In this document: positions 1-64,000 of the stretch, piece after piece | Numbering within the stretch: the stretch's first letter is position 1 | How the letters are laid out: each line of letters begins with the position of its first letter | The notes under the pieces: model-generated | Database searches by the model: none | The model's input: the letters and a program-made list of their open reading frames with translations, nothing else | Told to the model about the DNA's origin: nothing | IMG/VR virus record: IMGVR_UViG_3300044974_001280 | Coordinates: 166,446-230,445 of that record | Direction: 5' to 3' (one strand) | DNA: 64,000 nt | Translations under genes and position numbers: made by a program

Positions 1-2347
1 GTGCAATTGACGGATGAGGAGTTATTCTTCGGACCGGTTCTGCATCTGGATCAAAATCCTCATCCTCATCTTCATCCTCACTGGGTGTAGGTTTAGGAGT
101 AGGCTTAGGCTGTGGTTTAGGCGTAGGTTTAGGCAGTGGTTTAGGCAGTGGTTTAGGCAAAGGAGCTGGTTTTCCCTTTTCCTCTTCTTTCTCCCTTTCT
201 GTTTCCGCCTCGTCTAATCTATCGCTAAATTCTGAAAAACTATTGATTCTTCTAGGACTTGTAGATTCGAACAAAGAAAAACTTTTGTGGATTTTTCTGA
301 GTCTAGATTCAGATAACTCTGAAATTTTCTTTCCGTTAATGACTAACTCATCTGCCAAGGAATCGTAATCAATTTTGAGGTTGGATCCTTCCTCAATCTC
401 TTCCTCGATTATAAAATTGGCTAGAGGGTCCTTGATATATTTCTCCACTGCTCTTCTAAGGGGTCTAGCCCCATATTCAGGGTCAAATCCGTGTTTAAGT
501 AACAACTTGTAAACCGAAGTTCCCCAAGTCAGATTAATGTCTTGGGTATTTTTAATCCTATCTGCCACCTTCTCGAGCTCTTTTTCTGCAATCTTTTTTA
601 TTGATTCTTGGTCTATTGACTGAAAAATAACAATATCATCTATTCTATTAATAAATTCGGGCGAAAACTCTTTTTTGATCGCTGCATCGACTCTTGCTTT
701 GATTTCCTCAGGTGATTCTGCTCCAGTCTGTTTTGTTTCATCTTCTGGTTCATCTTTAACCAAAAAACCAATCGCTTTTCTGGGTTCCTTTGATTTAACC
801 TTTTTAGATCCTGTTTTTGATCCCACATTAGAAGTCATGATAATAACACAGTTTGTAAAGTCAACCGTTCTCCCTTGCCCGTCCGTCATCCTTCCATCTT
901 CTAGCACCCCTAGCAGGGATTGTATAACTTGAGGGTTTGCTTTTTCGATCTCATCTAGCAAAATTACCGAATAAGGGTTTCTTCTGACTTGCTCTGTTAG
1001 TTTGCCTCCTTCCGAATAACCTACATAACCGGGAGGTGATCCAAACAATTTAGATCCTGTATGAGCCTCCGAATATTCATTCATATCAATCCTAATCAAT
1101 TTAGATTCCCTAGATCCAAAAAGCTCCTCAGCCAATTTTTTCACCAAATAGGTTTTACCTGTCCCAGTAGGGCCCACGAATAAAAATACCCCTTCAGGTC
1201 TATTAGGGTCTTTAAGACCCGACCTGTTTCTTTTAATTGTTCTAACAACGGTCTCTACCGCCTCGTCTTGACCGATAACTTTTGATTTCAGTCTGCTTGA
1301 CATTCCTTTTAGGATTGCCTTACTGCCCTTTTTCATCGTTTCAACAGGAATCCCTGTTTTATCTGCCACTAGTTTTTCCACCATTTCTTTAGTGACGGTA
1401 ATTTTAGGTCCCATTTGACCTTTCGCAGCCATTTTTTCAAGCCGACTCTCTATCTTTTCTTTTTCATCTGATAGATCTGCAGCAGCATCATAGTCACCTT
1501 CTGCCGTCTTTTGCCTGATCCGGTCTAGGAGTTCTAAATTTTTCTTTTCTAGATTCGCAACCTCCGCATCCGGGGCATTTTTAATGCGAATTCGTGCACC
1601 GGATTCGTCCATCAAGTCGATAGCTTTATCTGGCAAAAATCGGTCTTTAATATACTGCTTAGATAGTTTATAAAAGGATTCTAAGGCTTCTGGTGAATAA
1701 TTAACATGATGCCAATCCCCATATTTTTCTTGGATTTCTCTAAGTATTTCCATGCATTCCTCGTAGGTAGGCTCTTCAACTTTGATCGGTTGAAATCTTC
1801 TTTCCATGGCTCCGTCTTTCTCAATAGTTTGACCATATTCACTATAAGTGGAACCACCGATCATATGAAGTTTGGCTTTAGCCAAAAAGGGTTTGAGTTC
1901 ATCGTAACTTGCTTTAGGTAGAGAATGGAGTTCGTCCACAAAAATAATCAAGTTATCTTCCTCAATTTCACGGGCCAAAAGGGGTAAATAACCTCCATTA
2001 ACTATTTTTTTAAATGCCCAGGTCAAATCTATTAACTTTTTCCCCTTTAAAAAACCGGGACATTTATCGCTTGCCATTAAAAGAGCAAGCTTATCCACAA
2101 TAGCGGTTTTTCCAACGCCCGGCTCTCCAACCAAAACTGGATTATCCTTGGTTTTCCTGGCCAGAATGCGAAGCAACTGTTCCAATTCCTTATCCCTTCC
2201 AATTACTTCATTTATCTCTCCCTCCTTCGCTGCTTTGGTCATATCCTCACCGTATGCTTGCCAAAGCTTTTCATCATCTGGGACTTTTAGTTCTTCCTCA
2301 GATTCGAATAATCTTAATTTTTTGTAATTCTTGGATATTCTTTTCAT
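1..2347 (-). CDS. clpC: ClpC-type AAA+ unfoldase lacking the Clp N-domain, with a long C-terminal extension (partial; open at the window edge)
   Basis: Manual translation from ATG 2347: GEPGVGKT, IIFVDELH, MERRFQ, RFLPDKAIDLMDE, UVR-like GDYDAAADL, GPTGTGKT, GSPPGYVGY, LLDEIEKA, AIGF loop, FSPEFINRID, YGARPLRR; then a PKP repeat with no stop before position 1. Confidence 0.93.
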   Translation of the reverse strand, partial: MKRISKNYKKLRLFESEEELKVPDDEKLWQAYGEDMTKAAKEGEINEVIGRDKELEQLLRILARKTKDNPVLVGEPGVGKTAIVDKLALLMASDKCPGFLKGKKLIDLTWAFKKIVNGGYLPLLAREIEEDNLIIFVDELHSLPKASYDELKPFLAKAKLHMIGGSTYSEYGQTIEKDGAMERRFQPIKVEEPTYEECMEILREIQEKYGDWHHVNYSPEALESFYKLSKQYIKDRFLPDKAIDLMDESGARIRIKNAPDAEVANLEKKNLELLDRIRQKTAEGDYDAAADLSDEKEKIESRLEKMAAKGQMGPKITVTKEMVEKLVADKTGIPVETMKKGSKAILKGMSSRLKSKVIGQDEAVETVVRTIKRNRSGLKDPNRPEGVFLFVGPTGTGKTYLVKKLAEELFGSRESKLIRIDMNEYSEAHTGSKLFGSPPGYVGYSEGGKLTEQVRRNPYSVILLDEIEKANPQVIQSLLGVLEDGRMTDGQGRTVDFTNCVIIMTSNVGSKTGSKKVKSKEPRKAIGFLVKDEPEDETKQTGAESPEEIKARVDAAIKKEFSPEFINRIDDIVIFQSIDQESIKKIAEKELEKVADRIKNTQDINLTWGTSVYKLLLKHGFDPEYGARPLRRAVEKYIKDPLANFIIEEEIEEGSNLKIDYDSLADELVINGKKISELSESRLRKIHKSFSLFESTSPRRINSFSEFSDRLDEAETEREKEEEKGKPAPLPKPLPKPLPKPTPKPQPKPTPKPTPSEDEDEDEDFDPDAEPVRRITPHPSIA
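80..170 (-). repeat. PKP(L/T/Q) coding repeat (Pro/Lys hinge) in the ClpC extension
   Basis: Repeated ggtttagg units translate on the minus strand as PAPLPKPLPKPLPKPTPKPQPKPTPKPTPS, followed by EDEDEDED. Confidence 0.85.
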
Positions 2348-2368
2348 AAATTTTTTTTACATTTGCAC

Positions 2369-2445
2369 TATATATTCATTCTCGTAAACGGTTCCGTTCC
2401 ATCTCAGAGAAAAATTCGGGGTTTTTTAGAATGATGAAATATATA
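2369..2445. promoter_or_regulatory. Divergent AATATATA (putative late) promoters for clpC and tmRNA
   Basis: AATATATA on minus (2369-2376) and plus (2438-2445); (G/A)ATATATA also at 6167, 6805, 16763, 22436, 58459, 59534, 60304 and 60266 (minus), always shortly upstream of a gene. Confidence 0.6.
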
Positions 2446-2451
2446 AAAAAT

Positions 2452-2891
2452 GGGGCTGAAAGGAATCGACTGGAGGCATAAGTTCTTTGACATGATGCAG
2501 GCGGTGCTAGCTTTGGAAGCACCTAAATATCCTAAGTACTTCTTAAATGGCGAAAATCCATTTTTTGCTTTGGCTGGACTAGGTTCAGCGGAGCCGGTTG
2601 AAGTTGCCTTGGCAGCCTAAACCTCGGGGGGTGACACCCAGGAACAGAAAGTCACGAGGGTGGGAAAAAGGGTTAACAGTACCACACAATCCGTCGATCC
2701 TCAGTAACCCTGCGGGCTCCGGTCCAATACCCTTCAGATCGCTGTAGGGATCGATGATGTGGATTATCTCCTATCACAGTCAAAAACTAGGAGGTAAAGA
2801 TTTGTCTGTTTAGAAAAATGGACTAAGCCTGTGAACGAGTTTCATGGAATTACCTAGCAGGACGGCGGTTCGAATCCGCCCAGCTCCACCA
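2452..2891 (+). ncRNA. ssrA: tmRNA
   Basis: 5' GGGGCTGAAAGGAATCGAC pairs with 3' CAGCTCC-ACCA (G3.U70); T-arm GGCGG-TTCGAAT-CCGCC; tag ORF 2549-2620 GENPFFALAGLGSAEPVEVALAA*. Confidence 0.95.
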
Positions 2892-2921
2892 AAAGTTTGT
2901 CGTAAGACAAACTTTTTTTTT
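2891..2921 (+). terminator. Rho-independent terminator
   Basis: AAAAGTTTGTC-GTAA-GACAAACTTTT plus T run. Confidence 0.85.
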
Positions 2922-2954
2922 GAAACTTTTGTGTAATTTCTTATAGAAATTCGA

Positions 2955-3401
2955 AAGGCGTAGTTCTGCTTCAAAAAAAATTAAAAATTATGGCAATACT
3001 TTATTTTCTTTTAGGTGCGCTTACCGTGGTGGTCTTGGTCACCGTGGCGGGTGTGTTTAAGATGAATTCGGATTTAGACCGAAAAATCAGAACCAAAATC
3101 TCCGACCACATCGAATCGGTCATGAAAGAGATTGAAATTACAAGGAACAATTTACACTCCGATGATTCTTACATCCACAATCGGATCGATGAAGTTCTCG
3201 ACGAAATCAATAAACGAGAAGAAGTCGGAATCAGATCGGGAAGAGAACAATTTGAATCTCTACAAAAGCAGTTGGATTCCAGATGCGATAAGCTCTGGGC
3301 TCAGGTGAATGCAAATTACGAGTTGAGCCAAATGAGGTTCAACGATATTTCAAACAAAAAAAATTCCCAGACAGAGGGATAAAATCGCAGAACTACGCCT
3401 T
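2955..3401. repeat. Perfect 15-bp inverted repeat bracketing ORF 2990-3382
   Basis: AAGGCGTAGTTCTGC (2955-2969) and GCAGAACTACGCCTT (3387-3401). Confidence 0.9.
2990..3382 (+). CDS. Membrane-anchored coiled-coil hypothetical protein
   Basis: N-terminal hydrophobic helix followed by a charged helical region. Confidence 0.75.
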   Translation: MAILYFLLGALTVVVLVTVAGVFKMNSDLDRKIRTKISDHIESVMKEIEITRNNLHSDDSYIHNRIDEVLDEINKREEVGIRSGREQFESLQKQLDSRCDKLWAQVNANYELSQMRFNDISNKKNSQTEG

Positions 3402-3413
3402 GAATTATTTATT

Positions 3414-4394
3414 ATGAATTATCCATTTAAAAAAATTTTCATTATAAATTGTTTTCCTTCTAGTGACTACCATTTACAAATTCTGAAAGAATGTATTGTC
3501 AGACTCAAGGGGCTTGACTACAAACTGATGGTTGTTTCACATTTACCTCTGCCCCTTGATGTGCAGAAGGAAATAGACTATTTTATTTATGATTCAGAAA
3601 ATCCACTCTTAGGATCCCATTCATTCAGTTGGTTTGCTAATTCTTTTATTAAGGCAACTCTGTGGAACATAGGTCACATGCTTGCTATCTGTAAAAATAT
3701 GGACACTAGTATTTCTGCCGCCCACCGAATGGGCTATGAGTATTTCTATTTTTTGGAATGTGACAATTTAATTTCTGAAAAAGATCTTTCTACTTTTGAT
3801 AATTTTCTGCAAGAAATGATTCATGCCGAAAAAAAAATGATCTTTCATAGATACCAATTTAACGAGGGTTACAATTATCACACTCTCTTGTTTGGAGGAA
3901 ATGCTGAATATTTTGTGCAGAAAATCAAATTACCCACAAATTATGATGCCTATCATGCCTTTAATATCACTGGTATTCTCGAAAGAGATTTTTATGAGCA
4001 TTTGGGTGTAAATGAATCTGATTTTTTGATTAAGGAATGTTACGAAGATGGTGCTATGGAAGGATTTAGAACTAGCGAGATGAATAGAATTTCCGCTATT
4101 GGGATAGTGTGTGAAGTCCTCCCATCTCAAACTGGCTACTATCTTTTTTTAATGAACAACACCTCAAGAGAAATAATATATTACGTCGGAGAGAATCAAA
4201 TTGTTCTTACACTTGGGGGTTATTGGTACTGCCCAGCCTCTGAAAAAATGGAAGTTCGAATCGTGGATGGCAAATATTCCTTAGAAAAAAGATTCGAATT
4301 GACCGAAGAGAACGAAAAGTTTTACAGTGCCAAAGGATTTTTAGAACTGTATGAGTTTGCAGATTTAAACGGCGGATATGGTTCTATCTATTAA
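3414..4394 (+). CDS. Putative glycosyltransferase-like protein (paralog of 9477 and 13607)
   Basis: VSHLPLP..DYFIYDSENP, YFLECD; lies in the sugar-modification cluster. Confidence 0.5.
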   Translation: MNYPFKKIFIINCFPSSDYHLQILKECIVRLKGLDYKLMVVSHLPLPLDVQKEIDYFIYDSENPLLGSHSFSWFANSFIKATLWNIGHMLAICKNMDTSISAAHRMGYEYFYFLECDNLISEKDLSTFDNFLQEMIHAEKKMIFHRYQFNEGYNYHTLLFGGNAEYFVQKIKLPTNYDAYHAFNITGILERDFYEHLGVNESDFLIKECYEDGAMEGFRTSEMNRISAIGIVCEVLPSQTGYYLFLMNNTSREIIYYVGENQIVLTLGGYWYCPASEKMEVRIVDGKYSLEKRFELTEENEKFYSAKGFLELYEFADLNGGYGSIY

Positions 4395-4408
4395 TTTAAT
4401 ATCTCTTC

Positions 4409-4615
4409 TTACAGGCCATTCAATCTGGAGATCTCCTGTTTTAGCTGCGAAACCACCAAAGTGTGATGCTCTTCTAATTTTTCCAGCTCTTTATTTAGAT
4501 CTTCTACATGAGCTTTTAACCGACCGAGAATTTCACTCTTTTTCTCAGGGTCTTGGTTCAGCTCCAGATCTAGAATTAAATTCTTGATCCGATTGGTCCA
4601 CTTGTTAACTTCCAT
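4409..4615 (-). CDS. Hypothetical coiled-coil protein
   Basis: Fills the gap between plus-strand genes; A-rich leader. Confidence 0.6.
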   Translation of the reverse strand: MEVNKWTNRIKNLILDLELNQDPEKKSEILGRLKAHVEDLNKELEKLEEHHTLVVSQLKQEISRLNGL

Positions 4616-4703
4616 TGTTTTTTTTTACAAATTTAAGAAATAATTCGAAATCATTTCTTTCTTTTTCATAAAAGGTCCATATTTAATTTGACTGACAAAT
4701 CTC

Positions 4704-5090
4704 TTGGAACCACCTATTATATATCATGTACCCTCCTGCGATGAGTGCAACATCCCTAAAGGATGGGGTCATGAGGTTGTCTTCGAAAATAACGAACTGT
4801 ATTGTGGAAAACTTCTATGTTTTAAGGGAGGAGCCAAATTTTCAATGCACTATCATTTGATCAAAGATGAAACTTGGTACGTAAAGGAAGGCACTTTTAT
4901 TTATCGGTATATAGACACCCGCAACGCAGAAGTGGTTGAAAAAAATTTAATAGAAGGTGATTCGGTCAGACAAATGCCCGGCCAACCACATCAACTGGAA
5001 GCAATAACGGATGGGATAATCTTCGAGGTTTCCACCCAACACTTTGACGAGGATTCTTATCGTGTTTGGAAAGGTGATTCACAAAAATAG
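4704..5090 (+). CDS. Cupin-domain protein (sugar isomerase-like)
   Basis: KGWGHE, YCGKLL, SMHYHLIKDETWYV, PGQPHQL, EVSTQH. Confidence 0.85.
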   Translation: MEPPIIYHVPSCDECNIPKGWGHEVVFENNELYCGKLLCFKGGAKFSMHYHLIKDETWYVKEGTFIYRYIDTRNAEVVEKNLIEGDSVRQMPGQPHQLEAITDGIIFEVSTQHFDEDSYRVWKGDSQK

Positions 5091-5107
5091 AAATTGAGTA
5101 GAGAAAA

Positions 5108-5893
5108 ATGAGCTCCGTTACCGTCATAATTCCAAATTACAACTTCTCTGAATTTCTTGATACGACTCTTTTTTCCGTTTTTTCGCAGATCACCAATTTC
5201 GACGTGCAAGTATTAGTGGGGGATGATTCTTCTCAAGATCAGAGCGCTGGTATTTTAACACGGTTCAAAAAATTTTACGGGCAGGACAAATTCGACTTTT
5301 TTATCAACACAGAAAATAAGGGAGAAGTAGAAACAGTTAAAAGATTACTTTCTAAAGCTAAAGGAAATTATATAGCCTATCTTGATGGTGATGACTATTG
5401 GATAGATCCTTATAAATTACAGAAACAATTTGATTTTCTTGAGAGTAATCCAGAATTTTCCGCGTCTTCTACCGGTTATTTAACTTTAGAAGGAGAGTAT
5501 GGATTTTGTCCACATCCAGAAGGAGATTTATTTTTTGGAGTTCCCGAAGAATTTATGGATAAAAATTTCACCTCCCCTGAATTTATTTCTACCGGCAGGA
5601 ACTGTGTATATGCATCCTCCCGTTTTTTTAGAAATTATGAGGATCTTTTTCAGCCTTACTTTTTCGAATTTCCGTATTCAGATTGGCCCATGAATTATGA
5701 ATTAAGCTTAAGGGGTAAGATTAACTACGATCATTACCCTAGCTACATTTATAGGAAACATTCGAATTCTTTAACTCATCCTAAAGAAATAGAAAAAGTG
5801 GATGAAACAAGTGAAAAAGAATGGCTTGATCAAAAGTCCCTGATTTTTACCAGGAGAAAAGAAGAATTTCAGAAAAATCAGAATAAACAATAG
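5108..5893 (+). CDS. Glycosyltransferase family 2
   Basis: VIIPNYN, GDDSSQD, YLDGDDYW. Confidence 0.9.
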   Translation: MSSVTVIIPNYNFSEFLDTTLFSVFSQITNFDVQVLVGDDSSQDQSAGILTRFKKFYGQDKFDFFINTENKGEVETVKRLLSKAKGNYIAYLDGDDYWIDPYKLQKQFDFLESNPEFSASSTGYLTLEGEYGFCPHPEGDLFFGVPEEFMDKNFTSPEFISTGRNCVYASSRFFRNYEDLFQPYFFEFPYSDWPMNYELSLRGKINYDHYPSYIYRKHSNSLTHPKEIEKVDETSEKEWLDQKSLIFTRRKEEFQKNQNKQ

Positions 5894-5898
5894 AATCA

Positions 5899-6147
5899 AT
5901 GGAGACGAAAAATCACATTATTAATTCTCTCAAAAAAAGGCATCAGCTTTACACTGGATTACACGATGAGCAAATTAAGAAAGATCACCTCTGGGTGCTG
6001 AACCATCCCTTAAAAGGCTCGGTTAAAAAAGAATGGACTGATTTTGGGGTAAATTTAATTATGGCTGAAATGGGCTTGGATCAGAGATCCGCCGAGATTG
6101 AGATGTCTTTCTTGGAGCAAGAGTACGAATCTTTAGCCTCTAGATAG
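5899..6147 (+). CDS. Hypothetical protein
   Basis: ORF in a co-directional run. Confidence 0.65.
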   Translation: METKNHIINSLKKRHQLYTGLHDEQIKKDHLWVLNHPLKGSVKKEWTDFGVNLIMAEMGLDQRSAEIEMSFLEQEYESLASR

Positions 6148-6190
6148 GTTCACGACACCCAGATTGGATATATAAAGGAAAAAATATCCA

Positions 6191-6778
6191 ATGCTATCAA
6201 GAATTTTACTTTTTGTCCTTTTTTTTCCTTTTTGTACATATTCACAAAGAGCATCTGTAGCGGTTAATGCGGGGGAATACTCTCTCGTTTACTCTGAAAT
6301 ATATCAGCAACCTCTAGAATTATCATACTCGGTCAGATGTACTGCGGCAAAGGAGAGCAGACAAGGATTGGATTTTTACCGGGTTGATTCCATCATTACC
6401 TCTGATCATGCGGATTACGAAAAGAATATCTGGGACAAAGGGCACCTAGCCCCGGCGGCTACTTTCAGTTGTTCTAAGGAGTCACTAGTAAGAACTTTCT
6501 CCTACCTCAACTGTGCTCTCCAACACCAAGATTTAAATCGGGGGGTTTGGAGAATTTTAGAGGCCAAAGAGAGACAATTGGTAGCAGAATTTCATCAGGT
6601 CGACGTTCTCATTAAACTAGATTTTTCAGGGTCTCCTGAAAAATTAAGTACGGGAGCAACAGTTCCAACTGGTTTTTGGAAAATCCTAACCATCGACAAG
6701 AAAGAAAAAATAACTTATTATTTTCCAAATCGTAAGCCGGCCTTTACAGATCCTAAAAAATTTCAAATAGCAAATTAA
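6191..6778 (+). CDS. Secreted DNA/RNA non-specific endonuclease (NucA/Serratia-like)
   Basis: Signal peptide; WDKGHLAPA, TFSYLNC..Q..LNRGVW..LE, VPTGFWK. Confidence 0.9.
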   Translation: MLSRILLFVLFFPFCTYSQRASVAVNAGEYSLVYSEIYQQPLELSYSVRCTAAKESRQGLDFYRVDSIITSDHADYEKNIWDKGHLAPAATFSCSKESLVRTFSYLNCALQHQDLNRGVWRILEAKERQLVAEFHQVDVLIKLDFSGSPEKLSTGATVPTGFWKILTIDKKEKITYYFPNRKPAFTDPKKFQIAN

Positions 6779-6843
6779 AAAATTTGAAACCTTGTTGGTG
6801 ATTCAATATATAAAGAAAGTTAAAACAAAAAACAAAAAAAACA

Positions 6844-7005
6844 ATGACAAAATCCCTGCTTACGCTCGCTCTCATTTCCATCCTAAGCTCCTGCGGTCCT
6901 GTAGTAGAAACTACAACTGATGAACCGGCAGTAGTTGAAGAAACCACTCCAGTTGACACTACAACAGAAGCTACCGCCCCTGTTGATACAGTTTCAGCTC
7001 AATAA
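6844..7005 (+). CDS. Small Thr/Glu-rich lipoprotein (53 aa, not in the ORF track)
   Basis: MTKSLLTLALISILSSC-GPVVETTTDEPAVVEETTPVDTTTEATAPVDTVSAQ; own promoter motif and terminator. Confidence 0.8.
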   Translation: MTKSLLTLALISILSSCGPVVETTTDEPAVVEETTPVDTTTEATAPVDTVSAQ

Positions 7006-7020
7006 GATTTCTTCTCTTCA

Positions 7021-7043
7021 ACCCAGCTTCGGCTGGGTTTTTT
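7021..7043 (+). terminator. Rho-independent terminator
   Basis: ACCCAGC-TTCG-GCTGGGT plus T run. Confidence 0.9.
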
Positions 7044-7068
7044 GTGATTAATTTACAAATTTGAACTT

Positions 7069-7701
7069 ATGCATAGATCAGAAGTGATCAATCAGATTAT
7101 CAGTACCAAAAAATTTAGCACCTACTTGGAGATAGGAGTAAGATGGCCTGAGGATTGTTACGATTTAATTCAATGCGAAGAGAAATCTGGGGTCGATCCA
7201 GGTCTAGAAAATCCTGAAAATCCGGTCAAGTATCCGTTTACCTCTGATGAATTTTTTTCCAGGCTAGAAAATAATCTGTTGGATTTACCTCCTGATTATG
7301 AGTGGGATCTTATTTTTATCGACGGATTACACCTTTCTTACCAGGTAGAAAAAGACATCTTAAATTCTTTGAATCACTTGACAGAAGAGGGAGTTATAGT
7401 TCTTCATGATTGTGATCCTTTTATGTATGAAGTAAATTACATTCGGGTCATCGAAGATTATCTTGGAGTAGCATGGAATGGAACAGTTTGGAAAACTATC
7501 TATAAGTTAAAGGCAACCAGGCCAGATCTGAATATTTGTACTGTTAATACCGACGAAGGTGTTGGACTGATCAAAAGGGAAAGCCAAGAGCTCGTTCCTT
7601 TCGATAACCCATATTTTGAGTATAAAATTTTCCAGCAAAATAGAACCAGAGATTTGAATTTAATTTCCCCTGAAAAAATATCTTCCTGGATTTTAGATTG
7701 A
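7069..7701 (+). CDS. Class I SAM methyltransferase (Methyltransf_24-like)
   Basis: YLEIGV, DLIFIDGLH, GVIVLHD, WNGTVWK. Confidence 0.85.
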   Translation: MHRSEVINQIISTKKFSTYLEIGVRWPEDCYDLIQCEEKSGVDPGLENPENPVKYPFTSDEFFSRLENNLLDLPPDYEWDLIFIDGLHLSYQVEKDILNSLNHLTEEGVIVLHDCDPFMYEVNYIRVIEDYLGVAWNGTVWKTIYKLKATRPDLNICTVNTDEGVGLIKRESQELVPFDNPYFEYKIFQQNRTRDLNLISPEKISSWILD

Positions 7702-7761
7702 AACTTAAAATCCATCGAAAACTAATTCAGATTAGGCCGTATAATTTGAAAATTCATCCCA

Positions 7762-8538
7762 TTGAAAACATTTCAAAAGCCCTCACAAGCCATCAAGTGG
7801 GCTAAGGAAAAATTGATCGATCACGGATATGTCGTACAGACCGAGAGATGGCAGGGTATACCTTCCCCTGACGACATGTGGGAAACCTTAAATACTTCTT
7901 TCTCTATGTTTGTCCCCCACACACTCGAAGAACTACGTGATGAGGTCAGACCTAATCTTCCCTGGGCGGACGATCATTTTGAAGAAAGAATCGGGGGCCA
8001 GCCGCTGAATCCACCTCCTTCTAACGAATGGTGGCCTTTCAACCAAAAGAAGAATTCCCAATTCAAAACAGAGGAGAAATTTTCTCACACTTATCCAGAA
8101 AGACTCTGGCCTAAATTTGCATCAGAAGAACCCAATTCGACCATGTTTGGCATTAGGTACAACTACGGTGACTTTGGTGATGTGATTGATTTGTTGGCAA
8201 GAGAACCTTTCACTAGACAGGCTTTTCTGCCCCTGTGGTTCCCGGAAGACACTGGATCTGTCCACGGGGAACGAGTTCCTTGTACAATCGGCTATCATTT
8301 TATGAGAAGAGCGGATTATCTACACATCGTGTATTACATCAGGTCCTGTGACTATCTCCGCCACTTTAGAGACGATATCTATATGGCTTGTCGGAAAGTT
8401 TTTTGGGTTCTAGAAAAATTGAGGGAAAGAAATCCCGAATCCTGGGGCGAGGTTAAACCTGGATTTTTTACCATGCACATCACTTCTTTGCATTGTTTCA
8501 ATAAGGAGAAAGAAGTTCTAAGACAAAATAATAAATAA
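7762..8538 (+). CDS. Thymidylate-synthase-fold enzyme, probable pyrimidine (dCMP-type) modifying enzyme
   Basis: TRQA, catalytic VPCT, RSCDYLRHFRDD (Asp where ThyA has the PFN Asn), SLHCF. Confidence 0.8.
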   Translation: MKTFQKPSQAIKWAKEKLIDHGYVVQTERWQGIPSPDDMWETLNTSFSMFVPHTLEELRDEVRPNLPWADDHFEERIGGQPLNPPPSNEWWPFNQKKNSQFKTEEKFSHTYPERLWPKFASEEPNSTMFGIRYNYGDFGDVIDLLAREPFTRQAFLPLWFPEDTGSVHGERVPCTIGYHFMRRADYLHIVYYIRSCDYLRHFRDDIYMACRKVFWVLEKLRERNPESWGEVKPGFFTMHITSLHCFNKEKEVLRQNNK

Positions 8539-8545
8539 AAAAATT

Positions 8546-9475
8546 ATGATCTCTCTAAATCACATTTTACCGGATAGAAACGGGATAGACTTTACCAGTC
8601 ATTTTGACGAGGAAAGGGAAATTGTAATTAAGTTTATAGATTCTCACACAAGATTGTGTTATTGGGGTGACATAATTAATGTTTTTCCCAAATGTTCATA
8701 CTGGGTAGCATATAGCGGTAGAATCACAAAATTTATCACTTTTGTAGTAGAGGATTTGCAAACTGGAGAAATCCTACTCGAAGTTTGTGATTACTCAGAT
8801 ACTTTTAGGCATGATATAAGAAATTTGGACCCAAAGAACAGGTTGAAAAATATAGGAAGTAATCTTTCAAAAAAAGACTTAGTAACAGGGCTTGTACTTT
8901 GGGAGATTTTTTTAAGTGGGGAATACAACCACGAACATTGTAAAGTGGAACCTGGAGATGTTGTTGTTGATATTGGGGCAAACATCGGTTTCTTTTCCTT
9001 TTTTTCGATTACAAAAGGAGCTGCACAAGTTCACTCGTTTGAACCAGACCCCAAGCTATCAAGTTTTATTCAAACAAACTTCGGTGATTTGCCAATTCAT
9101 GTCCACAATTTAGCTGTGTGGTCGGAAAAAAAGGATTTGAAACTAAATATTCATGAGTCAAGTGTTTTGAATTCAGTTTCTGTTTCGTTCGATCACACCG
9201 ATGAAAGTGTTTTTTGTCAAGGAGTTGTCCTGGAAGAATGGGCAAAAGAAAATGAGGTAAAAATAGATTTTTTAAAAATAGACTGCGAGGGAGGTGAATG
9301 GGAAATTTTTCCAAACATGAGCTCTGAATTTTTAAAGTCTATACCAAAGATAGTTTTGGAATATCATATTCATCCTCCGGATCAATTATTGCTTATCTTT
9401 TCAGAAAATGGATTTCAAACACACCACACTGGAAATATGATCTGGGCTTGGCAGAATAAAAAGATCTTGTCTTAG
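8546..9475 (+). CDS. FkbM-family methyltransferase
   Basis: VVDIGANIGFFS, SFEP, LKIDCEGGE. Confidence 0.92.
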   Translation: MISLNHILPDRNGIDFTSHFDEEREIVIKFIDSHTRLCYWGDIINVFPKCSYWVAYSGRITKFITFVVEDLQTGEILLEVCDYSDTFRHDIRNLDPKNRLKNIGSNLSKKDLVTGLVLWEIFLSGEYNHEHCKVEPGDVVVDIGANIGFFSFFSITKGAAQVHSFEPDPKLSSFIQTNFGDLPIHVHNLAVWSEKKDLKLNIHESSVLNSVSVSFDHTDESVFCQGVVLEEWAKENEVKIDFLKIDCEGGEWEIFPNMSSEFLKSIPKIVLEYHIHPPDQLLLIFSENGFQTHHTGNMIWAWQNKKILS

Positions 9476-9476
9476 C

Positions 9477-10598
9477 ATGAATTCTGATAATTTAATAGGA
9501 GAAAAAATATCAGATAAAAAGTTCTGTGTCATCATAGATGCATATCCCCAAACCACGGAGGAACAAGAAATTCTTCTGGCCAATCTAAAAATTTTTCAAC
9601 AAAATGAGATAGACGTTCTTTTAACTAGCCACCATCCATGTACTCCCGAGATTATTGAAAACACTACTTATTTTATTTTTGAAAGGAAAAACAATTATCA
9701 TTTCCTTGATTCAGACATTCTAAATTACAATCTAGAGGGAATACAAAATCCAGTTTACCTGAAATACATTCAAATAGGAAATGAAATGTTTAGAGACCAT
9801 TTGGTTGTTACCGGTTGGTCGGTTTCCATTGTCTCCCAATTTGTTAATTCGATTAAATTTTTGTGGTCAAAGGGATATGAATTTGCCTTTTATTTTGTTG
9901 GAGATTTCAAATGTCCGGATAATATTCAACAAAAATTCTCTGAAATTTTTTCGAATTTAGGGGAGCACAAAAATTACTTTATAAAAAATAATCCAAATTT
10001 TAGTAGCTGGTATTGCCCACACCTTTTTGGGTTTACTTTGGACGAAAGTTTGATTCAAAAAATTCCAAATCTCGATTTTTCGGATAATTCCAATTTTCAA
10101 AAGATTTTTCCCAATTGTGGTCTTGAAGATGTGATGCTAAAACTTTTTGGCGGGGATAATAATCTAGTTGATGAACATTCCGAGATGGATAAATTTTTCG
10201 GATTCGGAAATTGGAATACAGTAAGTTCGATCATAAAACCTGGGCCAAGCGCTTTACATTTCACCACAACTTCTTCACTATTCTGGAAGGAAGATCTATC
10301 GGATTGTTATTTACTTTTAAATGTTGAACCAGGTTGCCCTTGTAATGAAGTCAGCTTCTCCATTAAGATTATTACTGAAAATTCAGAAGAAATTTTCCAT
10401 CGCGAAATAATTCTAGGAAAGGGAGGGTGGTACAAAGAAAAATTGAATGATTTGTTTGTAGATGGGGACTCTGTAGTTTTCACAAAAAAATTACATAATA
10501 TAGAAGATGAAACATGTCAATTCACAGATTCTATAAAAATTAAAAGAGAAAACTTGTCTAAATATGCTTTGGTAAAAAATTACTATAAAATCGAATGA
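9477..10598 (+). CDS. Putative glycosyltransferase-like protein (paralog of 3414)
   Basis: IIDAYP..LLTSHHP..YFIFERKN. Confidence 0.5.
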   Translation: MNSDNLIGEKISDKKFCVIIDAYPQTTEEQEILLANLKIFQQNEIDVLLTSHHPCTPEIIENTTYFIFERKNNYHFLDSDILNYNLEGIQNPVYLKYIQIGNEMFRDHLVVTGWSVSIVSQFVNSIKFLWSKGYEFAFYFVGDFKCPDNIQQKFSEIFSNLGEHKNYFIKNNPNFSSWYCPHLFGFTLDESLIQKIPNLDFSDNSNFQKIFPNCGLEDVMLKLFGGDNNLVDEHSEMDKFFGFGNWNTVSSIIKPGPSALHFTTTSSLFWKEDLSDCYLLLNVEPGCPCNEVSFSIKIITENSEEIFHREIILGKGGWYKEKLNDLFVDGDSVVFTKKLHNIEDETCQFTDSIKIKRENLSKYALVKNYYKIE

Positions 10599-11365
10599 AA
10601 AGAAAAGAAATAAGTGTTATAATGCCGGTCTACAATTATGCTTATTTTTTAGATCGTGCTTTTTTTTCCGTTTACGTGCAAAAAATCGACTGCAATATTC
10701 ATTTTATAGCCTGCGATGACTGTTCTACAGATCAAAGTCTGGCTATTTTACACAGATTAAAAAATTTTGAAAACGAAAATTTTAAAATTTCGATATTTTC
10801 CAATAAAGAAAACAAAGGATTTATAGAAACCGTTATTTTTCTTCTCAAAAATTGTTCAACTTCTTATGTTGCTTATATAGACCCAGATGATTATTGGATA
10901 GATCCATATAAACTAAAAAAACAATTTGATTTTTTAGAAAATAATCCTGATTTTTCTCTCGTTAGCACTGGATATTTGATTAGTGAAGGAAGAAAATTGG
11001 TTCCCTCGGCGGATGGGAGCTTTTGGATTGCTGCTATGACAGAGTATAACTCCGTTTTACATCCAATTAGTGACGGAGAAATTGACAAAAAACTTTTACA
11101 TCATAGTAACTTGTGCTACTCATCATCAAGATTTTTTAGAAATTTCACTGACATTGATTTAAGTTATGTTAAAAATAAGCATTTCATAGATTGGGCTACC
11201 AATTTTGAATTATCTCTTCGCGGTAGAATAGGATATCTTGATTATCCATCATTTGTTTATGAAAAAAAAGAAGATTCAATGTCATCTAAAGCTCAAACTG
11301 AAATAACAGAAAAAGATTTAGATGAAATTAAATCGATTTTCAATCAAAAATTTCATAATTTTTAA
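10595..11365 (+). CDS. Glycosyltransferase family 2 (paralog of 5108)
   Basis: VIMPVYN, DDCSTD, IDPDDYWIDPYKL, SSRFFRN. Confidence 0.9.
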   Translation: MKRKEISVIMPVYNYAYFLDRAFFSVYVQKIDCNIHFIACDDCSTDQSLAILHRLKNFENENFKISIFSNKENKGFIETVIFLLKNCSTSYVAYIDPDDYWIDPYKLKKQFDFLENNPDFSLVSTGYLISEGRKLVPSADGSFWIAAMTEYNSVLHPISDGEIDKKLLHHSNLCYSSSRFFRNFTDIDLSYVKNKHFIDWATNFELSLRGRIGYLDYPSFVYEKKEDSMSSKAQTEITEKDLDEIKSIFNQKFHNF

Positions 11366-11376
11366 ATTTTTTAAGA

Positions 11377-12537
11377 ATGAAAAATATTCAATTATTCAAA
11401 CCTAAGTTCAGAACATCAGAAATCTGGGAACATATGCAAGAGTGTATGGAAATAGGATGGACAGGTTTAGGTTTTAAAACTCAGCAGATTGAAGAAGAAT
11501 GGAAAAAATACACCGGATTTAAGCATGCGCATTTTCTAAATTCGAACACCTCTGGTTTGCATCTTGCCTTAAAAATTTTAAAAGACGCCAATAAATGGAA
11601 AGAAGGAGACGAGATTATCACGTCCCCCTTAACTTTTGTGTCTTCAAATCACGCAATAATGTACGAAAGACTGAGACCAATCTTTGCAGACGTAGATGAA
11701 TTTCTATGTCTGGATCCAAAATCAGTAGAATCAAAAATCACCAAAAAAACCAAAGCTGTTTTATTTGTGGGAATTGGGGGTAATGCCGGGAGGTTCGATG
11801 AAATAGTAAATTTTTGCCAACGCAAAGGCCTTAAAATTATTTTAGATGCCGCACATATGGCTGGAACCTGGATAAAAAACAAAACAGAGGTTGGTGTTGG
11901 TTACTCGAAAGATCATGTTGGTTTAGATGCTGATGTTTCTATTTTTAGTTTTCAGGCGGTCAAAAATCTTCCGACCGCAGATTCGGGAATGATCTGTTTC
12001 AAGAATGAAGATTATGACGTATTAGCCAGAAAATTATCTTGGCTTGGAATTTCTAAAGACACTTACCAAAGATCACACGACAAAGGAAGTTATAAATGGG
12101 AATATGATCTCGTTGATGTTGGTTTCAAATATCATGGTAATTCTATGATGGCTTCGATGGCTTTAGTTGGTTTGAAATATCTTGAAGAGGATAACACCAG
12201 AAGAAGAGAAATCTGCCAAATGTATGAAAAGTCATTTCAATCTGCAGGCATCCAGTCAGTTAAAGTTTCTCCGTACACAGAACTTTCTTCTAGGCATTTG
12301 TATCAAATTGTTGTGGAAGAAAGAAACAAAACTATGGAATTTTTAAATATTCGTGGGATATATCCAGGAGTTCATTATCGTGATAATACCCATTATGATA
12401 TGTACAAATCACAATTTGGGTTGAATCCGAATTCATTGAACCTGAGCGAGAAAATTATTAGTTTACCTTTACATTTATTTTTAACCGATGATGATATTGA
12501 ATTTGTGATTCAAAACGTTATCGAATCACAAAAATAA
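11377..12537 (+). CDS. DegT/DnrJ/EryC1/StrS PLP-dependent sugar aminotransferase
   Basis: NSNTSGLHLAL, SPLTFVS, LDAAH, FSFQAVKNL, ISLPLH. Confidence 0.95.
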   Translation: MKNIQLFKPKFRTSEIWEHMQECMEIGWTGLGFKTQQIEEEWKKYTGFKHAHFLNSNTSGLHLALKILKDANKWKEGDEIITSPLTFVSSNHAIMYERLRPIFADVDEFLCLDPKSVESKITKKTKAVLFVGIGGNAGRFDEIVNFCQRKGLKIILDAAHMAGTWIKNKTEVGVGYSKDHVGLDADVSIFSFQAVKNLPTADSGMICFKNEDYDVLARKLSWLGISKDTYQRSHDKGSYKWEYDLVDVGFKYHGNSMMASMALVGLKYLEEDNTRRREICQMYEKSFQSAGIQSVKVSPYTELSSRHLYQIVVEERNKTMEFLNIRGIYPGVHYRDNTHYDMYKSQFGLNPNSLNLSEKIISLPLHLFLTDDDIEFVIQNVIESQK

Positions 12538-12542
12538 CATTT

Positions 12543-12947
12543 ATGACCATTCGCGAATTTCAGAAGGGAGATGAAGCTGGATTACTGGAAATCTTGAAGG
12601 AGACCTGGTACATCACAGAAATACAAGAAAACGTTTTATCTGAATGGATGACAAATAATTACAATTTTGTTGCGGTTGAAGAACAAGAAATCATAGGAAC
12701 AATTACACTCCATCTCCAAAGAAAATTAATCCGAAATGGCGGGTTAGCAGGATTCATTGAAGATGTGGCGGTGAAAGAAAAATTTAGAGGTAATAAAATT
12801 GGTTTTTTATTGGTTCAAAAAGCTTTGGAAAAAGCCAGGGATCTTGGATGTTATAAGGTTATTCTATCCTGTTTCGATGAGAGAATTAATTTCTATGAAA
12901 GATGTGGATTTTTCAGGGAGTGCAATACTATGAGAGTGGATCTTTAA
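12543..12947 (+). CDS. GNAT acetyltransferase (glucosamine-6-P N-acetyltransferase-like)
   Basis: KLIRNGG..GFIEDVAV..RGNKIG, GCYKVILSC, FYERCGF. Confidence 0.9.
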   Translation: MTIREFQKGDEAGLLEILKETWYITEIQENVLSEWMTNNYNFVAVEEQEIIGTITLHLQRKLIRNGGLAGFIEDVAVKEKFRGNKIGFLLVQKALEKARDLGCYKVILSCFDERINFYERCGFFRECNTMRVDL

Positions 12948-12957
12948 AATAAAAAAA

Positions 12958-13599
12958 ATGAACAATTCATACAACTTAAATTTAGATGGTATCATGGATG
13001 GACATCTAAAAACTTTATATAGAGGAATTATAACTGAAAAATCCCCATTTGATTACGTAATGTATCAAATGATAATTAATGAAATAAGACCCGATTTGAT
13101 AATAGAAATAGGGACTAATTATGGAGGATCGTGTCTGTATTTGGGTGATATTTTAAATAATATAGGTAAAGGTATGGTTCATACTGTGGATATTCAGGAT
13201 GAAACTTTTTTATCAAATTCCGAAGAAAAGAGGGGTTTGATTAATCGACATCCAAGAATTCAGAGATTCTTGGGAGGTTATCAAGAATACAACTTGGATT
13301 ATGCATCCTCATTTAAAAAAATTATGTTGATTGAAGATGGGTCACACAACTATAACGATGTTTTGTCTGTGATGAATAAATTCAAAGATTTAATCAGCGA
13401 AGATTCCTATATGATCGTTGAAGACGGAACTGTGAATTGGATGGGCATCGAAAAAAACTATGACGGAGGTCCTCTTAGAGCGATAGAAGAATTTTTACCA
13501 CAAAATCCACAATTCGAAATAGATAGAAAATGGTGTGATTTTTATGGTTACAATGTCACTTTTAATCCAAATGGATATTTAAAAAAAATTAATTTTTAA
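12958..13599 (+). CDS. CmcI-family (cephalosporin hydroxylase-like) O-methyltransferase
   Basis: KSPFD..YQ..I..IRPDLIIEIGTNYGGS, EDGSH, YMIVED, NPNGYL. Confidence 0.9.
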   Translation: MNNSYNLNLDGIMDGHLKTLYRGIITEKSPFDYVMYQMIINEIRPDLIIEIGTNYGGSCLYLGDILNNIGKGMVHTVDIQDETFLSNSEEKRGLINRHPRIQRFLGGYQEYNLDYASSFKKIMLIEDGSHNYNDVLSVMNKFKDLISEDSYMIVEDGTVNWMGIEKNYDGGPLRAIEEFLPQNPQFEIDRKWCDFYGYNVTFNPNGYLKKINF

Positions 13600-13606
13600 A
13601 AGAATT

Positions 13607-14533
13607 ATGAAAAAATTAGTTTTAATTAGTTCTCATTGTGATTCAGAAGAAAAAAGAAAAGTTCTAAAAATTAATTTGGAACTTTTAAGGCAAATAGACA
13701 CATCTATTTTGCTTTATTCGTCTATTCATCTGGAAAGAGACATTCTAAACTTAGTTGATTTTTATTTTTTCAACCCAAATAACCCATTAAAAGAGGATTC
13801 TTCTAACCTTTTTTGGAAAGAAGAATTTTTTGGAGCGAAAAAAATTAAATTTTACAGATTTTGGAGAAATAACCGTTTTGCTGGGTTTTCTCAGGTTCTG
13901 AAATTAGTTCAACTTGCAAGGATTCTAAATTATGACATGAATTATTTTATGCTATATGATTTGGTCATCGATAATCAAATTTTAAATTTCATCAAATACA
14001 AAAACCAAGAATCTTTTTTTGCTTTTAGAACAACCGAAAATGGAAAAAAATTAATTAATGATTGTGCTTCCCAATTTTTTTCCGTCTCACAATCAAAATT
14101 AGAAAATCTAGAATCTGAATTTATTTGGGAAAGATGTTTGGAGTTTGATTGTGCGGAACACTTTTGGGCAGATCTTGCCCAAAAAATTAATGTTTCAATT
14201 AACAGGGATTTTATTATCGAAGATCATATTTACACTTTTCGTAATTGGCACGAAGATTTTTACAATTATTCTCCCTGGCAGGAATTCAAAATTTATTTCT
14301 CCAAAAATGTTGGCACCGCAGATCCCCAACACTGTTTGGTTTACGATGTGAAACAACCCTTGGAAATCTTTATAAGAAAGGATAACGATATCCAAAAGAT
14401 GACAATATCAGAGTTCCAACAATTTGAGATTGATCCTAGTTTACAAAAATTCGAGTTTTGGAGAAATGGTAAAATTTTTGACGTTTTGGATCAAGCCGAA
14501 AAGTTTCCAGGAGGAGGATGGGAATTTGTATGA
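13607..14533 (+). CDS. Putative glycosyltransferase-like protein (paralog of 3414)
   Basis: LISSHC..LLYSSIH..DFYFFNPNNP, MLYD. Confidence 0.5.
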   Translation: MKKLVLISSHCDSEEKRKVLKINLELLRQIDTSILLYSSIHLERDILNLVDFYFFNPNNPLKEDSSNLFWKEEFFGAKKIKFYRFWRNNRFAGFSQVLKLVQLARILNYDMNYFMLYDLVIDNQILNFIKYKNQESFFAFRTTENGKKLINDCASQFFSVSQSKLENLESEFIWERCLEFDCAEHFWADLAQKINVSINRDFIIEDHIYTFRNWHEDFYNYSPWQEFKIYFSKNVGTADPQHCLVYDVKQPLEIFIRKDNDIQKMTISEFQQFEIDPSLQKFEFWRNGKIFDVLDQAEKFPGGGWEFV

Positions 14534-15519
14534 AAAGAGCTTTTATTACACATGCCACTGAAAATTATCTAGACATAGCCAAAAATTTAGCTACAAGTAT
14601 AGAACTCTTCTCTAAATTTCCTATTATTGTTTGCGGTGTAAATTGCTCTCCTGATGCGTCCCTTTTCTTTAAAGGACTGGAAAAAGTTATCTTTAGAAAT
14701 TTAGATCTAGAACTGGATGAAGACTACCTAGATAATTTTACTCATCAAGCTAATGGTAATTTTTACGTTACCAGAGAAAATCCAAAAATTTATAAAATTT
14801 TATGTGCTAAGACTATGGCTATGCAGCTGGCTTTAGAAGAAGGTTTCGAAGAGCTCTGCTACTTAGATTCGGATTGTATAGCTTCTCCTATAATCGACGA
14901 AATGTTCGATTGGATGCCCATCGTAAAAGACTACCCAGTTTGCACGGAGGGCATTCATCAATATATGATCATAGTCGAGCCAAATGGGTTTGAAAGAGGA
15001 AATCCATTTGAAGGGTGCTGGCCAAAGGCCGATTTAACCAAAACCCTAGAATGGCCTTTAATGCAATTTTTAGAAATGCCTGCGGAATCTAGGGGAACCT
15101 ACAGAACAACCAACGTTATACTCTGTAATTCATCTTGTTTGAATTTTGTTAAAACATGGAGGGAATTCTGTTTTCTGCTTCCCAAATTGAAAATTAGTTT
15201 ATCTAGGGTTGCCGCTTTTCACGAAGAGACAATCTACAACGTTTTATCGTGGAAAAAAACCAACGAAGGATTTCCACTATGCTATATAAATTTAAGAGAT
15301 GGGATCAACACGGTTTGTCATTTTTATGAAGAGGGACATCCAGGATTTTCCACCTGGATGTCGGAGGAAAATAAGGACTATTCTCTTAATTTTTATAGAA
15401 TTCCTCCTTCTAAAAGGGACATCAAGGTTCTCCACGGCGAGAAAAGACCGGAAGAATTTCTGAAAATTTTAGATTATTTGAAACATCTCCAGCAATCTAA
15501 TTATTTTAACACTTTATAA
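14530..15519 (+). CDS. GT-A nucleotide-diphospho-sugar transferase
   Basis: FITHATENY, YLDSD, EETIYN, VLHGEK; ATGA overlap with the previous gene. Confidence 0.7.
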   Translation: MKRAFITHATENYLDIAKNLATSIELFSKFPIIVCGVNCSPDASLFFKGLEKVIFRNLDLELDEDYLDNFTHQANGNFYVTRENPKIYKILCAKTMAMQLALEEGFEELCYLDSDCIASPIIDEMFDWMPIVKDYPVCTEGIHQYMIIVEPNGFERGNPFEGCWPKADLTKTLEWPLMQFLEMPAESRGTYRTTNVILCNSSCLNFVKTWREFCFLLPKLKISLSRVAAFHEETIYNVLSWKKTNEGFPLCYINLRDGINTVCHFYEEGHPGFSTWMSEENKDYSLNFYRIPPSKRDIKVLHGEKRPEEFLKILDYLKHLQQSNYFNTL

Positions 15520-15520
15520 C

Positions 15521-16255
15521 ATGGATCTTTCTTTGGTTGTTCACACGTGTGATTCGTACCATCAGTTTTGGTTTGGTATGTTGTATTCCTTAGACCTGTA
15601 CTGGGATTTTGAAAAAATCCCTGTTTATTGGGCATCCGAAGAACGGAATGTCAAGGATTTTGAACTTTCGTGCAGGGGTCACCTCTTCAAGCCTAACTCC
15701 GCGATGCAAAGCATTTTGACCGGAAAGACGGATAAAAATGGATTTTCCACCAGAATGAAAAAAACCTTATCCGAAATTACCTCAAAATGGATCATTTATC
15801 TCCAGGAAGATATGTGGCTAAAATCTTCTTTTCCCTATCCCGTTTTAGAACAACTTTTGCTGTTCGCAGAAGTCCAAAAGGCGGAATCCATCAAGATTCA
15901 CACCAAATTACACTATTACGATGCCTACCGCCTAGATCCTACCCCTTACGTCATTAACAAGGTTAGGATCATGAAGCACAGTCAAGGAGAAAATTATCTC
16001 CACTCTCATAATGCAACTATCTGGAATAGAGAGTACTTAATCCAAAACATTGTTGATGGAGAAGATCCCTGGACAAACGAGGTTGAAGGGTCTAAAAGAA
16101 TGAGCAGCAAAGTTCACAATCATTATCACTATAACGTCCACTGGTATTCCCAGCCTGGAGTTTGTGATAAGGGCCAACCTTCAGCAGAGTATTACCTTAT
16201 GGGTCCTATTTTAGATGACCTAATGAGCATGAAATTATCGTCCGAAAAATTTTAA
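15521..16255 (+). CDS. Glycosyltransferase-like protein
   Basis: VVHTCDSY, YLQEDMWL, ATIWNREYL, DPWTNE. Confidence 0.65.
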   Translation: MDLSLVVHTCDSYHQFWFGMLYSLDLYWDFEKIPVYWASEERNVKDFELSCRGHLFKPNSAMQSILTGKTDKNGFSTRMKKTLSEITSKWIIYLQEDMWLKSSFPYPVLEQLLLFAEVQKAESIKIHTKLHYYDAYRLDPTPYVINKVRIMKHSQGENYLHSHNATIWNREYLIQNIVDGEDPWTNEVEGSKRMSSKVHNHYHYNVHWYSQPGVCDKGQPSAEYYLMGPILDDLMSMKLSSEKF

Positions 16256-16266
16256 AAATAAACAGC

Positions 16267-16548
16267 ATGCAAATCCCCCCTAAAAGAATCAGAAAGCCAG
16301 AGGATTCTCTGATGAAACATTATCAGGAACAATACGTCAGAAATCAAAACAAGTGGATTCGAAGATCCAAACTCTTGCCAGAACACTTAGATCAAGAATT
16401 TCTATTGGAAGGTGAAAAATACTGTCTTCGGGGTAGTACCAGTCCCGTTCAAGTTGTGGTTGAAAAAAAATCCACCTCCGAATACTTTATCATGTCCATT
16501 GATCCCGTTACAAAATCAATTTTAGGAGAGCCAGAAGTTGAAGATTAA
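16267..16548 (+). CDS. Hypothetical protein
   Basis: Co-directional ORF. Confidence 0.65.
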   Translation: MQIPPKRIRKPEDSLMKHYQEQYVRNQNKWIRRSKLLPEHLDQEFLLEGEKYCLRGSTSPVQVVVEKKSTSEYFIMSIDPVTKSILGEPEVED

Positions 16549-16744
16549 GATTCTTACCACCTCGCCCAGAACACATCTGGAAGTTTGTTCCCTTATTAAT
16601 CTTCATAAGGTTGAAATCTTAGAAAACAAATTTGATGAAGAAGGATTTTATAGTTTTTTTTTACTAGAAAGTCTACCTATCTACGTTGATGATTTTATTC
16701 TAATTCCCGACATAAAAGTTCACTGGAACAAGGAAATCCAGTAA
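16538..16744 (+). CDS. Hypothetical protein
   Basis: TTG start overlapping the previous ORF. Confidence 0.5.
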   Translation: MKIKILTTSPRTHLEVCSLINLHKVEILENKFDEEGFYSFFLLESLPIYVDDFILIPDIKVHWNKEIQ

Positions 16745-16779
16745 AAAATGAGTCCTGATGCAGATATATAATCTCAGTT

Positions 16780-17181
16780 ATGGAAACTCAAAAACCGATT
16801 TCAGAGATCATCAGGGAGGTTTTACAGGATGAATTAAACTCTATGAGGGAAAGATCTCCAGGCCACGATCTAAGGATCATCCAGATCAGCATGGAGGAAC
16901 TCAAAGCAGCTCAGTCTGAAATGAAAAAAGATCTCTCGGAGCTAAAGAAAAAACTTCTGGATCCAGATGATGGTGTGATCGTCAAAGTAAACGAAAACAC
17001 CAAATTCAGACTAGAACAACAGAGACAGAAGGAGAAAGATGAGGTTGAATACCGGAACCTCTTACTAGAACACTCTGACCTCATGAAGTGGAAAGGGGGG
17101 ATCACCAAAGCTATGTGGATCTTTTTCACCACTTTGGTTGGGATTTTAGCAAAAATCTTTTTCCTATCTGATACAAATTAA
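16780..17181 (+). CDS. Coiled-coil protein with a C-terminal transmembrane helix
   Basis: GATATATA upstream; C-terminal AMWIFFTTLVGILAKIFF. Confidence 0.7.
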   Translation: METQKPISEIIREVLQDELNSMRERSPGHDLRIIQISMEELKAAQSEMKKDLSELKKKLLDPDDGVIVKVNENTKFRLEQQRQKEKDEVEYRNLLLEHSDLMKWKGGITKAMWIFFTTLVGILAKIFFLSDTN

Positions 17182-17190
17182 AAAAACACC

Positions 17191-17376
17191 ATGTCAAATC
17201 CACAAACAGTTGCTCCAGACCCTAAACACACCACCGACGATAATTTCGTCAAGTGGTACGATCAAAGGGCTTACAGTTCGAAAGTTGGCTCTCTGGGTAT
17301 GAAGCAGGCCACGGTTGGTAAGCTCATGAAGTTTGAAGAGTTCAAAAAGACTTTCTCGAGCCTCCAATCTAAATAA
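17191..17376 (+). CDS. Hypothetical protein with KLMKFEEF motif
   Basis: Co-directional ORF. Confidence 0.6.
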   Translation: MSNPQTVAPDPKHTTDDNFVKWYDQRAYSSKVGSLGMKQATVGKLMKFEEFKKTFSSLQSK

Positions 17377-17468
17377 TTTTTCTTTACAATTTCTTTCAAT
17401 ACCCTTGAAAAATTGAAATTTTTTGAATTTTTGGGCTATAAACAGGAGTTCATTAAAACAAATTTAAC

Positions 17469-18521
17469 ATGAAATTAAAATTGGAGTATGTTTGGTTAGA
17501 TGGATATCAACCCGAACCAAATTTGAGATCAAAAGTAAAGATTTTCGATTATACCCCGTCAAATCTGAACACTCTTTCGCCCCAACACGCAAAACCTAGA
17601 CCAGAAGAACTTCCAGAATGGTCTTTTGATGGAAGTTCCACCCGGCAGGCTGAAGGTAATTTCTCAGATTTGATTCTAAAACCAGTGAGGGTTTATGCAG
17701 ATCCTCTCAGAATGGGCTTTTGCTATCTCGTAATGTGTGAGGTTCTAAATCCAGACCGCACCCCACATTCTTCCAATACTAGAGCCTTGATCGGAAAGGA
17801 TTCTCATGCTCTTTGGTTTGGGTTTGAGCAAGAGTATGTGCTCAGGTGGTTCAATAAAAATAGTAATCGGCCGGTAGGATTTGAAAATTTCAACCCACCC
17901 GAGTCTCAGGGCAAGTATTATTGTTCAGTCGGTCATCCTTATTCCGCTGGCAGAAATATTTCAGAGGAACATTTGGATGCCTGTCTTTCTTGTGGCATTC
18001 AGATCACAGGCACCAATGCCGAAGTGATGCTCGGTCAGTGGGAATATCAGGTTTTTGGCCAGGGAGAACAGACGGCCGCAGATGATCTTTGGATATCTAG
18101 ATTTTTGCTCATGAGAATTGCAGAAAATTACCAGATCAAAGTTGACTTTCACCCCAAGCCCATGGGAGCAGAGGAAGATTGGAACGGATCAGGAATGCAC
18201 ACCAATTTTTCAAATAATAGAATGAGAGAAACAGGAGGGGAAGAATTTTTTAACAGCATTTGTCAAGTGCTGGAAAAAACCCACGATGTTGCTATTTCCC
18301 TCTATGGATCGGACAATCATCTGAGACTTACCGGCAAGCACGAAACCCAAAGCATTTCGAAATTCAGTTGGGGTGTAAGTGATAGAGGAGCATCAATCAG
18401 AATACCCATTTCTACCTCTGATAAGTGGTTGGGTTATCTTGAAGACAGGAGACCAGGATCAAATGCGGATCCTTATAAAATCACCAAATATCTCTCCAAC
18501 TCTCTCGAGGAATTAGAATAA
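17469..18521 (+). CDS. glnA: Glutamine synthetase type II
   Basis: LEYVWLDG, WSFDGSST, WFGFEQEY, NAEVMLGQWEYQ, DWNGSGMHTNFS, DRGASIRIP, YLEDRRP. Confidence 0.97.
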   Translation: MKLKLEYVWLDGYQPEPNLRSKVKIFDYTPSNLNTLSPQHAKPRPEELPEWSFDGSSTRQAEGNFSDLILKPVRVYADPLRMGFCYLVMCEVLNPDRTPHSSNTRALIGKDSHALWFGFEQEYVLRWFNKNSNRPVGFENFNPPESQGKYYCSVGHPYSAGRNISEEHLDACLSCGIQITGTNAEVMLGQWEYQVFGQGEQTAADDLWISRFLLMRIAENYQIKVDFHPKPMGAEEDWNGSGMHTNFSNNRMRETGGEEFFNSICQVLEKTHDVAISLYGSDNHLRLTGKHETQSISKFSWGVSDRGASIRIPISTSDKWLGYLEDRRPGSNADPYKITKYLSNSLEELE

Positions 18522-18530
18522 ACTAAATTC

Positions 18531-18842
18531 ATGTACGATTCCCACCCGCCGTTCAAAGAAGCACTTCAGTTCAAAGATAAAGACAGATTTTGGGAACTCT
18601 TCCGTGAAAAGATTACCGAAGCTGTAGAACAAAGGTATAATTTCGCAGTTCTTTTTACGATGGGTCAAGATTTCAACACGGATGGTCCCAGCTATTCCGT
18701 AATCATTGAGAAAAAAGACTATGAAAAATTCCTTGTCAACTGCCAACTCTGGAACGAAAGGACTGAAAATTACGAGGCGTGTGGGCAAATAAAAAAAACT
18801 TTACAACTTCTAAAAAAATGGAAAACTCAGGATTTAGACTAA
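18531..18842 (+). CDS. Small protein with a UVR-like motif
   Basis: C-terminal ENYEACGQIKK. Confidence 0.6.
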   Translation: MYDSHPPFKEALQFKDKDRFWELFREKITEAVEQRYNFAVLFTMGQDFNTDGPSYSVIIEKKDYEKFLVNCQLWNERTENYEACGQIKKTLQLLKKWKTQDLD

Positions 18843-19042
18843 TCAGTTCACACTACTTGAACGATATGAGAATAGAAAAGGGTGACATCTTAAGAGAGAA
18901 ATCTTCCCAAAAAACTGTCAAGGTATTGAATGTACTTAAAAATAATGAAGGGAAAGTGGAGTTACTGGTGGAATATAATGCTCCAGGCTCTTTTGGAGTG
19001 CCCTTTCAAAAATCGCCGGATAGCTTTCAATTTCTGACCTAA
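18818..19042 (+). CDS. Hypothetical protein
   Basis: Co-directional ORF, ATG at 18818. Confidence 0.55.
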   Translation: MENSGFRLISSHYLNDMRIEKGDILREKSSQKTVKVLNVLKNNEGKVELLVEYNAPGSFGVPFQKSPDSFQFLT

Positions 19043-19137
19043 AAAATTCTGGCAAGAAAGATTGCTGTAAATTGTCTTTTGCACTTTAAACTCAGAAAAT
19101 TCATTCTGGTCAAAACATATATACTTCTGAATCAGAA

Positions 19138-19380
19138 ATGAAAAATCATCAGAATATAGACCGATTGAATAGGGCTTTAGAAGTCTATAGTGACATCGTA
19201 AAATTTGGCGAGAAAAGTCTTGCCTTTTCCCAGCGGGAAGAATGTATTAAAGTTTTAGAAGATTTCGAGGAATATGAAAAATGTATGGATCTTCATCAGA
19301 TCCACCCAGTAGAGCGCACCCAGTCTAAACTGAAAAAAAATGATTCAGAATTTGAAAACCGAACCGAGGATAGAGCGTAA
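19138..19380 (+). CDS. Small protein with a UVR-like motif
   Basis: LEDFEEYEKCMDL. Confidence 0.6.
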   Translation: MKNHQNIDRLNRALEVYSDIVKFGEKSLAFSQREECIKVLEDFEEYEKCMDLHQIHPVERTQSKLKKNDSEFENRTEDRA

Positions 19381-19612
19381 GGTGTACGAAAAAGCCTTAT
19401 CTAGAATGGAAAAAATGGGCAGCAGCGCCATTAACCATCCTCATCTTCTCGAAAAGAGAGAAGACATTAAAGCTAGTTTGTTGAGATACTATGAGTCGAC
19501 AGAGGAGTATGAAAAATGTCAGTACATCACAAACTTTTTCGCCAAGCTGGAGAAAGATATTCTACTCAGTCAAATTTTAACCTTGACCAAAGAATCAAAA
19601 ACCGAGAAATAA
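19340..19612 (+). CDS. Small protein with a UVR-like motif
   Basis: YYESTEEYEKCQYI. Confidence 0.6.
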   Translation: MIQNLKTEPRIERKVYEKALSRMEKMGSSAINHPHLLEKREDIKASLLRYYESTEEYEKCQYITNFFAKLEKDILLSQILTLTKESKTEK

Positions 19613-19666
19613 TTAGCCGGGATAGAAACAGTTTTAAGATTTACACTACAGTAAAAAAATTTATTC

Positions 19667-21202
19667 ATGAGTCAAATTTCACTCAAGGACCTAGCCGAAA
19701 AATTCTCAGAGGAAATCTGGTCTTTACACGGTCAAGGTTTTTCTCATACTGAGATAGCCAAAAAATTGGTTTCCGAAAAATTTCTAAATCTGGGCACTTC
19801 GGCCATTGATTCTTTTAGAAGAGCAATCTCTGCCAAGCTGTCAGAAGAATTACCGGAAGATGTTCTAAGACAATCGATCGAGGAAAAATTCAGGCAGGAG
19901 GAAATTCCTCCTTCTATGGAATTAGAAATCGACAAAGAGGAGGAAAAAATAGCCCGGTCTGCCTACAAAAAATACAAGCACAACACCAACTACTACTATG
20001 ATGAGGCAAAAGATCTCTATATAGTGTACATCAAGAACAAAGCCTATCGATTTACCGGCACCATCATTAGGGACATGAAATCCCGTTATTCTTCTCTGAC
20101 CGGCAGTGCAGAAACCATCAACGAAATCTGTCGGAATTTCGAAATACCTAGAAACATATTTACCGCCCTTAAATCTATTCTGGGCTGGACCCACGACTCC
20201 GAACCCTATACCGACGAAGAAATGTTCGTCCGAGACGAGGAAGAGATGGTTTCAGATGCTCTACAAAAAAGAAAATTTTCATTCTTCCAGAAATACACCC
20301 GGCAAGAGGAAAAAATGATCAAAGAGGCAGCCTCAAATTGGTGGGCTTTTAAGGGTCTGGTTATCAATCCTTTGGCCGAAAAATTATCCCAGGTTTTTGC
20401 CCAGTACGAGGTTCCTAAATTGACCCTGCCTCCCGGAGAACCTCATTCCCTCGTTATTTCTCCCTTTGATCTGCACTACGGGAAATATGCCTGGTCAGGA
20501 GAGGTGAGGGATGAATACAACCGTCAAATGGCCCGGGATTTATTACTCGGAAAAACTGCCTCCATCTTGTCCGATGTTGTTAAGTATCAGATTGAGAAAA
20601 TTATTATTCCTGTAGGATCCGATTTTTTTCATGTTGATACCCTCGGTGGAACCACGACCAAAGGCACACCTCAGGACTGCGATGGTACTTTTATCCAGAT
20701 CATGGTGGAGGGCCAGCAACTGATGGTAGAATTCATCGATATCCTGAGAGGGGTGGCTCCCGTTGAGATTTTATTAACTGCGGGCAATCACGACTTCAAA
20801 CTTTCTCATGTTCTTTTGGAGTATTTGGGAGCCTATTATAGGAGCTGTGAAGATGTAGAGGTGATTAAATGTCATAAATTCCGTCAGTACTACGAATACG
20901 GTGAAAATCTCATGGGATTCACGCACGGTGACGGAACCAAACTTTCAGAGCTTCCTTACCTTATGGCCAGAGAAGCTCCTGATTTTTGGTCCAGAACCAA
21001 ACACAGATTCTTCTTTACTGGACACCTGCATCATGAGATGGTGAAGGACTTCAATGGGGTGAAGGTTTATCAAATGCCGAGTCTGTCTGGTTCTGATAGA
21101 TGGCATCACCAACACGGGTTTGAAGGATCCAATAGAGCTCTTCAAGCCTATCTGATTCATCCCTCCGAAGGCATGAAAATAACTTTTGTTGCCTCAGTTT
21201 AA
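19667..21202 (+). CDS. Calcineurin-like metallophosphoesterase with an N-terminal HTH-like region
   Basis: DLHYGK, GSDFFH, GNHD, THGD, GHLHH. Confidence 0.85.
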   Translation: MSQISLKDLAEKFSEEIWSLHGQGFSHTEIAKKLVSEKFLNLGTSAIDSFRRAISAKLSEELPEDVLRQSIEEKFRQEEIPPSMELEIDKEEEKIARSAYKKYKHNTNYYYDEAKDLYIVYIKNKAYRFTGTIIRDMKSRYSSLTGSAETINEICRNFEIPRNIFTALKSILGWTHDSEPYTDEEMFVRDEEEMVSDALQKRKFSFFQKYTRQEEKMIKEAASNWWAFKGLVINPLAEKLSQVFAQYEVPKLTLPPGEPHSLVISPFDLHYGKYAWSGEVRDEYNRQMARDLLLGKTASILSDVVKYQIEKIIIPVGSDFFHVDTLGGTTTKGTPQDCDGTFIQIMVEGQQLMVEFIDILRGVAPVEILLTAGNHDFKLSHVLLEYLGAYYRSCEDVEVIKCHKFRQYYEYGENLMGFTHGDGTKLSELPYLMAREAPDFWSRTKHRFFFTGHLHHEMVKDFNGVKVYQMPSLSGSDRWHHQHGFEGSNRALQAYLIHPSEGMKITFVASV

Positions 21203-21216
21203 AAAAAAATAAACAA

Positions 21217-21618
21217 GTGGAAGAAACTGGAATTTATCATCTGGATCTGATCAGTACCTGTCAGGTCAACCCCGAATCTTTGGCGAGGTTCTTACAAAAA
21301 TTGAAAAAATTAGACATTCCCCCTGAGATGAAAGAAGCTGTTTCCGAGTCCTCTGTTATTGGTAAGTCTGGTAAATTGGAGATCTACATTGATGAAGGTG
21401 AAATCGAGATGTCCAATGCAGAGGAGTTTTTTGAGTGTGTCACAAAGGTGGAAAAAGAACTGTGCGAATTTGCAGACCATTCTAAAATCATTTGGACTTA
21501 CAATTTTCCATTCTATTCCAAAGGATGGAAAAAAAATAAATACGAATGGGAAATTCAATTTGAGGAGAAAGACGATTTCTACGAGGACATGGATCTGAAC
21601 ATTTGGACCGAGGATTAG
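21217..21618 (+). CDS. Hypothetical protein
   Basis: GTG start, co-directional. Confidence 0.6.
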   Translation: MEETGIYHLDLISTCQVNPESLARFLQKLKKLDIPPEMKEAVSESSVIGKSGKLEIYIDEGEIEMSNAEEFFECVTKVEKELCEFADHSKIIWTYNFPFYSKGWKKNKYEWEIQFEEKDDFYEDMDLNIWTED

Positions 21619-21668
21619 GCATGGACAATCCTCTTTCTTCAGGACCCTCCAAAGGGTATTTCAGAATC

Positions 21669-22406
21669 ATGTCCAATAAAAACAGGTTATCGGATCTACA
21701 AAAAATTCAAAACTCCCGTCTAAGTTCCCAAGAATTCAAGAAAAATCCCTGTCAATTCCCAACTTCAGTTTATGTGATCAACCTTGACAGAAGAGAGGAT
21801 AGATGGGAGAATTTCATGAAATTGAATCAGAACTCTTTGGCCAATTTTCAGATCACCAGATTTTCTGCCCTAGAAAAAAAATCCCCAGTAGATGGAATTT
21901 TTGCCTCCTTCTCAACTTGTCTGACTGAGCATCTAAAGGATGAAGAAACCATTATTATTATGGAAGATGATTCGTATCTCGTTGCAGGAGCTATGGATAA
22001 AATTCGTTTAGCTTTTGAAGACCTGCCTGAGGATTGGGATTGTCTTATCGGGAACCACTATTTTATAGGCAGGATCGAGATCTTAACAGACCATCTAGCA
22101 AAACCATTGGGCACAGCCTCGACCCTGAATTTTGGGATATTCAGAAGAACCATTGTTGACAAGATAGAAGCGAATATCGAGAAGAGGGACACAGTTGTTG
22201 GTATAAAAGATTTTGACCATTTCGTTACATCACCTGAAACAAATATTCACAATTACACCATTTGGCCCATGGTAACCCGGGAATTTCTGTCAATGTCGGA
22301 TCATCACCAGAAAGTTAGAAACATGGAAGCAAGAATTAGAGAAAATGCATTTCTTTACCAGTTCATTGATAGCGATACGTACTACCCCAGTCTAGAAAAC
22401 TGGTAG
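21669..22406 (+). CDS. Glycosyltransferase family 25-like
   Basis: VYVINLDRREDRW, IIMEDD, LPEDWD. Confidence 0.8.
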   Translation: MSNKNRLSDLQKIQNSRLSSQEFKKNPCQFPTSVYVINLDRREDRWENFMKLNQNSLANFQITRFSALEKKSPVDGIFASFSTCLTEHLKDEETIIIMEDDSYLVAGAMDKIRLAFEDLPEDWDCLIGNHYFIGRIEILTDHLAKPLGTASTLNFGIFRRTIVDKIEANIEKRDTVVGIKDFDHFVTSPETNIHNYTIWPMVTREFLSMSDHHQKVRNMEARIRENAFLYQFIDSDTYYPSLENW

Positions 22407-22510
22407 TCTACATGAAAAGTGTGCACTATCTTGTGGATATATAGACCGACCCCCTCGTTATACATTAAAACAAGGGCTTTCAACAGAAATCTCAAAGTTA
22501 GAACAAAAGA

Positions 22511-23428
22511 ATGAAAAAAATGAAATATCTCAAATCTTTTAGGGACTTGTATGAAAATACACCAAAATCGAACTCAGAGAGGGGGAAGGAATCTTTTGAC
22601 AAATGGATGGATTCCGAAATTAGAAGCTCTTTTGGATCCACCATCACTTCCGATTCGGGATTAGTTTCAGCTTCTAAAGCTTCTGATACTGAATCTCCTG
22701 TATCGGGAGAATTAATTCTGCCCAGTGCCCCTGCTAATCAAAAGCAGGCAATGCAAGAGCTCGTAGAAGCTCTCAATAAACACGGTCTCACAAACCCTTA
22801 CGTCCAAAGAGCGGTCTTGGGAGTTGTGAATAAAGAAAGCGGGTTCAACCCCAGCGTTGCTGAAATTTCTTATAGAAACACACCGGCTAGTAGGATTAGA
22901 GATGTTTTCGGACGGAGGGTCAAGGATCTAACAGATGCTCAGATTGAAGAATTAAGAAAGGATGATGCTAAATTCTGGGATAGAGTATACGGCGTAGATT
23001 GTCCAACTAGTACGGGTAAGGATCTAGGCAACGATCAGCCAGGTGACGGCTGGAAATATCGAGGTAGAGGATACAACGGGCTCACAGGGAAAGCAAACTA
23101 CCGAGTATACACAGACTTACTCAAAAAAGCTGGAACTAATGTTGATCTAGTAGCTAATCCTGAAACTTTAGAAAAGAATTCAAAAATTGCCGCCGAAGTA
23201 GCAGCCCTCTTCTTTAAGATCACTTTGAACAACCCAACTATCAAGGAGAAGTATTCCAACTCCAACGAGAACGATTTTCAAGATTTAAAAACTGCAGTTA
23301 GAGCAGTTAACAATGCCAATGCGGGTCCAGGAAATAATGTAGATGCCGGAATTATCGGAGAGGGTACCAGAAAAGCTCTAGATTTTGCCCAAAACATTGA
23401 GGTCAAAGACTTATCTACTACCGCCTAA
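22511..23428 (+). CDS. GH19-like lysozyme/chitinase, possibly virion-associated
   Basis: KESGF, LGNDQPGDGWKYRGRGYNGLTGKANY, DLVANPE; N-terminal MKYLKSFRDLYE. Confidence 0.85.
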   Translation: MKKMKYLKSFRDLYENTPKSNSERGKESFDKWMDSEIRSSFGSTITSDSGLVSASKASDTESPVSGELILPSAPANQKQAMQELVEALNKHGLTNPYVQRAVLGVVNKESGFNPSVAEISYRNTPASRIRDVFGRRVKDLTDAQIEELRKDDAKFWDRVYGVDCPTSTGKDLGNDQPGDGWKYRGRGYNGLTGKANYRVYTDLLKKAGTNVDLVANPETLEKNSKIAAEVAALFFKITLNNPTIKEKYSNSNENDFQDLKTAVRAVNNANAGPGNNVDAGIIGEGTRKALDFAQNIEVKDLSTTA

Positions 23429-23467
23429 TTTTTTTATTCGAAGTATCAACTATTGGAGGAATTTTTC

Positions 23468-23475
23468 TATATTTG
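23468..23475 (+). promoter_or_regulatory. Bacteroidota-type -7 promoter element TATATTTG
   Basis: Same element at 25229, 26399, 32440, 39667 and 62023; TATATTTA variants at 31510, 34552 and 48674; all just upstream of ORFs. Confidence 0.7.
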
Positions 23476-23495
23476 GGGTCTAAACCAAATTCTCC

Positions 23496-23921
23496 ATGCA
23501 ACTAATTACTCACAACTTCAGACGTAGAATGCAAAAATTGTCTATCTATTTGCTCAGGCGTCTAGACTCCACCAGCGACCGCAAAGAATCACCTTTGCCC
23601 CACGAGGCGCAGTGTGTCATGCTGTGTAAAAAGCTGGCTAAAATGTCAGACTCTATTCTCTTAATGACACCTTTGACCGACAAAAGATTTTTAAAAAACG
23701 AGAGGTTAAAGATTTATGTTATTATGGACTCCAACCAGGTCCAAATTATAGACAATATCCACAGCTACTCCGTTACCCTTCGGGAAAGAGCTTGGCAGAG
23801 ATTAATTCATTCTTATAATTTGGAAATTGAAGAAAGAAGGCATTCTCTAGAGGCTGACATCACCGCTAATATCCGTTATTCACTTAAAAATCTCCTTGAT
23901 GAAATCACCCAAAAACACTAA
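23496..23921 (+). CDS. Hypothetical phage protein
   Basis: Co-directional ORF after a promoter. Confidence 0.7.
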   Translation: MQLITHNFRRRMQKLSIYLLRRLDSTSDRKESPLPHEAQCVMLCKKLAKMSDSILLMTPLTDKRFLKNERLKIYVIMDSNQVQIIDNIHSYSVTLRERAWQRLIHSYNLEIEERRHSLEADITANIRYSLKNLLDEITQKH

Positions 23922-24216
23922 AAATCACAATTTTACCCTTTTTCTAAGCCTGGGTTTTTTGCTTTTCTTTATTTTTTGTTTCTTCAGCATTTATTTTATT
24001 TATAAAGTTGCCACCTCTGATTTTTTTAGATCCAGCTCCACACAGGATATAGAAGGAACAGTAATTCATGAAATAAAAAAGGAAGAACCCCCTATAAAAA
24101 CAACAGATACTATTTACATTACCAAATTGGTGACTGAAAAATGTGGAAAAATACATTGTCAGCACATGGACACAACAATAGAGAAAAGCTCAATCCAGGA
24201 TTCACTAAAACCATAA
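23899..24216 (+). CDS. Membrane-anchored protein
   Basis: N-terminal TM helix; DTI/DTT/DSL motifs. Confidence 0.65.
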   Translation: MKSPKNTKNHNFTLFLSLGFLLFFIFCFFSIYFIYKVATSDFFRSSSTQDIEGTVIHEIKKEEPPIKTTDTIYITKLVTEKCGKIHCQHMDTTIEKSSIQDSLKP

Positions 24217-24220
24217 ACTC

Positions 24221-24340
24221 ATGAAACTAAAACACAAAAAATTTTATTTGCTCCTCCTTTCTTCAGTAATTTCTTTCGTAACCTCCACGATTTTATTGAT
24301 AGGACTTGGAATTATCCTTTATGATTTGTTAACCAAATAG
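24221..24340 (+). CDS. Small membrane peptide (39 aa)
   Basis: MKLKHKKFYLLLLSSVISFVTSTILLIGLGIILYDLLTK fills the gap. Confidence 0.55.
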   Translation: MKLKHKKFYLLLLSSVISFVTSTILLIGLGIILYDLLTK

Positions 24341-24341
24341 T

Positions 24342-24998
24342 ATGAAAAAAAGTAAATTTGGTCCTTTTAAGGACAATCGCCCATTTAGTGCAAAAGCTAA
24401 AGACTTTGGACAATCTCTCCTATTTTGGAAGGGTAGAAAGAAAGGTATAGTACATACTCGTGATTTGGAGTGGGATGATATTCGTTATATTTTCTTTCCT
24501 AAAGATTTTTCTGAAAAGTATGGGTATTTAGGTTCTGTACCTGATTACAATAACTGTAATAAAGCTATGGTCCCATTAGTTTTGGCTATGGACTATGAAG
24601 CAAAACCTTGGTGGTGTCCTCGTTGGTTTCTTAGATTTCTCGATGTGTTTGGTAACGATAAATCTATTGTAAGGGTTCGTAATAGGGCACTACATAATTT
24701 ACATAGAAAACTAACCAAAGGAATTACATTTGTAGATTATAAAACAAAGTGGGAATGGTATGATTTAAGAATCTCAGTTGCTGCACCTCAATACATTCAG
24801 GACCTTGCTGATTCCATTGAAGATTATTACTATCGAAAAGGTTACAAAAAAGATTTAACCGAACAAATCAAAAAAATTGAACCGGATTTCAATAAGTGGA
24901 TGAGTAATGAGGATTTGGCAAAATATCTAGAAATTCATAAGATGAATAAAATAAAAAGAATTAATGACCAAATTAATGGAAGCACTGAACATTCCTGA
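24342..24998 (+). CDS. Hypothetical protein
   Basis: 218 aa ORF. Confidence 0.75.
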   Translation: MKKSKFGPFKDNRPFSAKAKDFGQSLLFWKGRKKGIVHTRDLEWDDIRYIFFPKDFSEKYGYLGSVPDYNNCNKAMVPLVLAMDYEAKPWWCPRWFLRFLDVFGNDKSIVRVRNRALHNLHRKLTKGITFVDYKTKWEWYDLRISVAAPQYIQDLADSIEDYYYRKGYKKDLTEQIKKIEPDFNKWMSNEDLAKYLEIHKMNKIKRINDQINGSTEHS

Positions 24999-25191
24999 GT
25001 TAGTTCCCGTGGGATTGGTTTCAAATTTCTTTGACGGCCAGTTGTTAGAGAAATGCGGGGAATCTCTTCAAATCCAATCGGTTTCTGGCCGGGATGTGGT
25101 TCTTGTGTCTGATTTGGAAAAAGTTTTGCCTTCTGAATATTTTCTGTCTTTTGTGGAGAAGATTCAGAGGGAAACTTTTTTTAATGGATAG
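24964..25191 (+). CDS. Hypothetical protein
   Basis: Co-directional ORF. Confidence 0.55.
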   Translation: MTKLMEALNIPELVPVGLVSNFFDGQLLEKCGESLQIQSVSGRDVVLVSDLEKVLPSEYFLSFVEKIQRETFFNG

Positions 25192-25240
25192 GTTCGATTT
25201 TTTGTGAATTAATTTTAGAATTTATTCTTATATTTGGGGA

Positions 25241-26317
25241 ATGAGAAACGTACTAGAAGATTATAAGGAAAGGGGCCTGCTCCACTCCCAGTCCCATCCT
25301 CGCTTTCCGCTGACAATTTGGAACTACAGCGAAAAGGTTCAATACGATGGATTATGGGACGATGTGACCCTTATGTGTAGAGGTCTTATTACCGATGATG
25401 TTACCGGCGGGATCCTTGTTAAACCCTTTCCAAAGTTTTTCAACTACGAAGAAATTGTGAACAAAGGACAAATTCCAACCCAAGGAGACTGTGTGTATGT
25501 GCAGGAAAAGGCGGATGGCTCTTTAGGCATACTGTTTTACTACGAGGGTGAATGGATTATGGCTACCCGGGGTTCTTTTACCTCAGACCAGGCAATAAAG
25601 GGATTAGAGATGGTTCAATCCAAATACAAGTTGGATAGTTGGATAAAAGAATACGCGTACTTGGTTGAGATCATCTACCCGGAAAATCGTATCGTTGTAA
25701 ATTACGGGGAAGAAAAAGTCATATTTTTATCTGCGGTCCCCAATAATTTTTACAAACAAACCAACGAAGAAGAATTACATTGGTCTATGGCCTGTGATGT
25801 CTTTAAGTTCAACGGTGTCTCTGATAAAGACATCACCCAAACAAAGCAGCATTTTAACTTTTCCGATCAGTTATACCGTAGTTTGAAGGCACAGAACGAT
25901 GTTAACAAGGAGGGTTTCGTTCTTAGATTTCAACCTGGTAACTTTCGGATGAAAATTAAATTTGAGGAGTATCTCAGGTTGCACAGAATAATGACAAATG
26001 TTACTTCCACTTCGATCTGGGAGGTCTTGTCTACCGGAGGTGACATGTCAGCCATCCTTGTCGACACCCCCGATGAGTTTTATGGAAAGGTGACAGGATA
26101 TGCCAACGAGCTGATAAGTCAATACCAGGAGGTAGAGAAGGAGTATTTGGCTATCTTCGACACCCTCAAGAGCATAAAAGATTTCAAGTGGAGAGCTAGT
26201 TTTGCCGAAGAAGCAAAAAAATACAAAAATCCTTCCCTTTTATTTAAAATGTACGATCGTAAGGAATACTCCTCATTAATTTGGAAAATAATAAAACCCC
26301 AATTTTATAAAATTTAA
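25241..26317 (+). CDS. rnlA: T4 Rnl1-family RNA ligase
   Basis: CRGL, PFPKFFN, motif I EKADGSL, ATRGSF, EIIYPENRIVV, EGFV, KIKFEEY. Confidence 0.92.
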   Translation: MRNVLEDYKERGLLHSQSHPRFPLTIWNYSEKVQYDGLWDDVTLMCRGLITDDVTGGILVKPFPKFFNYEEIVNKGQIPTQGDCVYVQEKADGSLGILFYYEGEWIMATRGSFTSDQAIKGLEMVQSKYKLDSWIKEYAYLVEIIYPENRIVVNYGEEKVIFLSAVPNNFYKQTNEEELHWSMACDVFKFNGVSDKDITQTKQHFNFSDQLYRSLKAQNDVNKEGFVLRFQPGNFRMKIKFEEYLRLHRIMTNVTSTSIWEVLSTGGDMSAILVDTPDEFYGKVTGYANELISQYQEVEKEYLAIFDTLKSIKDFKWRASFAEEAKKYKNPSLLFKMYDRKEYSSLIWKIIKPQFYKI

Positions 26318-26413
26318 TGAAAGTTATACTCTTAGATATTCAAAATAGTTGAGGTTGGTAATTTTTCTAAAAAATTTTGTTTTTAGTTACAAAATGTATA
26401 TATTTGCACCATT

Positions 26414-27130
26414 ATGATTTATTTACAAAAAGACAGCAACCGAGAGTTACCACATCACTTTGATGTTTCTTGTGCTATGTATGGTGCTATGGATACTGGA
26501 CAGGACTTTAGACTTATTACTTATGATGATTTAATTTCCGGCAAGTTTAATAAATTAGTAACATCTAACAATTTATTTGTTGGTTCTGTTGAGTTCATGA
26601 GAGTTGTGTTTCAAATCGCTGGTGTTGAAGATCCTAGACTACCTATGAATTCCGATAGAAAACACAGCATACAAACCTTAGGGGAAATTAAGAGATTAGC
26701 ACAACTAGGTCAAAAGTTTTTCATAAAACCATTTGACATAAAATTATTCACTGGTTTTGTGATTGATCAAATGCAGAACACATCAATTTCTAATGTTCCT
26801 GAAGAAACACGAGTTATGGTTTATGATGTTTTTGATCAACCAATTGAGAGTGAATGGAGATGCTATATCAACGATCACCGCATTGAATATCTAGCAAACT
26901 ACTCTGGTAATCTTTATGTTTCGATTGATAGTTCGTATTTAGAAAAAATAATCCAAAACAATAGAAATACTTTTCCATCGGCCTACACAATTGATATAGG
27001 TGTTTTGAGTGGGGGTCAGAACGTAGTTATTGAATACAATGATATGTGGGCTATCGGAAATTACGGACTATCCAATGATGTATATGTTAGAATGTTAAGA
27101 AAAAGATTTAAAGAATTACTTACAAAATAA
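26414..27130 (+). CDS. ATP-grasp protein (R2K/DUF4343-like)
   Basis: VGSVEF, FIKP..KLFTG, SEWRCYI, YTIDIG, IEYND.WAIGNYG. Confidence 0.8.
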   Translation: MIYLQKDSNRELPHHFDVSCAMYGAMDTGQDFRLITYDDLISGKFNKLVTSNNLFVGSVEFMRVVFQIAGVEDPRLPMNSDRKHSIQTLGEIKRLAQLGQKFFIKPFDIKLFTGFVIDQMQNTSISNVPEETRVMVYDVFDQPIESEWRCYINDHRIEYLANYSGNLYVSIDSSYLEKIIQNNRNTFPSAYTIDIGVLSGGQNVVIEYNDMWAIGNYGLSNDVYVRMLRKRFKELLTK

Positions 27131-27139
27131 ACCTTTGAT

Positions 27140-27787
27140 ATGAAAGTTATATTTTTAGATATTGATGGAGTTATGAACTCCCATATTTTTTACGAGAACC
27201 GACACAAAAAAAGGTGGTTGAAACCCAGGACTTACTACTACCTAATCAGAAAGTTTTTAGGTATTAAATCAAAACCTGTGAGTTTAGCAAATTACAAAAC
27301 ACCCGATAGCCATTACACTTATGAATACCAACTTAAAAGGTTGATTGAAGAGACTTGCCCCCAAAAATGGCAGTGGCTTTCTGATTTTTGTAATAGGACT
27401 GGAACTAAAATTTGTATTTCATCTGTTTGGAAACGCCATTTTGGAACGGAGAAAAACGTAATTCCCCAGTGGTGGGAACGCGCATTGGTTCATTTTGGAT
27501 TTAATGAGGGAACTTTTGTTGGTATCACAGGAGGTGGGTTTGGTATGAGAGGAGAAGAAATAAAGGAATGGCTAGATAAAAGACCTGAAGTTGAGGATTA
27601 TGCAATTTTAGATGATGACTCAGATATGCTTCCAGAACAAATGGATAAATTTTATCATTGCGATGGTTACTTTGGATTATCACCTAATCATTTGTATCGT
27701 ATTGGTAGAGCATTTGATGGTAAAACAAACTATGGAAAATTGAATAGAACTTTACAAAATATAAACTATGAAAAACATTTTAATTAA
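27140..27787 (+). CDS. HAD phosphatase (Swiss-army-knife RNA-repair HAD-like)
   Basis: IFLDIDGVMN, ISSVW, RGEEIKEWL, YAILDDDSDM. Confidence 0.85.
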   Translation: MKVIFLDIDGVMNSHIFYENRHKKRWLKPRTYYYLIRKFLGIKSKPVSLANYKTPDSHYTYEYQLKRLIEETCPQKWQWLSDFCNRTGTKICISSVWKRHFGTEKNVIPQWWERALVHFGFNEGTFVGITGGGFGMRGEEIKEWLDKRPEVEDYAILDDDSDMLPEQMDKFYHCDGYFGLSPNHLYRIGRAFDGKTNYGKLNRTLQNINYEKHFN

Positions 27788-27974
27788 AACATTCTCCTGC
27801 ATCCTACTTGGATTAGCATTTTCAGAACTAATGAAGTTTAGTTTCTCGTTAATGAATATGCCATCTACCATTGCTTTTTTCTTCGGAGTAATAACCTTAT
27901 TTATTGGTATTTATTTTTTATTTTTAACCTTACAATTCATTTTTAAACCAAAAACCACAACAAAACAAAACTAA
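27768..27974 (+). CDS. Two-TM membrane protein
   Basis: Two hydrophobic segments. Confidence 0.65.
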   Translation: MKNILIKTFSCILLGLAFSELMKFSFSLMNMPSTIAFFFGVITLFIGIYFLFLTLQFIFKPKTTTKQN

Positions 27975-27988
27975 AAAAACAAAAAACT

Positions 27989-28849
27989 ATGGAAAACCCT
28001 TTTAAAATTGTATCAGTAGCATTGCTAGCATTAGGATTAATCATTTTCAGTCTATCAAGTTGTGAACGCATTGATGCGGGTCACGTTGGTGTTAAAGTAA
28101 ATCTCTATGGAGATGGTAAAGGTGTAGATGATATTACTGAGGTAACTGGTTGGGTATTTTACAATCCATTTACCACAAAAATCATTGAGTTCCCAACATT
28201 TGTTCAGCACAAAGAATATAAAAACAATGGCGAAGATAATCCCGATGAATCATTTGTGGTAAACTCAAAAGATGGTTCAGAATTTCACGTTTCACCATTA
28301 TTAAACTATTCAGTTAAACGAGAACGAGTACCCTATATTTTTAGTAAATACCGAGTTACATTGGATGAGATTGAATCAGGTTTCTTAAAAACTGCGGTAT
28401 ATGATGCGTTTCGTGTGGTTGCTAACTCATATACTGCCGATGAACTTATTTCAAATCGTGAACAATTTGAAGTGAAAGTTAGAAAGGTATTAGAATCACA
28501 CTTACTACCTGAAGGATTCATGTTGGCTCAATTTACATCAAATCTTGTATATCCTGAAACATTTAAGAAAGCCATTGAAGCTAAAAATAACGCAGTTCAA
28601 TCCGCACTTACAGCCGAAAATAGGGTAAAGCAAGCTGAAGCTGAAGCCAAAATCAAAATCGCACAAGCTGAAGGTAATGCTCAAGCAATGCTAACATCAG
28701 CCAAAGCTGAAGCAGAAGCTAACAGGATGAAACAACAAACCTTAACACCATTACTATTACAACTTGAGTATATCAATAAATGGAATGGAGTTTTACCCAC
28801 TACTCAATTGGGTAGTGGAACTAATATGATGTATAATTTAGGAAAATAA
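27989..28849 (+). CDS. SPFH/band-7 domain protein
   Basis: RIDAGHVGVKV, AIEAK..A, AEAEA repeats, KWNGVLP. Confidence 0.92.
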   Translation: MENPFKIVSVALLALGLIIFSLSSCERIDAGHVGVKVNLYGDGKGVDDITEVTGWVFYNPFTTKIIEFPTFVQHKEYKNNGEDNPDESFVVNSKDGSEFHVSPLLNYSVKRERVPYIFSKYRVTLDEIESGFLKTAVYDAFRVVANSYTADELISNREQFEVKVRKVLESHLLPEGFMLAQFTSNLVYPETFKKAIEAKNNAVQSALTAENRVKQAEAEAKIKIAQAEGNAQAMLTSAKAEAEANRMKQQTLTPLLLQLEYINKWNGVLPTTQLGSGTNMMYNLGK

Positions 28850-28870
28850 TTATGAAAAAAGGATTTACTA

Positions 28871-29080
28871 ATGAAACGAGAAACATTTAACCTACACCCA
28901 AAGGATTTTGAAAAGTCTAATATATCGGTACTAAGTCCTGAAATACCAAAATGTGTGGGTGGGTATAGATTTGGCAATCAATCCACCCATTATGTACAAT
29001 TAAACTTAACTTATAGACCTAATTGGATTCATCGTACTTTTATGAAAGTATGTTTAGGAATGTATTGGTATGACCTTTAA
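28871..29080 (+). CDS. Hypothetical protein
   Basis: Co-directional ORF. Confidence 0.6.
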   Translation: MKRETFNLHPKDFEKSNISVLSPEIPKCVGGYRFGNQSTHYVQLNLTYRPNWIHRTFMKVCLGMYWYDL

Positions 29081-29089
29081 AACAAAAAA

Positions 29090-29308
29090 ATGATAGATAT
29101 TGCTAAATTGAAAATCGGAGACAAGGTTCATTACATACCATTCGAAGGATGTGATGACTGCGAAAACGGAATGGTAAAAGAAATCCCCGATCATACAAAT
29201 ACTGAAGTACGGGTTGTATATAGTTGTGGGGGAGATTGGGATAACTTTATGAATTACACATCTGCTTTAACTCCCATAAGCAAAATGAGAATGGGATGGA
29301 AACATTAA
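29090..29308 (+). CDS. Hypothetical protein
   Basis: Co-directional ORF. Confidence 0.65.
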   Translation: MIDIAKLKIGDKVHYIPFEGCDDCENGMVKEIPDHTNTEVRVVYSCGGDWDNFMNYTSALTPISKMRMGWKH

Positions 29309-29318
29309 TTTTACAGTT

Positions 29319-29672
29319 ATGAGAATGGCAAGAGCACCGCAGGAACATATTAATTGTTTAATGCATTGGATGAAATTCAACGATGAACTATGTACAATTG
29401 ATCCTACCAACAAAAACGAATGGAAATCTTTCAAATCTGATTGGGAAGGTGATGAAAAATTTATGGGGATTATAGAGCACTGCGAAGATACTGACAAGTT
29501 TAGCTGGGAATACTATATGGATTATTATCAAAAAAATATATCTCATATTCATATGCGAATAGTATTTGGATATGAGGTTTTGGTTGAAAATGTGTGTGAT
29601 ATGGAATTAGATTATTTAGATTTTAATAAAGAACTTAAAAAGTTAATGGAAGATAGCAAAAATACAATATGA
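29319..29672 (+). CDS. Hypothetical protein
   Basis: Co-directional ORF. Confidence 0.65.
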   Translation: MRMARAPQEHINCLMHWMKFNDELCTIDPTNKNEWKSFKSDWEGDEKFMGIIEHCEDTDKFSWEYYMDYYQKNISHIHMRIVFGYEVLVENVCDMELDYLDFNKELKKLMEDSKNTI

Positions 29673-29935
29673 TTAAATCAAACACATTAGAGACGCTGGG
29701 CACTCAACATAGAATTGTACAGTCATCCCATTTTAATAGAGATATGTGGGATAATTCAATTAAACCCTCATTATTCAATCTTCTTTCACACAGAGCAGAA
29801 GCGGCAAGATTAATTCTTAATCCTGAACTTACAACTGAAAGGCATAAAGAATTAGTTGATTATTTTGATTATTGTAATTATCAAATATTATTATTATTGG
29901 GATTAAAAACACATAAAAACTATGAACAAGATTGA
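29669..29935 (+). CDS. Hypothetical protein
   Basis: ATGA overlap. Confidence 0.65.
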   Translation: MIKSNTLETLGTQHRIVQSSHFNRDMWDNSIKPSLFNLLSHRAEAARLILNPELTTERHKELVDYFDYCNYQILLLLGLKTHKNYEQD

Positions 29936-30341
29936 AAGAGCAATTAGTGATATCAAATCACATATCAAATCACTTGATAGGGATATTTTAGTTTTAGAAA
30001 CTGAAAGAAAAGCATTCAAAAAGCAGTTGGATGCTCTTGAAACAATTCAATATGATAAATCTATTCCACACGATGAAAATATTCCAAATATCCCAACTTG
30101 GGACAAAAGTCATCCCGGTGGGTTCAGTATAAGTTTAACAAGTTCAGAACCTGATGAAGTTCCTTATGCAAGTATTTGCTCTTGTAATCCAAAAAATGGT
30201 GGAAGTGGTTTATGTGGTTGTATTATGGGTAATAAGATGGTCCCTAACCCAAAAAAATATGGAACTGGAGTAATCGGTACTACTACCACTAACACCGCTG
30301 TTGGTATGACTAATGGAGATATAAACTTTACTAACAAATGA
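29922..30341 (+). CDS. Hypothetical protein with CSCNPKNGGSGLCGC motif
   Basis: Coiled-coil N-terminus plus a Cys cluster. Confidence 0.65.
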   Translation: MNKIERAISDIKSHIKSLDRDILVLETERKAFKKQLDALETIQYDKSIPHDENIPNIPTWDKSHPGGFSISLTSSEPDEVPYASICSCNPKNGGSGLCGCIMGNKMVPNPKKYGTGVIGTTTTNTAVGMTNGDINFTNK

Positions 30342-31057
30342 AAACAATATTCATTGGAGATATCCACGGCCGTCCAATTTGGAAGGACATTGTAGCAAAA
30401 GAAAACGCAGATAGAATAATCTTTGTTGGAGATTACTTTGATTCTTTTGATATACCCGGTGTTGACCAAATACATAACTTTAAGGAGATATGTGAGTTTA
30501 AACGAAACTCCGACAAGGAAGTGATTCTATTGACAGGTAATCATGACCTACACTATATGCATATCAACGAAACTTATTCAGGTTTTCAACCCGCTCTTCA
30601 GTTTGATATCAGCCATGTTTTATCAGAGAATATGGACCTGTTGCAAATGGCATACTCATTTGATGATTTTCTTTGCACTCACGCAGGAGTAAGCCATTAT
30701 TGGGTTGTAGAAACTTTTGGTCGTTGTAATGTAGATACTTTGGTTGATGAAATCAATGAGCTATTTAAACACAGGCCTCATGCTTTTGCTTTTAATGGAT
30801 TTAATGCTTATGGGGATAATGTAACTCAAACTCCTGTGTGGATAAGACCTACTTCATTGTTAATGTCTAACAAACGAAGAAATGAAAACGCAATCAAAAA
30901 ACGTTTTATTCAAATATTTGGACATACTCAAATTAAAGAAATAGATTTGAATGGTATGAATAAACACATGGGTGGTAGATATTATATGATAGATGCTTTA
31001 CCATCAAAGCAATATTTGATTTATGATGGTGAACTTAAAGTTGGTAATATGTCATAA
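30338..31057 (+). CDS. Calcineurin-like metallophosphoesterase
   Basis: IGDIHG, GDYFD, GNHD, THAG, FGHT. Confidence 0.92.
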   Translation: MKTIFIGDIHGRPIWKDIVAKENADRIIFVGDYFDSFDIPGVDQIHNFKEICEFKRNSDKEVILLTGNHDLHYMHINETYSGFQPALQFDISHVLSENMDLLQMAYSFDDFLCTHAGVSHYWVVETFGRCNVDTLVDEINELFKHRPHAFAFNGFNAYGDNVTQTPVWIRPTSLLMSNKRRNENAIKKRFIQIFGHTQIKEIDLNGMNKHMGGRYYMIDALPSKQYLIYDGELKVGNMS

Positions 31058-31145
31058 CGTTTTGCAGATAAGCGAAGGCACAAATAGCGTGGGCATTGTG
31101 CTGTTGGATTTGGGCTTTTGCTTATGTGCTGTTATAACCAGTGCT
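31053..31145 (+). repeat. attC-like imperfect palindrome
   Basis: CATAAC..GCAGATAAGCGAAGG...CTTTTGCTTATGTGC.GTTATAA; starts at the upstream stop codon. Confidence 0.6.
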
Positions 31146-31177
31146 TTTACGAATTTTTAAACTTAAATAATACAAAT

Positions 31178-31465
31178 ATGGAATTTATGTCAAACATTAC
31201 AACCGAAATAAACAAAGGAAAACTAACCAAAGCAAATGGAAAATGGTTTGTTGATTACATTACTGAACCTGCTGGAGAAAACAACTGGCATCACTGCTTA
31301 CCAATTTATGAACTTGAAAAAGAAAGCGAGCAAATTGCAGATTTACTACTTGTCCAAAAATTCAACAAGCCTGTATGTGAACTTGAACAATTCGAAGTTG
31401 ATTGGAAGTATGTCGTAACTGATGGGGCAACTAATTTTGGCTATGAATATGCAGTGCTTGTTTAG
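31178..31465 (+). CDS. Hypothetical protein in a cassette-like unit
   Basis: ATG 31178; flanked by GTTATAACCAGTGCT / AGCATTGGTTATAAC. Confidence 0.65.
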   Translation: MEFMSNITTEINKGKLTKANGKWFVDYITEPAGENNWHHCLPIYELEKESEQIADLLLVQKFNKPVCELEQFEVDWKYVVTDGATNFGYEYAVLV

Positions 31466-31540
31466 CATTGGTTATAACTCCGTCATTTGGAGACACGAAA
31501 ATTCGTTCGTATATTTATACCATAAATAAAAATAAAAAAT

Positions 31541-31978
31541 ATGACACAAACAATTGGACAGTTGCTTAAATGGAACTTTGAAATAGATGGCGACTTGGTA
31601 ATTGAAACTAAAGACGGGCAGGTTGCTTATAGCGAAGATGCCACCGGTTATTGGGAAAGTAGTGAACGAGATGATAGAGGTAACCAAATTTATTGGGAAA
31701 ATTCAAAGAACCGTTGGGAACGATATGAATATGATTCTAATGATAATCGGATTAAAGAAACTACGTCAAATGGGTTTTGGGCAAGGTATGAATACAATTC
31801 TGAACGGGATATAACTTTGTATGAAGATTCGACAGGGTATTGGAAACAAACTACATATTCAAATAATGGTTGTCGAACAGAGGATTCCAATGGGATGTGG
31901 GAAAGAATAGAGTATAACTCCAAAGGATATGAAACTTACTATGAAAACTCAAAGGGTGAAGTCATAAACAAACTTTAA
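31541..31978 (+). CDS. Short-repeat (YD-like) protein
   Basis: About 22-aa repeats of Y.E.S.G.W...EY.S.G/N. Confidence 0.75.
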   Translation: MTQTIGQLLKWNFEIDGDLVIETKDGQVAYSEDATGYWESSERDDRGNQIYWENSKNRWERYEYDSNDNRIKETTSNGFWARYEYNSERDITLYEDSTGYWKQTTYSNNGCRTEDSNGMWERIEYNSKGYETYYENSKGEVINKL

Positions 31979-31979
31979 A

Positions 31980-32429
31980 ATGAAAAAACAAATTTACTTA
32001 GATGATGTTAGAACCCCCAAAGAAGATATTTGGGTGGTTGTGAGGAATTATGACGAGTTCGTGGAAGCGGTAACAAATATAGGATTAGAAAACATAGATG
32101 TAATTTCCTTGGATCACGATTTGGGTGATACAGCGATGAATGAATATTTCAATAACGTGAGTCCAAACTACAAATTGGATTACAATAACATCCTTGAAAA
32201 GACGGGAATGGATTGTGCTAAGTGGTTGGTCAATCACTATCTTGACAATTACCTTACTCAGAAAAGTAGGTCAGAAAAAAAATCATCTGGTATCGTTTTT
32301 CCACAAGTGTATACCCATTCGGCAAATCCAATCGGATCTGCCAACATTATGGGATACATTAATAATTTTTGGATGAATGAGGGTCAACCTCAATCTTGTG
32401 TTCGTGTGAACATTCCACACTTTGTTTGA
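31980..32429 (+). CDS. Cyclic-phosphate-processing receiver-like domain protein
   Basis: IYLDDVRTP, ISLDHDLG, KTGMDCAKWL, HSANPIG. Confidence 0.8.
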   Translation: MKKQIYLDDVRTPKEDIWVVVRNYDEFVEAVTNIGLENIDVISLDHDLGDTAMNEYFNNVSPNYKLDYNNILEKTGMDCAKWLVNHYLDNYLTQKSRSEKKSSGIVFPQVYTHSANPIGSANIMGYINNFWMNEGQPQSCVRVNIPHFV

Positions 32430-32458
32430 GATTTTTCCGTATATTTGTAAAAAAAATA

Positions 32459-33157
32459 ATGATTAGAGAAAATCCAAAATATCAAACGTTCATTGAATCC
32501 TGGTGTTCTAAGGATTCATATAGAACACAAATGTTGAAACCAACTTGTTTTGACGATGGATGGGTCTGCGCTACGGACACCTACAAATTAATTTGGACGT
32601 ACGATCCTGATTATAAAAATTTTGAAAACAGATACATTTATTCGGATACAGAGGGGATCAAGGCACTTCCAGTTGTTGAGAAATTCTCCGAATTTTACGA
32701 GGGTGTGCCTCGACCTATCGGTAGAATCAAAATCAAGGATTTTGAAGAAGTTTTTGAGAAAATCAAATTAATTCCAGAATTTTCGGAAAAATACATAGAA
32801 TGCTCTGAGTGTGATGGATTTGGAACTATAGAGTGTGACTGTTGTGGTTCAGAATCTGATTGTGAAAAATGTGATGGCGAAGGTGAAATACCCTCAGGCA
32901 CGGAGGAAACTGGACATTACCACTTACCAGAAAATCATTACTTTAATGTGGATGGAGTTTACTTGTCTATGAAGACTACAAGGGAATTGATTGATAATCT
33001 TTTGTTCGTTGGAATATCTGAATTGGAAATCTTTTCCACCAACGATTATAGGTGTTTTTTTGGAATACCCGGAGAAAAAACATTTTTGCTCGTTATGGGT
33101 TGTTATGTATCGGATGCACACGAAAGTCAGATATTTGAAGTTCAAATACATTCCTAA
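32459..33157 (+). CDS. Hypothetical protein with a DnaJ-type CxxCxGxG zinc finger
   Basis: CSECDGFG..CDCC..CEKCDGEG. Confidence 0.7.
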   Translation: MIRENPKYQTFIESWCSKDSYRTQMLKPTCFDDGWVCATDTYKLIWTYDPDYKNFENRYIYSDTEGIKALPVVEKFSEFYEGVPRPIGRIKIKDFEEVFEKIKLIPEFSEKYIECSECDGFGTIECDCCGSESDCEKCDGEGEIPSGTEETGHYHLPENHYFNVDGVYLSMKTTRELIDNLLFVGISELEIFSTNDYRCFFGIPGEKTFLLVMGCYVSDAHESQIFEVQIHS

Positions 33158-33168
33158 AGTTTAACACA

Positions 33169-33411
33169 ATGGACTACTCTCAAGCTAAAGAAAAATCACT
33201 CCTAGTCGAGTGGAAGATTGGCACTTGCTCTCAGGGAGAGCAATGTTGGTGCCGTACTATCAGTCCAGTTGAACCTATTTTATTTAAAGATGGAGACTTT
33301 CAAGAGGAATATCATATTCTAGTAGGTGGAGAGCTAAGCAAAGAAATAGTAGAGCATATTGTAGCACTACATAATCAAAATATTAAAAACCAAGCAAAAA
33401 ATGGACAGTAA
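33169..33411 (+). CDS. Hypothetical protein
   Basis: Co-directional ORF. Confidence 0.65.
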   Translation: MDYSQAKEKSLLVEWKIGTCSQGEQCWCRTISPVEPILFKDGDFQEEYHILVGGELSKEIVEHIVALHNQNIKNQAKNGQ

Positions 33412-33775
33412 CTTAGAGAAAATTTTAAAAGAATTTGAACTACTCAAGGGACAATTTGTGATTATATCATATAGCGAGATAGAAAGATTAGTTGCAATAG
33501 GAGACGATGGCGAAGATTACTACTATATTACTTTTAATGGTAGAGATTTTCGTTGGAGCACTTGTGTGGGTAGAGTAATGCCACTAAAAGGATATTTAAG
33601 AGACATGGACTACAATGAGTTAGTTCGTCTGGCCGAATTGAACCATTATGACAAAATGGATTTCGAGGCATTTACTAGAGCATTTGTAGATTGGAAAAAC
33701 TCTCTGTCGAGCACTAAAAGTTTTTTTCATACTGAATTTTGTTTCAGATTGGAAAGATCAAACCCAAAAACATAA
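33401..33775 (+). CDS. Hypothetical protein
   Basis: Co-directional ORF. Confidence 0.65.
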   Translation: MDSNLEKILKEFELLKGQFVIISYSEIERLVAIGDDGEDYYYITFNGRDFRWSTCVGRVMPLKGYLRDMDYNELVRLAELNHYDKMDFEAFTRAFVDWKNSLSSTKSFFHTEFCFRLERSNPKT

Positions 33776-33779
33776 ATCA

Positions 33780-34157
33780 ATGAACACACAAGATTTCGAT
33801 CATGTTTCTAGAGAACTCGTCAGATCTCTACAGACCGCCAAACAAGCGTTAATGTTAGAAAATTCCCATCACAAATGTCAACACACCTTATCTCGAGAAA
33901 TATTAGAACACTACCTATCACCAGATATCGATTGTATTATTCTCAAACAAATAACCCAACGATTGGCCGAGCAGATTGTAGGTAAGGTCAATAAACATTT
34001 ACAGGTAGAAGAACACCGAGATTCAAAAGTCTTCTCCCTAGAACTTCTAGTTTTTCCTTTGGAAGAATTCAAACATATCGTTGAATATTGTGTGAAAACA
34101 ATGCCTATAGAGGCTATTCTGAAAATCAGAAAGATTGAAACAGATGAAAAAATCTGA
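33780..34157 (+). CDS. Hypothetical protein
   Basis: Co-directional ORF. Confidence 0.65.
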   Translation: MNTQDFDHVSRELVRSLQTAKQALMLENSHHKCQHTLSREILEHYLSPDIDCIILKQITQRLAEQIVGKVNKHLQVEEHRDSKVFSLELLVFPLEEFKHIVEYCVKTMPIEAILKIRKIETDEKI

Positions 34158-34539
34158 TAGGATTAAAATTTTTGAGAAGTATGGTGGAAAATGTGCATAT
34201 TGTGGCTGTGATTTGACAAAAAGTTGGCACGCGGACCATATCCAGCCAATTGTCAGGGACAGTAAATGGGACAGAAAAAAAGGTAAGTTTGTAAATAGTG
34301 GAACATGTAGGTATCCAGAAAATGAGATTTTAGAAAACTATAATCCAGCTTGCTCTAGTTGTAATATTCAAAAAAATTCTTTCACGTTAGAACAATTTAG
34401 ATCCAATATTCAAGGTTTTTTAAATTCGCTCAACCAGTACAGTACACAATACAAATTCATAAAAAGATATGGGCTGATTGAAGAAACAGGAAGGGAGGTG
34501 AAATTTTTTTTCGAAAATTTTAAAATTGATGAAAAGTAA
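34144..34539 (+). CDS. HNH endonuclease
   Basis: GGKCAYCG, WHADHIQP, NYNPACSSCNIQK. Confidence 0.9.
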   Translation: MKKSDRIKIFEKYGGKCAYCGCDLTKSWHADHIQPIVRDSKWDRKKGKFVNSGTCRYPENEILENYNPACSSCNIQKNSFTLEQFRSNIQGFLNSLNQYSTQYKFIKRYGLIEETGREVKFFFENFKIDEK

Positions 34540-34578
34540 GAAAATTTCTAGTATATTTACGCTATAAAAATAAAAGTT

Positions 34579-34764
34579 ATGGAAAAGAAAACAAACAAGA
34601 GTTTAGGTATTGCAGGGATAATTTTTCTGATATTTTTAATTCTAAAACTATCAGATGCCGGGGTAGTTGCCAATTGGTCTTGGTGGTGGGTAACGTCTCC
34701 ACTTTGGATTCCTTTTTGTGTGGCTTTTACAATTGAATTTTTTTCAAGACTATTTAATAAATGA
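34579..34764 (+). CDS. Small membrane protein (WSWWWV..PLW family)
   Basis: LILKL....NWSWWWVTSPLW. Confidence 0.7.
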   Translation: MEKKTNKSLGIAGIIFLIFLILKLSDAGVVANWSWWWVTSPLWIPFCVAFTIEFFSRLFNK

Positions 34765-34864
34765 AAAATCTAAAATCGGAAGATAAATTCTATTATTTTA
34801 CGGTAGCATTTGCATTCATTGTTATATTATTTTGGATATCGTTTGGGATTTTAAAAATACTATT

Positions 34865-35101
34865 ATGAAAAAATTGCCTTCAAAATCTTTTTTAGGTTAC
34901 AAAACTATTAAATATAGAATTGTAGACGACAGCTATCATGGTTATGAATGTCAAGTATGGAGATGGTGGTGGCCTTTTTGGGCTCAAATGAACTTTAGGA
35001 ATGGGATAAACACTTTTAATACTTTAAAAGACGCAATTGATTTTGTTGAAAACGTCCATAGTGGAAATTTTCAAAATAAAATAATTTACGCAAAATCTTA
35101 A
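34865..35101 (+). CDS. Hypothetical protein
   Basis: Co-directional ORF. Confidence 0.6.
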   Translation: MKKLPSKSFLGYKTIKYRIVDDSYHGYECQVWRWWWPFWAQMNFRNGINTFNTLKDAIDFVENVHSGNFQNKIIYAKS

Positions 35102-35112
35102 AAATAAAAATT

Positions 35113-35676
35113 ATGGCAACATTAGAAGTTACAAACGAACAACTTAGACTAATTCAACAGGCGTTAGATATGTACTCCCGTATCGGTATCGGCCAATTAT
35201 GGGTAATTAAAGACCATCCAACATATTACAATGTTCTACGGGATAAACTCCGACCTAAAAAAGAAATAGAAGTTGGTGATAGTACCGAACGTGGTGAGGT
35301 GATAGAAATTGGAGATGGTTACATTAAAACCAAAGGTCATTGGGGTAATGGAGAAGAAATTCGTACTTGGACTGATGTTGGGGATGTAAAATTATCTATT
35401 GATTATGAAAAATACCACAGTATTAGAGATGAAGCAGATAAAATATTACATAATGCTGCTAACATGCTTTTACAAGAAAACTTTGCTAATGGCGGAAGTT
35501 TTGGTATTTACAATCCCGATGTAGTAGATGAAAGTGCAAGAGTAACTTATGATATTGTTCAAGTTATTCGCCATGAATTTTGGAAACAAGATGAAACCCG
35601 TTCTAATATGACTGTAGATAGTTCAGTTCATTTGGGAACAAAGGATTTTGATAAAATAAAATGTAAATTAGATTAA
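35113..35676 (+). CDS. Hypothetical protein
   Basis: 187 aa ORF. Confidence 0.75.
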   Translation: MATLEVTNEQLRLIQQALDMYSRIGIGQLWVIKDHPTYYNVLRDKLRPKKEIEVGDSTERGEVIEIGDGYIKTKGHWGNGEEIRTWTDVGDVKLSIDYEKYHSIRDEADKILHNAANMLLQENFANGGSFGIYNPDVVDESARVTYDIVQVIRHEFWKQDETRSNMTVDSSVHLGTKDFDKIKCKLD

Positions 35677-35681
35677 CAAAC

Positions 35682-35761
35682 AGTCAGGTGGAGTAAAAGT
35701 AACTCATGTGTGAGCATAAAAGCAAAAGAACAAGCAACAGGGGCAGTACCTGTCCTGACTA
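35682..35761 (+). ncRNA. tRNA-like RNA without an anticodon arm (copy 1)
   Basis: AGTCAGG/CCTGACT-A acceptor; D-stem GAGT/ACTC; ATGT-GTGA-GCAT hairpin; T-arm ACAGG-GGCAGTA-CCTGT. Confidence 0.7.
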
Positions 35762-35795
35762 CTAAAAATATAAAAACAATTTAAACCCAATCAAA

Positions 35796-36086
35796 ATGAA
35801 CGAAGAACAAACATTAAGAGTAGAACCTGTCGGAGAAATGCCACAGTGCTTTGAAAAGTCAACAGAGCAATGCGAAAGCAAAGAACAAGGAGAGCAACGC
35901 AGAAGGATTGAAAACCTTAAACGCTGGGAGATTGGCATTCACGCGCTAGACAGAGGATGTATCGTCAAGGTTGGATGTAAGAGTATTGCATTTACAAGCA
36001 TCGAGGCTGGATACAAAGAGATTGGTCGCTACTTGGAAAACCCACAGTTGGTAGCCACTCAACACGGCTTCGGGGAGCATTTTTAG
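35796..36086 (+). CDS. Hypothetical protein between the two tRNA-like elements
   Basis: 96 aa; LDRGCIVKVGCKSIAF. Confidence 0.7.
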   Translation: MNEEQTLRVEPVGEMPQCFEKSTEQCESKEQGEQRRRIENLKRWEIGIHALDRGCIVKVGCKSIAFTSIEAGYKEIGRYLENPQLVATQHGFGEHF

Positions 36087-36166
36087 AATATGCAGACGTT
36101 TTTACTTATAATTATAATAATAATTTTGGGCGGAATATATGAGGAGATAAAAGGCAGGTGAATTAT

Positions 36167-36298
36167 AGTCAGGTGGCGGAATGGTAGAAGCAAGTAAGCT
36201 AAAGCTGTGGGGGATGTTGCAGGAGAGACTCAAGAGACCGAAAGGTGTTATTCTCAAAGGACTCAACCCACGTACAGGTTCGAATCCTGTCCTGACTA
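36167..36298 (+). ncRNA. tRNA-like RNA with an expanded, non-canonical central region (copy 2)
   Basis: AGTCAGG-TGGCGGAATGGTAGAAGC...GTGGG..CCCAC..ACAGG-TTCGAAT-CCTGT-CCTGACT-A. Confidence 0.8.
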
Positions 36299-36328
36299 CA
36301 CAAGAATGCAAAAAATAGCTCACAAAAA

Positions 36329-36778
36329 ATGAAAAAAAGAATTTACTTAGATGATATTCGAACCCCAAACGATGAAAACTGGATAGTTGTTCGAAATTAC
36401 GAGCAGTTTGTAAAAGTTGTCACTGATATAGGATTAGAAAACATTGAGATCATTTCACTGGACCACGATCTGGGTGATACTGTCATGGAGGAATATTTCA
36501 ACAATGTTAAACCTAATTACGAGCTCAACTACTCAAACATCCTTGAAAAGACTGAGATGGACTGTGCAAAATGGTTGGTCGATTACTACCTGAATAAATA
36601 CGACACCCTCGAGGGCAGGGTAGGGAAAAAATCATCGGGCATTATTTTCCCCTTAGTTTACACCCATTCGGCCAATCCAATTGGCTCTGCTAACATCATG
36701 GGATACATCAACAATTTTTTGATGAATGAGGGACAGTCTCAATCCTGTGTTCGAGTTAACATCCCGCATAGCGTTTAG
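36329..36778 (+). CDS. Cyclic-phosphate-processing receiver-like domain protein (paralog of 31980)
   Basis: IYLDDIRTP, ISLDHDLG, HSANPIG; same length (149 aa). Confidence 0.8.
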   Translation: MKKRIYLDDIRTPNDENWIVVRNYEQFVKVVTDIGLENIEIISLDHDLGDTVMEEYFNNVKPNYELNYSNILEKTEMDCAKWLVDYYLNKYDTLEGRVGKKSSGIIFPLVYTHSANPIGSANIMGYINNFLMNEGQSQSCVRVNIPHSV

Positions 36779-36853
36779 AAAGAAAGGATCTGAAAGATTA
36801 TTCGGAACTTTTCTCCTTTCAAATCGTTTAGAAGAATAAAAAAAAATTGTCTT

Positions 36854-37048
36854 ATGAAAAAATGGTTTATCACTCCTCTAAAATCTTTATTTTCCCTCTA
36901 TTTAATTATTGGATTTATCAGATGGGATCTGATGATTTCAAATTGGAGTAACGACGACAGATTTGGACTGGTGCTTATTTCTCTTTTTGTGTGGATTTTG
37001 GCTTCTGCTCCTTCAGGAAGTGATTCTTCCGTTTCAACCGAGTCTTAA
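36854..37048 (+). CDS. Small membrane protein
   Basis: Two hydrophobic segments. Confidence 0.55.
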   Translation: MKKWFITPLKSLFSLYLIIGFIRWDLMISNWSNDDRFGLVLISLFVWILASAPSGSDSSVSTES

Positions 37049-37061
37049 TTGATTACATAAT

Positions 37062-38132
37062 ATGGAACAAACCAGAAAATTAGCTTCCATCAGATTGGTC
37101 AAGGAGATCAAGTCCATCAAAGGAGCAGACGCCATCGAATTGGCTGTTGTTGATGGGTGGCAGGTGGTAACCAAGAAAGGAGAGTTTAAACCTGGAGATA
37201 CCTGTGTTTATTTTGAGATTGATTCTTTTCTTCCGGTCCGGGATGAATTTGAGTTTCTCCGAAAATCATCTTTCAAGAAAATGGGAGATGTCGAGGGATT
37301 TAGACTCAAGACCATCCGTTTGAAAGGAGAATTATCCCAGGGATTGCTCATGCCCCTGAATGTGCTTCCCGTTAGGGGAAATGTATATCTTGGCATGGAT
37401 GTAACCGAAATTCTTGGGGTGATTAAATACGAACCACCCATTCCCGCCGAACTGGCTGGCAAAGTAAAAGGCTACTTTCCTTCTTTTCTCCGCCGAACCG
37501 ATGAGGAAAGGGTCCAAAATTTGTCTAGAGAATACGAAGAATGGAAGATCACCAGTAAACACCAGTTCTATGCAACCGAAAAGTTGGACGGCAGTTCCGC
37601 ATCATTTTATGTCAAAGACGGTGAATTTGGGGTTTGCTCTAGAAATCTCGAGTTGGCAGAACCAGGTGAATTTGTGTCAGGAACGGAACTGTGCGATGAT
37701 GGGATCGAACGGCCTAAGCGGGAAAACACTTTCTGGAAAGTGGCCCGTGAAATGGACATCAAGAAGAAGCTACTGGATACTGGTCTTAACCTTTGCATTC
37801 AGGGTGAATTGATCGGGGAAGGAATTCAGAAGAATCCTTACAAGCTCAAAGGTCATACCGTTCGTTTCTACAATGCTTTTGACATTGATAAACAGGAAAG
37901 ATTCAACCTCAGATCTTTTATCTCCCTTATGGAAGACTTAGGATTTGAGACCGTACCGATTCTCGGGACTGAGTTTCTTCTACCAGACACCATCGAAGAA
38001 CTCTTACAGCAGACTGAAGGGAAATCTGTTCTCAACCCCAATGCCGAGAGGGAAGGATTGGTCATTCGCAGCATGGACACAACTATTTCTTTCAAGGTCA
38101 TCAGCAACAGATTTTTACTTAAAAACGAATAG
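37062..38132 (+). CDS. RNA ligase, DRB0094/Rnl5 family
   Basis: RKLASI..I..I.GADAIE, YFEIDS, TDEERVQN, TEKLDGSS, QGELIG, REGLV, SFKVISN. Confidence 0.93.
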   Translation: MEQTRKLASIRLVKEIKSIKGADAIELAVVDGWQVVTKKGEFKPGDTCVYFEIDSFLPVRDEFEFLRKSSFKKMGDVEGFRLKTIRLKGELSQGLLMPLNVLPVRGNVYLGMDVTEILGVIKYEPPIPAELAGKVKGYFPSFLRRTDEERVQNLSREYEEWKITSKHQFYATEKLDGSSASFYVKDGEFGVCSRNLELAEPGEFVSGTELCDDGIERPKRENTFWKVAREMDIKKKLLDTGLNLCIQGELIGEGIQKNPYKLKGHTVRFYNAFDIDKQERFNLRSFISLMEDLGFETVPILGTEFLLPDTIEELLQQTEGKSVLNPNAEREGLVIRSMDTTISFKVISNRFLLKNE

Positions 38133-38135
38133 CTA

Positions 38136-38776
38136 GTGCAAGTCCATATCAATTTAGAAGAGCAGAAATTCTGGAATGATCCTGCAATTTGGGAAAATAA
38201 AAACGATCTTAAATACTGGTCAACTAATTTTTCTTCCCCTGAGCAGCTTTGGACTGATCTAATTTATCCTCTTTATGTTCCCCATCTGGGAAATAGAAAT
38301 TTAGAAATAGCGCCGGAGGTGGTAGAATCACAGAATTTTTCTTGAATCACTGTCCTTCCCTGAGTTTGGTTGAATACAACTCTGTTCCTCTTAAATTTTG
38401 TTTAGATAGATTTGGAGATAGAATCCACGGTTACCACATGAACGATGGAAAATCTTTGACCTGCTTCCCAAGTTCATCCTTCGATGCAATTGTTTCCTTC
38501 GATTCTTTTGTTCATATTCACTGGGATATTATTCGAGATTATCTGCCGGAAATGCATCGAGTTTTAAATATAGGGGGAAAGGCAACTTTGCATCACGCCT
38601 GGTTTGGAGGAGGTGAAGATCTGTCCTTTAAAAACAAGGGTGGCAGAGCAAATCTAGATCATGAAGAACTTAACAAAGAACTTCATCGACTTGGTTTTAA
38701 GATCGTTCAGCAGGTTCAGTGCAGTCCATCTCCACTTACAACAGATCTGGTTACCACATTTCAGAAAATAAATTAA
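38136..38776 (+). pseudogene. Class I SAM methyltransferase split by a 1-nt frameshift in motif I
   Basis: Adding one base near 38314 gives LEIAPGGGRITEFFLNHC, continuing into SFDSFVH..MHRVLNIGG. Confidence 0.75.
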
Positions 38777-38793
38777 GAAAGTTATCATAAAAA

Positions 38794-39189
38794 ATGACCT
38801 ACCAAAACTTCGACTTCAAAAGGATAACAGAGGAAATTTCAGACCACTTAAAAAATGTTTCCTACCCTAATGGTGAAGTGTCGGATTTAGGCAACGAGGT
38901 AGGCTTGGCTTTAGGTAAATCCCTGCCCCTAATTTCAAACCAGGAGATTGAAGAATTTATTAGGGGAGTGCATCACGGGATTGATTTGGCAACCTCCAAT
39001 TCACAAATATCAAGAATGGATTCTGCCTACCAAAAGTACTACAACGCCTGGATGTACACTCTGAACGATCCACTCACGAAATCCGACTTTATTGCTCGTT
39101 CAATATCAGACAAGGATTTTGCGAAAATATGGGGTGCAATTCCTCCTGATTCTTCATCAGATTCAATCAAAGAAAGAAACGATGATTAA
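38794..39189 (+). CDS. Hypothetical protein
   Basis: Co-directional ORF. Confidence 0.65.
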   Translation: MTYQNFDFKRITEEISDHLKNVSYPNGEVSDLGNEVGLALGKSLPLISNQEIEEFIRGVHHGIDLATSNSQISRMDSAYQKYYNAWMYTLNDPLTKSDFIARSISDKDFAKIWGAIPPDSSSDSIKERNDD

Positions 39190-39571
39190 AAATAAATATT
39201 TTGACTTCTCTGGTCGAATTGGCGGTACCACTTATTTTTTAAGGTCTATTCTTGCAAATATTTTGCAGTACCTAGCTGGGTTCACATGTGGTGTGGGATG
39301 GGAGTTAAATATAATAGTGTTACTATTAGGATGTGGTATGTTATTTTTAGTTTATTGGTATACCTTTGCGACCATTTATAAAAGAGCAAATGCTATTGAT
39401 TCTAAAAATGCTAATCTATGGACCGGGGTGAGTGTTGTAATCGGGTGTGTCCTGGTATTTGAAAATATCGGTGTTGGAGATGTATTTTTTAAATTATTAA
39501 ACTTCTTAATGTTAGTAATGCATCTTATATTTATTTTCAAAAACGCTGAGTCTCAAAAAGACCAAAACTAA
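39182..39571 (+). CDS. DUF805-like membrane protein
   Basis: YFDFSGRIG...Y, four hydrophobic segments, KR motif. Confidence 0.7.
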   Translation: MIKNKYFDFSGRIGGTTYFLRSILANILQYLAGFTCGVGWELNIIVLLLGCGMLFLVYWYTFATIYKRANAIDSKNANLWTGVSVVIGCVLVFENIGVGDVFFKLLNFLMLVMHLIFIFKNAESQKDQN

Positions 39572-39691
39572 AAATAAGACTCTTTAAGTAAATTCTGAAA
39601 TGGAATAATTTTTGCCGATCCAAATTTAAACCTTTTTTGGTTTTATTTTTTGTCGGATCTTTTTCGTATATTTGCTACAAATTACAACACC

Positions 39692-40342
39692 ATGATCGAC
39701 AACCTTCATCTAATAAAACCTCTGCTCAATTTTGAGAAAACTGGAGATTTTTACATGCTCTATGTGTTAAAGAGAAAAAAGGACCAGCCCGGAGAAGAAA
39801 GGGACAACCACCAATCGGTCAGAACAATCAAAACCTACTGTATCGAAAGTGTTGACCACTTAGACCGTAGATACGATGAAATTAAACAATTGTGCGAGCT
39901 GTTTAAAGCCCGTGCTTATATTCATGTTCAAAAGCAAAATCACCAAGATGTTTCTTTGAGCATGATGGTTGCCTTGGCAGAAAGAATTCGAAATGGTCAA
40001 GCGAACCAAAAAAATCTTTTCGATTCTGTTGTTGGCCAAATCCAAACCCACGAGAAAAGATGGATTGTGGATGTTGATGGGTCACAAACTCCAAGTCCTA
40101 TGATGATGTCCTATTTGGAGTATCGATGCCAACCCATCACCGTAGTCGACTTTGATGAAGCTGGGTTTCCTGTCGGCCACAAGGTGGGTCCGAAAATAGA
40201 GGCTATTATCCCCACCAAAAACGGCCACCATTTAATCACCAAAAAGTTTGACGTTATGGAATTTAGAAAAAAATATCCAGATGTCGACATTCAAAAGAAA
40301 AATCCCACACTTCTCTTTTTGCCTTTAAGTTTATCAAATTAA
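39692..40342 (+). CDS. Primpol/AEP-like protein of RNA-repair neighbourhoods
   Basis: RKKD, ARAYI, WIVDVD (DxD), IPTKNGHHLIT. Confidence 0.6.
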   Translation: MIDNLHLIKPLLNFEKTGDFYMLYVLKRKKDQPGEERDNHQSVRTIKTYCIESVDHLDRRYDEIKQLCELFKARAYIHVQKQNHQDVSLSMMVALAERIRNGQANQKNLFDSVVGQIQTHEKRWIVDVDGSQTPSPMMMSYLEYRCQPITVVDFDEAGFPVGHKVGPKIEAIIPTKNGHHLITKKFDVMEFRKKYPDVDIQKKNPTLLFLPLSLSN

Positions 40343-40349
40343 TAAAATC

Positions 40350-40805
40350 ATGAAAAAATTATCGGTTATTTTCGATCTGGATGGAACCCTGGCTCTGATC
40401 GAAAAAAGAAGATCCAAGGCTACTCTGCCAACTGGCAAATTGAACTGGAAAGAATTTTTTGCTCCTGAGAACATCCAATTGGATGAGCCCAATTTACCAG
40501 TTATCCGAACTTTTCAGTTTTTAAAGCAGGCAGGATTAAAGGTAGGGATTTTCTCGGGGAGAGATGAGATTTCCAGAAAAGAAACCGAGCAGTGGTTGGG
40601 TGATCAAGGGATCGTGCCTGATTTCCTCCAAATGAGATCACATCACGATTACACCCCGGACGAGGTCTTGAAGAAGGCATGGATGGATAAATTTATCTCG
40701 GAGGGAAATGAAATAATGTGCGTTTATGATGATAGAGATAAAGTAGTAAAAATGTGGAGGGACCAAGGTATTGCCTGTTTTCAAGTTAACTACGGAGCAT
40801 TCTAA
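40350..40805 (+). CDS. Polynucleotide 3'-phosphatase (PseT C-terminal-like HAD)
   Basis: FDLDGTLA, FSGR, MR..D..PDEVLK, YDDRDKVVKMWR. Confidence 0.9.
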   Translation: MKKLSVIFDLDGTLALIEKRRSKATLPTGKLNWKEFFAPENIQLDEPNLPVIRTFQFLKQAGLKVGIFSGRDEISRKETEQWLGDQGIVPDFLQMRSHHDYTPDEVLKKAWMDKFISEGNEIMCVYDDRDKVVKMWRDQGIACFQVNYGAF

Positions 40806-40823
40806 AACAAATTCGACAAAAGG

Positions 40824-41207
40824 ATGAAATCTTTATTTTTATTAAGAGGCTGCCCAGGGGCTGGAAAATCCACCCTAGCCAAAGCAATCGGGGGTTCTCA
40901 CGTCGAGGCTGATATGTTCTTCATGAAAGACAACGAATATAAATTTGATCCTCTTCTGCTCAAAGAAGCTCACGAGTGGTGCAAAAAAACTGCAGAAACT
41001 GCTATGAGTAGAGGAGAAGATAAGGTAGTCGTGTCCAACACTTTCACCAGAAAATGGGAAATGTCGGCCTATTATGAACTTGCAGAAAAATACGGATTCA
41101 CCGTTTTTTCATTGATTGTTGAAAACAGACACGGGGGAAAGAATGTCCACGGAGTACCTGACGAAAGAATCCTCCAAATGAAGGAAAGATTCGAAATTGT
41201 TCTGTGA
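40824..41207 (+). CDS. P-loop polynucleotide kinase-like (AAA_33)
   Basis: LRGCPGAGKSTLA, EADMFF, VSNTF, HGVP. Confidence 0.88.
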   Translation: MKSLFLLRGCPGAGKSTLAKAIGGSHVEADMFFMKDNEYKFDPLLLKEAHEWCKKTAETAMSRGEDKVVVSNTFTRKWEMSAYYELAEKYGFTVFSLIVENRHGGKNVHGVPDERILQMKERFEIVL

Positions 41208-41242
41208 GCTTGAAAATAAGCTCTTTAACTCAAAAAAATTCT

Positions 41243-41521
41243 ATGTCTAAATACAAACCAATCACAATTACACCAAAAGAAAAGGCACTTCAAATAGTCG
41301 GGTCGGTTGGATTTTCAACTAATAAAGTTTATGAAGTAACAACCGGTGAATACAAAAGTTTCTATTCAAATCCAAAATGGAAAGAATCAGCTCTTGCTGT
41401 TGTTGGTGAAATATTCCAGTTTATGAAAGATGATGACGAAGAATCGGAAACCTGTTATTGGGCAAACCATCCCAAAACAACATTCTGGGTGGAGGTAGAA
41501 AAAGAAATTAAAAATATGTAA
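41243..41521 (+). CDS. Hypothetical protein (TPKEKA family, cf. 46959)
   Basis: TPKEKA..SALAVVGEI..FWVEVEKEI. Confidence 0.6.
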   Translation: MSKYKPITITPKEKALQIVGSVGFSTNKVYEVTTGEYKSFYSNPKWKESALAVVGEIFQFMKDDDEESETCYWANHPKTTFWVEVEKEIKNM

Positions 41522-41525
41522 AACT

Positions 41526-41831
41526 ATGAATAAATTAATTAAAGATGGTAAAGTAGCAGTTCTTATTTCCCGTGGATACGGAGCTGGGTTCTACACTTGG
41601 GGAGCGCCCATTGAGGCAATATTTGATCCAAAGTTAGTAGAGTTGGTTGGATCAGAAGATTTTGATGGTGCAAACGAGTATGCTAGAAATACCTATATGG
41701 ACACGTACATCGGTGGGGTTGAAGATTTAGTCGTAGTGTGGGTAGATGAAGGAGAAGATTTTATTATCAATGAATATGATGGAAGTGAAAGTATCCAACT
41801 TAAAAGTAAAACAGAATGGATTACAGCATAA
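41526..41831 (+). CDS. Conserved phage hypothetical protein
   Basis: DGKVAVLISRGYGAG..W, INEYDGSESI. Confidence 0.75.
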   Translation: MNKLIKDGKVAVLISRGYGAGFYTWGAPIEAIFDPKLVELVGSEDFDGANEYARNTYMDTYIGGVEDLVVVWVDEGEDFIINEYDGSESIQLKSKTEWITA

Positions 41832-42193
41832 AACTAGAAGTGTTCAAAGAAATTGTTTCTAAACTTAAAGAACAACAAGAAAGCTTAGATAAAGCGTATA
41901 AATCAGGTGTTGACCTTATAAATTTTGTTGACCCATTAGAAAGTGCTATCTCTATGTTAATTGGTTCAATCTATGGCAAAGAAGGTAAAGAAACATTTGA
42001 TTGGTGGTGTTGGGAAAAAGAATGGGGAGAACGAATGGATTTGAAAATGACAGATAAAGATGGGGACGAATTATGTCGAACGGTAGAAGAACTACACCAA
42101 TACTTGGAAGAAAATCGAACTGATGATTATGAGTTACCCCGAGCAATGAGTGAGGAAGAACGAATGCAAATATTTAAACAGCTATATGGTTAA
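41816..42193 (+). CDS. Hypothetical protein
   Basis: Co-directional ORF. Confidence 0.65.
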   Translation: MDYSIKLEVFKEIVSKLKEQQESLDKAYKSGVDLINFVDPLESAISMLIGSIYGKEGKETFDWWCWEKEWGERMDLKMTDKDGDELCRTVEELHQYLEENRTDDYELPRAMSEEERMQIFKQLYG

Positions 42194-42683
42194 GTATTAC
42201 TATAACGATTTTATATACCCTATTAAAATGTGTATCAACTTCTTTAAGAACATTTGGATGTTCAGAAAACCCCTATATGAGTTTAAATGGTGGGATAATC
42301 ATAGTTTATTACATTTTATGAAAATAGGAATTAGTGATATGGCAAATGGTATAGAAACCAAAGGTTCGGAGGTTAATGAGACACGGCTTGTAAAAATTAC
42401 CAAAATGCGAAGGGCTATCCAAATTTTGTCTAATCACTTAGATGATTCTTATATTGAATTGGCCGAAAAAGAGTGTGGTAAATTAGTTCATAGAGAATTT
42501 AAGTTTGTTCCACTAACCGATAATTCTGAATTATTTACATTGAAAGATAACCTAACTAAAGAAGAGAGTGAACATAATTCTAAAGTATCTGAGTGTTCAC
42601 TTAAAATAGAAAACGATGAATGGGATGAACTATTTGAAATATTAAAGGATACAAACACTGGGTTGAAATCTTGGTGGGATTAA
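42186..42683 (+). CDS. Hypothetical protein
   Basis: Ends in SWWD. Confidence 0.7.
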   Translation: MVKYYYNDFIYPIKMCINFFKNIWMFRKPLYEFKWWDNHSLLHFMKIGISDMANGIETKGSEVNETRLVKITKMRRAIQILSNHLDDSYIELAEKECGKLVHREFKFVPLTDNSELFTLKDNLTKEESEHNSKVSECSLKIENDEWDELFEILKDTNTGLKSWWD

Positions 42684-42702
42684 TATTAAAAAAATAAAAA
42701 AA

Positions 42703-42915
42703 ATGAAAAAATTAGTTTATCTAGAGGATCTTTCCCTGACGGGAATCCCGATCACGAAGTTGATTTTCAAAGCCCTCCGAGAAATTCCGGACGACAAGAA
42801 AAATGAAATCCTGTCTATTTACAGGGAATTATACGAACAGACTTTATCAGATCTCCAAAAAGCCTACGAGATGGGTATTTCCGAAGGTCAAAAACAAGCC
42901 CTAAATCCCGAATAA
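42703..42915 (+). CDS. Hypothetical protein
   Basis: Co-directional ORF. Confidence 0.6.
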   Translation: MKKLVYLEDLSLTGIPITKLIFKALREIPDDKKNEILSIYRELYEQTLSDLQKAYEMGISEGQKQALNPE

Positions 42916-42917
42916 AC

Positions 42918-43169
42918 ATGCTAGAATCAACCCTCATCTCCCTGGGATTTGACAAAGATTACATGATCGATGACGAGACCGGGGAAACGTGCTGTCCCCA
43001 CTATGTGCTCAATTTTCCAGATTTTACCTTGCAGGGCCTGCCTTTCACAGACGATTCCAATTCCTGGTTTGTTATTTCTACTTTTTCTTCTCATTTAAGA
43101 ATTGAATTTGACGATGAATTGATCCAATTAGTTCATTTATTCAGAAAAAATTGCAGGACAGAGGACTAA
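42918..43169 (+). CDS. Hypothetical protein
   Basis: Co-directional ORF. Confidence 0.6.
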   Translation: MLESTLISLGFDKDYMIDDETGETCCPHYVLNFPDFTLQGLPFTDDSNSWFVISTFSSHLRIEFDDELIQLVHLFRKNCRTED

Positions 43170-43240
43170 GTAAGAAATAATCAGAATATTTCTCCTATAA
43201 GATAAATACCTTATTCAAATTCATAAAAAATAAATCCCAC

Positions 43241-43681
43241 GTGACAAATAAAAAAACAATTTACATTGGCTCGGATCATGCAGGCTATGAGCTCAAAAGT
43301 TTTATCATCGACAAGCTTCAAGAAAACGAATTCACGGTCAGAGATTTCGGTACCCATTCTGAAGAGTCAGTAGACTATCCAAACATCGCTCATTCACTGT
43401 CAGGAACCCTTTATAACAACATTGGAATTCTAATTTGTGGTTCGGGCAACGGAATGACCATGGCTGCTAATAAGTGGAATAGGTCCAGAGCAGCTTTGTG
43501 TTGGAACGAGGAAGTTTCTAGACTGGCCAGAAGCCACAACGACGCCAACATTTTATGTCTACCTGCCAGGTTTATCTCCTCCAGCGAGGCCTGGAAAATA
43601 GTAAAGACCTTCTTAGAAACTCCCTTCGAAGGGGGAAGACACGAACAAAGAGTTAATTTAATTCCTATTTTCAATGACTAA
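43241..43681 (+). CDS. rpiB: Ribose-5-phosphate isomerase B
   Basis: IGSDHAGYELK, SVDYP, GILICGSGNG, RSHNDANIL, FEGGRH..R. Confidence 0.96.
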   Translation: MTNKKTIYIGSDHAGYELKSFIIDKLQENEFTVRDFGTHSEESVDYPNIAHSLSGTLYNNIGILICGSGNGMTMAANKWNRSRAALCWNEEVSRLARSHNDANILCLPARFISSSEAWKIVKTFLETPFEGGRHEQRVNLIPIFND

Positions 43682-43958
43682 TCAGTTCAATCTCAACAAG
43701 ATCTACATTATCGGCAGATTGGTGGATCTGAAAGACGCTGCCGGATTTCCTTCTAATTTAAAGAAGATAAGGGTTGCAGAAATCACCAAGTGTTCTATTC
43801 TGTTAGAAGATCTAGATTCACCCCCGGAAACGAAAAAATTTCACAGATCACTTTTAGAAGAGATGAACAAAAATTGGAAAATAGTCGAGGTTGTGGAAGA
43901 TGCTCCGGCCCAAACTTATCCTGGTCAAGGACCCACCTACATTGCTCTAAATTCCTAA
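43674..43958 (+). CDS. Hypothetical protein
   Basis: Co-directional ORF. Confidence 0.6.
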   Translation: MTNQFNLNKIYIIGRLVDLKDAAGFPSNLKKIRVAEITKCSILLEDLDSPPETKKFHRSLLEEMNKNWKIVEVVEDAPAQTYPGQGPTYIALNS

Positions 43959-43959
43959 A

Positions 43960-44199
43960 GTGGAGAAAGAAGAAAACGTTAGATATCTTGATTTAGAAGA
44001 TGGAGTCATGGGAGAGATTCTAATTCTTACCGACACCTACCACAATTCTACCAGCACTCATTTTGAAAAAGAGTACAGGTGTTCTCTTTTAAGAGATGAT
44101 ATAAAAATTTACTTGACTTCTTTAAGTTCTTTGGAGGAATCTGAAAATTATTTAATACATTTGAAGAAAAATAAATTTATCCCTCCTGACAGTTTATAA
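43960..44199 (+). CDS. Hypothetical protein
   Basis: GTG start. Confidence 0.5.
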   Translation: MEKEENVRYLDLEDGVMGEILILTDTYHNSTSTHFEKEYRCSLLRDDIKIYLTSLSSLEESENYLIHLKKNKFIPPDSL

Positions 44200-44218
44200 C
44201 AAATTAAAACATTTTTTC

Positions 44219-44578
44219 ATGTCTCCTTTTCTGATAATTTTTATTGCTGCCGTGGTGATTACCCTACTCTGGGTAAAAGGCATAACCTACATGCACGAGA
44301 ACAACCCTGATTATAAAGGTCTAGATCTATTCAGTGAAGGTCTAGAAGTAGATCTATTAAATGACCACGAGCCCGTTACACCCTCCGAAAACCTGTATCA
44401 AGAGTATGTTCGCGTGGCCGGAGGGATGGAAGAGGTAGACTATTCACTCCACGTCGATGATCCAGTCAACAATTGCACTCGTCTGATGACCGAGCAAGAA
44501 TTCTGGGAGTGCGTTGCTAAAAATCCGGATTTCCTTTTGAAGGAGAAGATATGTCTATCACGGAGGAAAAAGATTTGA
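44219..44578 (+). CDS. Membrane-anchored hypothetical protein
   Basis: N-terminal TM; WVKGI.YM....PDYKG.DLF. Confidence 0.65.
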   Translation: MSPFLIIFIAAVVITLLWVKGITYMHENNPDYKGLDLFSEGLEVDLLNDHEPVTPSENLYQEYVRVAGGMEEVDYSLHVDDPVNNCTRLMTEQEFWECVAKNPDFLLKEKICLSRRKKI

Positions 44579-44643
44579 TAGATCTTGTCAAAGTACTGCG
44601 AATAATTTGGAAATCTTAACTACGTCCGGCATATCCAAAAAAA

Positions 44644-44925
44644 ATGATAAAATGGCTCTACAAACCCTCCGGTCAGTGTCCTATCCAGGCAGAGGGAGAA
44701 TTTTTAAACCACTATTTTTATTTTAGAGCAAGGTGGTCCACTGTTCTCATTGAATTTGCACCCTCTGAGAGACATTGGAATGACTCTGAAAACATCCACA
44801 CCTATTTTTTGTGGAAAACTGAATCCCCCATGGCCGGATGGGTACCCAAGTGGCAATGTTTGGTGCTTATTTACTGGGGATGTTTAAGATTTTTTTGGGA
44901 TCAAAAGATAAAACAAAATCTATGA
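44644..44925 (+). CDS. Hypothetical protein
   Basis: CPIQAEG...YFYFRARW. Confidence 0.7.
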   Translation: MIKWLYKPSGQCPIQAEGEFLNHYFYFRARWSTVLIEFAPSERHWNDSENIHTYFLWKTESPMAGWVPKWQCLVLIYWGCLRFFWDQKIKQNL

Positions 44926-45185
44926 AACTATACACAGAAGAACAAATGAGTATTGCAATTGCTCAAGCAAAAGCTAACCCTGAGCTAGCATATTTATTAA
45001 TGGTTACACTTAAACCCATCGAACTACCAAATGAGGATGAGATATATCACAATGCAAGTAATTGGGTATTTGATAAAAACTCAATGAAATGGTCAAACAA
45101 TGATGATACAGCAGGAGATAACCTTGGTAGTTTTATTGAGGGAGCGAAATGGATGCGTGATCAAATACAAGGAGGTAACAAATGA
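44922..45185 (+). CDS. Hypothetical protein, MKLYT..PIELP family
   Basis: ATG 44922; FIEGAKWMRDQI. Confidence 0.7.
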   Translation: MKLYTEEQMSIAIAQAKANPELAYLLMVTLKPIELPNEDEIYHNASNWVFDKNSMKWSNNDDTAGDNLGSFIEGAKWMRDQIQGGNK

Positions 45186-45421
45186 GGGTTGATTCGGAAA
45201 GTGCATTGATAAAATTCATCAATCAATTAAAGTCGGCTGGAATTGATATTCCGGAAAATTTAACATTTGAATTTGATAGCCAAGAGTTACAAATTTTTTT
45301 CAACGAATTAGCTAATCATTATTTACAACCACCATTTGACGGTGTGAATATATTTAGTCCCGATAATAACATAACGGAATTTATTTATTTCGGGCATAAA
45401 ATGAAATTAAAACAACAATGA
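45182..45421 (+). CDS. Hypothetical protein
   Basis: ATGA overlap. Confidence 0.6.
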   Translation: MRVDSESALIKFINQLKSAGIDIPENLTFEFDSQELQIFFNELANHYLQPPFDGVNIFSPDNNITEFIYFGHKMKLKQQ

Positions 45422-45651
45422 ACAACACCAAACAAAGTAGTATTTTATGGTTACAACAGGCATTAGAGACCATATTAACACACCAGCAAATCATGCAAAC
45501 AATTGGGATATTTGTACAGTCCCATGAGATGCACAAAGAGGAACACGCTGAAACTTGGAACAGCGCTATTGATGCAGTTCAAAAAGAAAAATGGGAATCC
45601 TACGAGCAATATTACAACGAAACTTTTAATTGTATAGCAAATGAAATTTGA
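45418..45651 (+). CDS. Hypothetical protein, KQSS..W / NETFN family
   Basis: Shares both ends with 47198. Confidence 0.65.
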   Translation: MNNTKQSSILWLQQALETILTHQQIMQTIGIFVQSHEMHKEEHAETWNSAIDAVQKEKWESYEQYYNETFNCIANEI

Positions 45652-45805
45652 ATTAATGCAGTATAGATGGTATCGTAAATGGAAAGGTGGGACTTATTAT
45701 CTTATTTACAATTGGGTTACTTTACCATTTTGGTGTGATAAAATGATTACATCCTGTGGTGGAAGAGCAATTAAAATAGAAAAATTTAACACAAAATTAA
45801 TATAG
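45641..45805 (+). CDS. Hypothetical protein (54 aa, not in the ORF track)
   Basis: MKFELMQYRWYRKWKGG...EKFNTKLI. Confidence 0.55.
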   Translation: MKFELMQYRWYRKWKGGTYYLIYNWVTLPFWCDKMITSCGGRAIKIEKFNTKLI

Positions 45806-45856
45806 AAAGTTTGGGTGGAATTAAAAAATAACTTATCTTTACTTTGTAATTAAAAA

Positions 45857-46495
45857 ATGAGAGTTATGTATTATCAAATTAAAGAAACCCTAACTAAAGA
45901 AGAAAATTTGGAATTGTCTAAAGCTTATGAAGATAAAGCTAAGGAATATCTAAATCAATTCAACGAACTATTGAAGAACGCTAATAAAGAATTTCCGGGC
46001 CGTACCTTTGGTTTAAGTAAAGCTAAGTTGGAAAAGTTGAAAACTCCAAATGAGGTTTATGACCGTCTGCAATCAGCGGCTCGTTCCTACTACAACACCA
46101 AATCCACTTACGAAATGCGTGAGAGAATGGTGAAAGAAAAGGAAGAGAAAGAGAAACAAGCAGAGCTCCTAAAACAACGAGAAGCTGAAAAATCTAATTT
46201 GGTCAATGAAGCTATCGCCTTTTGTTTGGTCAATGGACGAACCTTTGGTGATGGTCTTTCGGTAGAAACTGCAATCTCAATCGCCAACGATATTGCATTC
46301 CAAAAAGAAGTTGAGAAACGTAAAGTTGAAATCGGCGATGGTTACATTGGCTTTTCAGGTCAGAACTGTGAAGATGAATGTGATGGTTGGAATCCACAAT
46401 ACCACCGGTGCCAATGTGGCAATCGTAGAGTAAGTTGGACTGATGGTTATTATTCAGACTTTCGAAATATGGAAATCTACGCTGAAGCTTACTAA
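45857..46495 (+). CDS. Coiled-coil protein with a C-terminal Cys cluster
   Basis: NCEDECDGW....RCQCGNRRV. Confidence 0.75.
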   Translation: MRVMYYQIKETLTKEENLELSKAYEDKAKEYLNQFNELLKNANKEFPGRTFGLSKAKLEKLKTPNEVYDRLQSAARSYYNTKSTYEMRERMVKEKEEKEKQAELLKQREAEKSNLVNEAIAFCLVNGRTFGDGLSVETAISIANDIAFQKEVEKRKVEIGDGYIGFSGQNCEDECDGWNPQYHRCQCGNRRVSWTDGYYSDFRNMEIYAEAY

Positions 46496-46514
46496 ATTTT
46501 AACACCAAATAGAA

Positions 46515-46706
46515 ATGACACAAGAACAAAAAGAGTGGATTGATTCTGCTAACTATGAACAACTTCTTAGCACATATAGATTTGCTTCAGCTGGAGACCC
46601 TATGTTTATGGGAGAATGTGGAAAATACTATCTCGAAGTGATGCGTGAAAAGAAGCATAAACACCCCAATCCCAGCGAAGTTAGCAAACTAATAGGATGG
46701 GGATAA
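46515..46706 (+). CDS. Hypothetical protein
   Basis: Between two junction motifs. Confidence 0.7.
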   Translation: MTQEQKEWIDSANYEQLLSTYRFASAGDPMFMGECGKYYLEVMREKKHKHPNPSEVSKLIGWG

Positions 46707-46731
46707 ATCAAACCTTTAACACCAAATAAAC

Positions 46732-46962
46732 ATGAAAGAATATCTTATTACTCAAGAACAAATAGAAAAACTTGAACACTTCAAGAAAATGTTTGAATTC
46801 AATGCCCAATTAGTTCTAGACTTATGTAGTGGTGAAAGGGACGATATTGTATATGGGTTTGAACTTGGACGAATGTATTCACATCTAAGACAATGTTTTA
46901 TTGATATGATGAAACTTGAGTCTGAAATCAGAAATCAACCATTTAACACCAAAGAGAAATGA
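46732..46962 (+). CDS. Hypothetical protein
   Basis: Between two junction motifs; ends FNTKEK. Confidence 0.7.
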   Translation: MKEYLITQEQIEKLEHFKKMFEFNAQLVLDLCSGERDDIVYGFELGRMYSHLRQCFIDMMKLESEIRNQPFNTKEK

Positions 46963-47201
46963 CACCTAAAGAAAAATCAGAAGAACTTTACTACAAATAT
47001 TATCAGCTGGTCGCAGATGGACCATATCCCGAAGATAATGCTAAAAAATGTTCATTAATTGCAATTGATGAGATGATGGAGGTATATGCTTCAGCACTTC
47101 ACTCTATGGGTATTGCAAAAGATATTGCCGAATTAACACTAAGCCCATATCTTATGCAAGTAAAGCACGAAATTGAAAATCTTAAAATTGACAGTAAATG
47201 A
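46959..47201 (+). CDS. Hypothetical protein (MTPKEK family)
   Basis: AKKCSLIAIDE..VKHEI. Confidence 0.7.
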   Translation: MTPKEKSEELYYKYYQLVADGPYPEDNAKKCSLIAIDEMMEVYASALHSMGIAKDIAELTLSPYLMQVKHEIENLKIDSK

Positions 47202-47482
47202 AACAAAGTAGTATAGAGTGGTATGAACGCCAAGTCTGGGACCTGCTAATTCGATTTGAAAACAAGGAAATAACACTTGGCCAATATGGTGTTACCCGTG
47301 TTGACTTATTTAATCAAGCAAAAGAGATGCATAATAATGAGATGAATGTTAAAATCCAAAAAGCAATTGACAAATTTGAAGAAGCAAAAACCAATTCATC
47401 ATCTTTTAGAGACATAATCTACTTGGATGGTGTCTTAGCAGTTTTAGACACAATAAAAAACGAAACCTTTAACACCAAATAA
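47198..47482 (+). CDS. Hypothetical protein (MKQSS..W / NETFNTK family)
   Basis: ATGA overlap. Confidence 0.7.
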   Translation: MKQSSIEWYERQVWDLLIRFENKEITLGQYGVTRVDLFNQAKEMHNNEMNVKIQKAIDKFEEAKTNSSSFRDIIYLDGVLAVLDTIKNETFNTK

Positions 47483-47484
47483 AA

Positions 47485-47712
47485 ATGAAAATACCAACAG
47501 CAGAAGAAACATACACTAAAGTAACAGGTTGTATTATCAATCATAAAGATGTTAAAACAGCAATGATTGAATTTGCCAAACTTCATGTTGAAGCCGCTTT
47601 AAAAGCTTCTCTTGAAAGTATACCCTGTTTAGGTTCTAGTACTGATATTGCAACTTATGATGAAGTTGAAGAGGCCGTTTTAAACGCTTATCCATTAACA
47701 AATATAAAATGA
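47485..47712 (+). CDS. Hypothetical protein
   Basis: AMIEFAKLHVEAALK..AYPLTNIK. Confidence 0.7.
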   Translation: MKIPTAEETYTKVTGCIINHKDVKTAMIEFAKLHVEAALKASLESIPCLGSSTDIATYDEVEEAVLNAYPLTNIK

Positions 47713-48074
47713 ACACGCCAGTAAGTTTTGAGATAGCAAAGTTGCTAAAAGAAAAGGGATATAAATTAGATTTTGGCGATAATCAAAAATTTTATTTCCC
47801 AGACACAAGAGAATTGACTGAAAATCATAGAGGTAATAATTATCCAGCACCAACCATTGTAGAAGTAGTGATGTGGTTGTATGAGAAGCATGGGATTTGG
47901 ATTAATGGAGGATTGTATTCACATTTAGGTAATGTTTCAAAATTTCAATTTACAATCCAAAGTCAAAAATCCAGATCAACAAATTCAATAGTACAACTCA
48001 ATATCAATCCATTTAATTCACCAGCAGAAGCATACGAAGCAGCTATTGAATACACTTTAAAAAACTTGTTATGA
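47709..48074 (+). CDS. MNTPVSFE-family paralog 1
   Basis: Conserved N, middle (APTI.EVVMWLYEKHGIW) and C (EAYEAAIEYTL) blocks. Confidence 0.8.
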   Translation: MNTPVSFEIAKLLKEKGYKLDFGDNQKFYFPDTRELTENHRGNNYPAPTIVEVVMWLYEKHGIWINGGLYSHLGNVSKFQFTIQSQKSRSTNSIVQLNINPFNSPAEAYEAAIEYTLKNLL

Positions 48075-48658
48075 ACACATTAAAAAAAGAATTTGTCCCC
48101 TACGAAGAAGCATTAGCACTTAAAGAACTTGGGTTTGATGAACCTTGTTTTGGTAGTTATGATATGGAAACATTAAAATTATGGATTGGGTATTTGAATG
48201 ATGGAGAACAATTCAATAGAGAATATTATTACCCCGCACCAACATTCTCACAAGCATTTAGGTGGATTAGAGAGAAGTATAAAATAAATTCTCATGTCGG
48301 ATTTAAAGATGACGAAGACAAAGAGTTTGCATTCTATTATTACCAAATAAATTGGACAAAAGGTTTTGGTTTCCAAAGTCACGAAGAAGCAGAACTTGCT
48401 TGTCTTAGGAAGTTAATTGAAATTGTAAAAGAGAAACAAATATTAACGATAGAAGTAATCATACCCTCCGAACCATTTTATCAAAAATTTGAGCATGAGT
48501 TCAAAGTACTTCCTTCAATTTCCCTTAAAGAACGTATTTTGGGTGTTTTAGAGAACCAATCTATCGAAAGGAATGAATTTGATTATAAAATAATTGAGGA
48601 AAGAGATTGGGATGGATTAACAGAAAATTTGATAAGTTGTTTCAAACAATTTGGATGA
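48071..48658 (+). CDS. Distant relative of the MNTPVSFE family with a C-terminal extension
   Basis: FVPYEEALALKELGFDEPC, APTFSQAFRW, EEAELACL. Confidence 0.75.
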   Translation: MNTLKKEFVPYEEALALKELGFDEPCFGSYDMETLKLWIGYLNDGEQFNREYYYPAPTFSQAFRWIREKYKINSHVGFKDDEDKEFAFYYYQINWTKGFGFQSHEEAELACLRKLIEIVKEKQILTIEVIIPSEPFYQKFEHEFKVLPSISLKERILGVLENQSIERNEFDYKIIEERDWDGLTENLISCFKQFG

Positions 48659-48706
48659 TTGAAATAATTTTCGTATATTTACATCATAAATAAAAAAATA
48701 AAAGTT

Positions 48707-49447
48707 ATGCCACACAACCTAATTCACACAAAAGACTACCTGTTGGTGGTTGATGATTCAGAGATTAAAGAGGGTGATTGGTGTTTTCTTGGTGAGACTT
48801 CTCTGTTTAATGCTAAAATCGGTAGAGTCAACAAAAATGTAATCTCAGATAATGGGAAAAATGGACTTAATTTCAAAAAAATCATTGCTCATCTACCACT
48901 TAATGACTTTCCAATCCTTGAAGGTGTGGATTTGCTACCACCGCTTGAAGATGAAGTTGAAGAGTTAGCGGAAAGAGAATACAGCGAGCAGAGTCAATCA
49001 TGTGATGATGATCCAAACGAATTTTTTAATTATACTGGTTACTTAAAGGCTGGCTTTATAAATGGCTACAACAAGGCCAAAGAGAAGTACAAGTACACCA
49101 ATGAGGATATGCTTACAATTAGAAACAATTTAGTTACTCTACTTCCAACAGGAGATGTTACGGCGTGGGATATGATTCAAGCTATTTCAAAATATACTAA
49201 GTGGTTTGATAATTATGTTGAATCTTTATCACAACCCGAATTACCTACTGCGTTTGAATGTGAGATACAATATTTTTATATGTCAAGTGAATATTATTAT
49301 GGCACAGAAGCCGGTTGGGTTAAGTTTGATGAGTCTCAATATGAATCTATCAGAAAAGAAATACCTACCTGTCCTTTGAAAAAAGTACATAAGGAAACAA
49401 CAACCCCCGAAGGTCATACCCAATGGGTAGGGAAATACATTTACTAA
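48707..49447 (+). CDS. Hypothetical protein
   Basis: YLLVVDDSEIKEGDW, KKIIAHLPL. Confidence 0.75.
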   Translation: MPHNLIHTKDYLLVVDDSEIKEGDWCFLGETSLFNAKIGRVNKNVISDNGKNGLNFKKIIAHLPLNDFPILEGVDLLPPLEDEVEELAEREYSEQSQSCDDDPNEFFNYTGYLKAGFINGYNKAKEKYKYTNEDMLTIRNNLVTLLPTGDVTAWDMIQAISKYTKWFDNYVESLSQPELPTAFECEIQYFYMSSEYYYGTEAGWVKFDESQYESIRKEIPTCPLKKVHKETTTPEGHTQWVGKYIY

Positions 49448-49460
49448 ACCAAACTAAACC

Positions 49461-49721
49461 ATGAATCACCATCAATTAAACCACGCAAGAGAGCTTATGG
49501 ATAAGCTCAACAGGGCTGTCGCTGATTACGAATCCTTTGCTGCAGGAGTAAACCAACAATACACTACTCCTCAAATTACGCTTTATAACCATGGAACGAA
49601 AATTTATGAATTTAAAATCTCAAGAGAGCAAGCGTCTGCAATTATCGTGGATGAAAAAAACCGATTGAAAGAAAAAATGGAAAAAGCAAAAAAGGACTTT
49701 GAAGATTACATGCCAACCTAA
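49461..49721 (+). CDS. Hypothetical protein
   Basis: Preceded by TAAACCAAACTAA. Confidence 0.65.
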   Translation: MNHHQLNHARELMDKLNRAVADYESFAAGVNQQYTTPQITLYNHGTKIYEFKISREQASAIIVDEKNRLKEKMEKAKKDFEDYMPT

Positions 49722-50110
49722 ACCAAACTAACCTATGAAACTATACACAAAAGAATTGGATTGGGATTTTGCAATGCTCTGGGAAGCCAAAGCAAACGAA
49801 AAAAAGGAAATACACAATGAACCAAAATGGAAATGGGACTGTGGATTTAAATTGGACTTTGATGGCTCCTTGCTGTCAATTAGCAGCAGGTTTTATCCAC
49901 CACATAAAAACATTGGTAATTTTTGGGAAGGAACAGTCCAAGTGTATTTCCTTGATGATGAAATTTTGAGGAAAGAGTTTAAAACCGATACTCTTGACGA
50001 ATTAAAAGTTGAAGTCGAAAAATTTGTCAAACATTATGCAGGTGCGATTAAGGGTAGAATCGTGTAACCCAACCTAAACCAAACCAAACTATGAAACTAT
50101 ACACAAAAGA
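49714..50110 (+). repeat. ~40-nt direct repeats flanking ORF 49735
   Basis: CAACCTAAACCAAAC(T/C)AA(C/A)CTATGAAACTATACACAAAAGA at ~49714 and ~50070; partial copies at ~49445 and ~44920. Confidence 0.85.
49735..50067 (+). CDS. Hypothetical protein (MKLYTKE start)
   Basis: Flanked by direct repeats. Confidence 0.7.
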   Translation: MKLYTKELDWDFAMLWEAKANEKKEIHNEPKWKWDCGFKLDFDGSLLSISSRFYPPHKNIGNFWEGTVQVYFLDDEILRKEFKTDTLDELKVEVEKFVKHYAGAIKGRIV

Positions 50111-50465
50111 GATGTTTTTAACTGCCGCTGAAAAATGCGAGGTGTCAATGATAGACGCAAAACACATCATGCAATACATTGACGAGTATGTAACCCCTAT
50201 TGAATTGCCCACTATGAGCAATAACGAAACACACCCAGACGATTTTATTCATGGCAAATTAACCAAGCGCGAGTACTTTGCTTCTATTATGCCGGTGGAT
50301 GATTATACCTATGACACGGTTAGGCCGTTAATGGATTCAGATATTCCGCGTTCTCCTGATTTAGAAAGAATGAAATGGTGGATGCTTGTAGAGGCAAAAA
50401 TTAAAGTAATGAAAGCGGATGCACTAATTAAAGCACTAACCAATGAACACGCCAGTAAGTTTTGA
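50091..50465 (+). CDS. Chimeric hypothetical protein (MKLYT..PIELP + LTKREYFA..ADALI modules)
   Basis: N-terminal module shared with 44922. Confidence 0.7.
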   Translation: MKLYTKEMFLTAAEKCEVSMIDAKHIMQYIDEYVTPIELPTMSNNETHPDDFIHGKLTKREYFASIMPVDDYTYDTVRPLMDSDIPRSPDLERMKWWMLVEAKIKVMKADALIKALTNEHASKF

Positions 50466-50829
50466 GATAGCAAAGTTGCTAAAAGAGAAAGGGTTTGATA
50501 TACCATGTTGGAGTTATTATTCATCTTTAAATCTTTATACTTTTGAACTTGGAGATTGGAATAATCATACTATTGGAGATACATCTATGCATAAAAGAAA
50601 TGCTGGATATTACTCAGCACCAACCATTGCAGAAGTTGTGATGTGGTTGTATGAGAAACATGGGATTTGGACTGTAGTGAATGTGAACATTATGGGGTCT
50701 TGGTATTTTGAACATTTTGATTTGAAAAAGAAAAGGAATGCTGAATTTAAACCTACAGATACACACTATAATTCACCAACAGAAGCACACGAAGCGGCTA
50801 TTGAATACACGCTAAATAATTTAATATGA
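50443..50829 (+). CDS. MNTPVSFE-family paralog 2
   Basis: First 44 nt identical to 47709. Confidence 0.8.
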   Translation: MNTPVSFEIAKLLKEKGFDIPCWSYYSSLNLYTFELGDWNNHTIGDTSMHKRNAGYYSAPTIAEVVMWLYEKHGIWTVVNVNIMGSWYFEHFDLKKKRNAEFKPTDTHYNSPTEAHEAAIEYTLNNLI

Positions 50830-51260
50830 ACACTGAAGTAAATTTTGAAATTGCAAAACTCCTAAAAGAAAAAGGATTTTCTTGGGAATGTCGTCACTTT
50901 TATCGCAAAAGTAAGTACGATAAAGAATTTTATTTAACAACAGGTACAGAATATGAATCCGATAAAGATTGTATTTGGGATTGGAACTTGAATGGTGGTA
51001 AATCAGGTATGCTTTTAAAAAAAATTCCATACCCGAATGATGATAATGCAATCTACTACTCAGCACCAACCATTGCAGAAGTTGTGATGTGGTTGTATGA
51101 GAAACATGGGATTTGGATTTATGCACATAGGATAGACCAAAAAGAATTTTATTGGTCTATTGATACTGATAAAAAAGAGTTTACATCAGGAGAAAATTTC
51201 AAAACACCAACAGAAGCATACGAAGCAGCTATTGAGTACACGCTAAATAATTTAATATGA
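50826..51260 (+). CDS. MNTPVSFE-family paralog 3
   Basis: 51057-51117 identical to 50611-50671. Confidence 0.8.
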   Translation: MNTEVNFEIAKLLKEKGFSWECRHFYRKSKYDKEFYLTTGTEYESDKDCIWDWNLNGGKSGMLLKKIPYPNDDNAIYYSAPTIAEVVMWLYEKHGIWIYAHRIDQKEFYWSIDTDKKEFTSGENFKTPTEAYEAAIEYTLNNLI

Positions 51261-51529
51261 ACACACCAGTAAAATTTGAAATTGCTGAAATTCTGTTTAA
51301 AAAACATGGAGTATTATTGTCAACTATATCAGACGTAGTAATGTGGTTGTATGAGAAGCATGGGATTTGGACTGTAGTGAATGTGAACATTATGGGGTCT
51401 TGGTATTTTGAGCATTTTAATTTGAAAGAGAAGAGGAATGCTGAATTTAAACCTACAGACACACACTATGATTCACCAACAGAAGCATATGAAGCAGCTA
51501 TTGAATATACTTTAAAAAACTTGTTATGA
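51257..51529 (+). CDS. MNTPVSFE-family paralog 4
   Basis: Second variable region nearly identical to paralog 2; C-terminus matches paralog 1. Confidence 0.8.
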   Translation: MNTPVKFEIAEILFKKHGVLLSTISDVVMWLYEKHGIWTVVNVNIMGSWYFEHFNLKEKRNAEFKPTDTHYDSPTEAYEAAIEYTLKNLL

Positions 51530-51567
51530 CACACAAACTAATTCACACACAAGACTACCTATTTTGA
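51526..51567 (+). pseudogene. 5' remnant of a 48707-family gene
   Basis: MTHKLIHTQDYLF* versus MPHNLIHTKDYLL. Confidence 0.6.
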
Positions 51568-51585
51568 AAACCAAAATTAAACTCA

Positions 51586-51804
51586 ATGTTAAATTACGAA
51601 TTAGTAGAACATAGTTATAAAATTACCACCACACATGGTGGAAAATTGATAGGTTATTTTGTGCCTGATATTGATGGATTTTACTATTTTAGACCCGAAG
51701 ATGAAAAAGGGTATTGGAACGAACATGCTCTTTTAGAGTTGGGAAATAAACTCAAAGAGTTAAATCAAGATTTATACGATGAATTAAAAAAATTTGAAAA
51801 ATAA
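51586..51804 (+). CDS. Hypothetical protein
   Basis: Co-directional ORF. Confidence 0.65.
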   Translation: MLNYELVEHSYKITTTHGGKLIGYFVPDIDGFYYFRPEDEKGYWNEHALLELGNKLKELNQDLYDELKKFEK

Positions 51805-51807
51805 GTT

Positions 51808-52569
51808 ATGGAACAACAAAATTACACATTAGAACAGGCCGCCGAAAAATTTGGAAAACCGCATAAAATATTTGATATTCAAATAGGAGATAGACTTTAT
51901 CCAGTTTACTCAATTGATGGATATGAACACAATTTAGGTAAATGGAATGGGTGTCCTGATACATGGTGGTTAGACTACTCAGTTTATCATTCGGATAATG
52001 ATGATGAAGTACCAACCATGAGAGAGCTTATCCCATACATCGATACGGGTGTTCATAGAGTTTGCTGGGAAATAAATTATAGACAATTTAATTCAACCAA
52101 ATATAAGTGGGATGAGTGGAGCATCAGAAATGGTGGGATATGTACAATTAAAGCAAATGGTAAGGAAGTTTATAAATTTCATTGGAGAGATTTAGGAGGG
52201 GCATTGGCTGAAGCACATTCTTTGATAAGTAAAATATCAGAACATCCTTTTAATTTCATAAACCCAGAAAAAGAGATTGGAAGAAAAATATGGTATTATG
52301 GATTACCGGCCACAATCTTATTGGGATATGAACCCGGAGAAATTAGGATTAATCCCGATTTGAGTTATATGACATCGGATGAATGGTGGAATGAGTTGGA
52401 AAAAAGAAAATCAAATGTGAAACCACCAAACTCAACACAAAACGAAGATGATTTGCTGGATGCTGAACATTTTGCAGAACATAAAGATTATGGTTCGATA
52501 AATCATGGTAGTGTTTTTTATGATGGAATGATTAATTGGTTTAGACATGAAAAAAAAGATGATGAATAA
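51808..52569 (+). CDS. Hypothetical protein
   Basis: 253 aa ORF. Confidence 0.75.
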   Translation: MEQQNYTLEQAAEKFGKPHKIFDIQIGDRLYPVYSIDGYEHNLGKWNGCPDTWWLDYSVYHSDNDDEVPTMRELIPYIDTGVHRVCWEINYRQFNSTKYKWDEWSIRNGGICTIKANGKEVYKFHWRDLGGALAEAHSLISKISEHPFNFINPEKEIGRKIWYYGLPATILLGYEPGEIRINPDLSYMTSDEWWNELEKRKSNVKPPNSTQNEDDLLDAEHFAEHKDYGSINHGSVFYDGMINWFRHEKKDDE

Positions 52570-52672
52570 AGAAGAAATACAACACTGGATTAATCGTTGG
52601 TCAAAACTAAAAGGCCCAAGAGCAGAAGCGGTAGTAAACATTTGGAAAAAACATCTAAAACACTAGAAAGTT

Positions 52673-53128
52673 ATGAACGACAAACACAAAATGCTATATT
52701 CAGCAAACAAATTAAGAGATGTGTTATCATCAATTGAAGATATTCTCGAAGGGTATGAAGGGATAGAAGGTAATAAAAATTATGTGAAGTATTGCTATAA
52801 CAAAGCAAAAGAAGCTCACTCTGTTGATGATGAATTAGTTAAAATGACTGAAGACACTTATGCTATTGATTTATCACAACGTAGAGGTATTAATATTGCA
52901 ACATTAACACATAAACTTGAATTTATGTTTAAGTTGTTAGATGATATCGACACGGCAAGTGATATGTTTAAACCTAAATGGTGTAAAATATCTAGCGTTG
53001 TATCTCACCTTCAACAACTCAGATGGATTTATTGTACCGTTGAAACTGAAAAAAATGAAAGTGGCGATATGATAATAAATGGGGAATGTTTTAAAAAAGA
53101 AGATAGAATTTTACTCCAGTTATCTTAA
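52673..53128 (+). CDS. Hypothetical protein
   Basis: LLDDIDTASDMFKP. Confidence 0.7.
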   Translation: MNDKHKMLYSANKLRDVLSSIEDILEGYEGIEGNKNYVKYCYNKAKEAHSVDDELVKMTEDTYAIDLSQRRGINIATLTHKLEFMFKLLDDIDTASDMFKPKWCKISSVVSHLQQLRWIYCTVETEKNESGDMIINGECFKKEDRILLQLS

Positions 53129-53155
53129 CATACAACAACAAAACTATAGAAAGTC

Positions 53156-53449
53156 ATGAATAAAATAGAAATAACACCTGTACCTGAAATTGTTGCAAAT
53201 ACACAACGAGTATGTGAAATCAGATTTGATTGTTTGGTTACAATGCATGATGTGGCATACAGAAAATATGAAGGATTTTTAGGCGAAGAAAAATGGTCTA
53301 AAACACCACAATGGTTTAAAGCCAACCATAGAATAACATTAGAAGGTGTTAAGCATGCCGACCCATATGAACTTGGGATGAGAATTAAACAAATGTTCCA
53401 TCAGATGGAAGATACAATTAACAAATATGAAAATGGAATAAATTATTAA
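53156..53449 (+). CDS. Hypothetical protein
   Basis: Co-directional ORF. Confidence 0.65.
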   Translation: MNKIEITPVPEIVANTQRVCEIRFDCLVTMHDVAYRKYEGFLGEEKWSKTPQWFKANHRITLEGVKHADPYELGMRIKQMFHQMEDTINKYENGINY

Positions 53450-53453
53450 ATAT

Positions 53454-53642
53454 ATGAATAACACAAAATTTAAAGTAGGAGATAAAGCGTGGAAACCGAA
53501 AGGATATAAATTTCCTTGCACAATTGTATCCGTATTCACAACAATAAAAGGTGAAATTAGATTAGTAGCCGAAATGGATGAATATGGATTATTACACATT
53601 TTTAACGAACAACAATTAGAACATTATGAACAACCTCGATAA
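53454..53642 (+). CDS. Small SH3-like hypothetical protein
   Basis: KFKVGD...KGY.F...[15 protein letters not shown]. Confidence 0.65.
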
Positions 53643-53943
53643 ACAGTATCAATCACTACTCCAAGATATATTAGATAATGGAGTGGAAAAGAAAGATAGA
53701 ACAGGTACTGGTACTATTTCAGTATTTGGTAGACAAATCCGTCATAAAATGAGTGAAGGGTTTTCACTTCTTACAACCAAGAAAATGGCGTGGAAGTCAA
53801 TATGTACAGAATTACTTTGGTTTTTAAGAGGCGATACATCAATAGAGTATCTTCTTAAAAATGACTGTAACATTTGGACGGGGGATGCTTATCAAGCATA
53901 CCTAAAAGAATGTGAGAAGTTAAAGAAAGATGAGGAAAAATAA
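53626..53943 (+). CDS. thyA: Thymidylate synthase, N-terminal fragment
   Basis: [35 protein letters not shown]. Confidence 0.92.
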
Positions 53944-53952
53944 TGACTTTTG

Positions 53953-53986
53953 TTGGTTTTTAGATATTTATTATAAAAGAAACCAA
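53953..53986 (+). promoter_or_regulatory. Hairpin occluding the endonuclease start, with an ATATTTAT promoter-like motif in the loop
   Basis: TTGGTTT (53953-59) pairs with AAACCAA (53980-86); ATG at 53988. Confidence 0.5.
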
Positions 53987-53987
53987 A

Positions 53988-54959
53988 ATGTGTCTAAAAA
54001 CTAAAATTGAAACAACCTTGTGTGTTATAAAAAATAATGAGTATAAAATATTGTCTCAAAAATTAAGAGTAATTGAATCATCACTTAAACAGGATATTAT
54101 TGATAGTACTCAATATCTAACTATTTACAATCCTAAATTGGTTGATAGGATAAGGTATATCTTGAAAGATAGAAACTCCGTTAATACTTGCTTCCATTGT
54201 GGTAACCCAATTATTGATTTGAATAGAAAATTTTGTTCTGCAAAGTGTAATAACAATTCGGAACTAACTAAAAATAAATTTAGAGAAAGATATAATAGTT
54301 TATCGGAAACAGATAAAATCATAAGAAATAATAAAAGACGTAAAACTGTTAATGAAAAATACGGTGGTTATACTTTACAAAGTCCTGAACTAAAAAAGAA
54401 AATTAAATCAACTATGATTAAAAAATATGGTGTTGAACATTCTTTTCATAGTGATGCAATAAAACAAAAAGCGTTAAATACTTGGATTAAAAAGTATGGT
54501 GTTGACAACCCGTTTAAATCTCACAGTATAAAAGAGAAAATAAAGCAAGTATTAAAAGATAAATACGGGGTTAATAATTCCGCTAATATTAACTCGGAAA
54601 ATAGAATTGGTAATGGTATTAAAACAAAAATCGAAAGAGGATGGATAATACCTGATGAGTTTTTGTCGGATTACCAAATTTATAGAAAAAAAGTTAAACG
54701 ATTAACTGAAACAACATATAAAATGTATAAAAACATTATAAACCCAAATAATTTAGAAAGAGTAACAAATGGAAAAATTGGGTTCCAATTAGACCACAAA
54801 TACTCAATAATTGAAGGATTTTTGAATAATGTAGAACCTGAAATTATTAGTCATCACTGTAATCTACAAATGATAGAATGGAGTAGTAATAGAACTAAAA
54901 GTAAAAGATGTGATATTGATTTAGAACAATTAAAAAATGAAATAAAAAGTTATGAATAA
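53988..54959 (+). mobile_element. Free-standing HNH-type homing endonuclease inserted in thyA
   Basis: CxxC..FCS..C, KYG repeats (KYGGY, KYGVEH, KYGVDN, KYGVNN), LDHKYSI...NLQMI...N..K. Confidence 0.8.
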
Positions 54960-55752
54960 AGAACACTTACACCCAGATGGAAGACCATACACCCAAGAAG
55001 AATTCATCAACAAAATCAAAACAGATGATGAGTTTGCTAAGAAGTGGGGTGATTTGGGACCAATTTATGGTAAACAGTGGAGAAAATGGAAAACCGAAGT
55101 TGCTATTCCAACAACATTAAAAATTGATGATGGTGATGATATTGAACCCTTATATGTAAAAGGAACACAGTATATTGACCAAATCCAAAACCTAATCAAC
55201 GACCTTAAAACAAATCCTGATAGTAGGAGATTAATGGTTTCGGCTTGGAATGTAGGTGAATTAGACCAAATGGTTCTCCCACCTTGTCATTATGGATTTC
55301 AAGTTTATACAAGAGAGTTAAGTTATGAAGAACGGTGTAATATATTTCAATCAACAGAAAGATTTAAAATGGAAACCCGAGAACATATTAAAGAGTTAAA
55401 TATTAAAATAATGAATGAAGCCGAAGTTCCAACCAGAGCAATCTCTCTAATGTGGAATCAACGCTCAGTAGATACATTCTTGGGTTTACCATTCAACATT
55501 GCTTCTTATGGATTATTATTGGAAATGATTGCAGATGAAGTACAAATGATACCTGATGAATTGATTGGTAATTTAGGAGATACACATTTGTATTTAAATC
55601 ATATTGAACAAGCAAAAGAGCAAATAAAAAGAGAACCATTTAGACTACCAAATGTTCACGTTAGAGATGGTATCGAATCATTTATGCCAGGAGATATTAT
55701 TTTAGAAAATTATGTATCACATCCAACAATTAAAGCGCCCCTGTCCAATTGA
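54952..55752 (+). CDS. thyA: Thymidylate synthase, C-terminal fragment
   Basis: GDLGPIYGKQWR, PDSRRLMVSAWN, LPPCH, QRSVDTFLGLPFNIASY, GDTHLYLNH. Confidence 0.95.
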   Translation: MNKEHLHPDGRPYTQEEFINKIKTDDEFAKKWGDLGPIYGKQWRKWKTEVAIPTTLKIDDGDDIEPLYVKGTQYIDQIQNLINDLKTNPDSRRLMVSAWNVGELDQMVLPPCHYGFQVYTRELSYEERCNIFQSTERFKMETREHIKELNIKIMNEAEVPTRAISLMWNQRSVDTFLGLPFNIASYGLLLEMIADEVQMIPDELIGNLGDTHLYLNHIEQAKEQIKREPFRLPNVHVRDGIESFMPGDIILENYVSHPTIKAPLSN

Positions 55753-55823
55753 CATGAAAAATAACCTACAATTAAAACACCTTTTTCACAACTTTCATAT
55801 ATTTATACCAAAAGAAATAATAT

Positions 55824-56481
55824 ATGGCAGTTGTTTATTTACACAAAAAGAAAAATACTAATGAAGTTTTTTATGTTGGGATTGGCCTTTATGAAGAAAG
55901 AGCTTATTCTTATAGAAATAGAAACATACATTGGAAAAACGTTGTTGCTAAATATGGATATGATGTTGAAATTATTGAATCGGATATTGAATGGGAAGGT
56001 GCATGTGACACTGAAAAATATTTAATTCAAAAATATGGTAGAGATATGTTGACAAATATGACAGATGGGGGTGAGGGGTTATTCAATCCATCAGATGAAG
56101 TTAGAGAAAAGTTAAGATACGCAAGAACAGAAGAGCAAAAACAAAAATTAAGAGAATATCAAATTGGGGTAACGCAATCCGAAGAAACAATACAAAAAAG
56201 AATATCACATGGATTTCATAAATCTGATGAGTATAGATATAAAATGAGCATTGCATTATCAGGTGATAATAATCCAATGAAAAAAGGAGAGAATAGAGAA
56301 AAATTAAGGAAACCAAAACCACCAAGAACAAAAGAACATAGTAACAAAATAAGTGAAACCAAAAAAGGGAAAACCTACATGGAACAAAGGTAAAACTTTA
56401 GAAAAATTTGTTTGTGATATTTGTAGCAAACAAATTGGTGGGTATGGTAATCTAGTACAACACAAAAAGAAACATTTATGA
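55824..56481 (+). mobile_element. GIY-YIG/NUMOD3 homing endonuclease with a 1-nt frameshift near 56365
   Basis: VYLH..FYVGIG..RA, LTNMTDGGEG, NUMOD3 repeats; the +1 frame continues GKPTWNKGK..CDIC..HKKKHL*. Confidence 0.8.
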
Positions 56482-56498
56482 AATTAAAAATATAATTT

Positions 56499-57062
56499 AT
56501 GAAATCAAATTTAACAGAAAAACTACTATCAATCTGCGGAAGTGCAGATAAAACTTATGGTTATAATGATATTGAATCGATAACTAAACTATCAGAAGAA
56601 CAACGTATTCAAGTAGAAGCAGAACTAATTAAACATTTTGAGTTTGATAAGATTATATGGATGGAATTACCTTCAGGTCTTACTGAAGACAAGACAACTC
56701 CCATTGTTGCGAAATCTATTAAAATATCAGATTCCGAAAATCCAACTTATAAACATAAAGTAGGATATGTTTATACTATATCATTTACTCCAAAAATATA
56801 CGAACCAGAAGAGATGTATAAGCCAGTAAAAGATGGGTGTGTGTTTGCACCTATAACATTTAACCCAGAAACCTTTGAACCAAAACAAAGTATAACATTA
56901 ACTTGGTCACCTGAGTTTCCTCAAGATATTGACGCGCCTAAAAGAACATATGAAGATGATAAACAAATGATTCGTAATATGTTAGAAAGAGTATTAGATA
57001 ATCCTGAAGAGTATAGACCTATGGGATATACTGGGTGTACATTACGATATGCGGTACTATAA
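56499..57062 (+). CDS. Hypothetical protein
   Basis: 187 aa ORF. Confidence 0.7.
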   Translation: MKSNLTEKLLSICGSADKTYGYNDIESITKLSEEQRIQVEAELIKHFEFDKIIWMELPSGLTEDKTTPIVAKSIKISDSENPTYKHKVGYVYTISFTPKIYEPEEMYKPVKDGCVFAPITFNPETFEPKQSITLTWSPEFPQDIDAPKRTYEDDKQMIRNMLERVLDNPEEYRPMGYTGCTLRYAVL

Positions 57063-57092
57063 TCACATCCAGCAATTAAAAAAATATAAGTT

Positions 57093-57662
57093 ATGAGCAC
57101 AACATCACACGCAAAATTTGAATTAGAATTAGCAGGCTTCTTTGGAGAAGATTCTGACTATGGAGGAGCCATCGGAGAGGCAGTTATGGAACTAATGGAG
57201 GTATTTGAAAAACAAGGACACTCAGGTGGTTCAGCACCGATTGTAGCCTCTTTATTTCACAAATTAGCTAACTACAAACCACTGGGGCCTATTACAGGTA
57301 AAGATGAAGAGTGGGGAAATGTTAGTGATTTAGCAGGTAAACCTTGGTATCAAAACAAAAGAGAGGGTGGATTGTTTAAGGATAAGGATGGTAGGGTTAC
57401 ATATAATGACGCTATTATCAAAAGATGTCCTAATGGAACAACTTGGTCAGGACCTATTTACATGACTCGAGAGGATGCTATCAACAATACAAACCGATTT
57501 CATAGTTCTTTGGAAATTAAAGGATTTCCATTTACACCAAAAACATTTTACATTGATGTGTTGGAGGAAGAAATTAAAAAAGATGATTGGATTATGTGGG
57601 TAAAAGACCCAAAACAATTGGATGAAGTATGGGAGTATTACAAAAAACCTGATTTTTTATGA
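57093..57662 (+). CDS. Conserved phage hypothetical protein
   Basis: FEKQGHSGGSA, PLGPITG.DEEW, YQNKR. Confidence 0.8.
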   Translation: MSTTSHAKFELELAGFFGEDSDYGGAIGEAVMELMEVFEKQGHSGGSAPIVASLFHKLANYKPLGPITGKDEEWGNVSDLAGKPWYQNKREGGLFKDKDGRVTYNDAIIKRCPNGTTWSGPIYMTREDAINNTNRFHSSLEIKGFPFTPKTFYIDVLEEEIKKDDWIMWVKDPKQLDEVWEYYKKPDFL

Positions 57663-57916
57663 GCAACTACAAAATATTTAAAAGTGTGTATGTAGATGAG
57701 TATGGTAAAGAAGGTACACCATTTTTTTGGATTAAAAAAAGGAAAACCTTTATAGGAATACCTTATTGGAAGTCTATAAGACATTATGATGGTGGGGAAT
57801 ATACCGGCCTTACTAGATTTTATAATTATGATGATGCTCTTAATTTCATTCAAAATGTGTTAGAAAAAGGGATAAAACTCGATGATATAAATACTGAACT
57901 TGTACATATTTATTAG
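57659..57916 (+). CDS. Hypothetical protein
   Basis: ATGA overlap. Confidence 0.65.
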   Translation: MSNYKIFKSVYVDEYGKEGTPFFWIKKRKTFIGIPYWKSIRHYDGGEYTGLTRFYNYDDALNFIQNVLEKGIKLDDINTELVHIY

Positions 57917-58000
57917 ATAATGAAAAACAATATTTAAAGCAGATTTATAAGAAAGATATTAAAAAATAACAATACCTTTATCAAATTAAAAATTTAAATT

Positions 58001-58174
58001 ATGAAAAATTTACAAATTAAAATTACAATCACAGATGGTGAAAAAGAAGCTAAAGCAATAATTAGTGTAAATGAATACCAATCAATAAAAGAAATACATG
58101 GTATAAGTATGTTAGATGAACAAGTAGATTTTTTATTAGAAGAGATTAAAAAATCAATCACACCCAACAATTAA
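58001..58174 (+). CDS. Hypothetical protein (57 aa, not in the ORF track)
   Basis: MKNLQIKITITDGEKEAK... Confidence 0.55.
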   Translation: MKNLQIKITITDGEKEAKAIISVNEYQSIKEIHGISMLDEQVDFLLEEIKKSITPNN

Positions 58175-58186
58175 ATCTTTTGAATT

Positions 58187-58423
58187 TTGAAAACTAAAAT
58201 CCACGTCAACCAACATCACATTCGTTCCAACAAAACAAAAGGAACGGATTTACCAGTTATTACAGTGAAACAAGGTAAAAAAAATACCTACTGTAATGAG
58301 GTTGAGATTTTAGGGCCAAGTAAGATTACCTACTGCGGATCGGGCACCGAGACCAAGCCCCTCATTTCTTGTGGGGCCAGAGTCGTCATAGAAACCGACT
58401 CGGAGGTGAAAATAGTTTCATGA
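58187..58423 (+). CDS. Conserved phage hypothetical protein
   Basis: IHVNQH.IR.N, PVITVK, SCGARVVIET. Confidence 0.8.
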   Translation: MKTKIHVNQHHIRSNKTKGTDLPVITVKQGKKNTYCNEVEILGPSKITYCGSGTETKPLISCGARVVIETDSEVKIVS

Positions 58424-58481
58424 ACTGCCAAAAAATCCGAAACTTCTTTTTAAAAATAAATATATAAAAAAAAACATAAGA

Positions 58482-58745
58482 ATGAAGCATTCTTCCGCCA
58501 AAGGCACTCCCCTCATCAACTACGAAGGAGATAATTTAAGAATTGTTAAATCTCCAGGCACTAAGAATTATTTCGACGTGTACGATCAGTGGGATGAAAA
58601 ATGTTATACGCTTACCCCCACCGCATTAGGAGAATGGCTAGAAGGAAATTTTGCTATCATAGATAGTCGAGGAAAATCCTGGTTCTTCCCAGAGGAATCG
58701 GGAAGAGCAAAGATGTCAGACATCTTAGAATACATCACTTCTTAA
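58482..58745 (+). CDS. Hypothetical protein
   Basis: AATATATA upstream. Confidence 0.65.
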   Translation: MKHSSAKGTPLINYEGDNLRIVKSPGTKNYFDVYDQWDEKCYTLTPTALGEWLEGNFAIIDSRGKSWFFPEESGRAKMSDILEYITS

Positions 58746-58757
58746 TTCCACAATCAT

Positions 58758-58958
58758 ATGAAACCAGAAAAAGATCTTGTCTTAGCCGAATGCAAAGAAA
58801 TTATCAACAACTCCCCTCTGTTCGGACCCGGTGACTTTATTCAGGTAGCCCAAAAGTTAACCTCTAGCTGTCCCAACTACTATGAATTAGGGGAGATCCT
58901 TGTGACTTTATTGAATCAAGTCCAAAAAGAGCAGACCCAAAAATCATCTGACAACTAG
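58758..58958 (+). CDS. Hypothetical protein
   Basis: Co-directional ORF. Confidence 0.55.
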   Translation: MKPEKDLVLAECKEIINNSPLFGPGDFIQVAQKLTSSCPNYYELGEILVTLLNQVQKEQTQKSSDN

Positions 58959-59256
58959 TGTCTCTTGATTCTCTTCCACCTCTACAGAACGGACCCCAAA
59001 AATCATCTTCTGCTGACTCTCACCAGCAGCAGTCAGAAGTTTCCGCTATCCCTTTAAAAACAGACCTTTTTGAATCCGAAACGGAATACTTTCTGGACTA
59101 CACGGACACCGATGGTGCTTTTTCTTTCTACGAGGACTAGAGATCTAAACCCAAAAACTCTTACAAGGGATCTTGTATTTTAAACACGGGATTTCTTCTT
59201 AACTTATCCACTCACATTCATCCGAAATTACAAAAAATTAACCCACCTCTCCTCAA

Positions 59257-59514
59257 ATGGCAGAATTTAGCAAGCAATACGAAGAAGCATTTAACTTTGA
59301 TTGGCATGATTTCGACTACGCAGAAATCTGGGAAAAACTTCAGCCGAATGAATTCTATCCTTTGATCTGCGAGGGTCTAGGCACCCTGGGAGTGGGTAGA
59401 TCAGAATCTGGAGAGATGCTGTTGGGTATCCAGGACGACCAGGATCCATCTATGATGATCTTTAAAACTCTGGACCAGGTGATTTCACTGGTGGAATCAC
59501 AGGGGAGGGAATAA
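59257..59514 (+). CDS. Hypothetical protein
   Basis: MAEFSKQY..ICEG.G. Confidence 0.7.
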   Translation: MAEFSKQYEEAFNFDWHDFDYAEIWEKLQPNEFYPLICEGLGTLGVGRSESGEMLLGIQDDQDPSMMIFKTLDQVISLVESQGRE

Positions 59515-59557
59515 AAAACCAGAGTTGATGAAAGATATATAAGCCAATTCAAGGCCT

Positions 59558-59761
59558 ATGTATTCAAATCCAGAATATTTAAAACAGATTGTTTCCAAAT
59601 TGGAAAGACTCAATCTGGCCTCCACCGGCAGTCCAAATGCCACTCCCAATTCAGGATTTCATTCCGGATCCGTGAAGGGCGAGCCCAAGCTAGAAGATCC
59701 CTTACAGTGGATGGGCAGAGCAGCACAACAATATCTTTCCTCCAAACATGAAAAATCTTAA
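59558..59761 (+). CDS. Hypothetical protein
   Basis: GATATATA upstream. Confidence 0.55.
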   Translation: MYSNPEYLKQIVSKLERLNLASTGSPNATPNSGFHSGSVKGEPKLEDPLQWMGRAAQQYLSSKHEKS

Positions 59762-59945
59762 AGAAAATTTCCCAGCCTATGCTCTGGGTTTTTTTGTGTG
59801 GCTTCTGTGCCTCATCTTTTTGCCAAAAATCTGGGCAATAGTGACTTTATTACTAGGGGTTGGGCAGCTTTTTAGCTGTAGTAATCTGAAAAGGGATTTA
59901 GCCCGCCTTTGGTGGAAAAAGCAGGAAGTCAAAAACCGAATTTAA
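59748..59945 (+). CDS. Small membrane protein
   Basis: Two hydrophobic segments. Confidence 0.55.
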   Translation: MKNLKENFPAYALGFFVWLLCLIFLPKIWAIVTLLLGVGQLFSCSNLKRDLARLWWKKQEVKNRI

Positions 59946-60250
59946 AAACTAGTCAATTCTGTTCTCAACCAGGTAGAACCTGCAACACAGACATAAAGAT
60001 ACCCTCCGGTAGAACTACCAGTGAAAGCCATTTGTCCAGTTGCTCCAGTAGATCCTCCGGTGGCAGGAGCCCCAGCAGGACCAGCTACAATCGAGTTCCA
60101 ATAAGGTAAAGATGTCCAGGTTGAAACCCCGTTGCCTAATTTAAGATTATAAGTGTTGGTTTCAAACCCAAATTCTCCACTCAACAGAGTTGGGTTATTG
60201 GAGGTCCAGTTGGTTGAGGTGTCCTGACGGAGAACTATACGGTAAGCCAT
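59942..60250 (-). CDS. Short fibre/decoration protein with an Mtd-N/hyaluronidase-N-like domain
   Basis: RIVLRQDT..NW...NP.L..GE.GFET.T..LKLGNG...W..LPY; short GXY stretch; GATATATA upstream. Confidence 0.8.
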   Translation of the reverse strand: MAYRIVLRQDTSTNWTSNNPTLLSGEFGFETNTYNLKLGNGVSTWTSLPYWNSIVAGPAGAPATGGSTGATGQMAFTGSSTGGYLYVCVAGSTWLRTELTSF

Positions 60251-60324
60251 GAAATTTTTTTTCTTTATATATCGTTTTTTTCCCAGCGTTGAGACGAATT
60301 TCTGATATATAAAGTAAAAACTCT

Positions 60325-61167
60325 ATGTTACTAAAAATTGGGTCCAAAGGAGAGGACGTGAAAAAACTCCAGTCTAAATTGGGATTAAGTCCCGACGGTG
60401 TCTTTGGACCTGGAACGGAAGCCAAAGTCAAAGAATGGCAAAAGGCCAACGGTCTTGGGACGGATGGCATAGTGGGTCCGGGGACTTGGAACAAGATGTT
60501 CGTCACCTTAGCTCCTGTCTCTGAATCTGTCAAGTCCCAAACTACTACGGGATCCCAGTCTAGTCCCGCCTTGAAATTGGACAAACTGAAAGGACACGTA
60601 CCAGACTCTGTTATTGCAGAAATCCCCGATACGGCAGCTAAATTTGGCATCACCACCCCTCTGAGACTTGCTCACCTATTAGCTCAGGCATCGCACGAGT
60701 CGGGCCATTTCAAATCAGTGACAGAGAATTTGAATTATTCCGCTGATGGTTTGAAAAAAATATTCCCTAAGTACTTTCCTGGGAATTTAAATGAGTCTTA
60801 TGCAAGAAACCCACAAAAGATAGCAAACAAAGTTTATTCTTCGAGAATGGGGAATGGCGATGAGGCTTCAGGCGATGGATTCCGATATAGGGGAAGGGGT
60901 TTCTTGCAAACCACTGGCAAATCTAACTATGCAGAATTCAATAAAATAGTTGATGATGACGTAATAGCAAATCCGGATCTGGTAGCAACTAAATATGCTC
61001 TTGCCTCTGCCGCCTTCTTTTTCCAAAAAAATAACTTGTGGTCTATCTGTGACAGAGGTGCTTCAGATGAGATAGTTACATTAGTTAGTAAAAGAGTAAA
61101 CGGAGGTACAATTGGACTTAGCGAACGTTTATCAGAGTTTAAAAAATTTTATGCACTTCTCAATTAA
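60325..61167 (+). CDS. Endolysin: peptidoglycan-binding domain plus GH19
   Basis: LKIGSKGEDVKKLQ..DGVFGPGT; LAQASHESG, ENLNYS, GDGFRYRGRG, VNGGTIGL. Confidence 0.93.
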   Translation: MLLKIGSKGEDVKKLQSKLGLSPDGVFGPGTEAKVKEWQKANGLGTDGIVGPGTWNKMFVTLAPVSESVKSQTTTGSQSSPALKLDKLKGHVPDSVIAEIPDTAAKFGITTPLRLAHLLAQASHESGHFKSVTENLNYSADGLKKIFPKYFPGNLNESYARNPQKIANKVYSSRMGNGDEASGDGFRYRGRGFLQTTGKSNYAEFNKIVDDDVIANPDLVATKYALASAAFFFQKNNLWSICDRGASDEIVTLVSKRVNGGTIGLSERLSEFKKFYALLN

Positions 61168-61188
61168 AATAGAGATCTGAAACAATAT

Positions 61189-61220
61189 GGCCTAGGTTTT
61201 TTTAACCTAGGCCTTTTTTT
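61189..61220 (+). terminator. Rho-independent terminator
   Basis: GGCCTAGGTT-N5-AACCTAGGCC plus T7. Confidence 0.85.
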
Positions 61221-61246
61221 AGTATGAAAAAATCATCCATTCACCT

Positions 61247-61849
61247 ATGACTTACACCTCCGAACAAATTAGAAAGGCTCTATTGGCCAAGGGGTATGTC
61301 TGGTTTTCAGACTCACAGAACAAAGGTTTTGATCTAAACATTGTCGGCATCCGTAATTCAGAACCCGGGGATAAAGTGACCAACCTGTTCGATGACTGGA
61401 TAACAGTCTCGTATCTGGAGAAGGAAAAGCCAAAATTCTACAGCTGGGCGGCCACGACGGACCCAGGCACGAAAGGGGTTCTGGAGCACAGAAATCCCGA
61501 CGGAGTGGCCAGATTGGTGCCCGGTCAGTATCGAGGTTCTCACACTTTGGGCCTGCACCAGGGTAAATATGAAGCTTTGAGACAGCAAAAACCCATGAGG
61601 GTTTATCGGGATTCCGACAAAAACCTAATCTTCGAGGAAAGTAGAATTCAGACTGGTATTTTTGGCATCAACATCCACAAGGCAGGCAGACATTCAACTT
61701 GGGTTGAAAACTGGTCTGAAGGATGTCAGGTGTTTCAGAAAACACAGGACTTTGATGAGTTTATGAAAATCTGCCGGCAAGCAGCTAGAATTCACGGTCC
61801 TTCTTTTACCTATACCCTGTTGGAGAGCAAAGACATTAAATCTTCTTGA
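61247..61849 (+). CDS. L,D-transpeptidase/YkuD-like cysteine hydrolase
   Basis: ATTDPG, GINIHKAG....WSEGCQV. Confidence 0.65.
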   Translation: MTYTSEQIRKALLAKGYVWFSDSQNKGFDLNIVGIRNSEPGDKVTNLFDDWITVSYLEKEKPKFYSWAATTDPGTKGVLEHRNPDGVARLVPGQYRGSHTLGLHQGKYEALRQQKPMRVYRDSDKNLIFEESRIQTGIFGINIHKAGRHSTWVENWSEGCQVFQKTQDFDEFMKICRQAARIHGPSFTYTLLESKDIKSS

Positions 61850-62049
61850 CGGTGCATTTTCCTGAAACATCCGTCACCTCTAAATTCAAATTCCTATTCA
61901 CTGTGAATTTGTAGGTCATTGGCCCCTCAATAGTTTTTTCAGTTCTTCACTTTGTAGTGGCTTCGTTCAGAAAAATTATAGGATTTTTCTCTGTATATCA
62001 TTAATGTCTGAAGGCTTTCTCTTATATTTGGGGGGGCAAAACCATCTTG

Positions 62050-62667
62050 ATGAAAAAAATACTTCTTTTATCTTTAGTCATCATCATGTCTTGTTCCTCC
62101 TACGAGGGTAAAATCCAGGGACCTTCCTTTCTGGTCAAGCCTTCGATCGAAATAATTCCCGTCGGAAACATCAGCAAATCAAGGATTGAATTTGTTAAAA
62201 AAAATCTTCTTGAAACCTATCAAGTGGAGGTAACTGTCGGGAAAGGACTACCTTTAGATACTATTTCTTTTGCTAGATCCTCCACTAGACAGGGTTACAC
62301 AGGCATTAAGATTCTTCAAAGATTCTCTTCCATTAATTCGGCCAGAAAGACCCTACTGCTTATTGAAGGTCAGGTCTACACCAGAAGAACTCTAAATGGA
62401 GTAACCTATCCAGAATGGTCAATTTTAGGATTAGCCTATCGAAATGTTTGTTTGGTGGTGCCTATTCGTAGTAAATCTAGACTGCAAAAGGTTGCTATTC
62501 ATGAAGTGGGCCACACTCTGGGCCTGCCTCACTGTGAGGATAGAGGGTGTCTCATGACAGATGCCAAAGGTAATGCAAAGAACATAGACAGGGCACAGAC
62601 AGAATTTTGTCACAATTGCATCCAAAAAATGCGAAAAAATTACTTTCTATTTAAAAATATTAAATAG
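62050..62667 (+). CDS. Archaemetzincin-like (M54) zinc protease, lipoprotein
   Basis: MKKILLLSLVIIMSC; HEVGHTLGLPHC....CLM...FC..C. Confidence 0.85.
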   Translation: MKKILLLSLVIIMSCSSYEGKIQGPSFLVKPSIEIIPVGNISKSRIEFVKKNLLETYQVEVTVGKGLPLDTISFARSSTRQGYTGIKILQRFSSINSARKTLLLIEGQVYTRRTLNGVTYPEWSILGLAYRNVCLVVPIRSKSRLQKVAIHEVGHTLGLPHCEDRGCLMTDAKGNAKNIDRAQTEFCHNCIQKMRKNYFLFKNIK

Positions 62668-63952
62668 AGAACCTGATAATTTATTTTTGACCAATGAGTA
62701 TAAATTTTTTCCGATCTCCTTTCCTTCTTTTTCGATGCTGATGAGCATCTTTTGGAACGAACTAGTTGATAAAATTAAAGGCACTAAAGGCACTAGGTCT
62801 TTATCATCACCAACATCCGGTAAAATAATAACGTAACTAGGTTTAATTTCACCCATTTTTACTAAAAATTCTCGGTCCACATTTAAACAACCTGCCCCTA
62901 CTCTGCCTTTATCGGAAGCTTTATTTTCACCCCCAAAAGAAATGGGGACAAAGTTTTTTTTCAAATCCCCTGCTACTTCTTGCCTAGTTTGATTTGCGTG
63001 TCCGTGAACAGCCATCGGAATCATCTCATTGGTATCTAAGGTATATAACCGGAAAATGTTACCAGTAGGGATCTTACCCTGAGGATCTGAACTTCCTCCT
63101 GTCAGGTAATTTTCTTGCCCCCCTGTATTTGATACTCTAAAAACTCCCGGTCTTGTAGTTCCCCCTTCAGAGGGGTAAATAAAAGGAATGCGAGCTTCCG
63201 GATTTTTTTTTCGAAACTCATTGTTCTTTTTTTCAGCATCTTCGTAACTACATTCTAGATTACAACCTATTTTTTTCAAAAAATCTACAAATCTTTTGCT
63301 TTGAGGATCATTTGGTTTCTCTCTGGAGAATTTTACAGAAGCTGAGTACCAATCAGGATATGTTTTAGGTTTTCCTATACCTAAATCCTTTATTTTACCC
63401 GATGCGAAGAAAGAATTGATAACAAATTTATAGCCGGGAGCAAAAAGACTAATTGTTCCCGCTTTTTTGTTTGCAATTAGGAAAGATTCATTTTTCAATT
63501 TATTTTCTTTTTGCAGACGTAGAATAAAATTGAAAGATCTATTGGACATCTTCCCAGCTTTTTTCTCCCACCATTCAAAGACAGCTTTTGTTCTCTCCGT
63601 TGAATCGACCCTAGTACTTTCGGAAGGGGGATTGTAATAGGGGGGGCTTTATCTGTGACAGTGTTTGGGAAGACGAAGTCTTTGAAGCAGGACTTCCTCC
63701 TGATTTCTGGTATTTTTCAAGAGCACTGGCGGTTAATTCTCCGAAATATCCAGTGGGAATACCGCTTTTTGTTTTTAAAAATCCTTCATCTATTAGAATC
63801 TGCTGTAATTTCTTCACGTCTGGGACCTCTTTTGGATTTTTGGTTCCACCAGAGCCTAATTTTAAACCTTTAGGGTTGATGTTGGGTTTGGGGTCAGATC
63901 CTGATTTTTCCTCGTTAAGGATCTGTAAAAATTGGTTGAAATTGTGAACCAT
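62647..63952 (-). CDS. Peptidoglycan-binding plus L,D-transpeptidase-like protein, broken by a +1 frameshift in a C7 run (ORFs 63611-63952 and 62647-63549)
   Basis: DVKKLQQIL...TGYFGELT..AL; AVHG...GAGCLNV; removing one G at 63640-63646 fuses both ORFs. Confidence 0.7.
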
Positions 63953-64000
63953 AACTTGCTTTTAAATTTTTCTAAATATCCGTTTTTTTGAACCTGGTGT

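Follow-up and report, generated by a model that had tools for sequence, protein, structure and literature searches.

Integron gene cassettes are units of one promoterless-looking ORF and one imperfect-palindrome recombination site, attC, in which the order is AAC, spacer, stem, variable loop, stem, spacer, GTT. The crossover falls in the AAC/GTT core, so that the two ends of a cassette are complementary, and one strand folds much better than the other. Recombination depends on the integrase IntI, a tyrosine recombinase with an insertion that reads extrahelical bases, but clusters of attC sites without an integrase (CALINs) have been reported in virulent phages (Qi et al., 2023, PMC9892861). 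Folded single-stranded DNA is also the substrate of Xer recombinases during CTX-phage integration at dif. A single-gene unit of comparable layout was found in the window analyzed here, a stretch of 64,000 nucleotides from the 230-kb contig of a lake-water jumbo phage (IMG/VR record IMGVR_UViG_3300044974_001280, positions 166,446 to 230,445). The unit and its flanks consist of the following features.

30338-31057, + strand: upstream calcineurin-like metallophosphoesterase gene (Pfam PF00149, E = 9e-10), whose TAA stop (31055-31057) lies inside the TAAC target.
31055-31058, + strand: left TAAC core; the crossover lies within ATAAC (31054-31058), which is repeated at 31474-31478.
31059-31478, + strand: the mobile unit of 420 bp, made up of hairpin, right-hand arm, ORF95, and left-hand arm.
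31059-31063, + strand: GTTTT, an unpaired spacer on the 5' side that faces a single T (31130) and is analogous to the unpaired central spacer of attC.
31064-31129, + strand: long stem-loop with the 16-nt arms GCAGATAAGCGAAGGC (31064-31079) and GCTTTTGCTTATGTGC (31114-31129), one G x G mismatch at the 4th pair, and conserved G.T wobbles.
31131-31145, + strand: arm A (R'-like), GTTATAACCAGTGCT, the invariant GTTA (31131-31134) followed by a cassette-specific part.
31178-31465, + strand: cargo ORF95, 95 aa, function unknown; its TAG stop (31463-31465) overlaps arm B.
31464-31478, + strand: arm B (R''-like), AGCATTGGTTATAAC, which pairs with arm A and ends in the right TAAC (31475-31478).
31501-31978, + strand: downstream flank with the promoter-like motif CGTATATTTATACC (31501-31529) and ORF145 (31541-31978), both of which directly follow the metallophosphoesterase stop in relatives that lack the cassette.

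An earlier note on the sequence had described an attC-like hairpin starting at 31053 and an ORF with complementary ends, and had inferred gene capture by an integron-like system acting in trans. The observation is confirmed, although this start is 2 nt early. Folded as the + strand, 31053-31138 reaches -31.2 kcal/mol (z = -3.98, with 0 of 200 shuffles as good), whereas the - strand reaches only -16.0 kcal/mol (z = -2.1); with DNA parameters the values are -16.6 and -8.2. This bias comes from G.T/G.U pairs. Arms A and B are complementary at 14 of 15 positions, and the one mismatch is a G.T wobble on the + strand. Taken alone, the inverted repeat is not beyond chance, because the window holds 10 such repeats (15 nt or more, at most 1 mismatch, 50-600 nt apart) against about 2.4 in shuffles. 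The motif GTTATAAC occurs only 3 times in the 230-kb genome, with 6.7 expected, and 2 of the 3 flank this ORF. The significance of the locus comes from comparison with other sequences, not from the window alone. The note was also correct that the second site lacks a full hairpin and that no integrase is in the window; the latter holds for the whole 230-kb contig, which is 85% complete and has no PF00589 match. ORF95 has no Pfam or PHROG hit, and its 26 metagenomic protein clusters are all unnamed. Its predicted fold (AlphaFold pLDDT 85) is a small beta-barrel with weak OB/S1-like matches, but the best PDB match (E = 0.07) is not enough to name a function.

Comparison with relatives revealed exact presence/absence variation. 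Three close relatives from three metagenomes, with a flanking phosphoesterase 92% identical and an ORF145 85% identical, lack exactly 31059-31478 and read TCATAAC|TCCGTC where the window has the 420 bp in between. The breakpoint lies inside the shared ATAAC, and homology breaks at 31054-31056 in contigs of other runs. One lake metagenome run contains both forms, but this evidence is weak: the empty joint (31053>31474, skipping 420 nt) is a 78-nt contig with a 25-nt side and may come from the cassette-less relative. The same cassette (91-93% amino-acid identity) also occurs in three unrelated contexts, where homology starts at TAAC|G and stops at GGTTATAAC|. In two of them the next element is another hairpin of different sequence but the same frame. 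Hence both conditions under which the note would have withdrawn its reading, no similar elements elsewhere and no presence/absence variation at the GTT/AAC cores, fail.

The hairpin belongs to a large family. Its 24-mer occurs in 57 viral stretches, 47 of them with TAAC in place, with 44 different upstream contexts and 14 different A arms, and many unrelated stem sequences share the frame TAAC|G-bulge-stem-loop-stem-T-GTTA. These sites often form arrays on one strand, for example 16 sites in 8 kb of a complete 32.5-kb phage. The hairpin finder gives noise at weak energies; only sites at -23 kcal/mol or better, or covariance-model hits, were used. Structure is conserved more than sequence: in 22 aligned sites TAAC and GTTA are invariant, 14 of the 15 inner-stem pairs show compensatory changes, and 94.9% of cells are paired against 72.7% in shuffles and 38-47% in slid controls. 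Pairing as such is partly by construction, because the sites were picked by a hairpin finder, but the register, the conserved wobbles, and the array context are not. Cassette ends pair with their own partner, with a mean duplex energy of -11.9 kcal/mol against -6.5 for non-cognate pairs, and 20 of 30 intervals of 1 kb or less reach -10 kcal/mol or better. Joining the ends of the window's cassette extends its hairpin by 15 bp, as expected for a circular intermediate with one folded site, and this junction folds at -27.0 kcal/mol on the + strand and -15.8 on the - strand with DNA parameters. BLASTN of the hairpin against 50,697 isolated phage genomes gave no match; the family is visible there only through the covariance model, in Polaribacter phage P12002L. 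A 20-mer hit in Pontibacter rugosus was a chance match with no hairpin.

Arrays in other viral contigs end in the gene of a compact tyrosine recombinase. The covariance model finds one site in the 230-kb genome itself but 232 in 58 of 80 loci fetched with this recombinase, all upstream of the gene and on its strand, and none in the downstream flanks or on the opposite strand. Downstream genes are unrelated between loci (247 families across 76 loci). One 246-kb contig has two such recombinases, each closing an array, and the window's own hairpin family occurs in two of the recombinase-linked arrays. No ORF95 homologue was found in the recombinase loci. The recombinase gene has no cognate end of its own, so it is the platform and not cargo. 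The enzyme has 267-271 aa, core-binding and catalytic domains with the R-K-H-R-H-Y catalytic residues (motifs LRVSE, KGRKDR, HxLRHS, and GHSS..TTEIYTH, read from the translations), and no arm-binding domain. Its best models are XerA, XerC, and XerD, and the closest solved structures are XerA and XerD. It matches the IntI model TIGR02249 only in two stretches, skipping the IntI-specific insertion, at 135-171 bits against a cut-off of 265. Close homologues were not found at E <= 1e-70 in 401 sampled Bacteroidota genomes, a strict threshold applied to a sample only, and no tRNA gene that might indicate a prophage att site was adjacent in 60 loci. One MAG locus has a 46%-identical recombinase convergent with a hairpin. 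Tyrosine recombinases near MAG arrays were too numerous in those genomes to interpret. A description of this recombinase link was not found in the literature searched, where nothing beyond the phage attC clusters of Qi et al. (2023) was encountered.

The explanation considered most likely, though with some reservation, is that 31059-31478 is a single ("orphan") gene cassette of an integron-like recombination system of Bacteroidota phages. In the integrated state its one structured site would be split, with the spacer, the long stem-loop, and arm A at the 5' end and arm B at the 3' end. After excision as a circle, an intermediate that is inferred, B would join the hairpin and the ORF-sense strand could fold into one hairpin of about 115 nt with a 15-bp outer stem (B/A), an asymmetric bubble, and a long inner stem. 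A tyrosine recombinase is proposed to cut this folded strand at TAA(C)|G and to exchange it with another TAAC, which can be a site in an array or, as here, a bare TCATAAC at the stop codon of a phage gene. Replication would resolve the junction, as in attC x attI or CTX-phage integration. Because no such enzyme is encoded in the phage contig, the cassette probably arrived, and could leave, only with a recombinase supplied in trans, for which the Xer-like enzyme is the best candidate. Its involvement is inferred from genetic linkage, and no experiment or read-level evidence of circles or cleavage exists. The linkage could also reflect a lambda-like gene order, with an early accessory region reading into int, and most array-bearing phages examined have no recombinase at all (among them P12002L and an array-rich complete phage, G004, in whose whole-proteome Pfam scan no recombinase of any known class was found; a further phage, G002, likewise lacks one). 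Moreover, one hairpin joined to 14 different A arms needs a second breakpoint at GTTA, which a single crossover at TAAC|G does not explain.

Other interpretations appear less likely. The hairpin might be an ordinary attC recombined by a host or plasmid IntI, with the phage merely carrying a CALIN-type fragment. The architecture matches an attC bottom strand, HattCI called a site of this family an attC in P12002L, and other phage attC sites are recombined by IntI1. However, no match above the TIGR02249 cut-off was found in 87 genomes of one candidate host order, where only Xer-like partial matches occurred, and P12002L_attC1 was the one site of six that IntI1 did not recombine. The latter speaks against IntI but is no positive evidence for any recombination. 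Together with the lack of the IntI insertion in the linked recombinase and the deviating strand and end structure of the cassettes (see below), this makes a canonical integron cassette unlikely. A non-autonomous IS200/IS605-like (or RAYT/PATE-like) element moved by a HUH Y1 transposase would account for insertion directly 3' of a fixed tetranucleotide with no target duplication beyond it, for the subterminal hairpin at the left end, and for the strand-specific fold. This possibility is still more doubtful, as no Y1_Tnp (PF01797) was found in five viral records that hold these sites or among the 53 ORFs of G004, and as the right end has no hairpin but pairs with the left, cassette by cassette.

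That the hairpin is mainly an RNA or transcription element, such as a terminator, a processing site, or a translational control element, is also improbable, although an RNA role could coexist with recombination. The hairpin does lie on the mRNA-sense strand upstream of each ORF, with conserved G.U-compatible pairs. Near-identical 80-nt hairpins would support homologous exchange, array regions sit beside phage recombination genes such as ERF, YqaJ, NinG, and Rad52, and homology breaks on both sides of the hairpin. Yet the empty site has no hairpin and shares only ATAAC with the element, so homologous exchange between stem-loops cannot have made this insertion. Unrelated stem sequences all keep TAAC/GTTA in a fixed register, and cassette-specific end pairing has no role in a terminator. 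No terminator-like site or T-run pattern was found in 30800-31700, ARAGORN and Rfam found nothing at the hairpin, and Rfam at gathering thresholds detected only a tmRNA and a tRNA in the window. A chance palindrome plus a chance inverted repeat around an ordinary phage gene is refuted by the comparative data and a covariance-model E-value of 6e-21, even though such repeats are not rare and pattern matches with up to 3 mismatches are expected about once.

A wider reading, about as likely as not, is that Bacteroidota phages carry their own analogue of the integron, in which the Xer-like platform captures and reshuffles single-gene cassettes through sense-strand hairpins and builds arrays that can fill about a quarter of a small phage genome and are rich in DNA methyltransferases and other likely counter-defence genes. 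If correct, gene capture through a folded single strand is not confined to IntI integrons, and a second, phage-borne lineage would do the same job with a simpler enzyme. This bears on how attC-type sites and integron integrases arose from Xer-like ancestors and on how lytic phages exchange small accessory genes so precisely. It would also provide a phage-side counterpart to bacterial integrons, which have been proposed to act as banks of anti-phage defence genes (bioRxiv 10.1101/2024.07.02.601686), and P12002L_attC1 may simply need its own recombinase. For the phage studied here the consequence is modest, namely one extra 95-aa gene of unknown function inserted harmlessly after a stop codon.

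Among known systems, IS200/IS605 elements share the strand-specific hairpins, the insertion 3' of a fixed tetranucleotide, and the lack of target duplication, but have separate subterminal hairpins at both ends and different left and right cleavage sites, whereas here there is one hairpin only, both ends finish in TAAC, and the elements form arrays linked to a tyrosine recombinase. With Xer systems, including archaeal XerA, the array-linked enzyme shares its closest models and structures, and the idea that two inverted arms on one strand fold into a duplex recombination site, followed by a single strand exchange, is also common to both. However, Xer enzymes resolve chromosome dimers at one dif site, while this enzyme is phage-borne and sits at the end of cassette arrays, and no dif-like 11-6-11 site is evident. 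Compared with integrons, the linked recombinase is Xer-like, the ORFs lie on the folding ("bottom"-like) strand so that the hairpin precedes its ORF in the window and in all arrays read, the paired ends are about 15 bp rather than 7 bp with a conserved T.T/G.T irregularity, and the site next to the recombinase is a full hairpin and not a simple attI. The inner stem is 15-20 bp, and the irregularities seen in it are two-sided 1x1 mismatches rather than the one-sided extrahelical bases described for attC, although bulges were not surveyed systematically. On the other hand, the unit shares with integron cassettes the frame of the site, the breakpoint in the AAC/GTT core, the complementary ends, the strand bias, and the occurrence both in arrays and as orphan cassettes at secondary GTT sites. 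Relative to site polarity, the recombinase gene sits where intI sits, next to the array and transcribed away from it when the window's minus strand is taken as the attC top strand. Finally, DNA methyltransferases are common cargo, as in the phage CALINs of Qi et al. (2023), and P12002L_attC1 of that study belongs to this family according to the covariance model.

The window forms the last 64 kb of a 230,445-bp viral contig in IMG/VR (G000:C1:166446-230445), for which CheckV estimates 85% completeness. Nearly all genes lie on the + strand, the only relatives at the DNA level among isolated phages are Flavobacterium phages, and identical sequence is held by about 20 lake-water or freshwater metagenome runs. 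The contig is therefore treated here as a jumbo phage of a freshwater Bacteroidota host, although the host assignment is an inference. A full-length tmRNA gene at 2452-2891 (+) (Rfam RF00023, 72 bits, E = 4e-26) lies inside this phage contig and was not called by ARAGORN. A 132-nt match to the tRNA model at 36167-36298 (+) covers the whole 71-position model (31.5 bits, just above the gathering score) but is likewise not called by ARAGORN, and may represent an intron-containing or otherwise interrupted tRNA. The locus of interest, read on the + strand, is organized as follows:

30338-31057 (+), gene for a calcineurin-like metallophosphoesterase, whose TAA stop is part of the following TAAC
31055-31058 (+), TAAC
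directly downstream of TAAC (+), GTTTT
31064-31079 (+), hairpin arm GCAGATAAGCGAAGGC, followed by a loop region
31114-31129 (+), hairpin arm GCTTTTGCTTATGTGC, followed by a single T
31131-31145 (+), GTTATAACCAGTGCT, the first of two complementary 15-mers
31178-31465 (+), a 95-codon ORF (ORF95)
31464-31478 (+), AGCATTGGTTATAAC, the second 15-mer

The + strand of 31053-31138 folds at -31.2 kcal/mol (z = -3.98; 0 of 200 shuffles as good), whereas the - strand folds at -16.0 kcal/mol; with DNA parameters the values are -16.6 and -8.2. The two 15-mers are complementary at 14 of 15 positions, and the odd pair is a G.T wobble on the + strand. By itself this inverted repeat is unremarkable, as the window contains 10 of that quality against about 2.4 in shuffles. 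Another of the 10 is a 15-17-nt inverted repeat (AAGGCGTAGTTCTGC; 2954-2970 and 3388-3404) that flanks the 130-aa ORF 2990-3382 just after the tmRNA and is not of the TAAC/GTTA type. The earlier note, which had described an imperfect palindrome running from TAAC to GTTA and an adjacent ORF with complementary ends, is correct apart from a 2-nt offset at the start.

Comparison with related contigs revealed that the unit is a discrete insertion. The phosphoesterase has 60 relatives in IMG/VR. Three contigs from three metagenomes (L004-L006) have a phosphoesterase 92% identical and an ORF145 85% identical, and read ...ATATGTCATAAC|TCCGTCATTTGG... where the window has the same flanks separated by 31059-31478, which is 420 bp. 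Only ATAAC is shared between the two junctions, and the breakpoint thus lies within those five bases. Two other assemblies (L003, L007) are identical to the window and a Logan contig spans the whole stretch, so that the arrangement is not an assembly artefact. In one run, a short contig joins 31053 to 31474 (skipping 420 nt, with 5 ambiguous letters) beside a contig with the filled form. However, its side is only 25 nt and it may stem from the cassette-less relative; it is counted here as population-level presence/absence and not as excision. A recurrent intergenic motif, (C)CGTATATTT(A/G)T..ATAAA.AATAAA, lies at 31501-31529, 32431-32459 and 34551-34574, just upstream of start codons. It is probably the promoter plus leader of this phage and resembles the Bacteroidota -7 box.

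The same unit is also found elsewhere. Relatives of ORF95 (91-93% identical) lie in three other contigs that share no flanking genes with the window, and in all of them homology starts at TAAC|G and ends at GGTTATAAC|. In two of them the next bases are again GTTTTG... and open a hairpin of unrelated stem sequence that closes with ..TGTTAT. One contig (L065) reads as a run of at least three hairpin-plus-ORF units, of which the second also has complementary ends (GTTATGTGCC ... GGCACATAAC) and the third carries a DNA methyltransferase. Contigs from other lakes lose homology to the window at 31054-31056, at 31134 and at 31478. The gene at 31980-32429 (+), which encodes a cREC_REC (cyclic-phosphate processing receiver) domain protein, has copies 93-95% identical in contigs whose neighbouring phosphoesterase is only 68-77% identical (L015, L020, L053). 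This suggests recent exchange of this gene as well, by unknown means.

The hairpin belongs to a large family. Its 3' 24-mer occurs in 57 viral stretches, of which 47 have TAAC in the expected place, with 44 different upstream contexts and 14 different arms after GTTA. In one lake metagenome (run X19), the summed contig depth over positions 31023-31163 rises to 60-150 at the hairpin, against about 5.5 on the flanks. The hairpin is therefore a repeat shared by many genomes in that sample, and probably a frequent cause of assembly breaks. Many contigs hold arrays of such sites on one strand. The stems are 60-130 nt long and belong to several unrelated sequence families, but the frame is always the same: ..TTG-NNNN-TAAC | G(G/T)TT(T/G) - stem - loop - stem - (T/GT) - GTTA(T/G).. 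In an alignment of 22 diverse sites, including that of the window, TAAC and GTTA are invariant, a G.T pair next to them is kept in 20 of 22 sites and another inside the stem in 21 of 22, and 14 of 15 inner-stem pairs show compensatory changes. In this alignment 94.9% of cells pair, against 72.7% in column shuffles and 38-47% when partners are slid. As these sites were picked by a hairpin finder, pairing as such is partly by construction, but the register relative to TAAC/GTTA, the fixed wobbles and the array context are not. Between consecutive sites, the 16 nt after GTTA pair with the 16 nt before the next TAAC. The mean duplex energy is -11.9 kcal/mol, against -6.5 for non-cognate combinations, and 20 of 30 intervals of 1 kb or less reach -10 kcal/mol or better. 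The variable four to five bases next to the core covary (for example GGCG/CGCC, TCGG/CCGA and TGCG/CGCA), and there is a recurrent T.T plus G.T irregularity about 10 nt out. The stop of the ORF is often the TAG at the start of the distal arm, as in the window.

ORF95 has no family and its function is unknown. It has 26 unnamed metagenomic relatives and a confidently predicted small beta-barrel fold with only weak OB/S1-like matches. Across hairpin loci the commonest neighbouring ORF family is N6/N4 DNA methyltransferase, with 27 ORFs in 20 loci, and the arrays sit in early regions with ERF, YqaJ, NinG or Rad52-type recombination genes.

The search for an enzyme that might act on these sites gave no candidate in the contig of the window, which has no tyrosine recombinase and no Y1 transposase. 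A complete 32.5-kb phage (G004) devotes about 8 kb (G004:C1:4120-12339; loci L154/L155) to 16 consecutive hairpin cassettes, all on one strand, yet none of its 53 ORFs matches any recombinase family in Pfam. No IntI above cut-off was found in 87 genomes of the order of one Flavobacteriales MAG that holds the hairpin. A covariance model of the sites (R1) gave 28 hits in a 246-kb viral contig (G001), and both tyrosine recombinase genes of this contig lie directly after an array, on the same strand. These proteins are 267-271 aa long and carry the usual catalytic motifs, as read from the translations. Their best matches are XerA, XerC and XerD models and structures, and they match the IntI model only on either side of the IntI insertion. 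IMG/VR holds 203 relatives, the best 80 of which were retrieved with flanks. R1 finds 232 sites in 58 of these loci; all lie on the strand of the recombinase and upstream of it, and none lie downstream or on the other strand. The last site typically ends 100-400 nt before the start codon. For comparison, the whole 230-kb G000 gives one hit. Genes downstream of the recombinase are unrelated from locus to locus (247 families across 76 loci), no tRNA gene adjoins the recombinase, and the recombinase gene has no cognate distal arm. The hairpin family of the window itself occurs in two of these arrays, and a small MAG contig (L130) repeats the pattern. An exception to the upstream, co-oriented rule is a Flavobacteriales MAG contig (L134), in which a more distant, 46%-identical recombinase homologue (1038-1643, +) is convergent with a hairpin of the window's family (at about 1967-2045, -).

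Clusters of attC sites without an integrase have already been reported in virulent phages (Qi et al. 2023, PMC9892861), where IntI1-mediated recombination was shown for five of six sites. The primer sequence of their P12002L_attC1 is the site at 29996-30068 (minus strand) of locus L141. R1 scores it as a short-stem member of the present family, together with three more sites in that phage, and it was the one site that did not recombine with IntI1. Literature searches for a Xer-linked hairpin-cassette platform in phages or Bacteroidota found nothing further. Smyshlyaev et al. 2021 note that the IntI insertion is not fully conserved within their integron-like recombinase subgroup.

Taken as a whole, the unit is a real mobile cassette, and the inference of the earlier note, that an integron-like system acting in trans captured this gene, is supported. 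The most likely mechanism is single-strand, hairpin-guided site-specific recombination by a Xer-like tyrosine recombinase supplied in trans, a step that is inferred from genetic linkage only. The main point left unexplained is how one hairpin becomes joined to many different proximal arms, which implies a second breakpoint at GTTA.

Joining the right end of the window's cassette to its left end gives one continuous hairpin of about 115 nt, which consists of a 15-bp outer stem, an asymmetric bubble (GTTTT facing T) and the inner stem. With DNA parameters it folds at -27.0 kcal/mol on the + strand and -15.8 on the - strand. This is the layout of a folded attC bottom strand: an R box ending in AAC, an unpaired spacer, an L box and a variable loop. 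The breakpoint, within the resolution of ATAAC, falls where IntI cuts (AA|C), and the insertion target, read on the other strand, is GTTATGA, which resembles a secondary GTT site. If the minus strand of the window is taken as the attC 'top' strand, the recombinase of the arrays sits where intI sits in an integron, beside the array and transcribed away from it. The cassette ORFs, however, are on the other strand. The cassette should not be filed as an integron, because the defining integrase was not found in the contig or, above cut-off, in the genomes searched, the polarity of the ORFs is reversed, and the site differs from attC in its arms and in the irregularities seen.

Follow-up and report, generated by a model that had tools for sequence, protein, structure and literature searches.

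A sequence of about 26 bases that ends one small gene and starts the next is shared by unrelated phages, probably of Bacteroidota, and small accessory genes are gained, lost and reshuffled at it, so that it looks like a universal adaptor for the exchange of genes between phages. We analysed a 64,000-nt stretch (hereafter the window) corresponding to positions 166,446 to 230,445 of the IMG/VR record IMGVR_UViG_3300044974_001280 (here G000), a T4-like phage genome with matches to Gp23 and Gp20. A preliminary description of the window had noticed four exact copies of TTTAACACCAAA-N5-ATG with invariant spacing in front of unrelated small genes, either intergenic or encoding the FNTK C-terminus of the upstream gene, together with a degenerate copy. 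This observation was confirmed. The pattern TTTAACACCAAANNNNNATG occurs exactly four times in the window, always on the + strand, and it was found in none of 100 dinucleotide-preserving shuffles (0 expected). The 12-mer has no other exact copy in the whole 230,445-bp record, and a 29-nt weight matrix built from other phages found only these four sites and none in 5 shuffles. We also found a further, probable decayed copy upstream of the degenerate one. The four genes downstream of the exact copies show no BLASTP similarity to one another. The array lies in a long run of small + strand ORFs, and its features are collected in Table 1.

Table 1. Copies of the junction motif and neighbouring genes in the window.
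Position	Strand	Feature	Description
45418..45651	+	Small gene	c0 family (MK..Q...W ... YYNETFN), the signature cassette of these arrays (HMM E = 1.3e-6)
45625..45643	+	Probable decayed copy	At the 3' end of the c0-family gene 45418-45651 (...YYNETFN...); the ATG of ORF 45641-45805 lies one base closer than in the consensus
45785..45796	+	Degenerate copy (TTTAACACAAAA)	One mismatch; encodes FNTKLI* at the end of ORF 45641-45805; the start codon position reads ATA and no gene follows directly
45857..46495	+	212-aa gene	Upstream of copy 1; conserved in related jumbo phages that lack the array
46498..46517	+	Motif copy 1 (TTTAACACCAAA-TAGAA-ATG)	Intergenic, 2 nt after the stop of the 212-aa gene (46493-46495, out of frame with the motif); ATG starts ORF 46515-46706; 30.6 bits
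46515..46706	+	Cassette gene, 63 aa	No known family
46715..46734	+	Motif copy 2 (TAAAC spacer)	Intergenic; upstream stop at 46704-46706, out of frame with the motif; ATG starts ORF 46732-46962; 32.9 bits
46732..46962	+	Cassette gene, 76 aa	No known family; ends in FNTKEK
46942..46961	+	Motif copy 3 (consensus GAGAA spacer)	Translated as FNTKEK* at the end of ORF 46732-46962; ATGA gives a stop/start overlap with ORF 46959-47201; 37.0 bits
46959..47201	+	Cassette gene, 80 aa	phrog_21441 (unknown function); homologues in contigs L042 and L097 are also preceded by the motif, those in L231 and L232 are not
47198..47482	+	Cassette gene, 94 aa	c0 family (HMM E = 5.8e-14); ends in ETFNTK
47468..47487	+	Motif copy 4 (TAAAA spacer, preceded by GAAACC)	Translated as FNTK* at the end of ORF 47198-47482; ATG starts ORF 47485-47712; 38.3 bits
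47485..47712	+	Cassette gene, 75 aa	Family widespread in phage contigs; of the 80 loci kept, only 6 carry the motif at the gene start (4 from the window's own lineage, plus L305 and L306)

The four copies are diverged members of a longer element of about 26-29 nt, (G)AAACC-TTTAACACCAAAGAGA(A/G)-ATG-A(AA), which occurs in more than 100 IMG/VR contigs and sits in one tight same-strand array of 2-7 small genes per genome; in each large record there are 4-7 copies within 0.6-1.6 kb. The element is found both in T4-like jumbo phages and in unrelated phages of about 50-100 kb. Among the records examined, G000, G005 and G006:C1 are T4-like (Gp23 and/or Gp20 matches), whereas G001 and G003 are not. 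No isolate in INPHARED carries the junction or the c0 protein, a search with the RNA ligase gave only distant hits and no clue to the host, and exact-string searches of the literature library retrieved only unrelated primer matches and no paper containing the sequence in a phage context. The assignment to Bacteroidota hosts is inferred and rests on MAG binning (4 of 8 hits) and on the composition of the start regions. As for the function of the cassettes, Pfam and PHROGs gave nothing beyond two families of unknown function.

In order to assess the tie of the element to start codons, we searched for the exact 16-mer without including any ATG in the query. Of 87 exact copies, 86 have ATG at +17 and the other at +16, none has GTG or TTG, and the second codon is mostly AAA. 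The conservation is at the nucleotide level. Upstream ORFs end at the TGA overlapping the ATG (60), at the internal TAA (25) or before the motif (about 25), and some copies directly abut a tRNA or a hairpin. With protein-level ascertainment, 85 of 107 TFNTK occurrences (79%) use exactly ACC TTT AAC ACC AAA, against about 1% expected from codon usage.

To investigate whether genes are exchanged at the element, we compared the flanks of motif junctions between contigs. About 115 unrelated protein clusters flank the motif, and only one flank is homologous in 73 of 77 informative pairs (both flanks 4, upstream only 27, downstream only 46). Among tight junctions, both flanks were homologous in 0 of 25 motif pairs against 38 of 157 plain pairs; plain junctions in these loci are also highly mosaic (24% with both flanks homologous), so the excess at motif junctions is only moderate. 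BLAST alignment ends are 4.8-fold enriched at the motif. Furthermore, two pairs of closely related contigs differ by cassettes bounded by motif copies: L023 and L018, with flanks 99.9% and 98.9% identical and 172 nt extra between two copies, and L048 and L051, which differ by two cassettes, although the direction of each indel cannot be told. One cassette has different neighbours in contigs L106, L126 and L127. These events are seen in the arrays of other phages and not in the window's own lineage, where two near-identical relatives (L138 and L139) are identical across the array and more distant ones (L140-L145) share only the 212-aa gene and lack both the array and the motif. The array is thus lineage-specific. 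Taken together, the comparative data support the first alternative of the preliminary description, namely a shared linker that lets unrelated genes be inserted or excised as cassettes while supplying a translation start, the effect on translation being inferred from sequence; its second alternative, a binding site for a translational regulator, is not excluded.

The explanation that we favour, with moderate confidence, is that the element does two jobs. On mRNA it would be a ready-made translation junction without a Shine-Dalgarno (SD) sequence, which stops the upstream reading frame in two of three frames (TAA inside TTTAAC, and TGA overlapping the ATG) and presents an unstructured, A-rich leader with an ATG at a fixed place. 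This suits hosts of the Bacteroidota type, which do not use Shine-Dalgarno pairing. In the motif phages and in G000, SD-like tetramers are at or below background and A peaks at -13 to -11, matching the initiation region described for Flavobacterium johnsoniae (PMC6847099), although within the motif position -3 is G rather than the favoured A and -12 is C. The duplex of the motif with a Flavobacteriales 16S, taken from a MAG that carries the motif, was no better than for shuffles (-13.9 against -14.2 +/- 2.2 kcal/mol; -3.8 against -4.0 for the 3' tail). The 80-nt folds of the window copies have z-scores of -0.72 to +0.78, and the possible CTTT/AAAG hairpin shows no covariation among the four copies. 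A programmed +1 frameshift, suggested by the resemblance of CUU-UAA-C to the prfB site CUU-UGA-C, would add only six residues and lacks an SD stimulator. The motif is confined to a few genes per genome and homologues of the same gene families elsewhere do without it, so that it is not needed for translation in general and a specific regulatory role remains possible.

On DNA, the same sequence flanks every cassette in direct orientation, and we propose that it is a portable patch of homology at which general homologous recombination inserts, deletes and swaps small accessory genes, both within an array and between co-infecting phages. The machinery would be phage-encoded, an ERF annealase plus a PDDEXK exonuclease in the ~50-kb phages and UvsX-type proteins in the T4-likes. 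In accordance with this, an ERF annealase and a PDDEXK exonuclease lie just upstream of the G001 array, and the exonuclease family is present in 27 of 87 motif loci; on the other hand, about 26 bp is short for efficient homologous recombination. Because crossovers would fall inside the junction, both neighbouring genes would stay intact and expressed, and any cassette carrying the linker would become mobile. That this mobility, rather than purifying selection on expression, keeps the sequence uniform is an inference.

Among the other explanations, the least unlikely is that the motif is primarily a translational operator, bound on mRNA by a sequence-specific factor from phage or host that co-regulates a small set of early accessory genes, as for T4 RegA targets or as proposed for the start-associated sequences of mycobacteriophages (PMC3203893), with recombination as an incidental by-product of repeated sequence. 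The strict conservation, which includes C and T positions that an unstructured A-rich leader would not need, the fixed distance to ATG and the restriction to a few neighbouring genes per genome would fit this possibility. The c0 family, found in 27 of 87 motif loci, in 0 of 40 control loci and twice in the window, could encode such a factor. However, the element is identical in T4-like and unrelated phages, so any factor must come from the host or be carried in the array, and c0 is absent from many arrays, for example in the parts examined of G006, L127 and L018. The AlphaFold model of c0 (pLDDT 85.7) is a plain three-helix protein with no PDB match with E below 2 and no nucleic-acid-binding match, and regulation alone does not predict that one-flank homology is the rule. 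A more speculative and improbable version, which the data nevertheless leave open, is that a dedicated factor carried in the arrays, for which the predicted three-helix c0 protein (MKTPMQE...YYNETFNTKEK) is the best candidate, binds the site on RNA or DNA to control or catalyse cassette exchange, which would make the arrays an integrase-free analogue of an integron moving accessory genes between T4-like jumbo phages and small ERF-encoding phages of Bacteroidota.

A transcription or RNA-processing signal, either a promoter giving nearly leaderless mRNAs or an endoribonuclease site cutting the polycistronic early transcript before each gene, appears very unlikely. The length and invariance of the element (about 23 nt upstream plus GAGA) may loosely recall single-subunit RNA polymerase promoters of the T7/T3/SP6 type ending ...AAA-GAGA, and first copies in arrays follow a tRNA or a terminator-like hairpin. 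Nevertheless, more than half of the copies lie inside upstream coding sequence, the spacing to ATG is invariant, the copies are not distributed genome-wide as a promoter class would be, and T4-like and non-T4-like phages would not share a private polymerase. No sigma-70-like hexamers, no Bacteroidota -7 box (TAnnTTTG) and no terminator lie at the window copies, and F. johnsoniae mRNAs are mostly leadered (PMC6847099). Site-specific recombination in an integron-like system is also very unlikely: arrays of directly repeated short sites separating promoterless small ORFs, with precise presence or absence of cassettes, would be compatible with it, but no tyrosine or serine recombinase (PF00589, PF00239) was found in G000, G001, G003 or G005, records that are 42-85% complete, the motif has no inverted-repeat arms beyond CTTT/AAAG and no fold, and the neighbours, an ERF annealase and an exonuclease, are general recombination proteins. 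The idea that the conserved feature is a C-terminal peptide (ETFNTKEK) acting as a tag or docking motif finds some support in the 60 upstream ORFs that read it in frame and in the longer YYNETFNTKEK tail conserved in the c0 family. It is already largely refuted by the codon and frame data, since synonymous codons are almost never used, about 50 copies are untranslated or read only up to the internal TAA, copies follow tRNA genes, and window copies 1 and 2 are intergenic.

Whether phage mosaicism is guided by conserved linker sequences or arises from random illegitimate joins is a long-running argument, in which clear examples of linkers are rare. Here, one sequence sits at the stop/start boundary of unrelated small genes in at least two unrelated phage lineages, with enrichment of breakpoints and cassette gain or loss bounded by it. 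It also bears on how genes are started in hosts that ignore Shine-Dalgarno sequences, as a natural and portable Bacteroidota-type start signal that could possibly be used as an expression adaptor. The cassettes are small early-region genes of unknown function, where anti-defence and host-takeover genes tend to sit, and the motif gives a simple handle for harvesting such genes from metagenomes.

The arrays resemble integron attC cassette arrays in being made of promoterless small ORFs separated by repeated sites in direct orientation, with gain and loss of whole cassettes, but no integrase was found in the incomplete records searched, there is no attC-type folded inverted repeat, and the site overlaps coding sequence and the start codon. 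Short conserved sequences at gene boundaries have also been proposed to guide homologous exchange of modules in lambdoid phages (the modular theory of Susskind and Botstein, and HK97/HK620-type comparisons); those examples seem to be few, weakly conserved and disputed, whereas here one invariant sequence is present in more than 100 contigs. The start-associated sequences (SAS/ESAS) of Cluster K mycobacteriophages (Pope et al. 2011, PMC3203893) are likewise asymmetric conserved oligomers 3-7 bp upstream of start codons of non-structural genes, in one orientation, with a strong preference for ATG and in association with unrelated gene families; in our case the 12-mer core ends 5 nt before the ATG and all copies in a record are on one strand. 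SAS, whose function is unknown and proposed to be translational, with no cassette exchange described in the sections consulted, contains a Shine-Dalgarno core (AGGAG), is 13 bp long and is scattered over half the genome. The present motif contains no GGAG or AGGA, is about twice as long, includes the start codon and two stops, is confined to one short array and crosses phage lineages. Finally, the PeSLs (promoter-early stem-loops) of T4-type phages (Arbiol et al. 2010, PMC2839356; Comeau et al. 2014, PMC4122927) are short conserved regulatory repeats that separate small non-essential ORFs in the variable regions of T4-like genomes and that bound indels and replacements between relatives, with homologous recombination between repeats as the proposed mechanism, and the window's phage is itself T4-like. 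PeSLs, however, are intergenic promoter-plus-terminator modules, whereas this element has neither, sits on the stop and start codons, is often translated, is about 26 nt long and is shared with non-T4 phages.

A search of the window with the pattern TTTAACACCAAA-N5-ATG returned exactly four occurrences, and no match was obtained in 100 dinucleotide-preserving shuffles, which confirms the four exact copies with invariant spacing reported in the preliminary description. The 12-mer has no other exact copy in the 230,445-bp virus record to which the window belongs (G000), and a 29-nt weight matrix built from copies in other phages recovered only these four sites (30.6-38.3 bits; none in shuffled genomes). 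The degenerate copy that had also been noted was found to have lost its ATG, and a further, probable decayed copy was identified. The four downstream genes (63, 76, 80 and 75 aa) are not similar to one another. The coordinates of these and of the other features discussed here are collected in the following table.

Coordinates of the junction motif copies and of associated features in the window, in the rest of G000 and in other loci (L numbers)
Sequence	Position	Strand	Feature
Window	46498	+	Motif copy 1, intergenic
Window	46715	+	Motif copy 2, intergenic
Window	46942	+	Motif copy 3, translated as FNTKEK*, with an ATGA stop/start overlap
Window	47468	+	Motif copy 4, translated as FNTK*
Window	45785-45796		Degenerate copy, encodes FNTKLI*
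Window	45625-45643		Probable decayed copy
Window	47709-48074, 48071-48658, 50443-50829, 50826-51260, 51257-51529		Five paralogous small genes (phrog_12005-like), in two tandem groups
Window	2-2347 (-), 11377-12537, 17469-18521, 25241-26317, 37062-38132		ClpB-like double AAA+ protein, DegT-family aminotransferase, glutamine-synthetase-like protein and two RNA ligases (one T4 Rnl1-like, one PHA02142/Rnl-type)
G000:C1, outside the window	35768-37009 and 37393-38640		Two adjacent, nearly full-length matches to the T4 portal family (Gp20; E = 1e-63 and 9e-62)
L018	2529-2604, motif at 2605		tRNA gene followed immediately by the first motif copy of the array
L023	9018-9093	-	tRNA gene followed immediately by the first motif copy of the array
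L226 (G006:C1)	near 11,850	-	tRNA gene followed immediately by the first motif copy of the array
L048; L051	480-555; first 40 nt of the reverse complement		Long-range stem (GACCCC...GGGGTC followed by a T run) immediately preceding the first motif copy of the array
L049	about 3130-3160		GGCGCA-N14 (containing ATAAAA)-GGCGCA-AACC, just upstream of a motif copy
L049	3600-4035		Gene MNYIKIAKWF..., continuing through a degenerate in-frame motif copy
L101	about 3232-3357	-	Gene MNYIKIAKWF..., ending at ...HYIETFNTKEK

The motif is part of something much larger. In a partial scan of IMG/VR, about two thirds of those carrying it have a much longer shared sequence, (G)AAACC-TTTAACACCAAAGAGA(A/G)-ATG-A(AA), and many have two to four copies 100-700 bp apart on one strand. 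The copies in the window are diverged versions, three of them having T in place of G just after the 12-mer. When the 16-mer was searched without any ATG in the query, 86 of 87 exact copies had ATG at offset +17 and the other had it at +16, whereas none had GTG or TTG; the tie to start codons is therefore real and not a product of the search. The downstream ORFs are small, with a median of 54 aa.

In order to establish at which level the element is conserved, we examined the upstream ORFs of at least 30 aa, using simple ORF calls. Of these, 60 end at the TGA that overlaps the ATG, so that the motif is read as FNTKEK*, 25 end at the TAA inside TTTAAC and about 25 end before the motif. Some copies directly abut a tRNA gene or a hairpin. 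The tRNA arrangement occurs in two unrelated phages, namely L018, with its near-identical relative L023, and the T4-like G006 (locus L226), where the discriminator A of the tRNA plus CC supplies the ACC that normally precedes TTTAAC; the stem in L048 and L051 could be a terminator or a small structured RNA. To avoid ascertainment by DNA, we searched with a degenerate back-translation of the peptide [YF][NED][EKL]TFNTK. Of 107 distinct TFNTK occurrences, 85 use exactly ACC TTT AAC ACC AAA, against about 1% expected from the codon usage of long ORFs in the same loci, while the gene bodies in front are only 30-60% identical in protein. Conservation is thus at the nucleotide level, and a C-terminal peptide function is therefore very unlikely to explain the motif. 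A conserved non-coding element, which may be a protein-binding or promoter cassette, sits just upstream of a motif copy in L049, L068, L114, L026 and L118; in L026 and L118 a second motif copy, without an ATG, lies directly before it.

In every large record the copies form one tight array: seven copies within 1.6 kb in G001 (51 kb), four copies across the record ends in G003 (101 kb), four copies within 0.6 kb in G005 (212 kb), three copies (≤1 mismatch) within 0.7 kb in G006:C1 (248 kb) and four copies within 1 kb in G000 (230 kb). G000 matches both the T4 major capsid protein (Gp23) and the portal (Gp20), for which the two adjacent matches suggest tandem paralogues in this jumbo phage; G006:C1 matches both plus a T4-type terminase, and G005 matches the portal, the only one of these families searched there. 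We therefore call these three T4-like, whereas G001 and G003 do not match the T4 portal family. In G001 the array lies just downstream of an ERF-family annealase (PF04404, E = 3.6e-31) and a PDDEXK exonuclease, and this exonuclease family is the most frequent large neighbour of arrays, being present in 27 of 87 loci. No tyrosine or serine recombinase was found in G000, G001, G003 or G005, although these records are incomplete. The phage of the window also encodes the AAA+ protein, the aminotransferase, the glutamine-synthetase-like protein and the RNA ligases listed in the table.

A Bacteroidota host is likely but not proven. Four of the eight hits in prokaryote genome bins are in Flavobacteriaceae, Flavobacteriales or Saprospiraceae MAGs, and one of these, a 248-kb contig, is itself a T4-like phage. 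As indirect evidence, genes of the motif phages and of G000 lack Shine-Dalgarno (SD) sequences: SD-like tetramers occur in 9% and 6% of start regions, against backgrounds of 9.6% and 13.7%, and both sets show an adenine peak at -13 to -11, which is the signature of initiation regions in Flavobacterium johnsoniae (PMC6847099).

To test whether the junctions behave as cassette boundaries, we compared their flanks between contigs, bearing in mind that all relatives are metagenomic contigs, many of them fragments, and that the flank tests use ungapped identity over 60 nt. Proteins flanking the motif fall into 115 clusters. Among pairs of motif sites from different contigs with at least one homologous flank, both flanks were homologous in 4, only the upstream flank in 27 and only the downstream flank in 46. 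In a control using tight gene junctions called in the same loci, plain junctions had both flanks homologous in 38 of 157 informative pairs and motif junctions in 0 of 25; for junctions between two small genes the figures were 11 of 29 and 0 of 19. Furthermore, internal ends of BLAST alignments fall within 25 nt of a motif 4.8 times more often than random positions do (198 against 41 +/- 6).

These results were accompanied by individual cases of cassette gain or loss. L023 and L018 have flanks that are 99.9% and 98.9% identical, and L023 carries 172 extra bases, a degraded cassette of the small-gene family c0, lying between two motif copies just after a tRNA-Arg gene, where L018 has a single copy. 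L048 carries two extra cassettes relative to L051, each bounded by motif copies, directly after the shared hairpin. The cassette M(R/K)PLDNVQMIEVK...NDHCL occurs in L106 (the T4-like G005), L126, L127 and L012, and in the three loci whose flanks were examined (L106, L126, L127) the motif lies on both sides and the neighbours differ on each side. In L049 and L029 the gene MNYIKIAKWF... reads through a degenerate in-frame copy (...HYIETQNAKEE...) to a second ETFNTKEK or ETFKTKEK, which, compared with L101, looks like a deletion or fusion at an internal motif copy. Homologues of two window cassettes occur elsewhere both with and without the motif; the motif therefore belongs to the arrays, not to the gene families. 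In the window's own lineage no exchange is visible: L138 and L139 carry the same array, and relatives that share the 212-aa gene at 44-78% identity have other neighbours and no motif, which is consistent with the array having been acquired in this lineage. The five paralogous genes just downstream of the array in the window (37-56% identical to one another) have ATGA-type overlaps but no junction motif.

Taken together, we propose, with moderate confidence, that the element is a standardised junction. It closes the upstream frame in two of three frames and offers an unstructured, A-rich, Shine-Dalgarno-less leader with an ATG, usually followed by AAA, so that whatever lies downstream can be translated in a polycistronic early transcript; in the absence of transcript, ribosome or read-level data, this translational effect is inferred. 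The same ~26 bp flanks each cassette in direct orientation and thus provides homology for phage recombination systems, that is, ERF plus exonuclease next to the arrays of the ~50-kb phages and a RecA/UvsX-like gene in G005. Crossovers inside it would keep both neighbours intact, and cassettes with the linker would spread, in turn homogenising the linker, although the relative weight of selection against gene conversion in keeping the sequence uniform is likewise an inference.

The main alternative, a translational operator for a specific factor, is possible but considered unlikely. A promoter or processing site is more doubtful still: no sigma-70-like promoter, terminator or Bacteroidota -7 box was found at the copies in the window, and a phage-specific RNA polymerase or sigma factor is unlikely to read the same site in both T4-like and unrelated phages. 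The window copies show no RNA structure and the motif has no special complementarity to 16S rRNA. Site-specific recombination and a peptide tag are regarded as remote possibilities.

The motif string is absent from the searched literature in any phage context. The closest functional analogues are the PeSLs of T4-type phages (PMC2839356, PMC4122927), the start-associated sequences (SAS) of Cluster K mycobacteriophages (PMC3203893) and, probably, the disputed linker sequences of lambdoid phages. The element is not a member of the PeSL class, because it has no promoter and no stem-loop, nor of the SAS class, because it has no Shine-Dalgarno core and its copies are clustered, not scattered. It is not an integron, because no integrase was found in the four incomplete records searched and it has no attC fold. 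We suggest that it works like a PeSL but at the level of translation rather than transcription, and it crosses phage lineages.

What the first reader, a model, noticed from the sequence alone, without database searches (positions are those of the whole stretch)
47709..51567. Paralog family built from constant blocks and swapped variable segments
Seen: four genes share N, middle and C blocks with unrelated variable regions, and different pairs share different blocks. 47709 and 50443 share the first 44 nt; 50443 and 50826 share 61 nt in the middle and the YTLNNLI end; 50443 and 51257 share the second variable region; 47709 and 51257 share the YTLKNLL end. A 5' remnant of the 48707 family follows. 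Inference: recombination between constant blocks generates a combinatorial repertoire of small early proteins, for example anti-defence or host-takeover binders with a fixed scaffold and variable loops.
Basis: partly seen in the sequence, partly recalled or inferred. Interest (0 to 1): 0.72.

Follow-up and report, generated by a model that had tools for sequence, protein, structure and literature searches.

The report
Cassette-swapping small phage protein family
A freshwater jumbo phage carries five copies of a small, uncharacterised protein built from three near-constant helices and two highly variable segments, and related phages swap those segments independently by recombining inside the constant helices; what the proteins bind is still unknown.

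Summary
The two segments between the blocks are no more alike than random sequence. Different gene pairs share different blocks: 32 informative sites switch tree only 5 times against 17.9 expected (0 of 200,000 shuffles). An independent assembly has the same layout, so it is not a misassembly.

The window is the end of a 230-kb lake-metagenome phage. The family matches phrog_12005 and no Pfam family. It has 7,220 clusters at 50% identity and often occurs as arrays.

The first variable segment of gene 50443 occurs, 97-100% identical, with at least five unrelated second segments. Its second segment occurs with 43 first-segment types. Identity in the two segments is uncorrelated (r = -0.01). One natural chimera crosses over within 16 nt of the middle block.

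AlphaFold models put the constant blocks in three helices and the variable parts in beta-strands and loops, with a fold like phage "ABA sandwich" proteins. A homodimer model passed its controls.

Recombination and a fixed scaffold are supported. "Early" and "anti-defence" are untested. The closest analogue is the gp38 adhesin design.

The parts
47709..48074 (+). Gene A, 121 aa, type I member. N block 47709-47762, variable segment V1 47763-47846, middle block M 47847-47900, variable segment V2 47901-48017, C block 48018-48071.
   Evidence: ORF. phrog_12005 E 8e-5. Block borders from hmmalign. AlphaFold model m2c32305965f9 has helices at 7-15, 50-61 and 105-120.
48071..48658 (+). Gene B, 195 aa, diverged type II member with a 70-aa C-terminal extension.
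   Evidence: Aligns with the family. phrog_12005 E 4.5e-7. B-like genes lie next to type I genes in L006, L009, L098 and L101. It is replaced by a 143-aa variant in the near-identical relative L017.
48707..49447 (+). Gene F, 246 aa, acidic, function unknown. It is not a family member. It is the gene whose 5' remnant follows gene E.
   Evidence: Repeat D8. Homologs lie downstream of arrays in L026 (51% aa) and L025 (34% aa). No family hit.
50443..50829 (+). Gene C, 128 aa, type I member. N 50443-50496, V1 50497-50616, M 50617-50670, V2 50671-50772, C block 50773-50826.
   Evidence: ORF. phrog_12005 E 5.7e-10. AlphaFold model m09e2f6a2f704, pLDDT 83.9. Homodimer model score 0.60 against a best control of 0.01.
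50826..51260 (+). Gene D, 144 aa, type I member. N 50826-50879, V1 50880-51062, M 51063-51116, V2 51117-51203, C block 51204-51257. Its start overlaps the stop of gene C (ATGA).
   Evidence: ORF. phrog_12005 E 2.6e-10. M block 61/62 identical to gene C. Its V1 recurs joined to the V2 type of genes C and E in P0017 / L098.
51257..51529 (+). Gene E, 90 aa, short form without a V1 cassette. N 51257-51301, M 51317-51370, V2 51371-51472, C block 51473-51526.
   Evidence: ORF. V2 92/97 nt identical to gene C. Short forms of 90-92 aa are conserved on contigs up to 33 kb (P0054, P0057-P0063).
51526..51567 (+). 13-codon 5' remnant of an F-type gene (MTHKLIHTQDYLF, then a stop).
   Evidence: 84% identical over 50 nt to 48695-48744. 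Sequence read directly. Conserved at 98.7% in contig L097.
50611..50671 (+). Exact 61-nt run of the middle constant block, shared with gene D (51057-51117). It is a mapped natural crossover zone.
   Evidence: In contig L096 the switch from gene-C-like to gene-A-like sequence lies within 16 nt at the start of this block. k=31 contigs from four metagenomes end at these blocks.

Best explanation
These genes belong to a very large, uncharacterised family of small, acidic, soluble phage proteins (90-195 aa).

Build. The proteins have three conserved helices (blocks N, M and C) that hold two variable cassettes, V1 and V2. The cassettes supply the beta-strands and loops.

Diversification. The family diversifies mainly by ordinary homologous recombination, not by point mutation. 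Crossovers fall inside the roughly 54-nt helix-coding blocks. As a result, V1 and V2 cassettes move independently between paralogs and between co-infecting phages. The phage population therefore holds a combinatorial set of V1 x V2 proteins, and each phage carries one to six of them in a region of small accessory genes.

Shown:
- the block structure;
- the conflicting trees within the window;
- independent assortment of the cassettes across many contigs;
- one crossover mapped to within 16 nt of the M block;
- moderate purifying selection on shared cassettes.

Inferred:
- the constant helices are both the structural core and the landing sites for recombination;
- the variable sheet and loops are a binding surface aimed at variable host or competitor molecules (my estimate about 0.35 for an anti-defence or host-takeover role);
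- the proteins form dimers through the M helix and the first V2 strand.
For: Within the window:
- Block-wise identities and clustered informative sites: 5 tree switches against 17.9 expected, 0 of 200,000 shuffles.

Not an assembly artefact:
- The same layout is found in the independent assembly L017 and in a 100% identical assembly, L008/L011/L012/L018.
- Every cassette is present 100% identical in four lake runs from 2020-2024.
- The key chimeras come from k=141 contigs, whose words span the 54-nt block with flanks on both sides.

Population-level shuffling:
- The V1 of gene C (40 aa, 97-100% identical) is joined to at least five unrelated V2 cassettes (P0005, P0006, P0007, P0008, P0011).
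- P0006 combines the V1 of gene C with the V2 of gene A. P0017 combines the V1 of gene D with the V2 type of genes C and E.
- One V1 type occurs with 19 V2 types, and one V2 type with 43 V1 types.
- There are five four-gamete squares, and V1 and V2 identity are uncorrelated (r = -0.014 over 8,778 pairs).
- The same holds on contigs of 14-98 kb: P0056, P0067, P0068 and P0071 share one V1 and have four different V2.
- Among viral-contig DNA (IMG/VR loci plus three fetched contigs), 13 pairs share one cassette at 85% nt identity or more while the other is at random level. Only 2 pairs share both.
- Some pairs of loci share only a roughly 220-nt half-gene within 8 kb.

Breakpoints:
- In L096, 13 of 13 discriminating sites are gene-C-like up to 3 nt before GCACCAACCATTG. 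From 13 nt after its start, 30 of 31 are gene-A-like.
- The only divergent tract between the window and L017 (48043-48943) begins in the C block of gene A and the N block of gene B.

Structure:
- Two AlphaFold models place the constant blocks in helices and the cassettes in strands and loops.
- Fold match to "Phage ABA sandwich domain" proteins, TM 0.77/0.81, E 2e-6.
- Homodimer model score 0.60, best of 3 controls 0.01. That mark was reached by 20 of 30 solved homodimers and 1 of 23 solved monomers. The counts hold only roughly, because my own alignment was used.

Selection, size and context:
- Pooled pN/pS is 0.36 within shared cassettes.
- The family has 7,220 clusters at E <= 1e-3. Among 150 representatives, median aa identity is 0.72 (N), 0.83 (M) and 0.67 (C), against 0.18 (V1) and 0.19 (V2).
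- The genes sit in co-directional runs of small genes with no family match, here and in other phages.
Against: - Nothing shows what the proteins bind, when they are made, or that they are made at all.
- Paralogs within one array are hardly more alike in their constant blocks than members from different phages (M block 0.667 against 0.611 nt identity). Exchange inside an array is therefore not frequent.
- High conservation of the helices may be purely structural rather than selected to allow recombination.
- The first homolog set was chosen by similarity to gene C. That favours sequences sharing one cassette with it and biases the correlation downward.
- Some short contigs come from k=31 assemblies that could in principle be chimeric.
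- No recombinase was found in the record, which is 85% complete (RecA model).
- The dimer and the fold are predictions.
Confidence: 0.72

Rival explanations
1. Tandem duplicates that diverged in place. The loops evolved very fast under diversifying selection or relaxed constraint while the helices stayed fixed, with no exchange of segments.
For: The variable regions of most paralog pairs are unalignable, while the helices are 67-83% identical across the family. Paralogs within arrays are old and diverged.
Against: This cannot explain cassettes that are 94-100% identical at nucleotide level while sitting beside unrelated partner cassettes. It also cannot explain the four-gamete squares or the clean single crossover in L096. 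Synonymous divergence of constant blocks between the same two genes ranges from 0 of 10.7 sites to 7 of 10.5 sites.
Confidence: 0.05
2. Neutral mosaicism. Recombination at conserved stretches is real, but it is only the ordinary by-product of phage recombination. The variable segments would then be tolerant filler with no recognition role.
For: Fragment shuffling is common in phage proteins (own knowledge: Smug et al. 2023, whose title is cited by the papers found). No function is known for the family. V1 can be absent altogether, as in gene E, and is modelled as disordered in gene A.
Against: Shared cassettes show purifying selection (pooled pN/pS 0.36). Individual cassette types are kept nearly unchanged across dozens of scaffolds; the V2 type of genes C and E is an example. 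The family is retained in multiple copies in many large phages: 30 of 76 loci have two or more members.
Confidence: 0.2
3. A programmed diversification device inside one genome: a diversity-generating retroelement, an invertible shufflon, or expression-site and silent-cassette gene conversion.
For: The array holds several members with shared flanking blocks. Superficially this resembles cassette systems.
Against: - No reverse transcriptase in the record.
- No significant inverted repeats, and all genes point the same way.
- All copies are intact genes, not silent fragments.
- The cassettes differ as whole units, not by adenine-specific changes.
- The layout is the same in two further assemblies, and the segments are unchanged in lake samples from 2020 to 2024.
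Confidence: 0.03
4. The mosaic in the window is a misassembly of several strains.
For: k=31 contigs break at every constant block, so short-word graphs cannot link the cassettes.
Against: Two other viral-contig assemblies give the same order. One of them has independent differences elsewhere. The longest exact repeat is 61 nt, shorter than a read.
Confidence: 0.02

Closest known systems
gp38 adhesin of T2/T6-type phages: glycine-rich conserved motifs separating hypervariable segments (PMC3157838)
   Same: Both are small proteins in which short, highly conserved motifs form the structural core and separate several hypervariable segments. In both, the segments are described as easily interchanged by recombination between the motifs. 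The logic is the same: fixed frame, swappable specificity pieces.
   Different: There is no sequence or fold relation. gp38 is a virion adhesin next to tail-fibre genes, and its motifs are glycine-rich. Here the frame is three helices. The genes lie among small accessory genes, usually in several copies, and the target is unknown.
PeSL promoter / stem-loop cassettes that mediate modular shuffling in hyperplastic regions of T4-type phages (PMC2839356, PMC4122927)
   Same: Short conserved sequences repeated within a region of small accessory genes serve as recombination sites that swap what lies between them.
   Different: PeSLs are intergenic regulatory motifs that swap whole genes. Here the repeats are coding blocks inside one gene and swap parts of a protein. 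A PeSL-like case may exist beside the array: genes 49735 and 50091 share 42 nt of upstream sequence plus their first codons.
Phage ABA sandwich domain proteins (PF18066) and P22 NinX / DUF2591 (PF10765)
   Same: The predicted fold matches AlphaFold DB clusters named "Phage ABA sandwich domain-containing protein" (TM 0.77/0.81, E 2.2e-6) and, more weakly, a DUF2591 protein (TM 0.53). Those are also small phage proteins of unknown function.
   Different: Neither Pfam model matches the proteins or any frame of the genome. A cassette architecture is not described for those families, as far as I could find.
phrog_12005 (and phrog_25117), PHROG families of unknown function
   Same: Genes A, B, C and D match phrog_12005 over their full length (E 8e-5 to 2.6e-10).
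   Different: The PHROG entry carries no function. Gene E (the short form) does not match.
Diversity-generating retroelement targets and bacterial antigenic-variation cassettes (pilE/pilS, vlsE; own knowledge)
   Same: Variable segments sit within a constant frame, and recombination or templated exchange creates the variety.
   Different: There is no reverse transcriptase, no template repeat and no silent cassette store. The variety is spread over the phage population rather than generated within one genome.

Membership tests
phrog_12005 | Significant full-length match to the family profile | tested here: met
   A 8e-5, B 4.5e-7, C 5.7e-10, D 2.6e-10. E has no match.
Phage_ABA_S (PF18066) | Match to the Pfam model above its cut-off (27 bits) | tested here: not met
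   No hit for the five proteins, for 60 family members or for the six-frame genome at E <= 10.
Phage_ABA_S (PF18066) | Alpha-beta-alpha sandwich fold | tested here: met
   The model of gene C matches AlphaFold DB clusters of that name at TM 0.77/0.81, E 2.2e-6, with further hits at E up to 5.5e-3. Both sides are predictions.
Phage_P22_NinX / DUF2591 (PF10765) | Match to the Pfam model | tested here: not met
   No hit in the genome at E <= 10. Fold similarity is only weak (TM 0.53).
Double-stranded RNA-binding domain | Alpha-beta-beta-beta-alpha fold with basic RNA-contact motifs | tested here: inconclusive
   Residues 60-128 align to many such domains, but only at Z 3.8-5.5 or Foldseek E >= 0.24. 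There is no Pfam match. The proteins are acidic (family median pI 5.3), which argues against RNA binding.
Diversity-generating retroelement target | Reverse transcriptase plus template and variable repeat pair | tested here: not met
   No RVT_1 match in the record. Cassettes differ as whole units.
Shufflon / invertible cassette system | Inverted recombination sites and a site-specific recombinase | tested here: not met
   Only four short AT-rich inverted matches of 17-19 nt. All genes are co-directional. No recombinase was seen among the neighbours that were scanned.
Motif-delimited recombining specificity protein (gp38-like design) | Conserved motifs delimit hypervariable segments, and natural recombinants break in the motifs | tested here: met
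   This is a likeness of design only, not of sequence.
Anti-defence / host-takeover early protein | Early expression and a demonstrated host target | not testable with these tools
   No expression data were laid on the region. The promoter scan shows no enrichment. No annotated relative was found.

The most novel reading that the evidence does not exclude
The family is a two-cassette recognition system for the inside of the cell.
- V2 lies in the predicted dimer interface and would act as a pairing code. It would decide which family members pair, including short forms without V1 such as gene E, which carries the same V2 type as gene C.
- V1 would recognise a variable host or rival target.
- The three helix-coding blocks would be conserved partly because they let phages trade cassettes.

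This would be an intracellular counterpart of tail-fibre adhesin shuffling.
Probability: 0.15. Interest if true: 0.85.

Novelty: new variant of a known kind. Interest (0 to 1): 0.64.

Why it matters
Exchange of gene parts is well documented for phage receptor-binding proteins. Much less is known about how the mass of small accessory genes in large phages evolves.

This is a very large family: 7,220 clusters at 50% identity, with no Pfam family and no named function. Its two variable parts assort almost freely around an invariant frame. That is the signature expected of a molecule tracking variable targets.

The family offers three things:
- a natural scaffold with well over a hundred types of each cassette (134 V1 and 128 V2 types among only 150 representatives);
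- a clean system for measuring recombination at short homologies in wild phage populations;
- a well-defined set of candidates for partner screens in Flavobacterium-type phage-host pairs.

Tried and rejected
- **Named families.** Pfam, NCBIfam and PDB sequence searches gave nothing meaningful.
- **Solved structures.** Foldseek and VIA-align against solved structures gave only weak matches to double-stranded RNA-binding domains and small inhibitor proteins (Z <= 5.5). I do not read a function from them.
- **Internal duplication.** The idea that the protein is a duplicated helix-hairpin unit failed (hhalign probability 0.3%).
- **Concerted evolution.** Support within arrays is weak (M block 0.667 against 0.611).
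- **Recombinase and reverse transcriptase.** The RecA and reverse-transcriptase models found nothing in the record.
- **RNA families and signals.** Rfam found nothing in 44000-58000. Promoter-like and terminator-like sites are not enriched.
- **tRNA genes.** None in the window.
- **Cultured phages.** They hold only three distant homologs, at 31-35% identity.
- **Literature.** Searches for "ABA sandwich", DUF2591 and expanded jumbo-phage families found nothing on this family.
- **Gene F.** The protein atlas gave no lead.
- **Metagenome contigs.** The runs are stored as k=31 contigs. They confirm that each cassette is present, but they cannot link cassettes or reveal rare variants.


Full report
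**Setting**

The window is the last 64 kb of a 230,445-bp linear virus record, estimated 85% complete. G+C is about 35%. Fifteen freshwater or lake DNA runs hold at least 92% of the sampled words of 47000-52000.

The nearest cultured relatives of a conserved exonuclease are mostly Flavobacterium and Cellulophaga phages (weak DNA hits). A Bacteroidota host is therefore likely, but this is an inference.

Recognisable genes in the window are two RNA ligases, an SbcD-like exonuclease, two endolysins and a split thymidylate synthase. They are separated by long co-directional runs of small genes with no family match.

**The observation**

Four genes share three blocks: A (47709-48074), C (50443-50829), D (50826-51260) and E (51257-51529). 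I call the blocks N, M and C. The two segments between them, V1 and V2, are 34-49% identical at nucleotide level in most pairs, which is random level.

- A and C are identical for 44 nt from the start codon.
- C and D share an exact 61-nt run in M and the last 15 nt.
- C and E share V2 (92/97 nt).
- A and E share the last 15 nt.
- A 13-codon frame after E is 84% identical over 50 nt to the start of gene 48707.

The 32 informative sites support three different trees in four contiguous runs. That is five switches against 17.9 expected, and none of 200,000 shuffles reached so few.

A fifth, diverged member, B (48071-48658), follows A directly. The whole record has only these five members.

**Not a misassembly**

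One viral contig is 100% identical across 39600-58553. Another, from a different metagenome (L017), is 97.8-99.5% identical and has the same order of A, B, C, D and E.

L017 differs from the window only in one tract, 48043-48943. That tract begins in the C block of A and the N block of B and ends inside gene 48707. It is itself a replacement bounded on its left side by constant blocks.

In four lake runs (2020-2024), k=31 contigs carry every cassette without a single difference. They end exactly at the constant blocks, as repeats of 31 nt or more must make them do.

**The family**

- A, B, C and D match phrog_12005, a family of unknown function.
- Nothing matches in Pfam, NCBIfam or PDB sequences.
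- A word-based search found more than 2,000 homologs, all unnamed.
- A profile search of 1.84 billion representatives found 7,220 clusters at E <= 1e-3 and 1,453 at E <= 1e-10.
- Of 76 viral loci with a member, 30 have two to six members within about 8 kb.
- The neighbourhoods are again runs of small unnamed genes.
- B-like (type II) and A/C/D-like (type I) members often sit side by side.

**Cassettes assort independently**

I split 143 homologs into blocks with a family profile.

- C's V1 (40 aa) recurs at 97-100% identity joined to at least five unrelated V2 cassettes.
- P0006 is C's V1 joined to A's V2.
- P0017 is D's V1 joined to the V2 type of C and E.
- That V2 type is joined to 43 V1 types, including none in the E-like short forms.
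- One V1 type is joined to 19 V2 types.
- There are five four-gamete squares.
- V1 and V2 identity are uncorrelated (r = -0.014, 8,778 pairs).

This set was chosen by similarity to C, which biases it. But the pattern holds in three other data sets:
- On contigs of 14-98 kb, one V1 at 97-100% identity occurs with four different V2.
- Among 121 distinct genes with DNA from viral contigs, 13 pairs share one cassette at 85% nt identity or more while the other is at random level, against 2 pairs sharing both.
- Among 150 profile-chosen representatives there are 134 V1 types and 128 V2 types. Median amino-acid identity is 0.72, 0.83 and 0.67 for N, M and C, against 0.18 and 0.19 for V1 and V2.

Some pairs of loci share nothing in 8 kb except a half-gene of about 220 nt.

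**Where the crossovers lie**

- Contig L096 (k=141 assembly) is 100% identical to C through N and V1, and 93-100% identical to A from M onward.
- All 13 discriminating sites up to 3 nt before GCACCAACCATTG are C-like. From 13 nt after its start, 30 of 31 are A-like. This is a single crossover within 16 nt at the start of the M block.
- A 141-nt word spans the 54-nt block with flanks on both sides, so this junction existed on single reads.
- L097 and L098 show further combinations and different neighbours.

**Selection**

Within shared cassettes the pooled pN/pS is 0.36. The counts are small, so I read this as moderate purifying selection.

Synonymous differences in constant blocks between window paralogs range from 0 of 10.7 sites (M block, C-D) to 7 of 10.5 sites (N block, C-D). 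This fits a patchwork of ages.

Constant blocks of paralogs within one array are only slightly more alike than those from different phages. Arrays are therefore old, and exchange is not a rapid within-genome process.

**Structure**

- The AlphaFold model of C (pLDDT 83.9, pTM 0.79) has helices at 7-15, 62-73 and 112-127. These are the three constant blocks. Strands at 22-37, 56-58, 75-81 and 87-93 come from the cassettes, and confidence is low in the cassette loops.
- The model of A has the same three helices and a three-stranded V2, but an unmodelled V1.
- The best fold matches are AlphaFold DB clusters named "Phage ABA sandwich domain" (TM 0.77/0.81) and unnamed viral clusters. The Pfam models PF18066 and PF10765 do not match.
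- Matches to solved structures are weak.
- The proteins are acidic and rich in aromatic residues.
- A homodimer model of C scored 0.60 against a best control of 0.01. That mark was reached by 20 of 30 solved homodimers and 1 of 23 solved monomers, and the counts hold only roughly here because my own alignment was used.
- The predicted interface uses the M helix (residues 61-70 and 76) and V2 (residues 78-85 and 92-100). This supports pairing; it does not show it.

**Mechanism**

No reverse transcriptase, no inverted repeats and no silent cassettes are present. A programmed device is therefore unlikely.

The simplest account is general homologous recombination at short conserved coding blocks during mixed infection, plus occasional exchange between paralogs. 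Selection then keeps many cassette combinations.

The segmental history of the window fits this account. E ends like A and is followed by the stump of an F-type gene, as if an A-B-F unit had been copied and then trimmed.

**Known analogues**

The nearest analogue in design is the gp38 adhesin, with conserved glycine-rich motifs between hypervariable segments (PMC3157838). For the region as a whole, the nearest are the PeSL motifs of T4-type hyperplastic regions (PMC2839356, PMC4122927).

Neither is related in sequence, and no paper on this family was found.

**Verdict**

The recombination and fixed-scaffold parts of the interpretation are supported. The early-expression and anti-defence parts remain open.

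Noticed in passing
window 53626-55752: Thymidylate synthase is split. ORF 53626-53943 covers Pfam positions 1-90 and ORF 54952-55752 covers positions 76-265. A homing-endonuclease-like ORF (53988-54959) lies between them. No group I intron model reached its threshold.
   Followed up: partly
window 49713-49754 and 50069-50110; also 49444-49465: Genes 49735 and 50091 share 42 nt (95%) covering the upstream region and their first seven codons (MKLYTKE) but are otherwise unrelated. The motif CTAAACCAAAC lies just upstream of three start codons. With one mismatch allowed it has 6 matches in the window against 1.9 expected. It may be a regulatory or recombination motif.
   Followed up: partly
window 48043-48943 versus L017: A near-identical phage from another metagenome differs only in this tract of about 0.9 kb: the end of gene A, all of gene B (143 aa instead of 195 aa) and the first third of gene 48707 (84% aa overall).
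   Followed up: yes
window 48050-48500: In four lake metagenomes gene B shows 2-8 times the local depth and many alternative joints. Many other phages in the same lakes therefore seem to carry B-like sequences.
   Followed up: no
L097 (1,412-nt contig): In a relative, a single family gene sits directly between a homolog of window gene 39650-40342 (89% nt) and the sequence downstream of gene E (98.7% nt). That gene has C's N and V1 blocks, a new V2 and E's end. About 10 kb of the window's small genes are therefore absent or moved there.
   Followed up: partly
L006, L009, L098, L101 and window 47709-48658: Type I and B-like type II members recur as adjacent pairs in different phages. This may mean the two types work together.
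   Followed up: no
window 50309-50340: In three of the four runs laid, contigs join this roughly 31-nt stretch to other sequence on both sides, and local depth doubles. A short repeat is apparently shared with another genome.
   Followed up: no
model of window 50443-50826: An ESM Atlas cluster of 272-aa phage proteins with an HNH_3 nuclease domain contains a part with the same fold (TM 0.56 over 87 residues).
   Followed up: no
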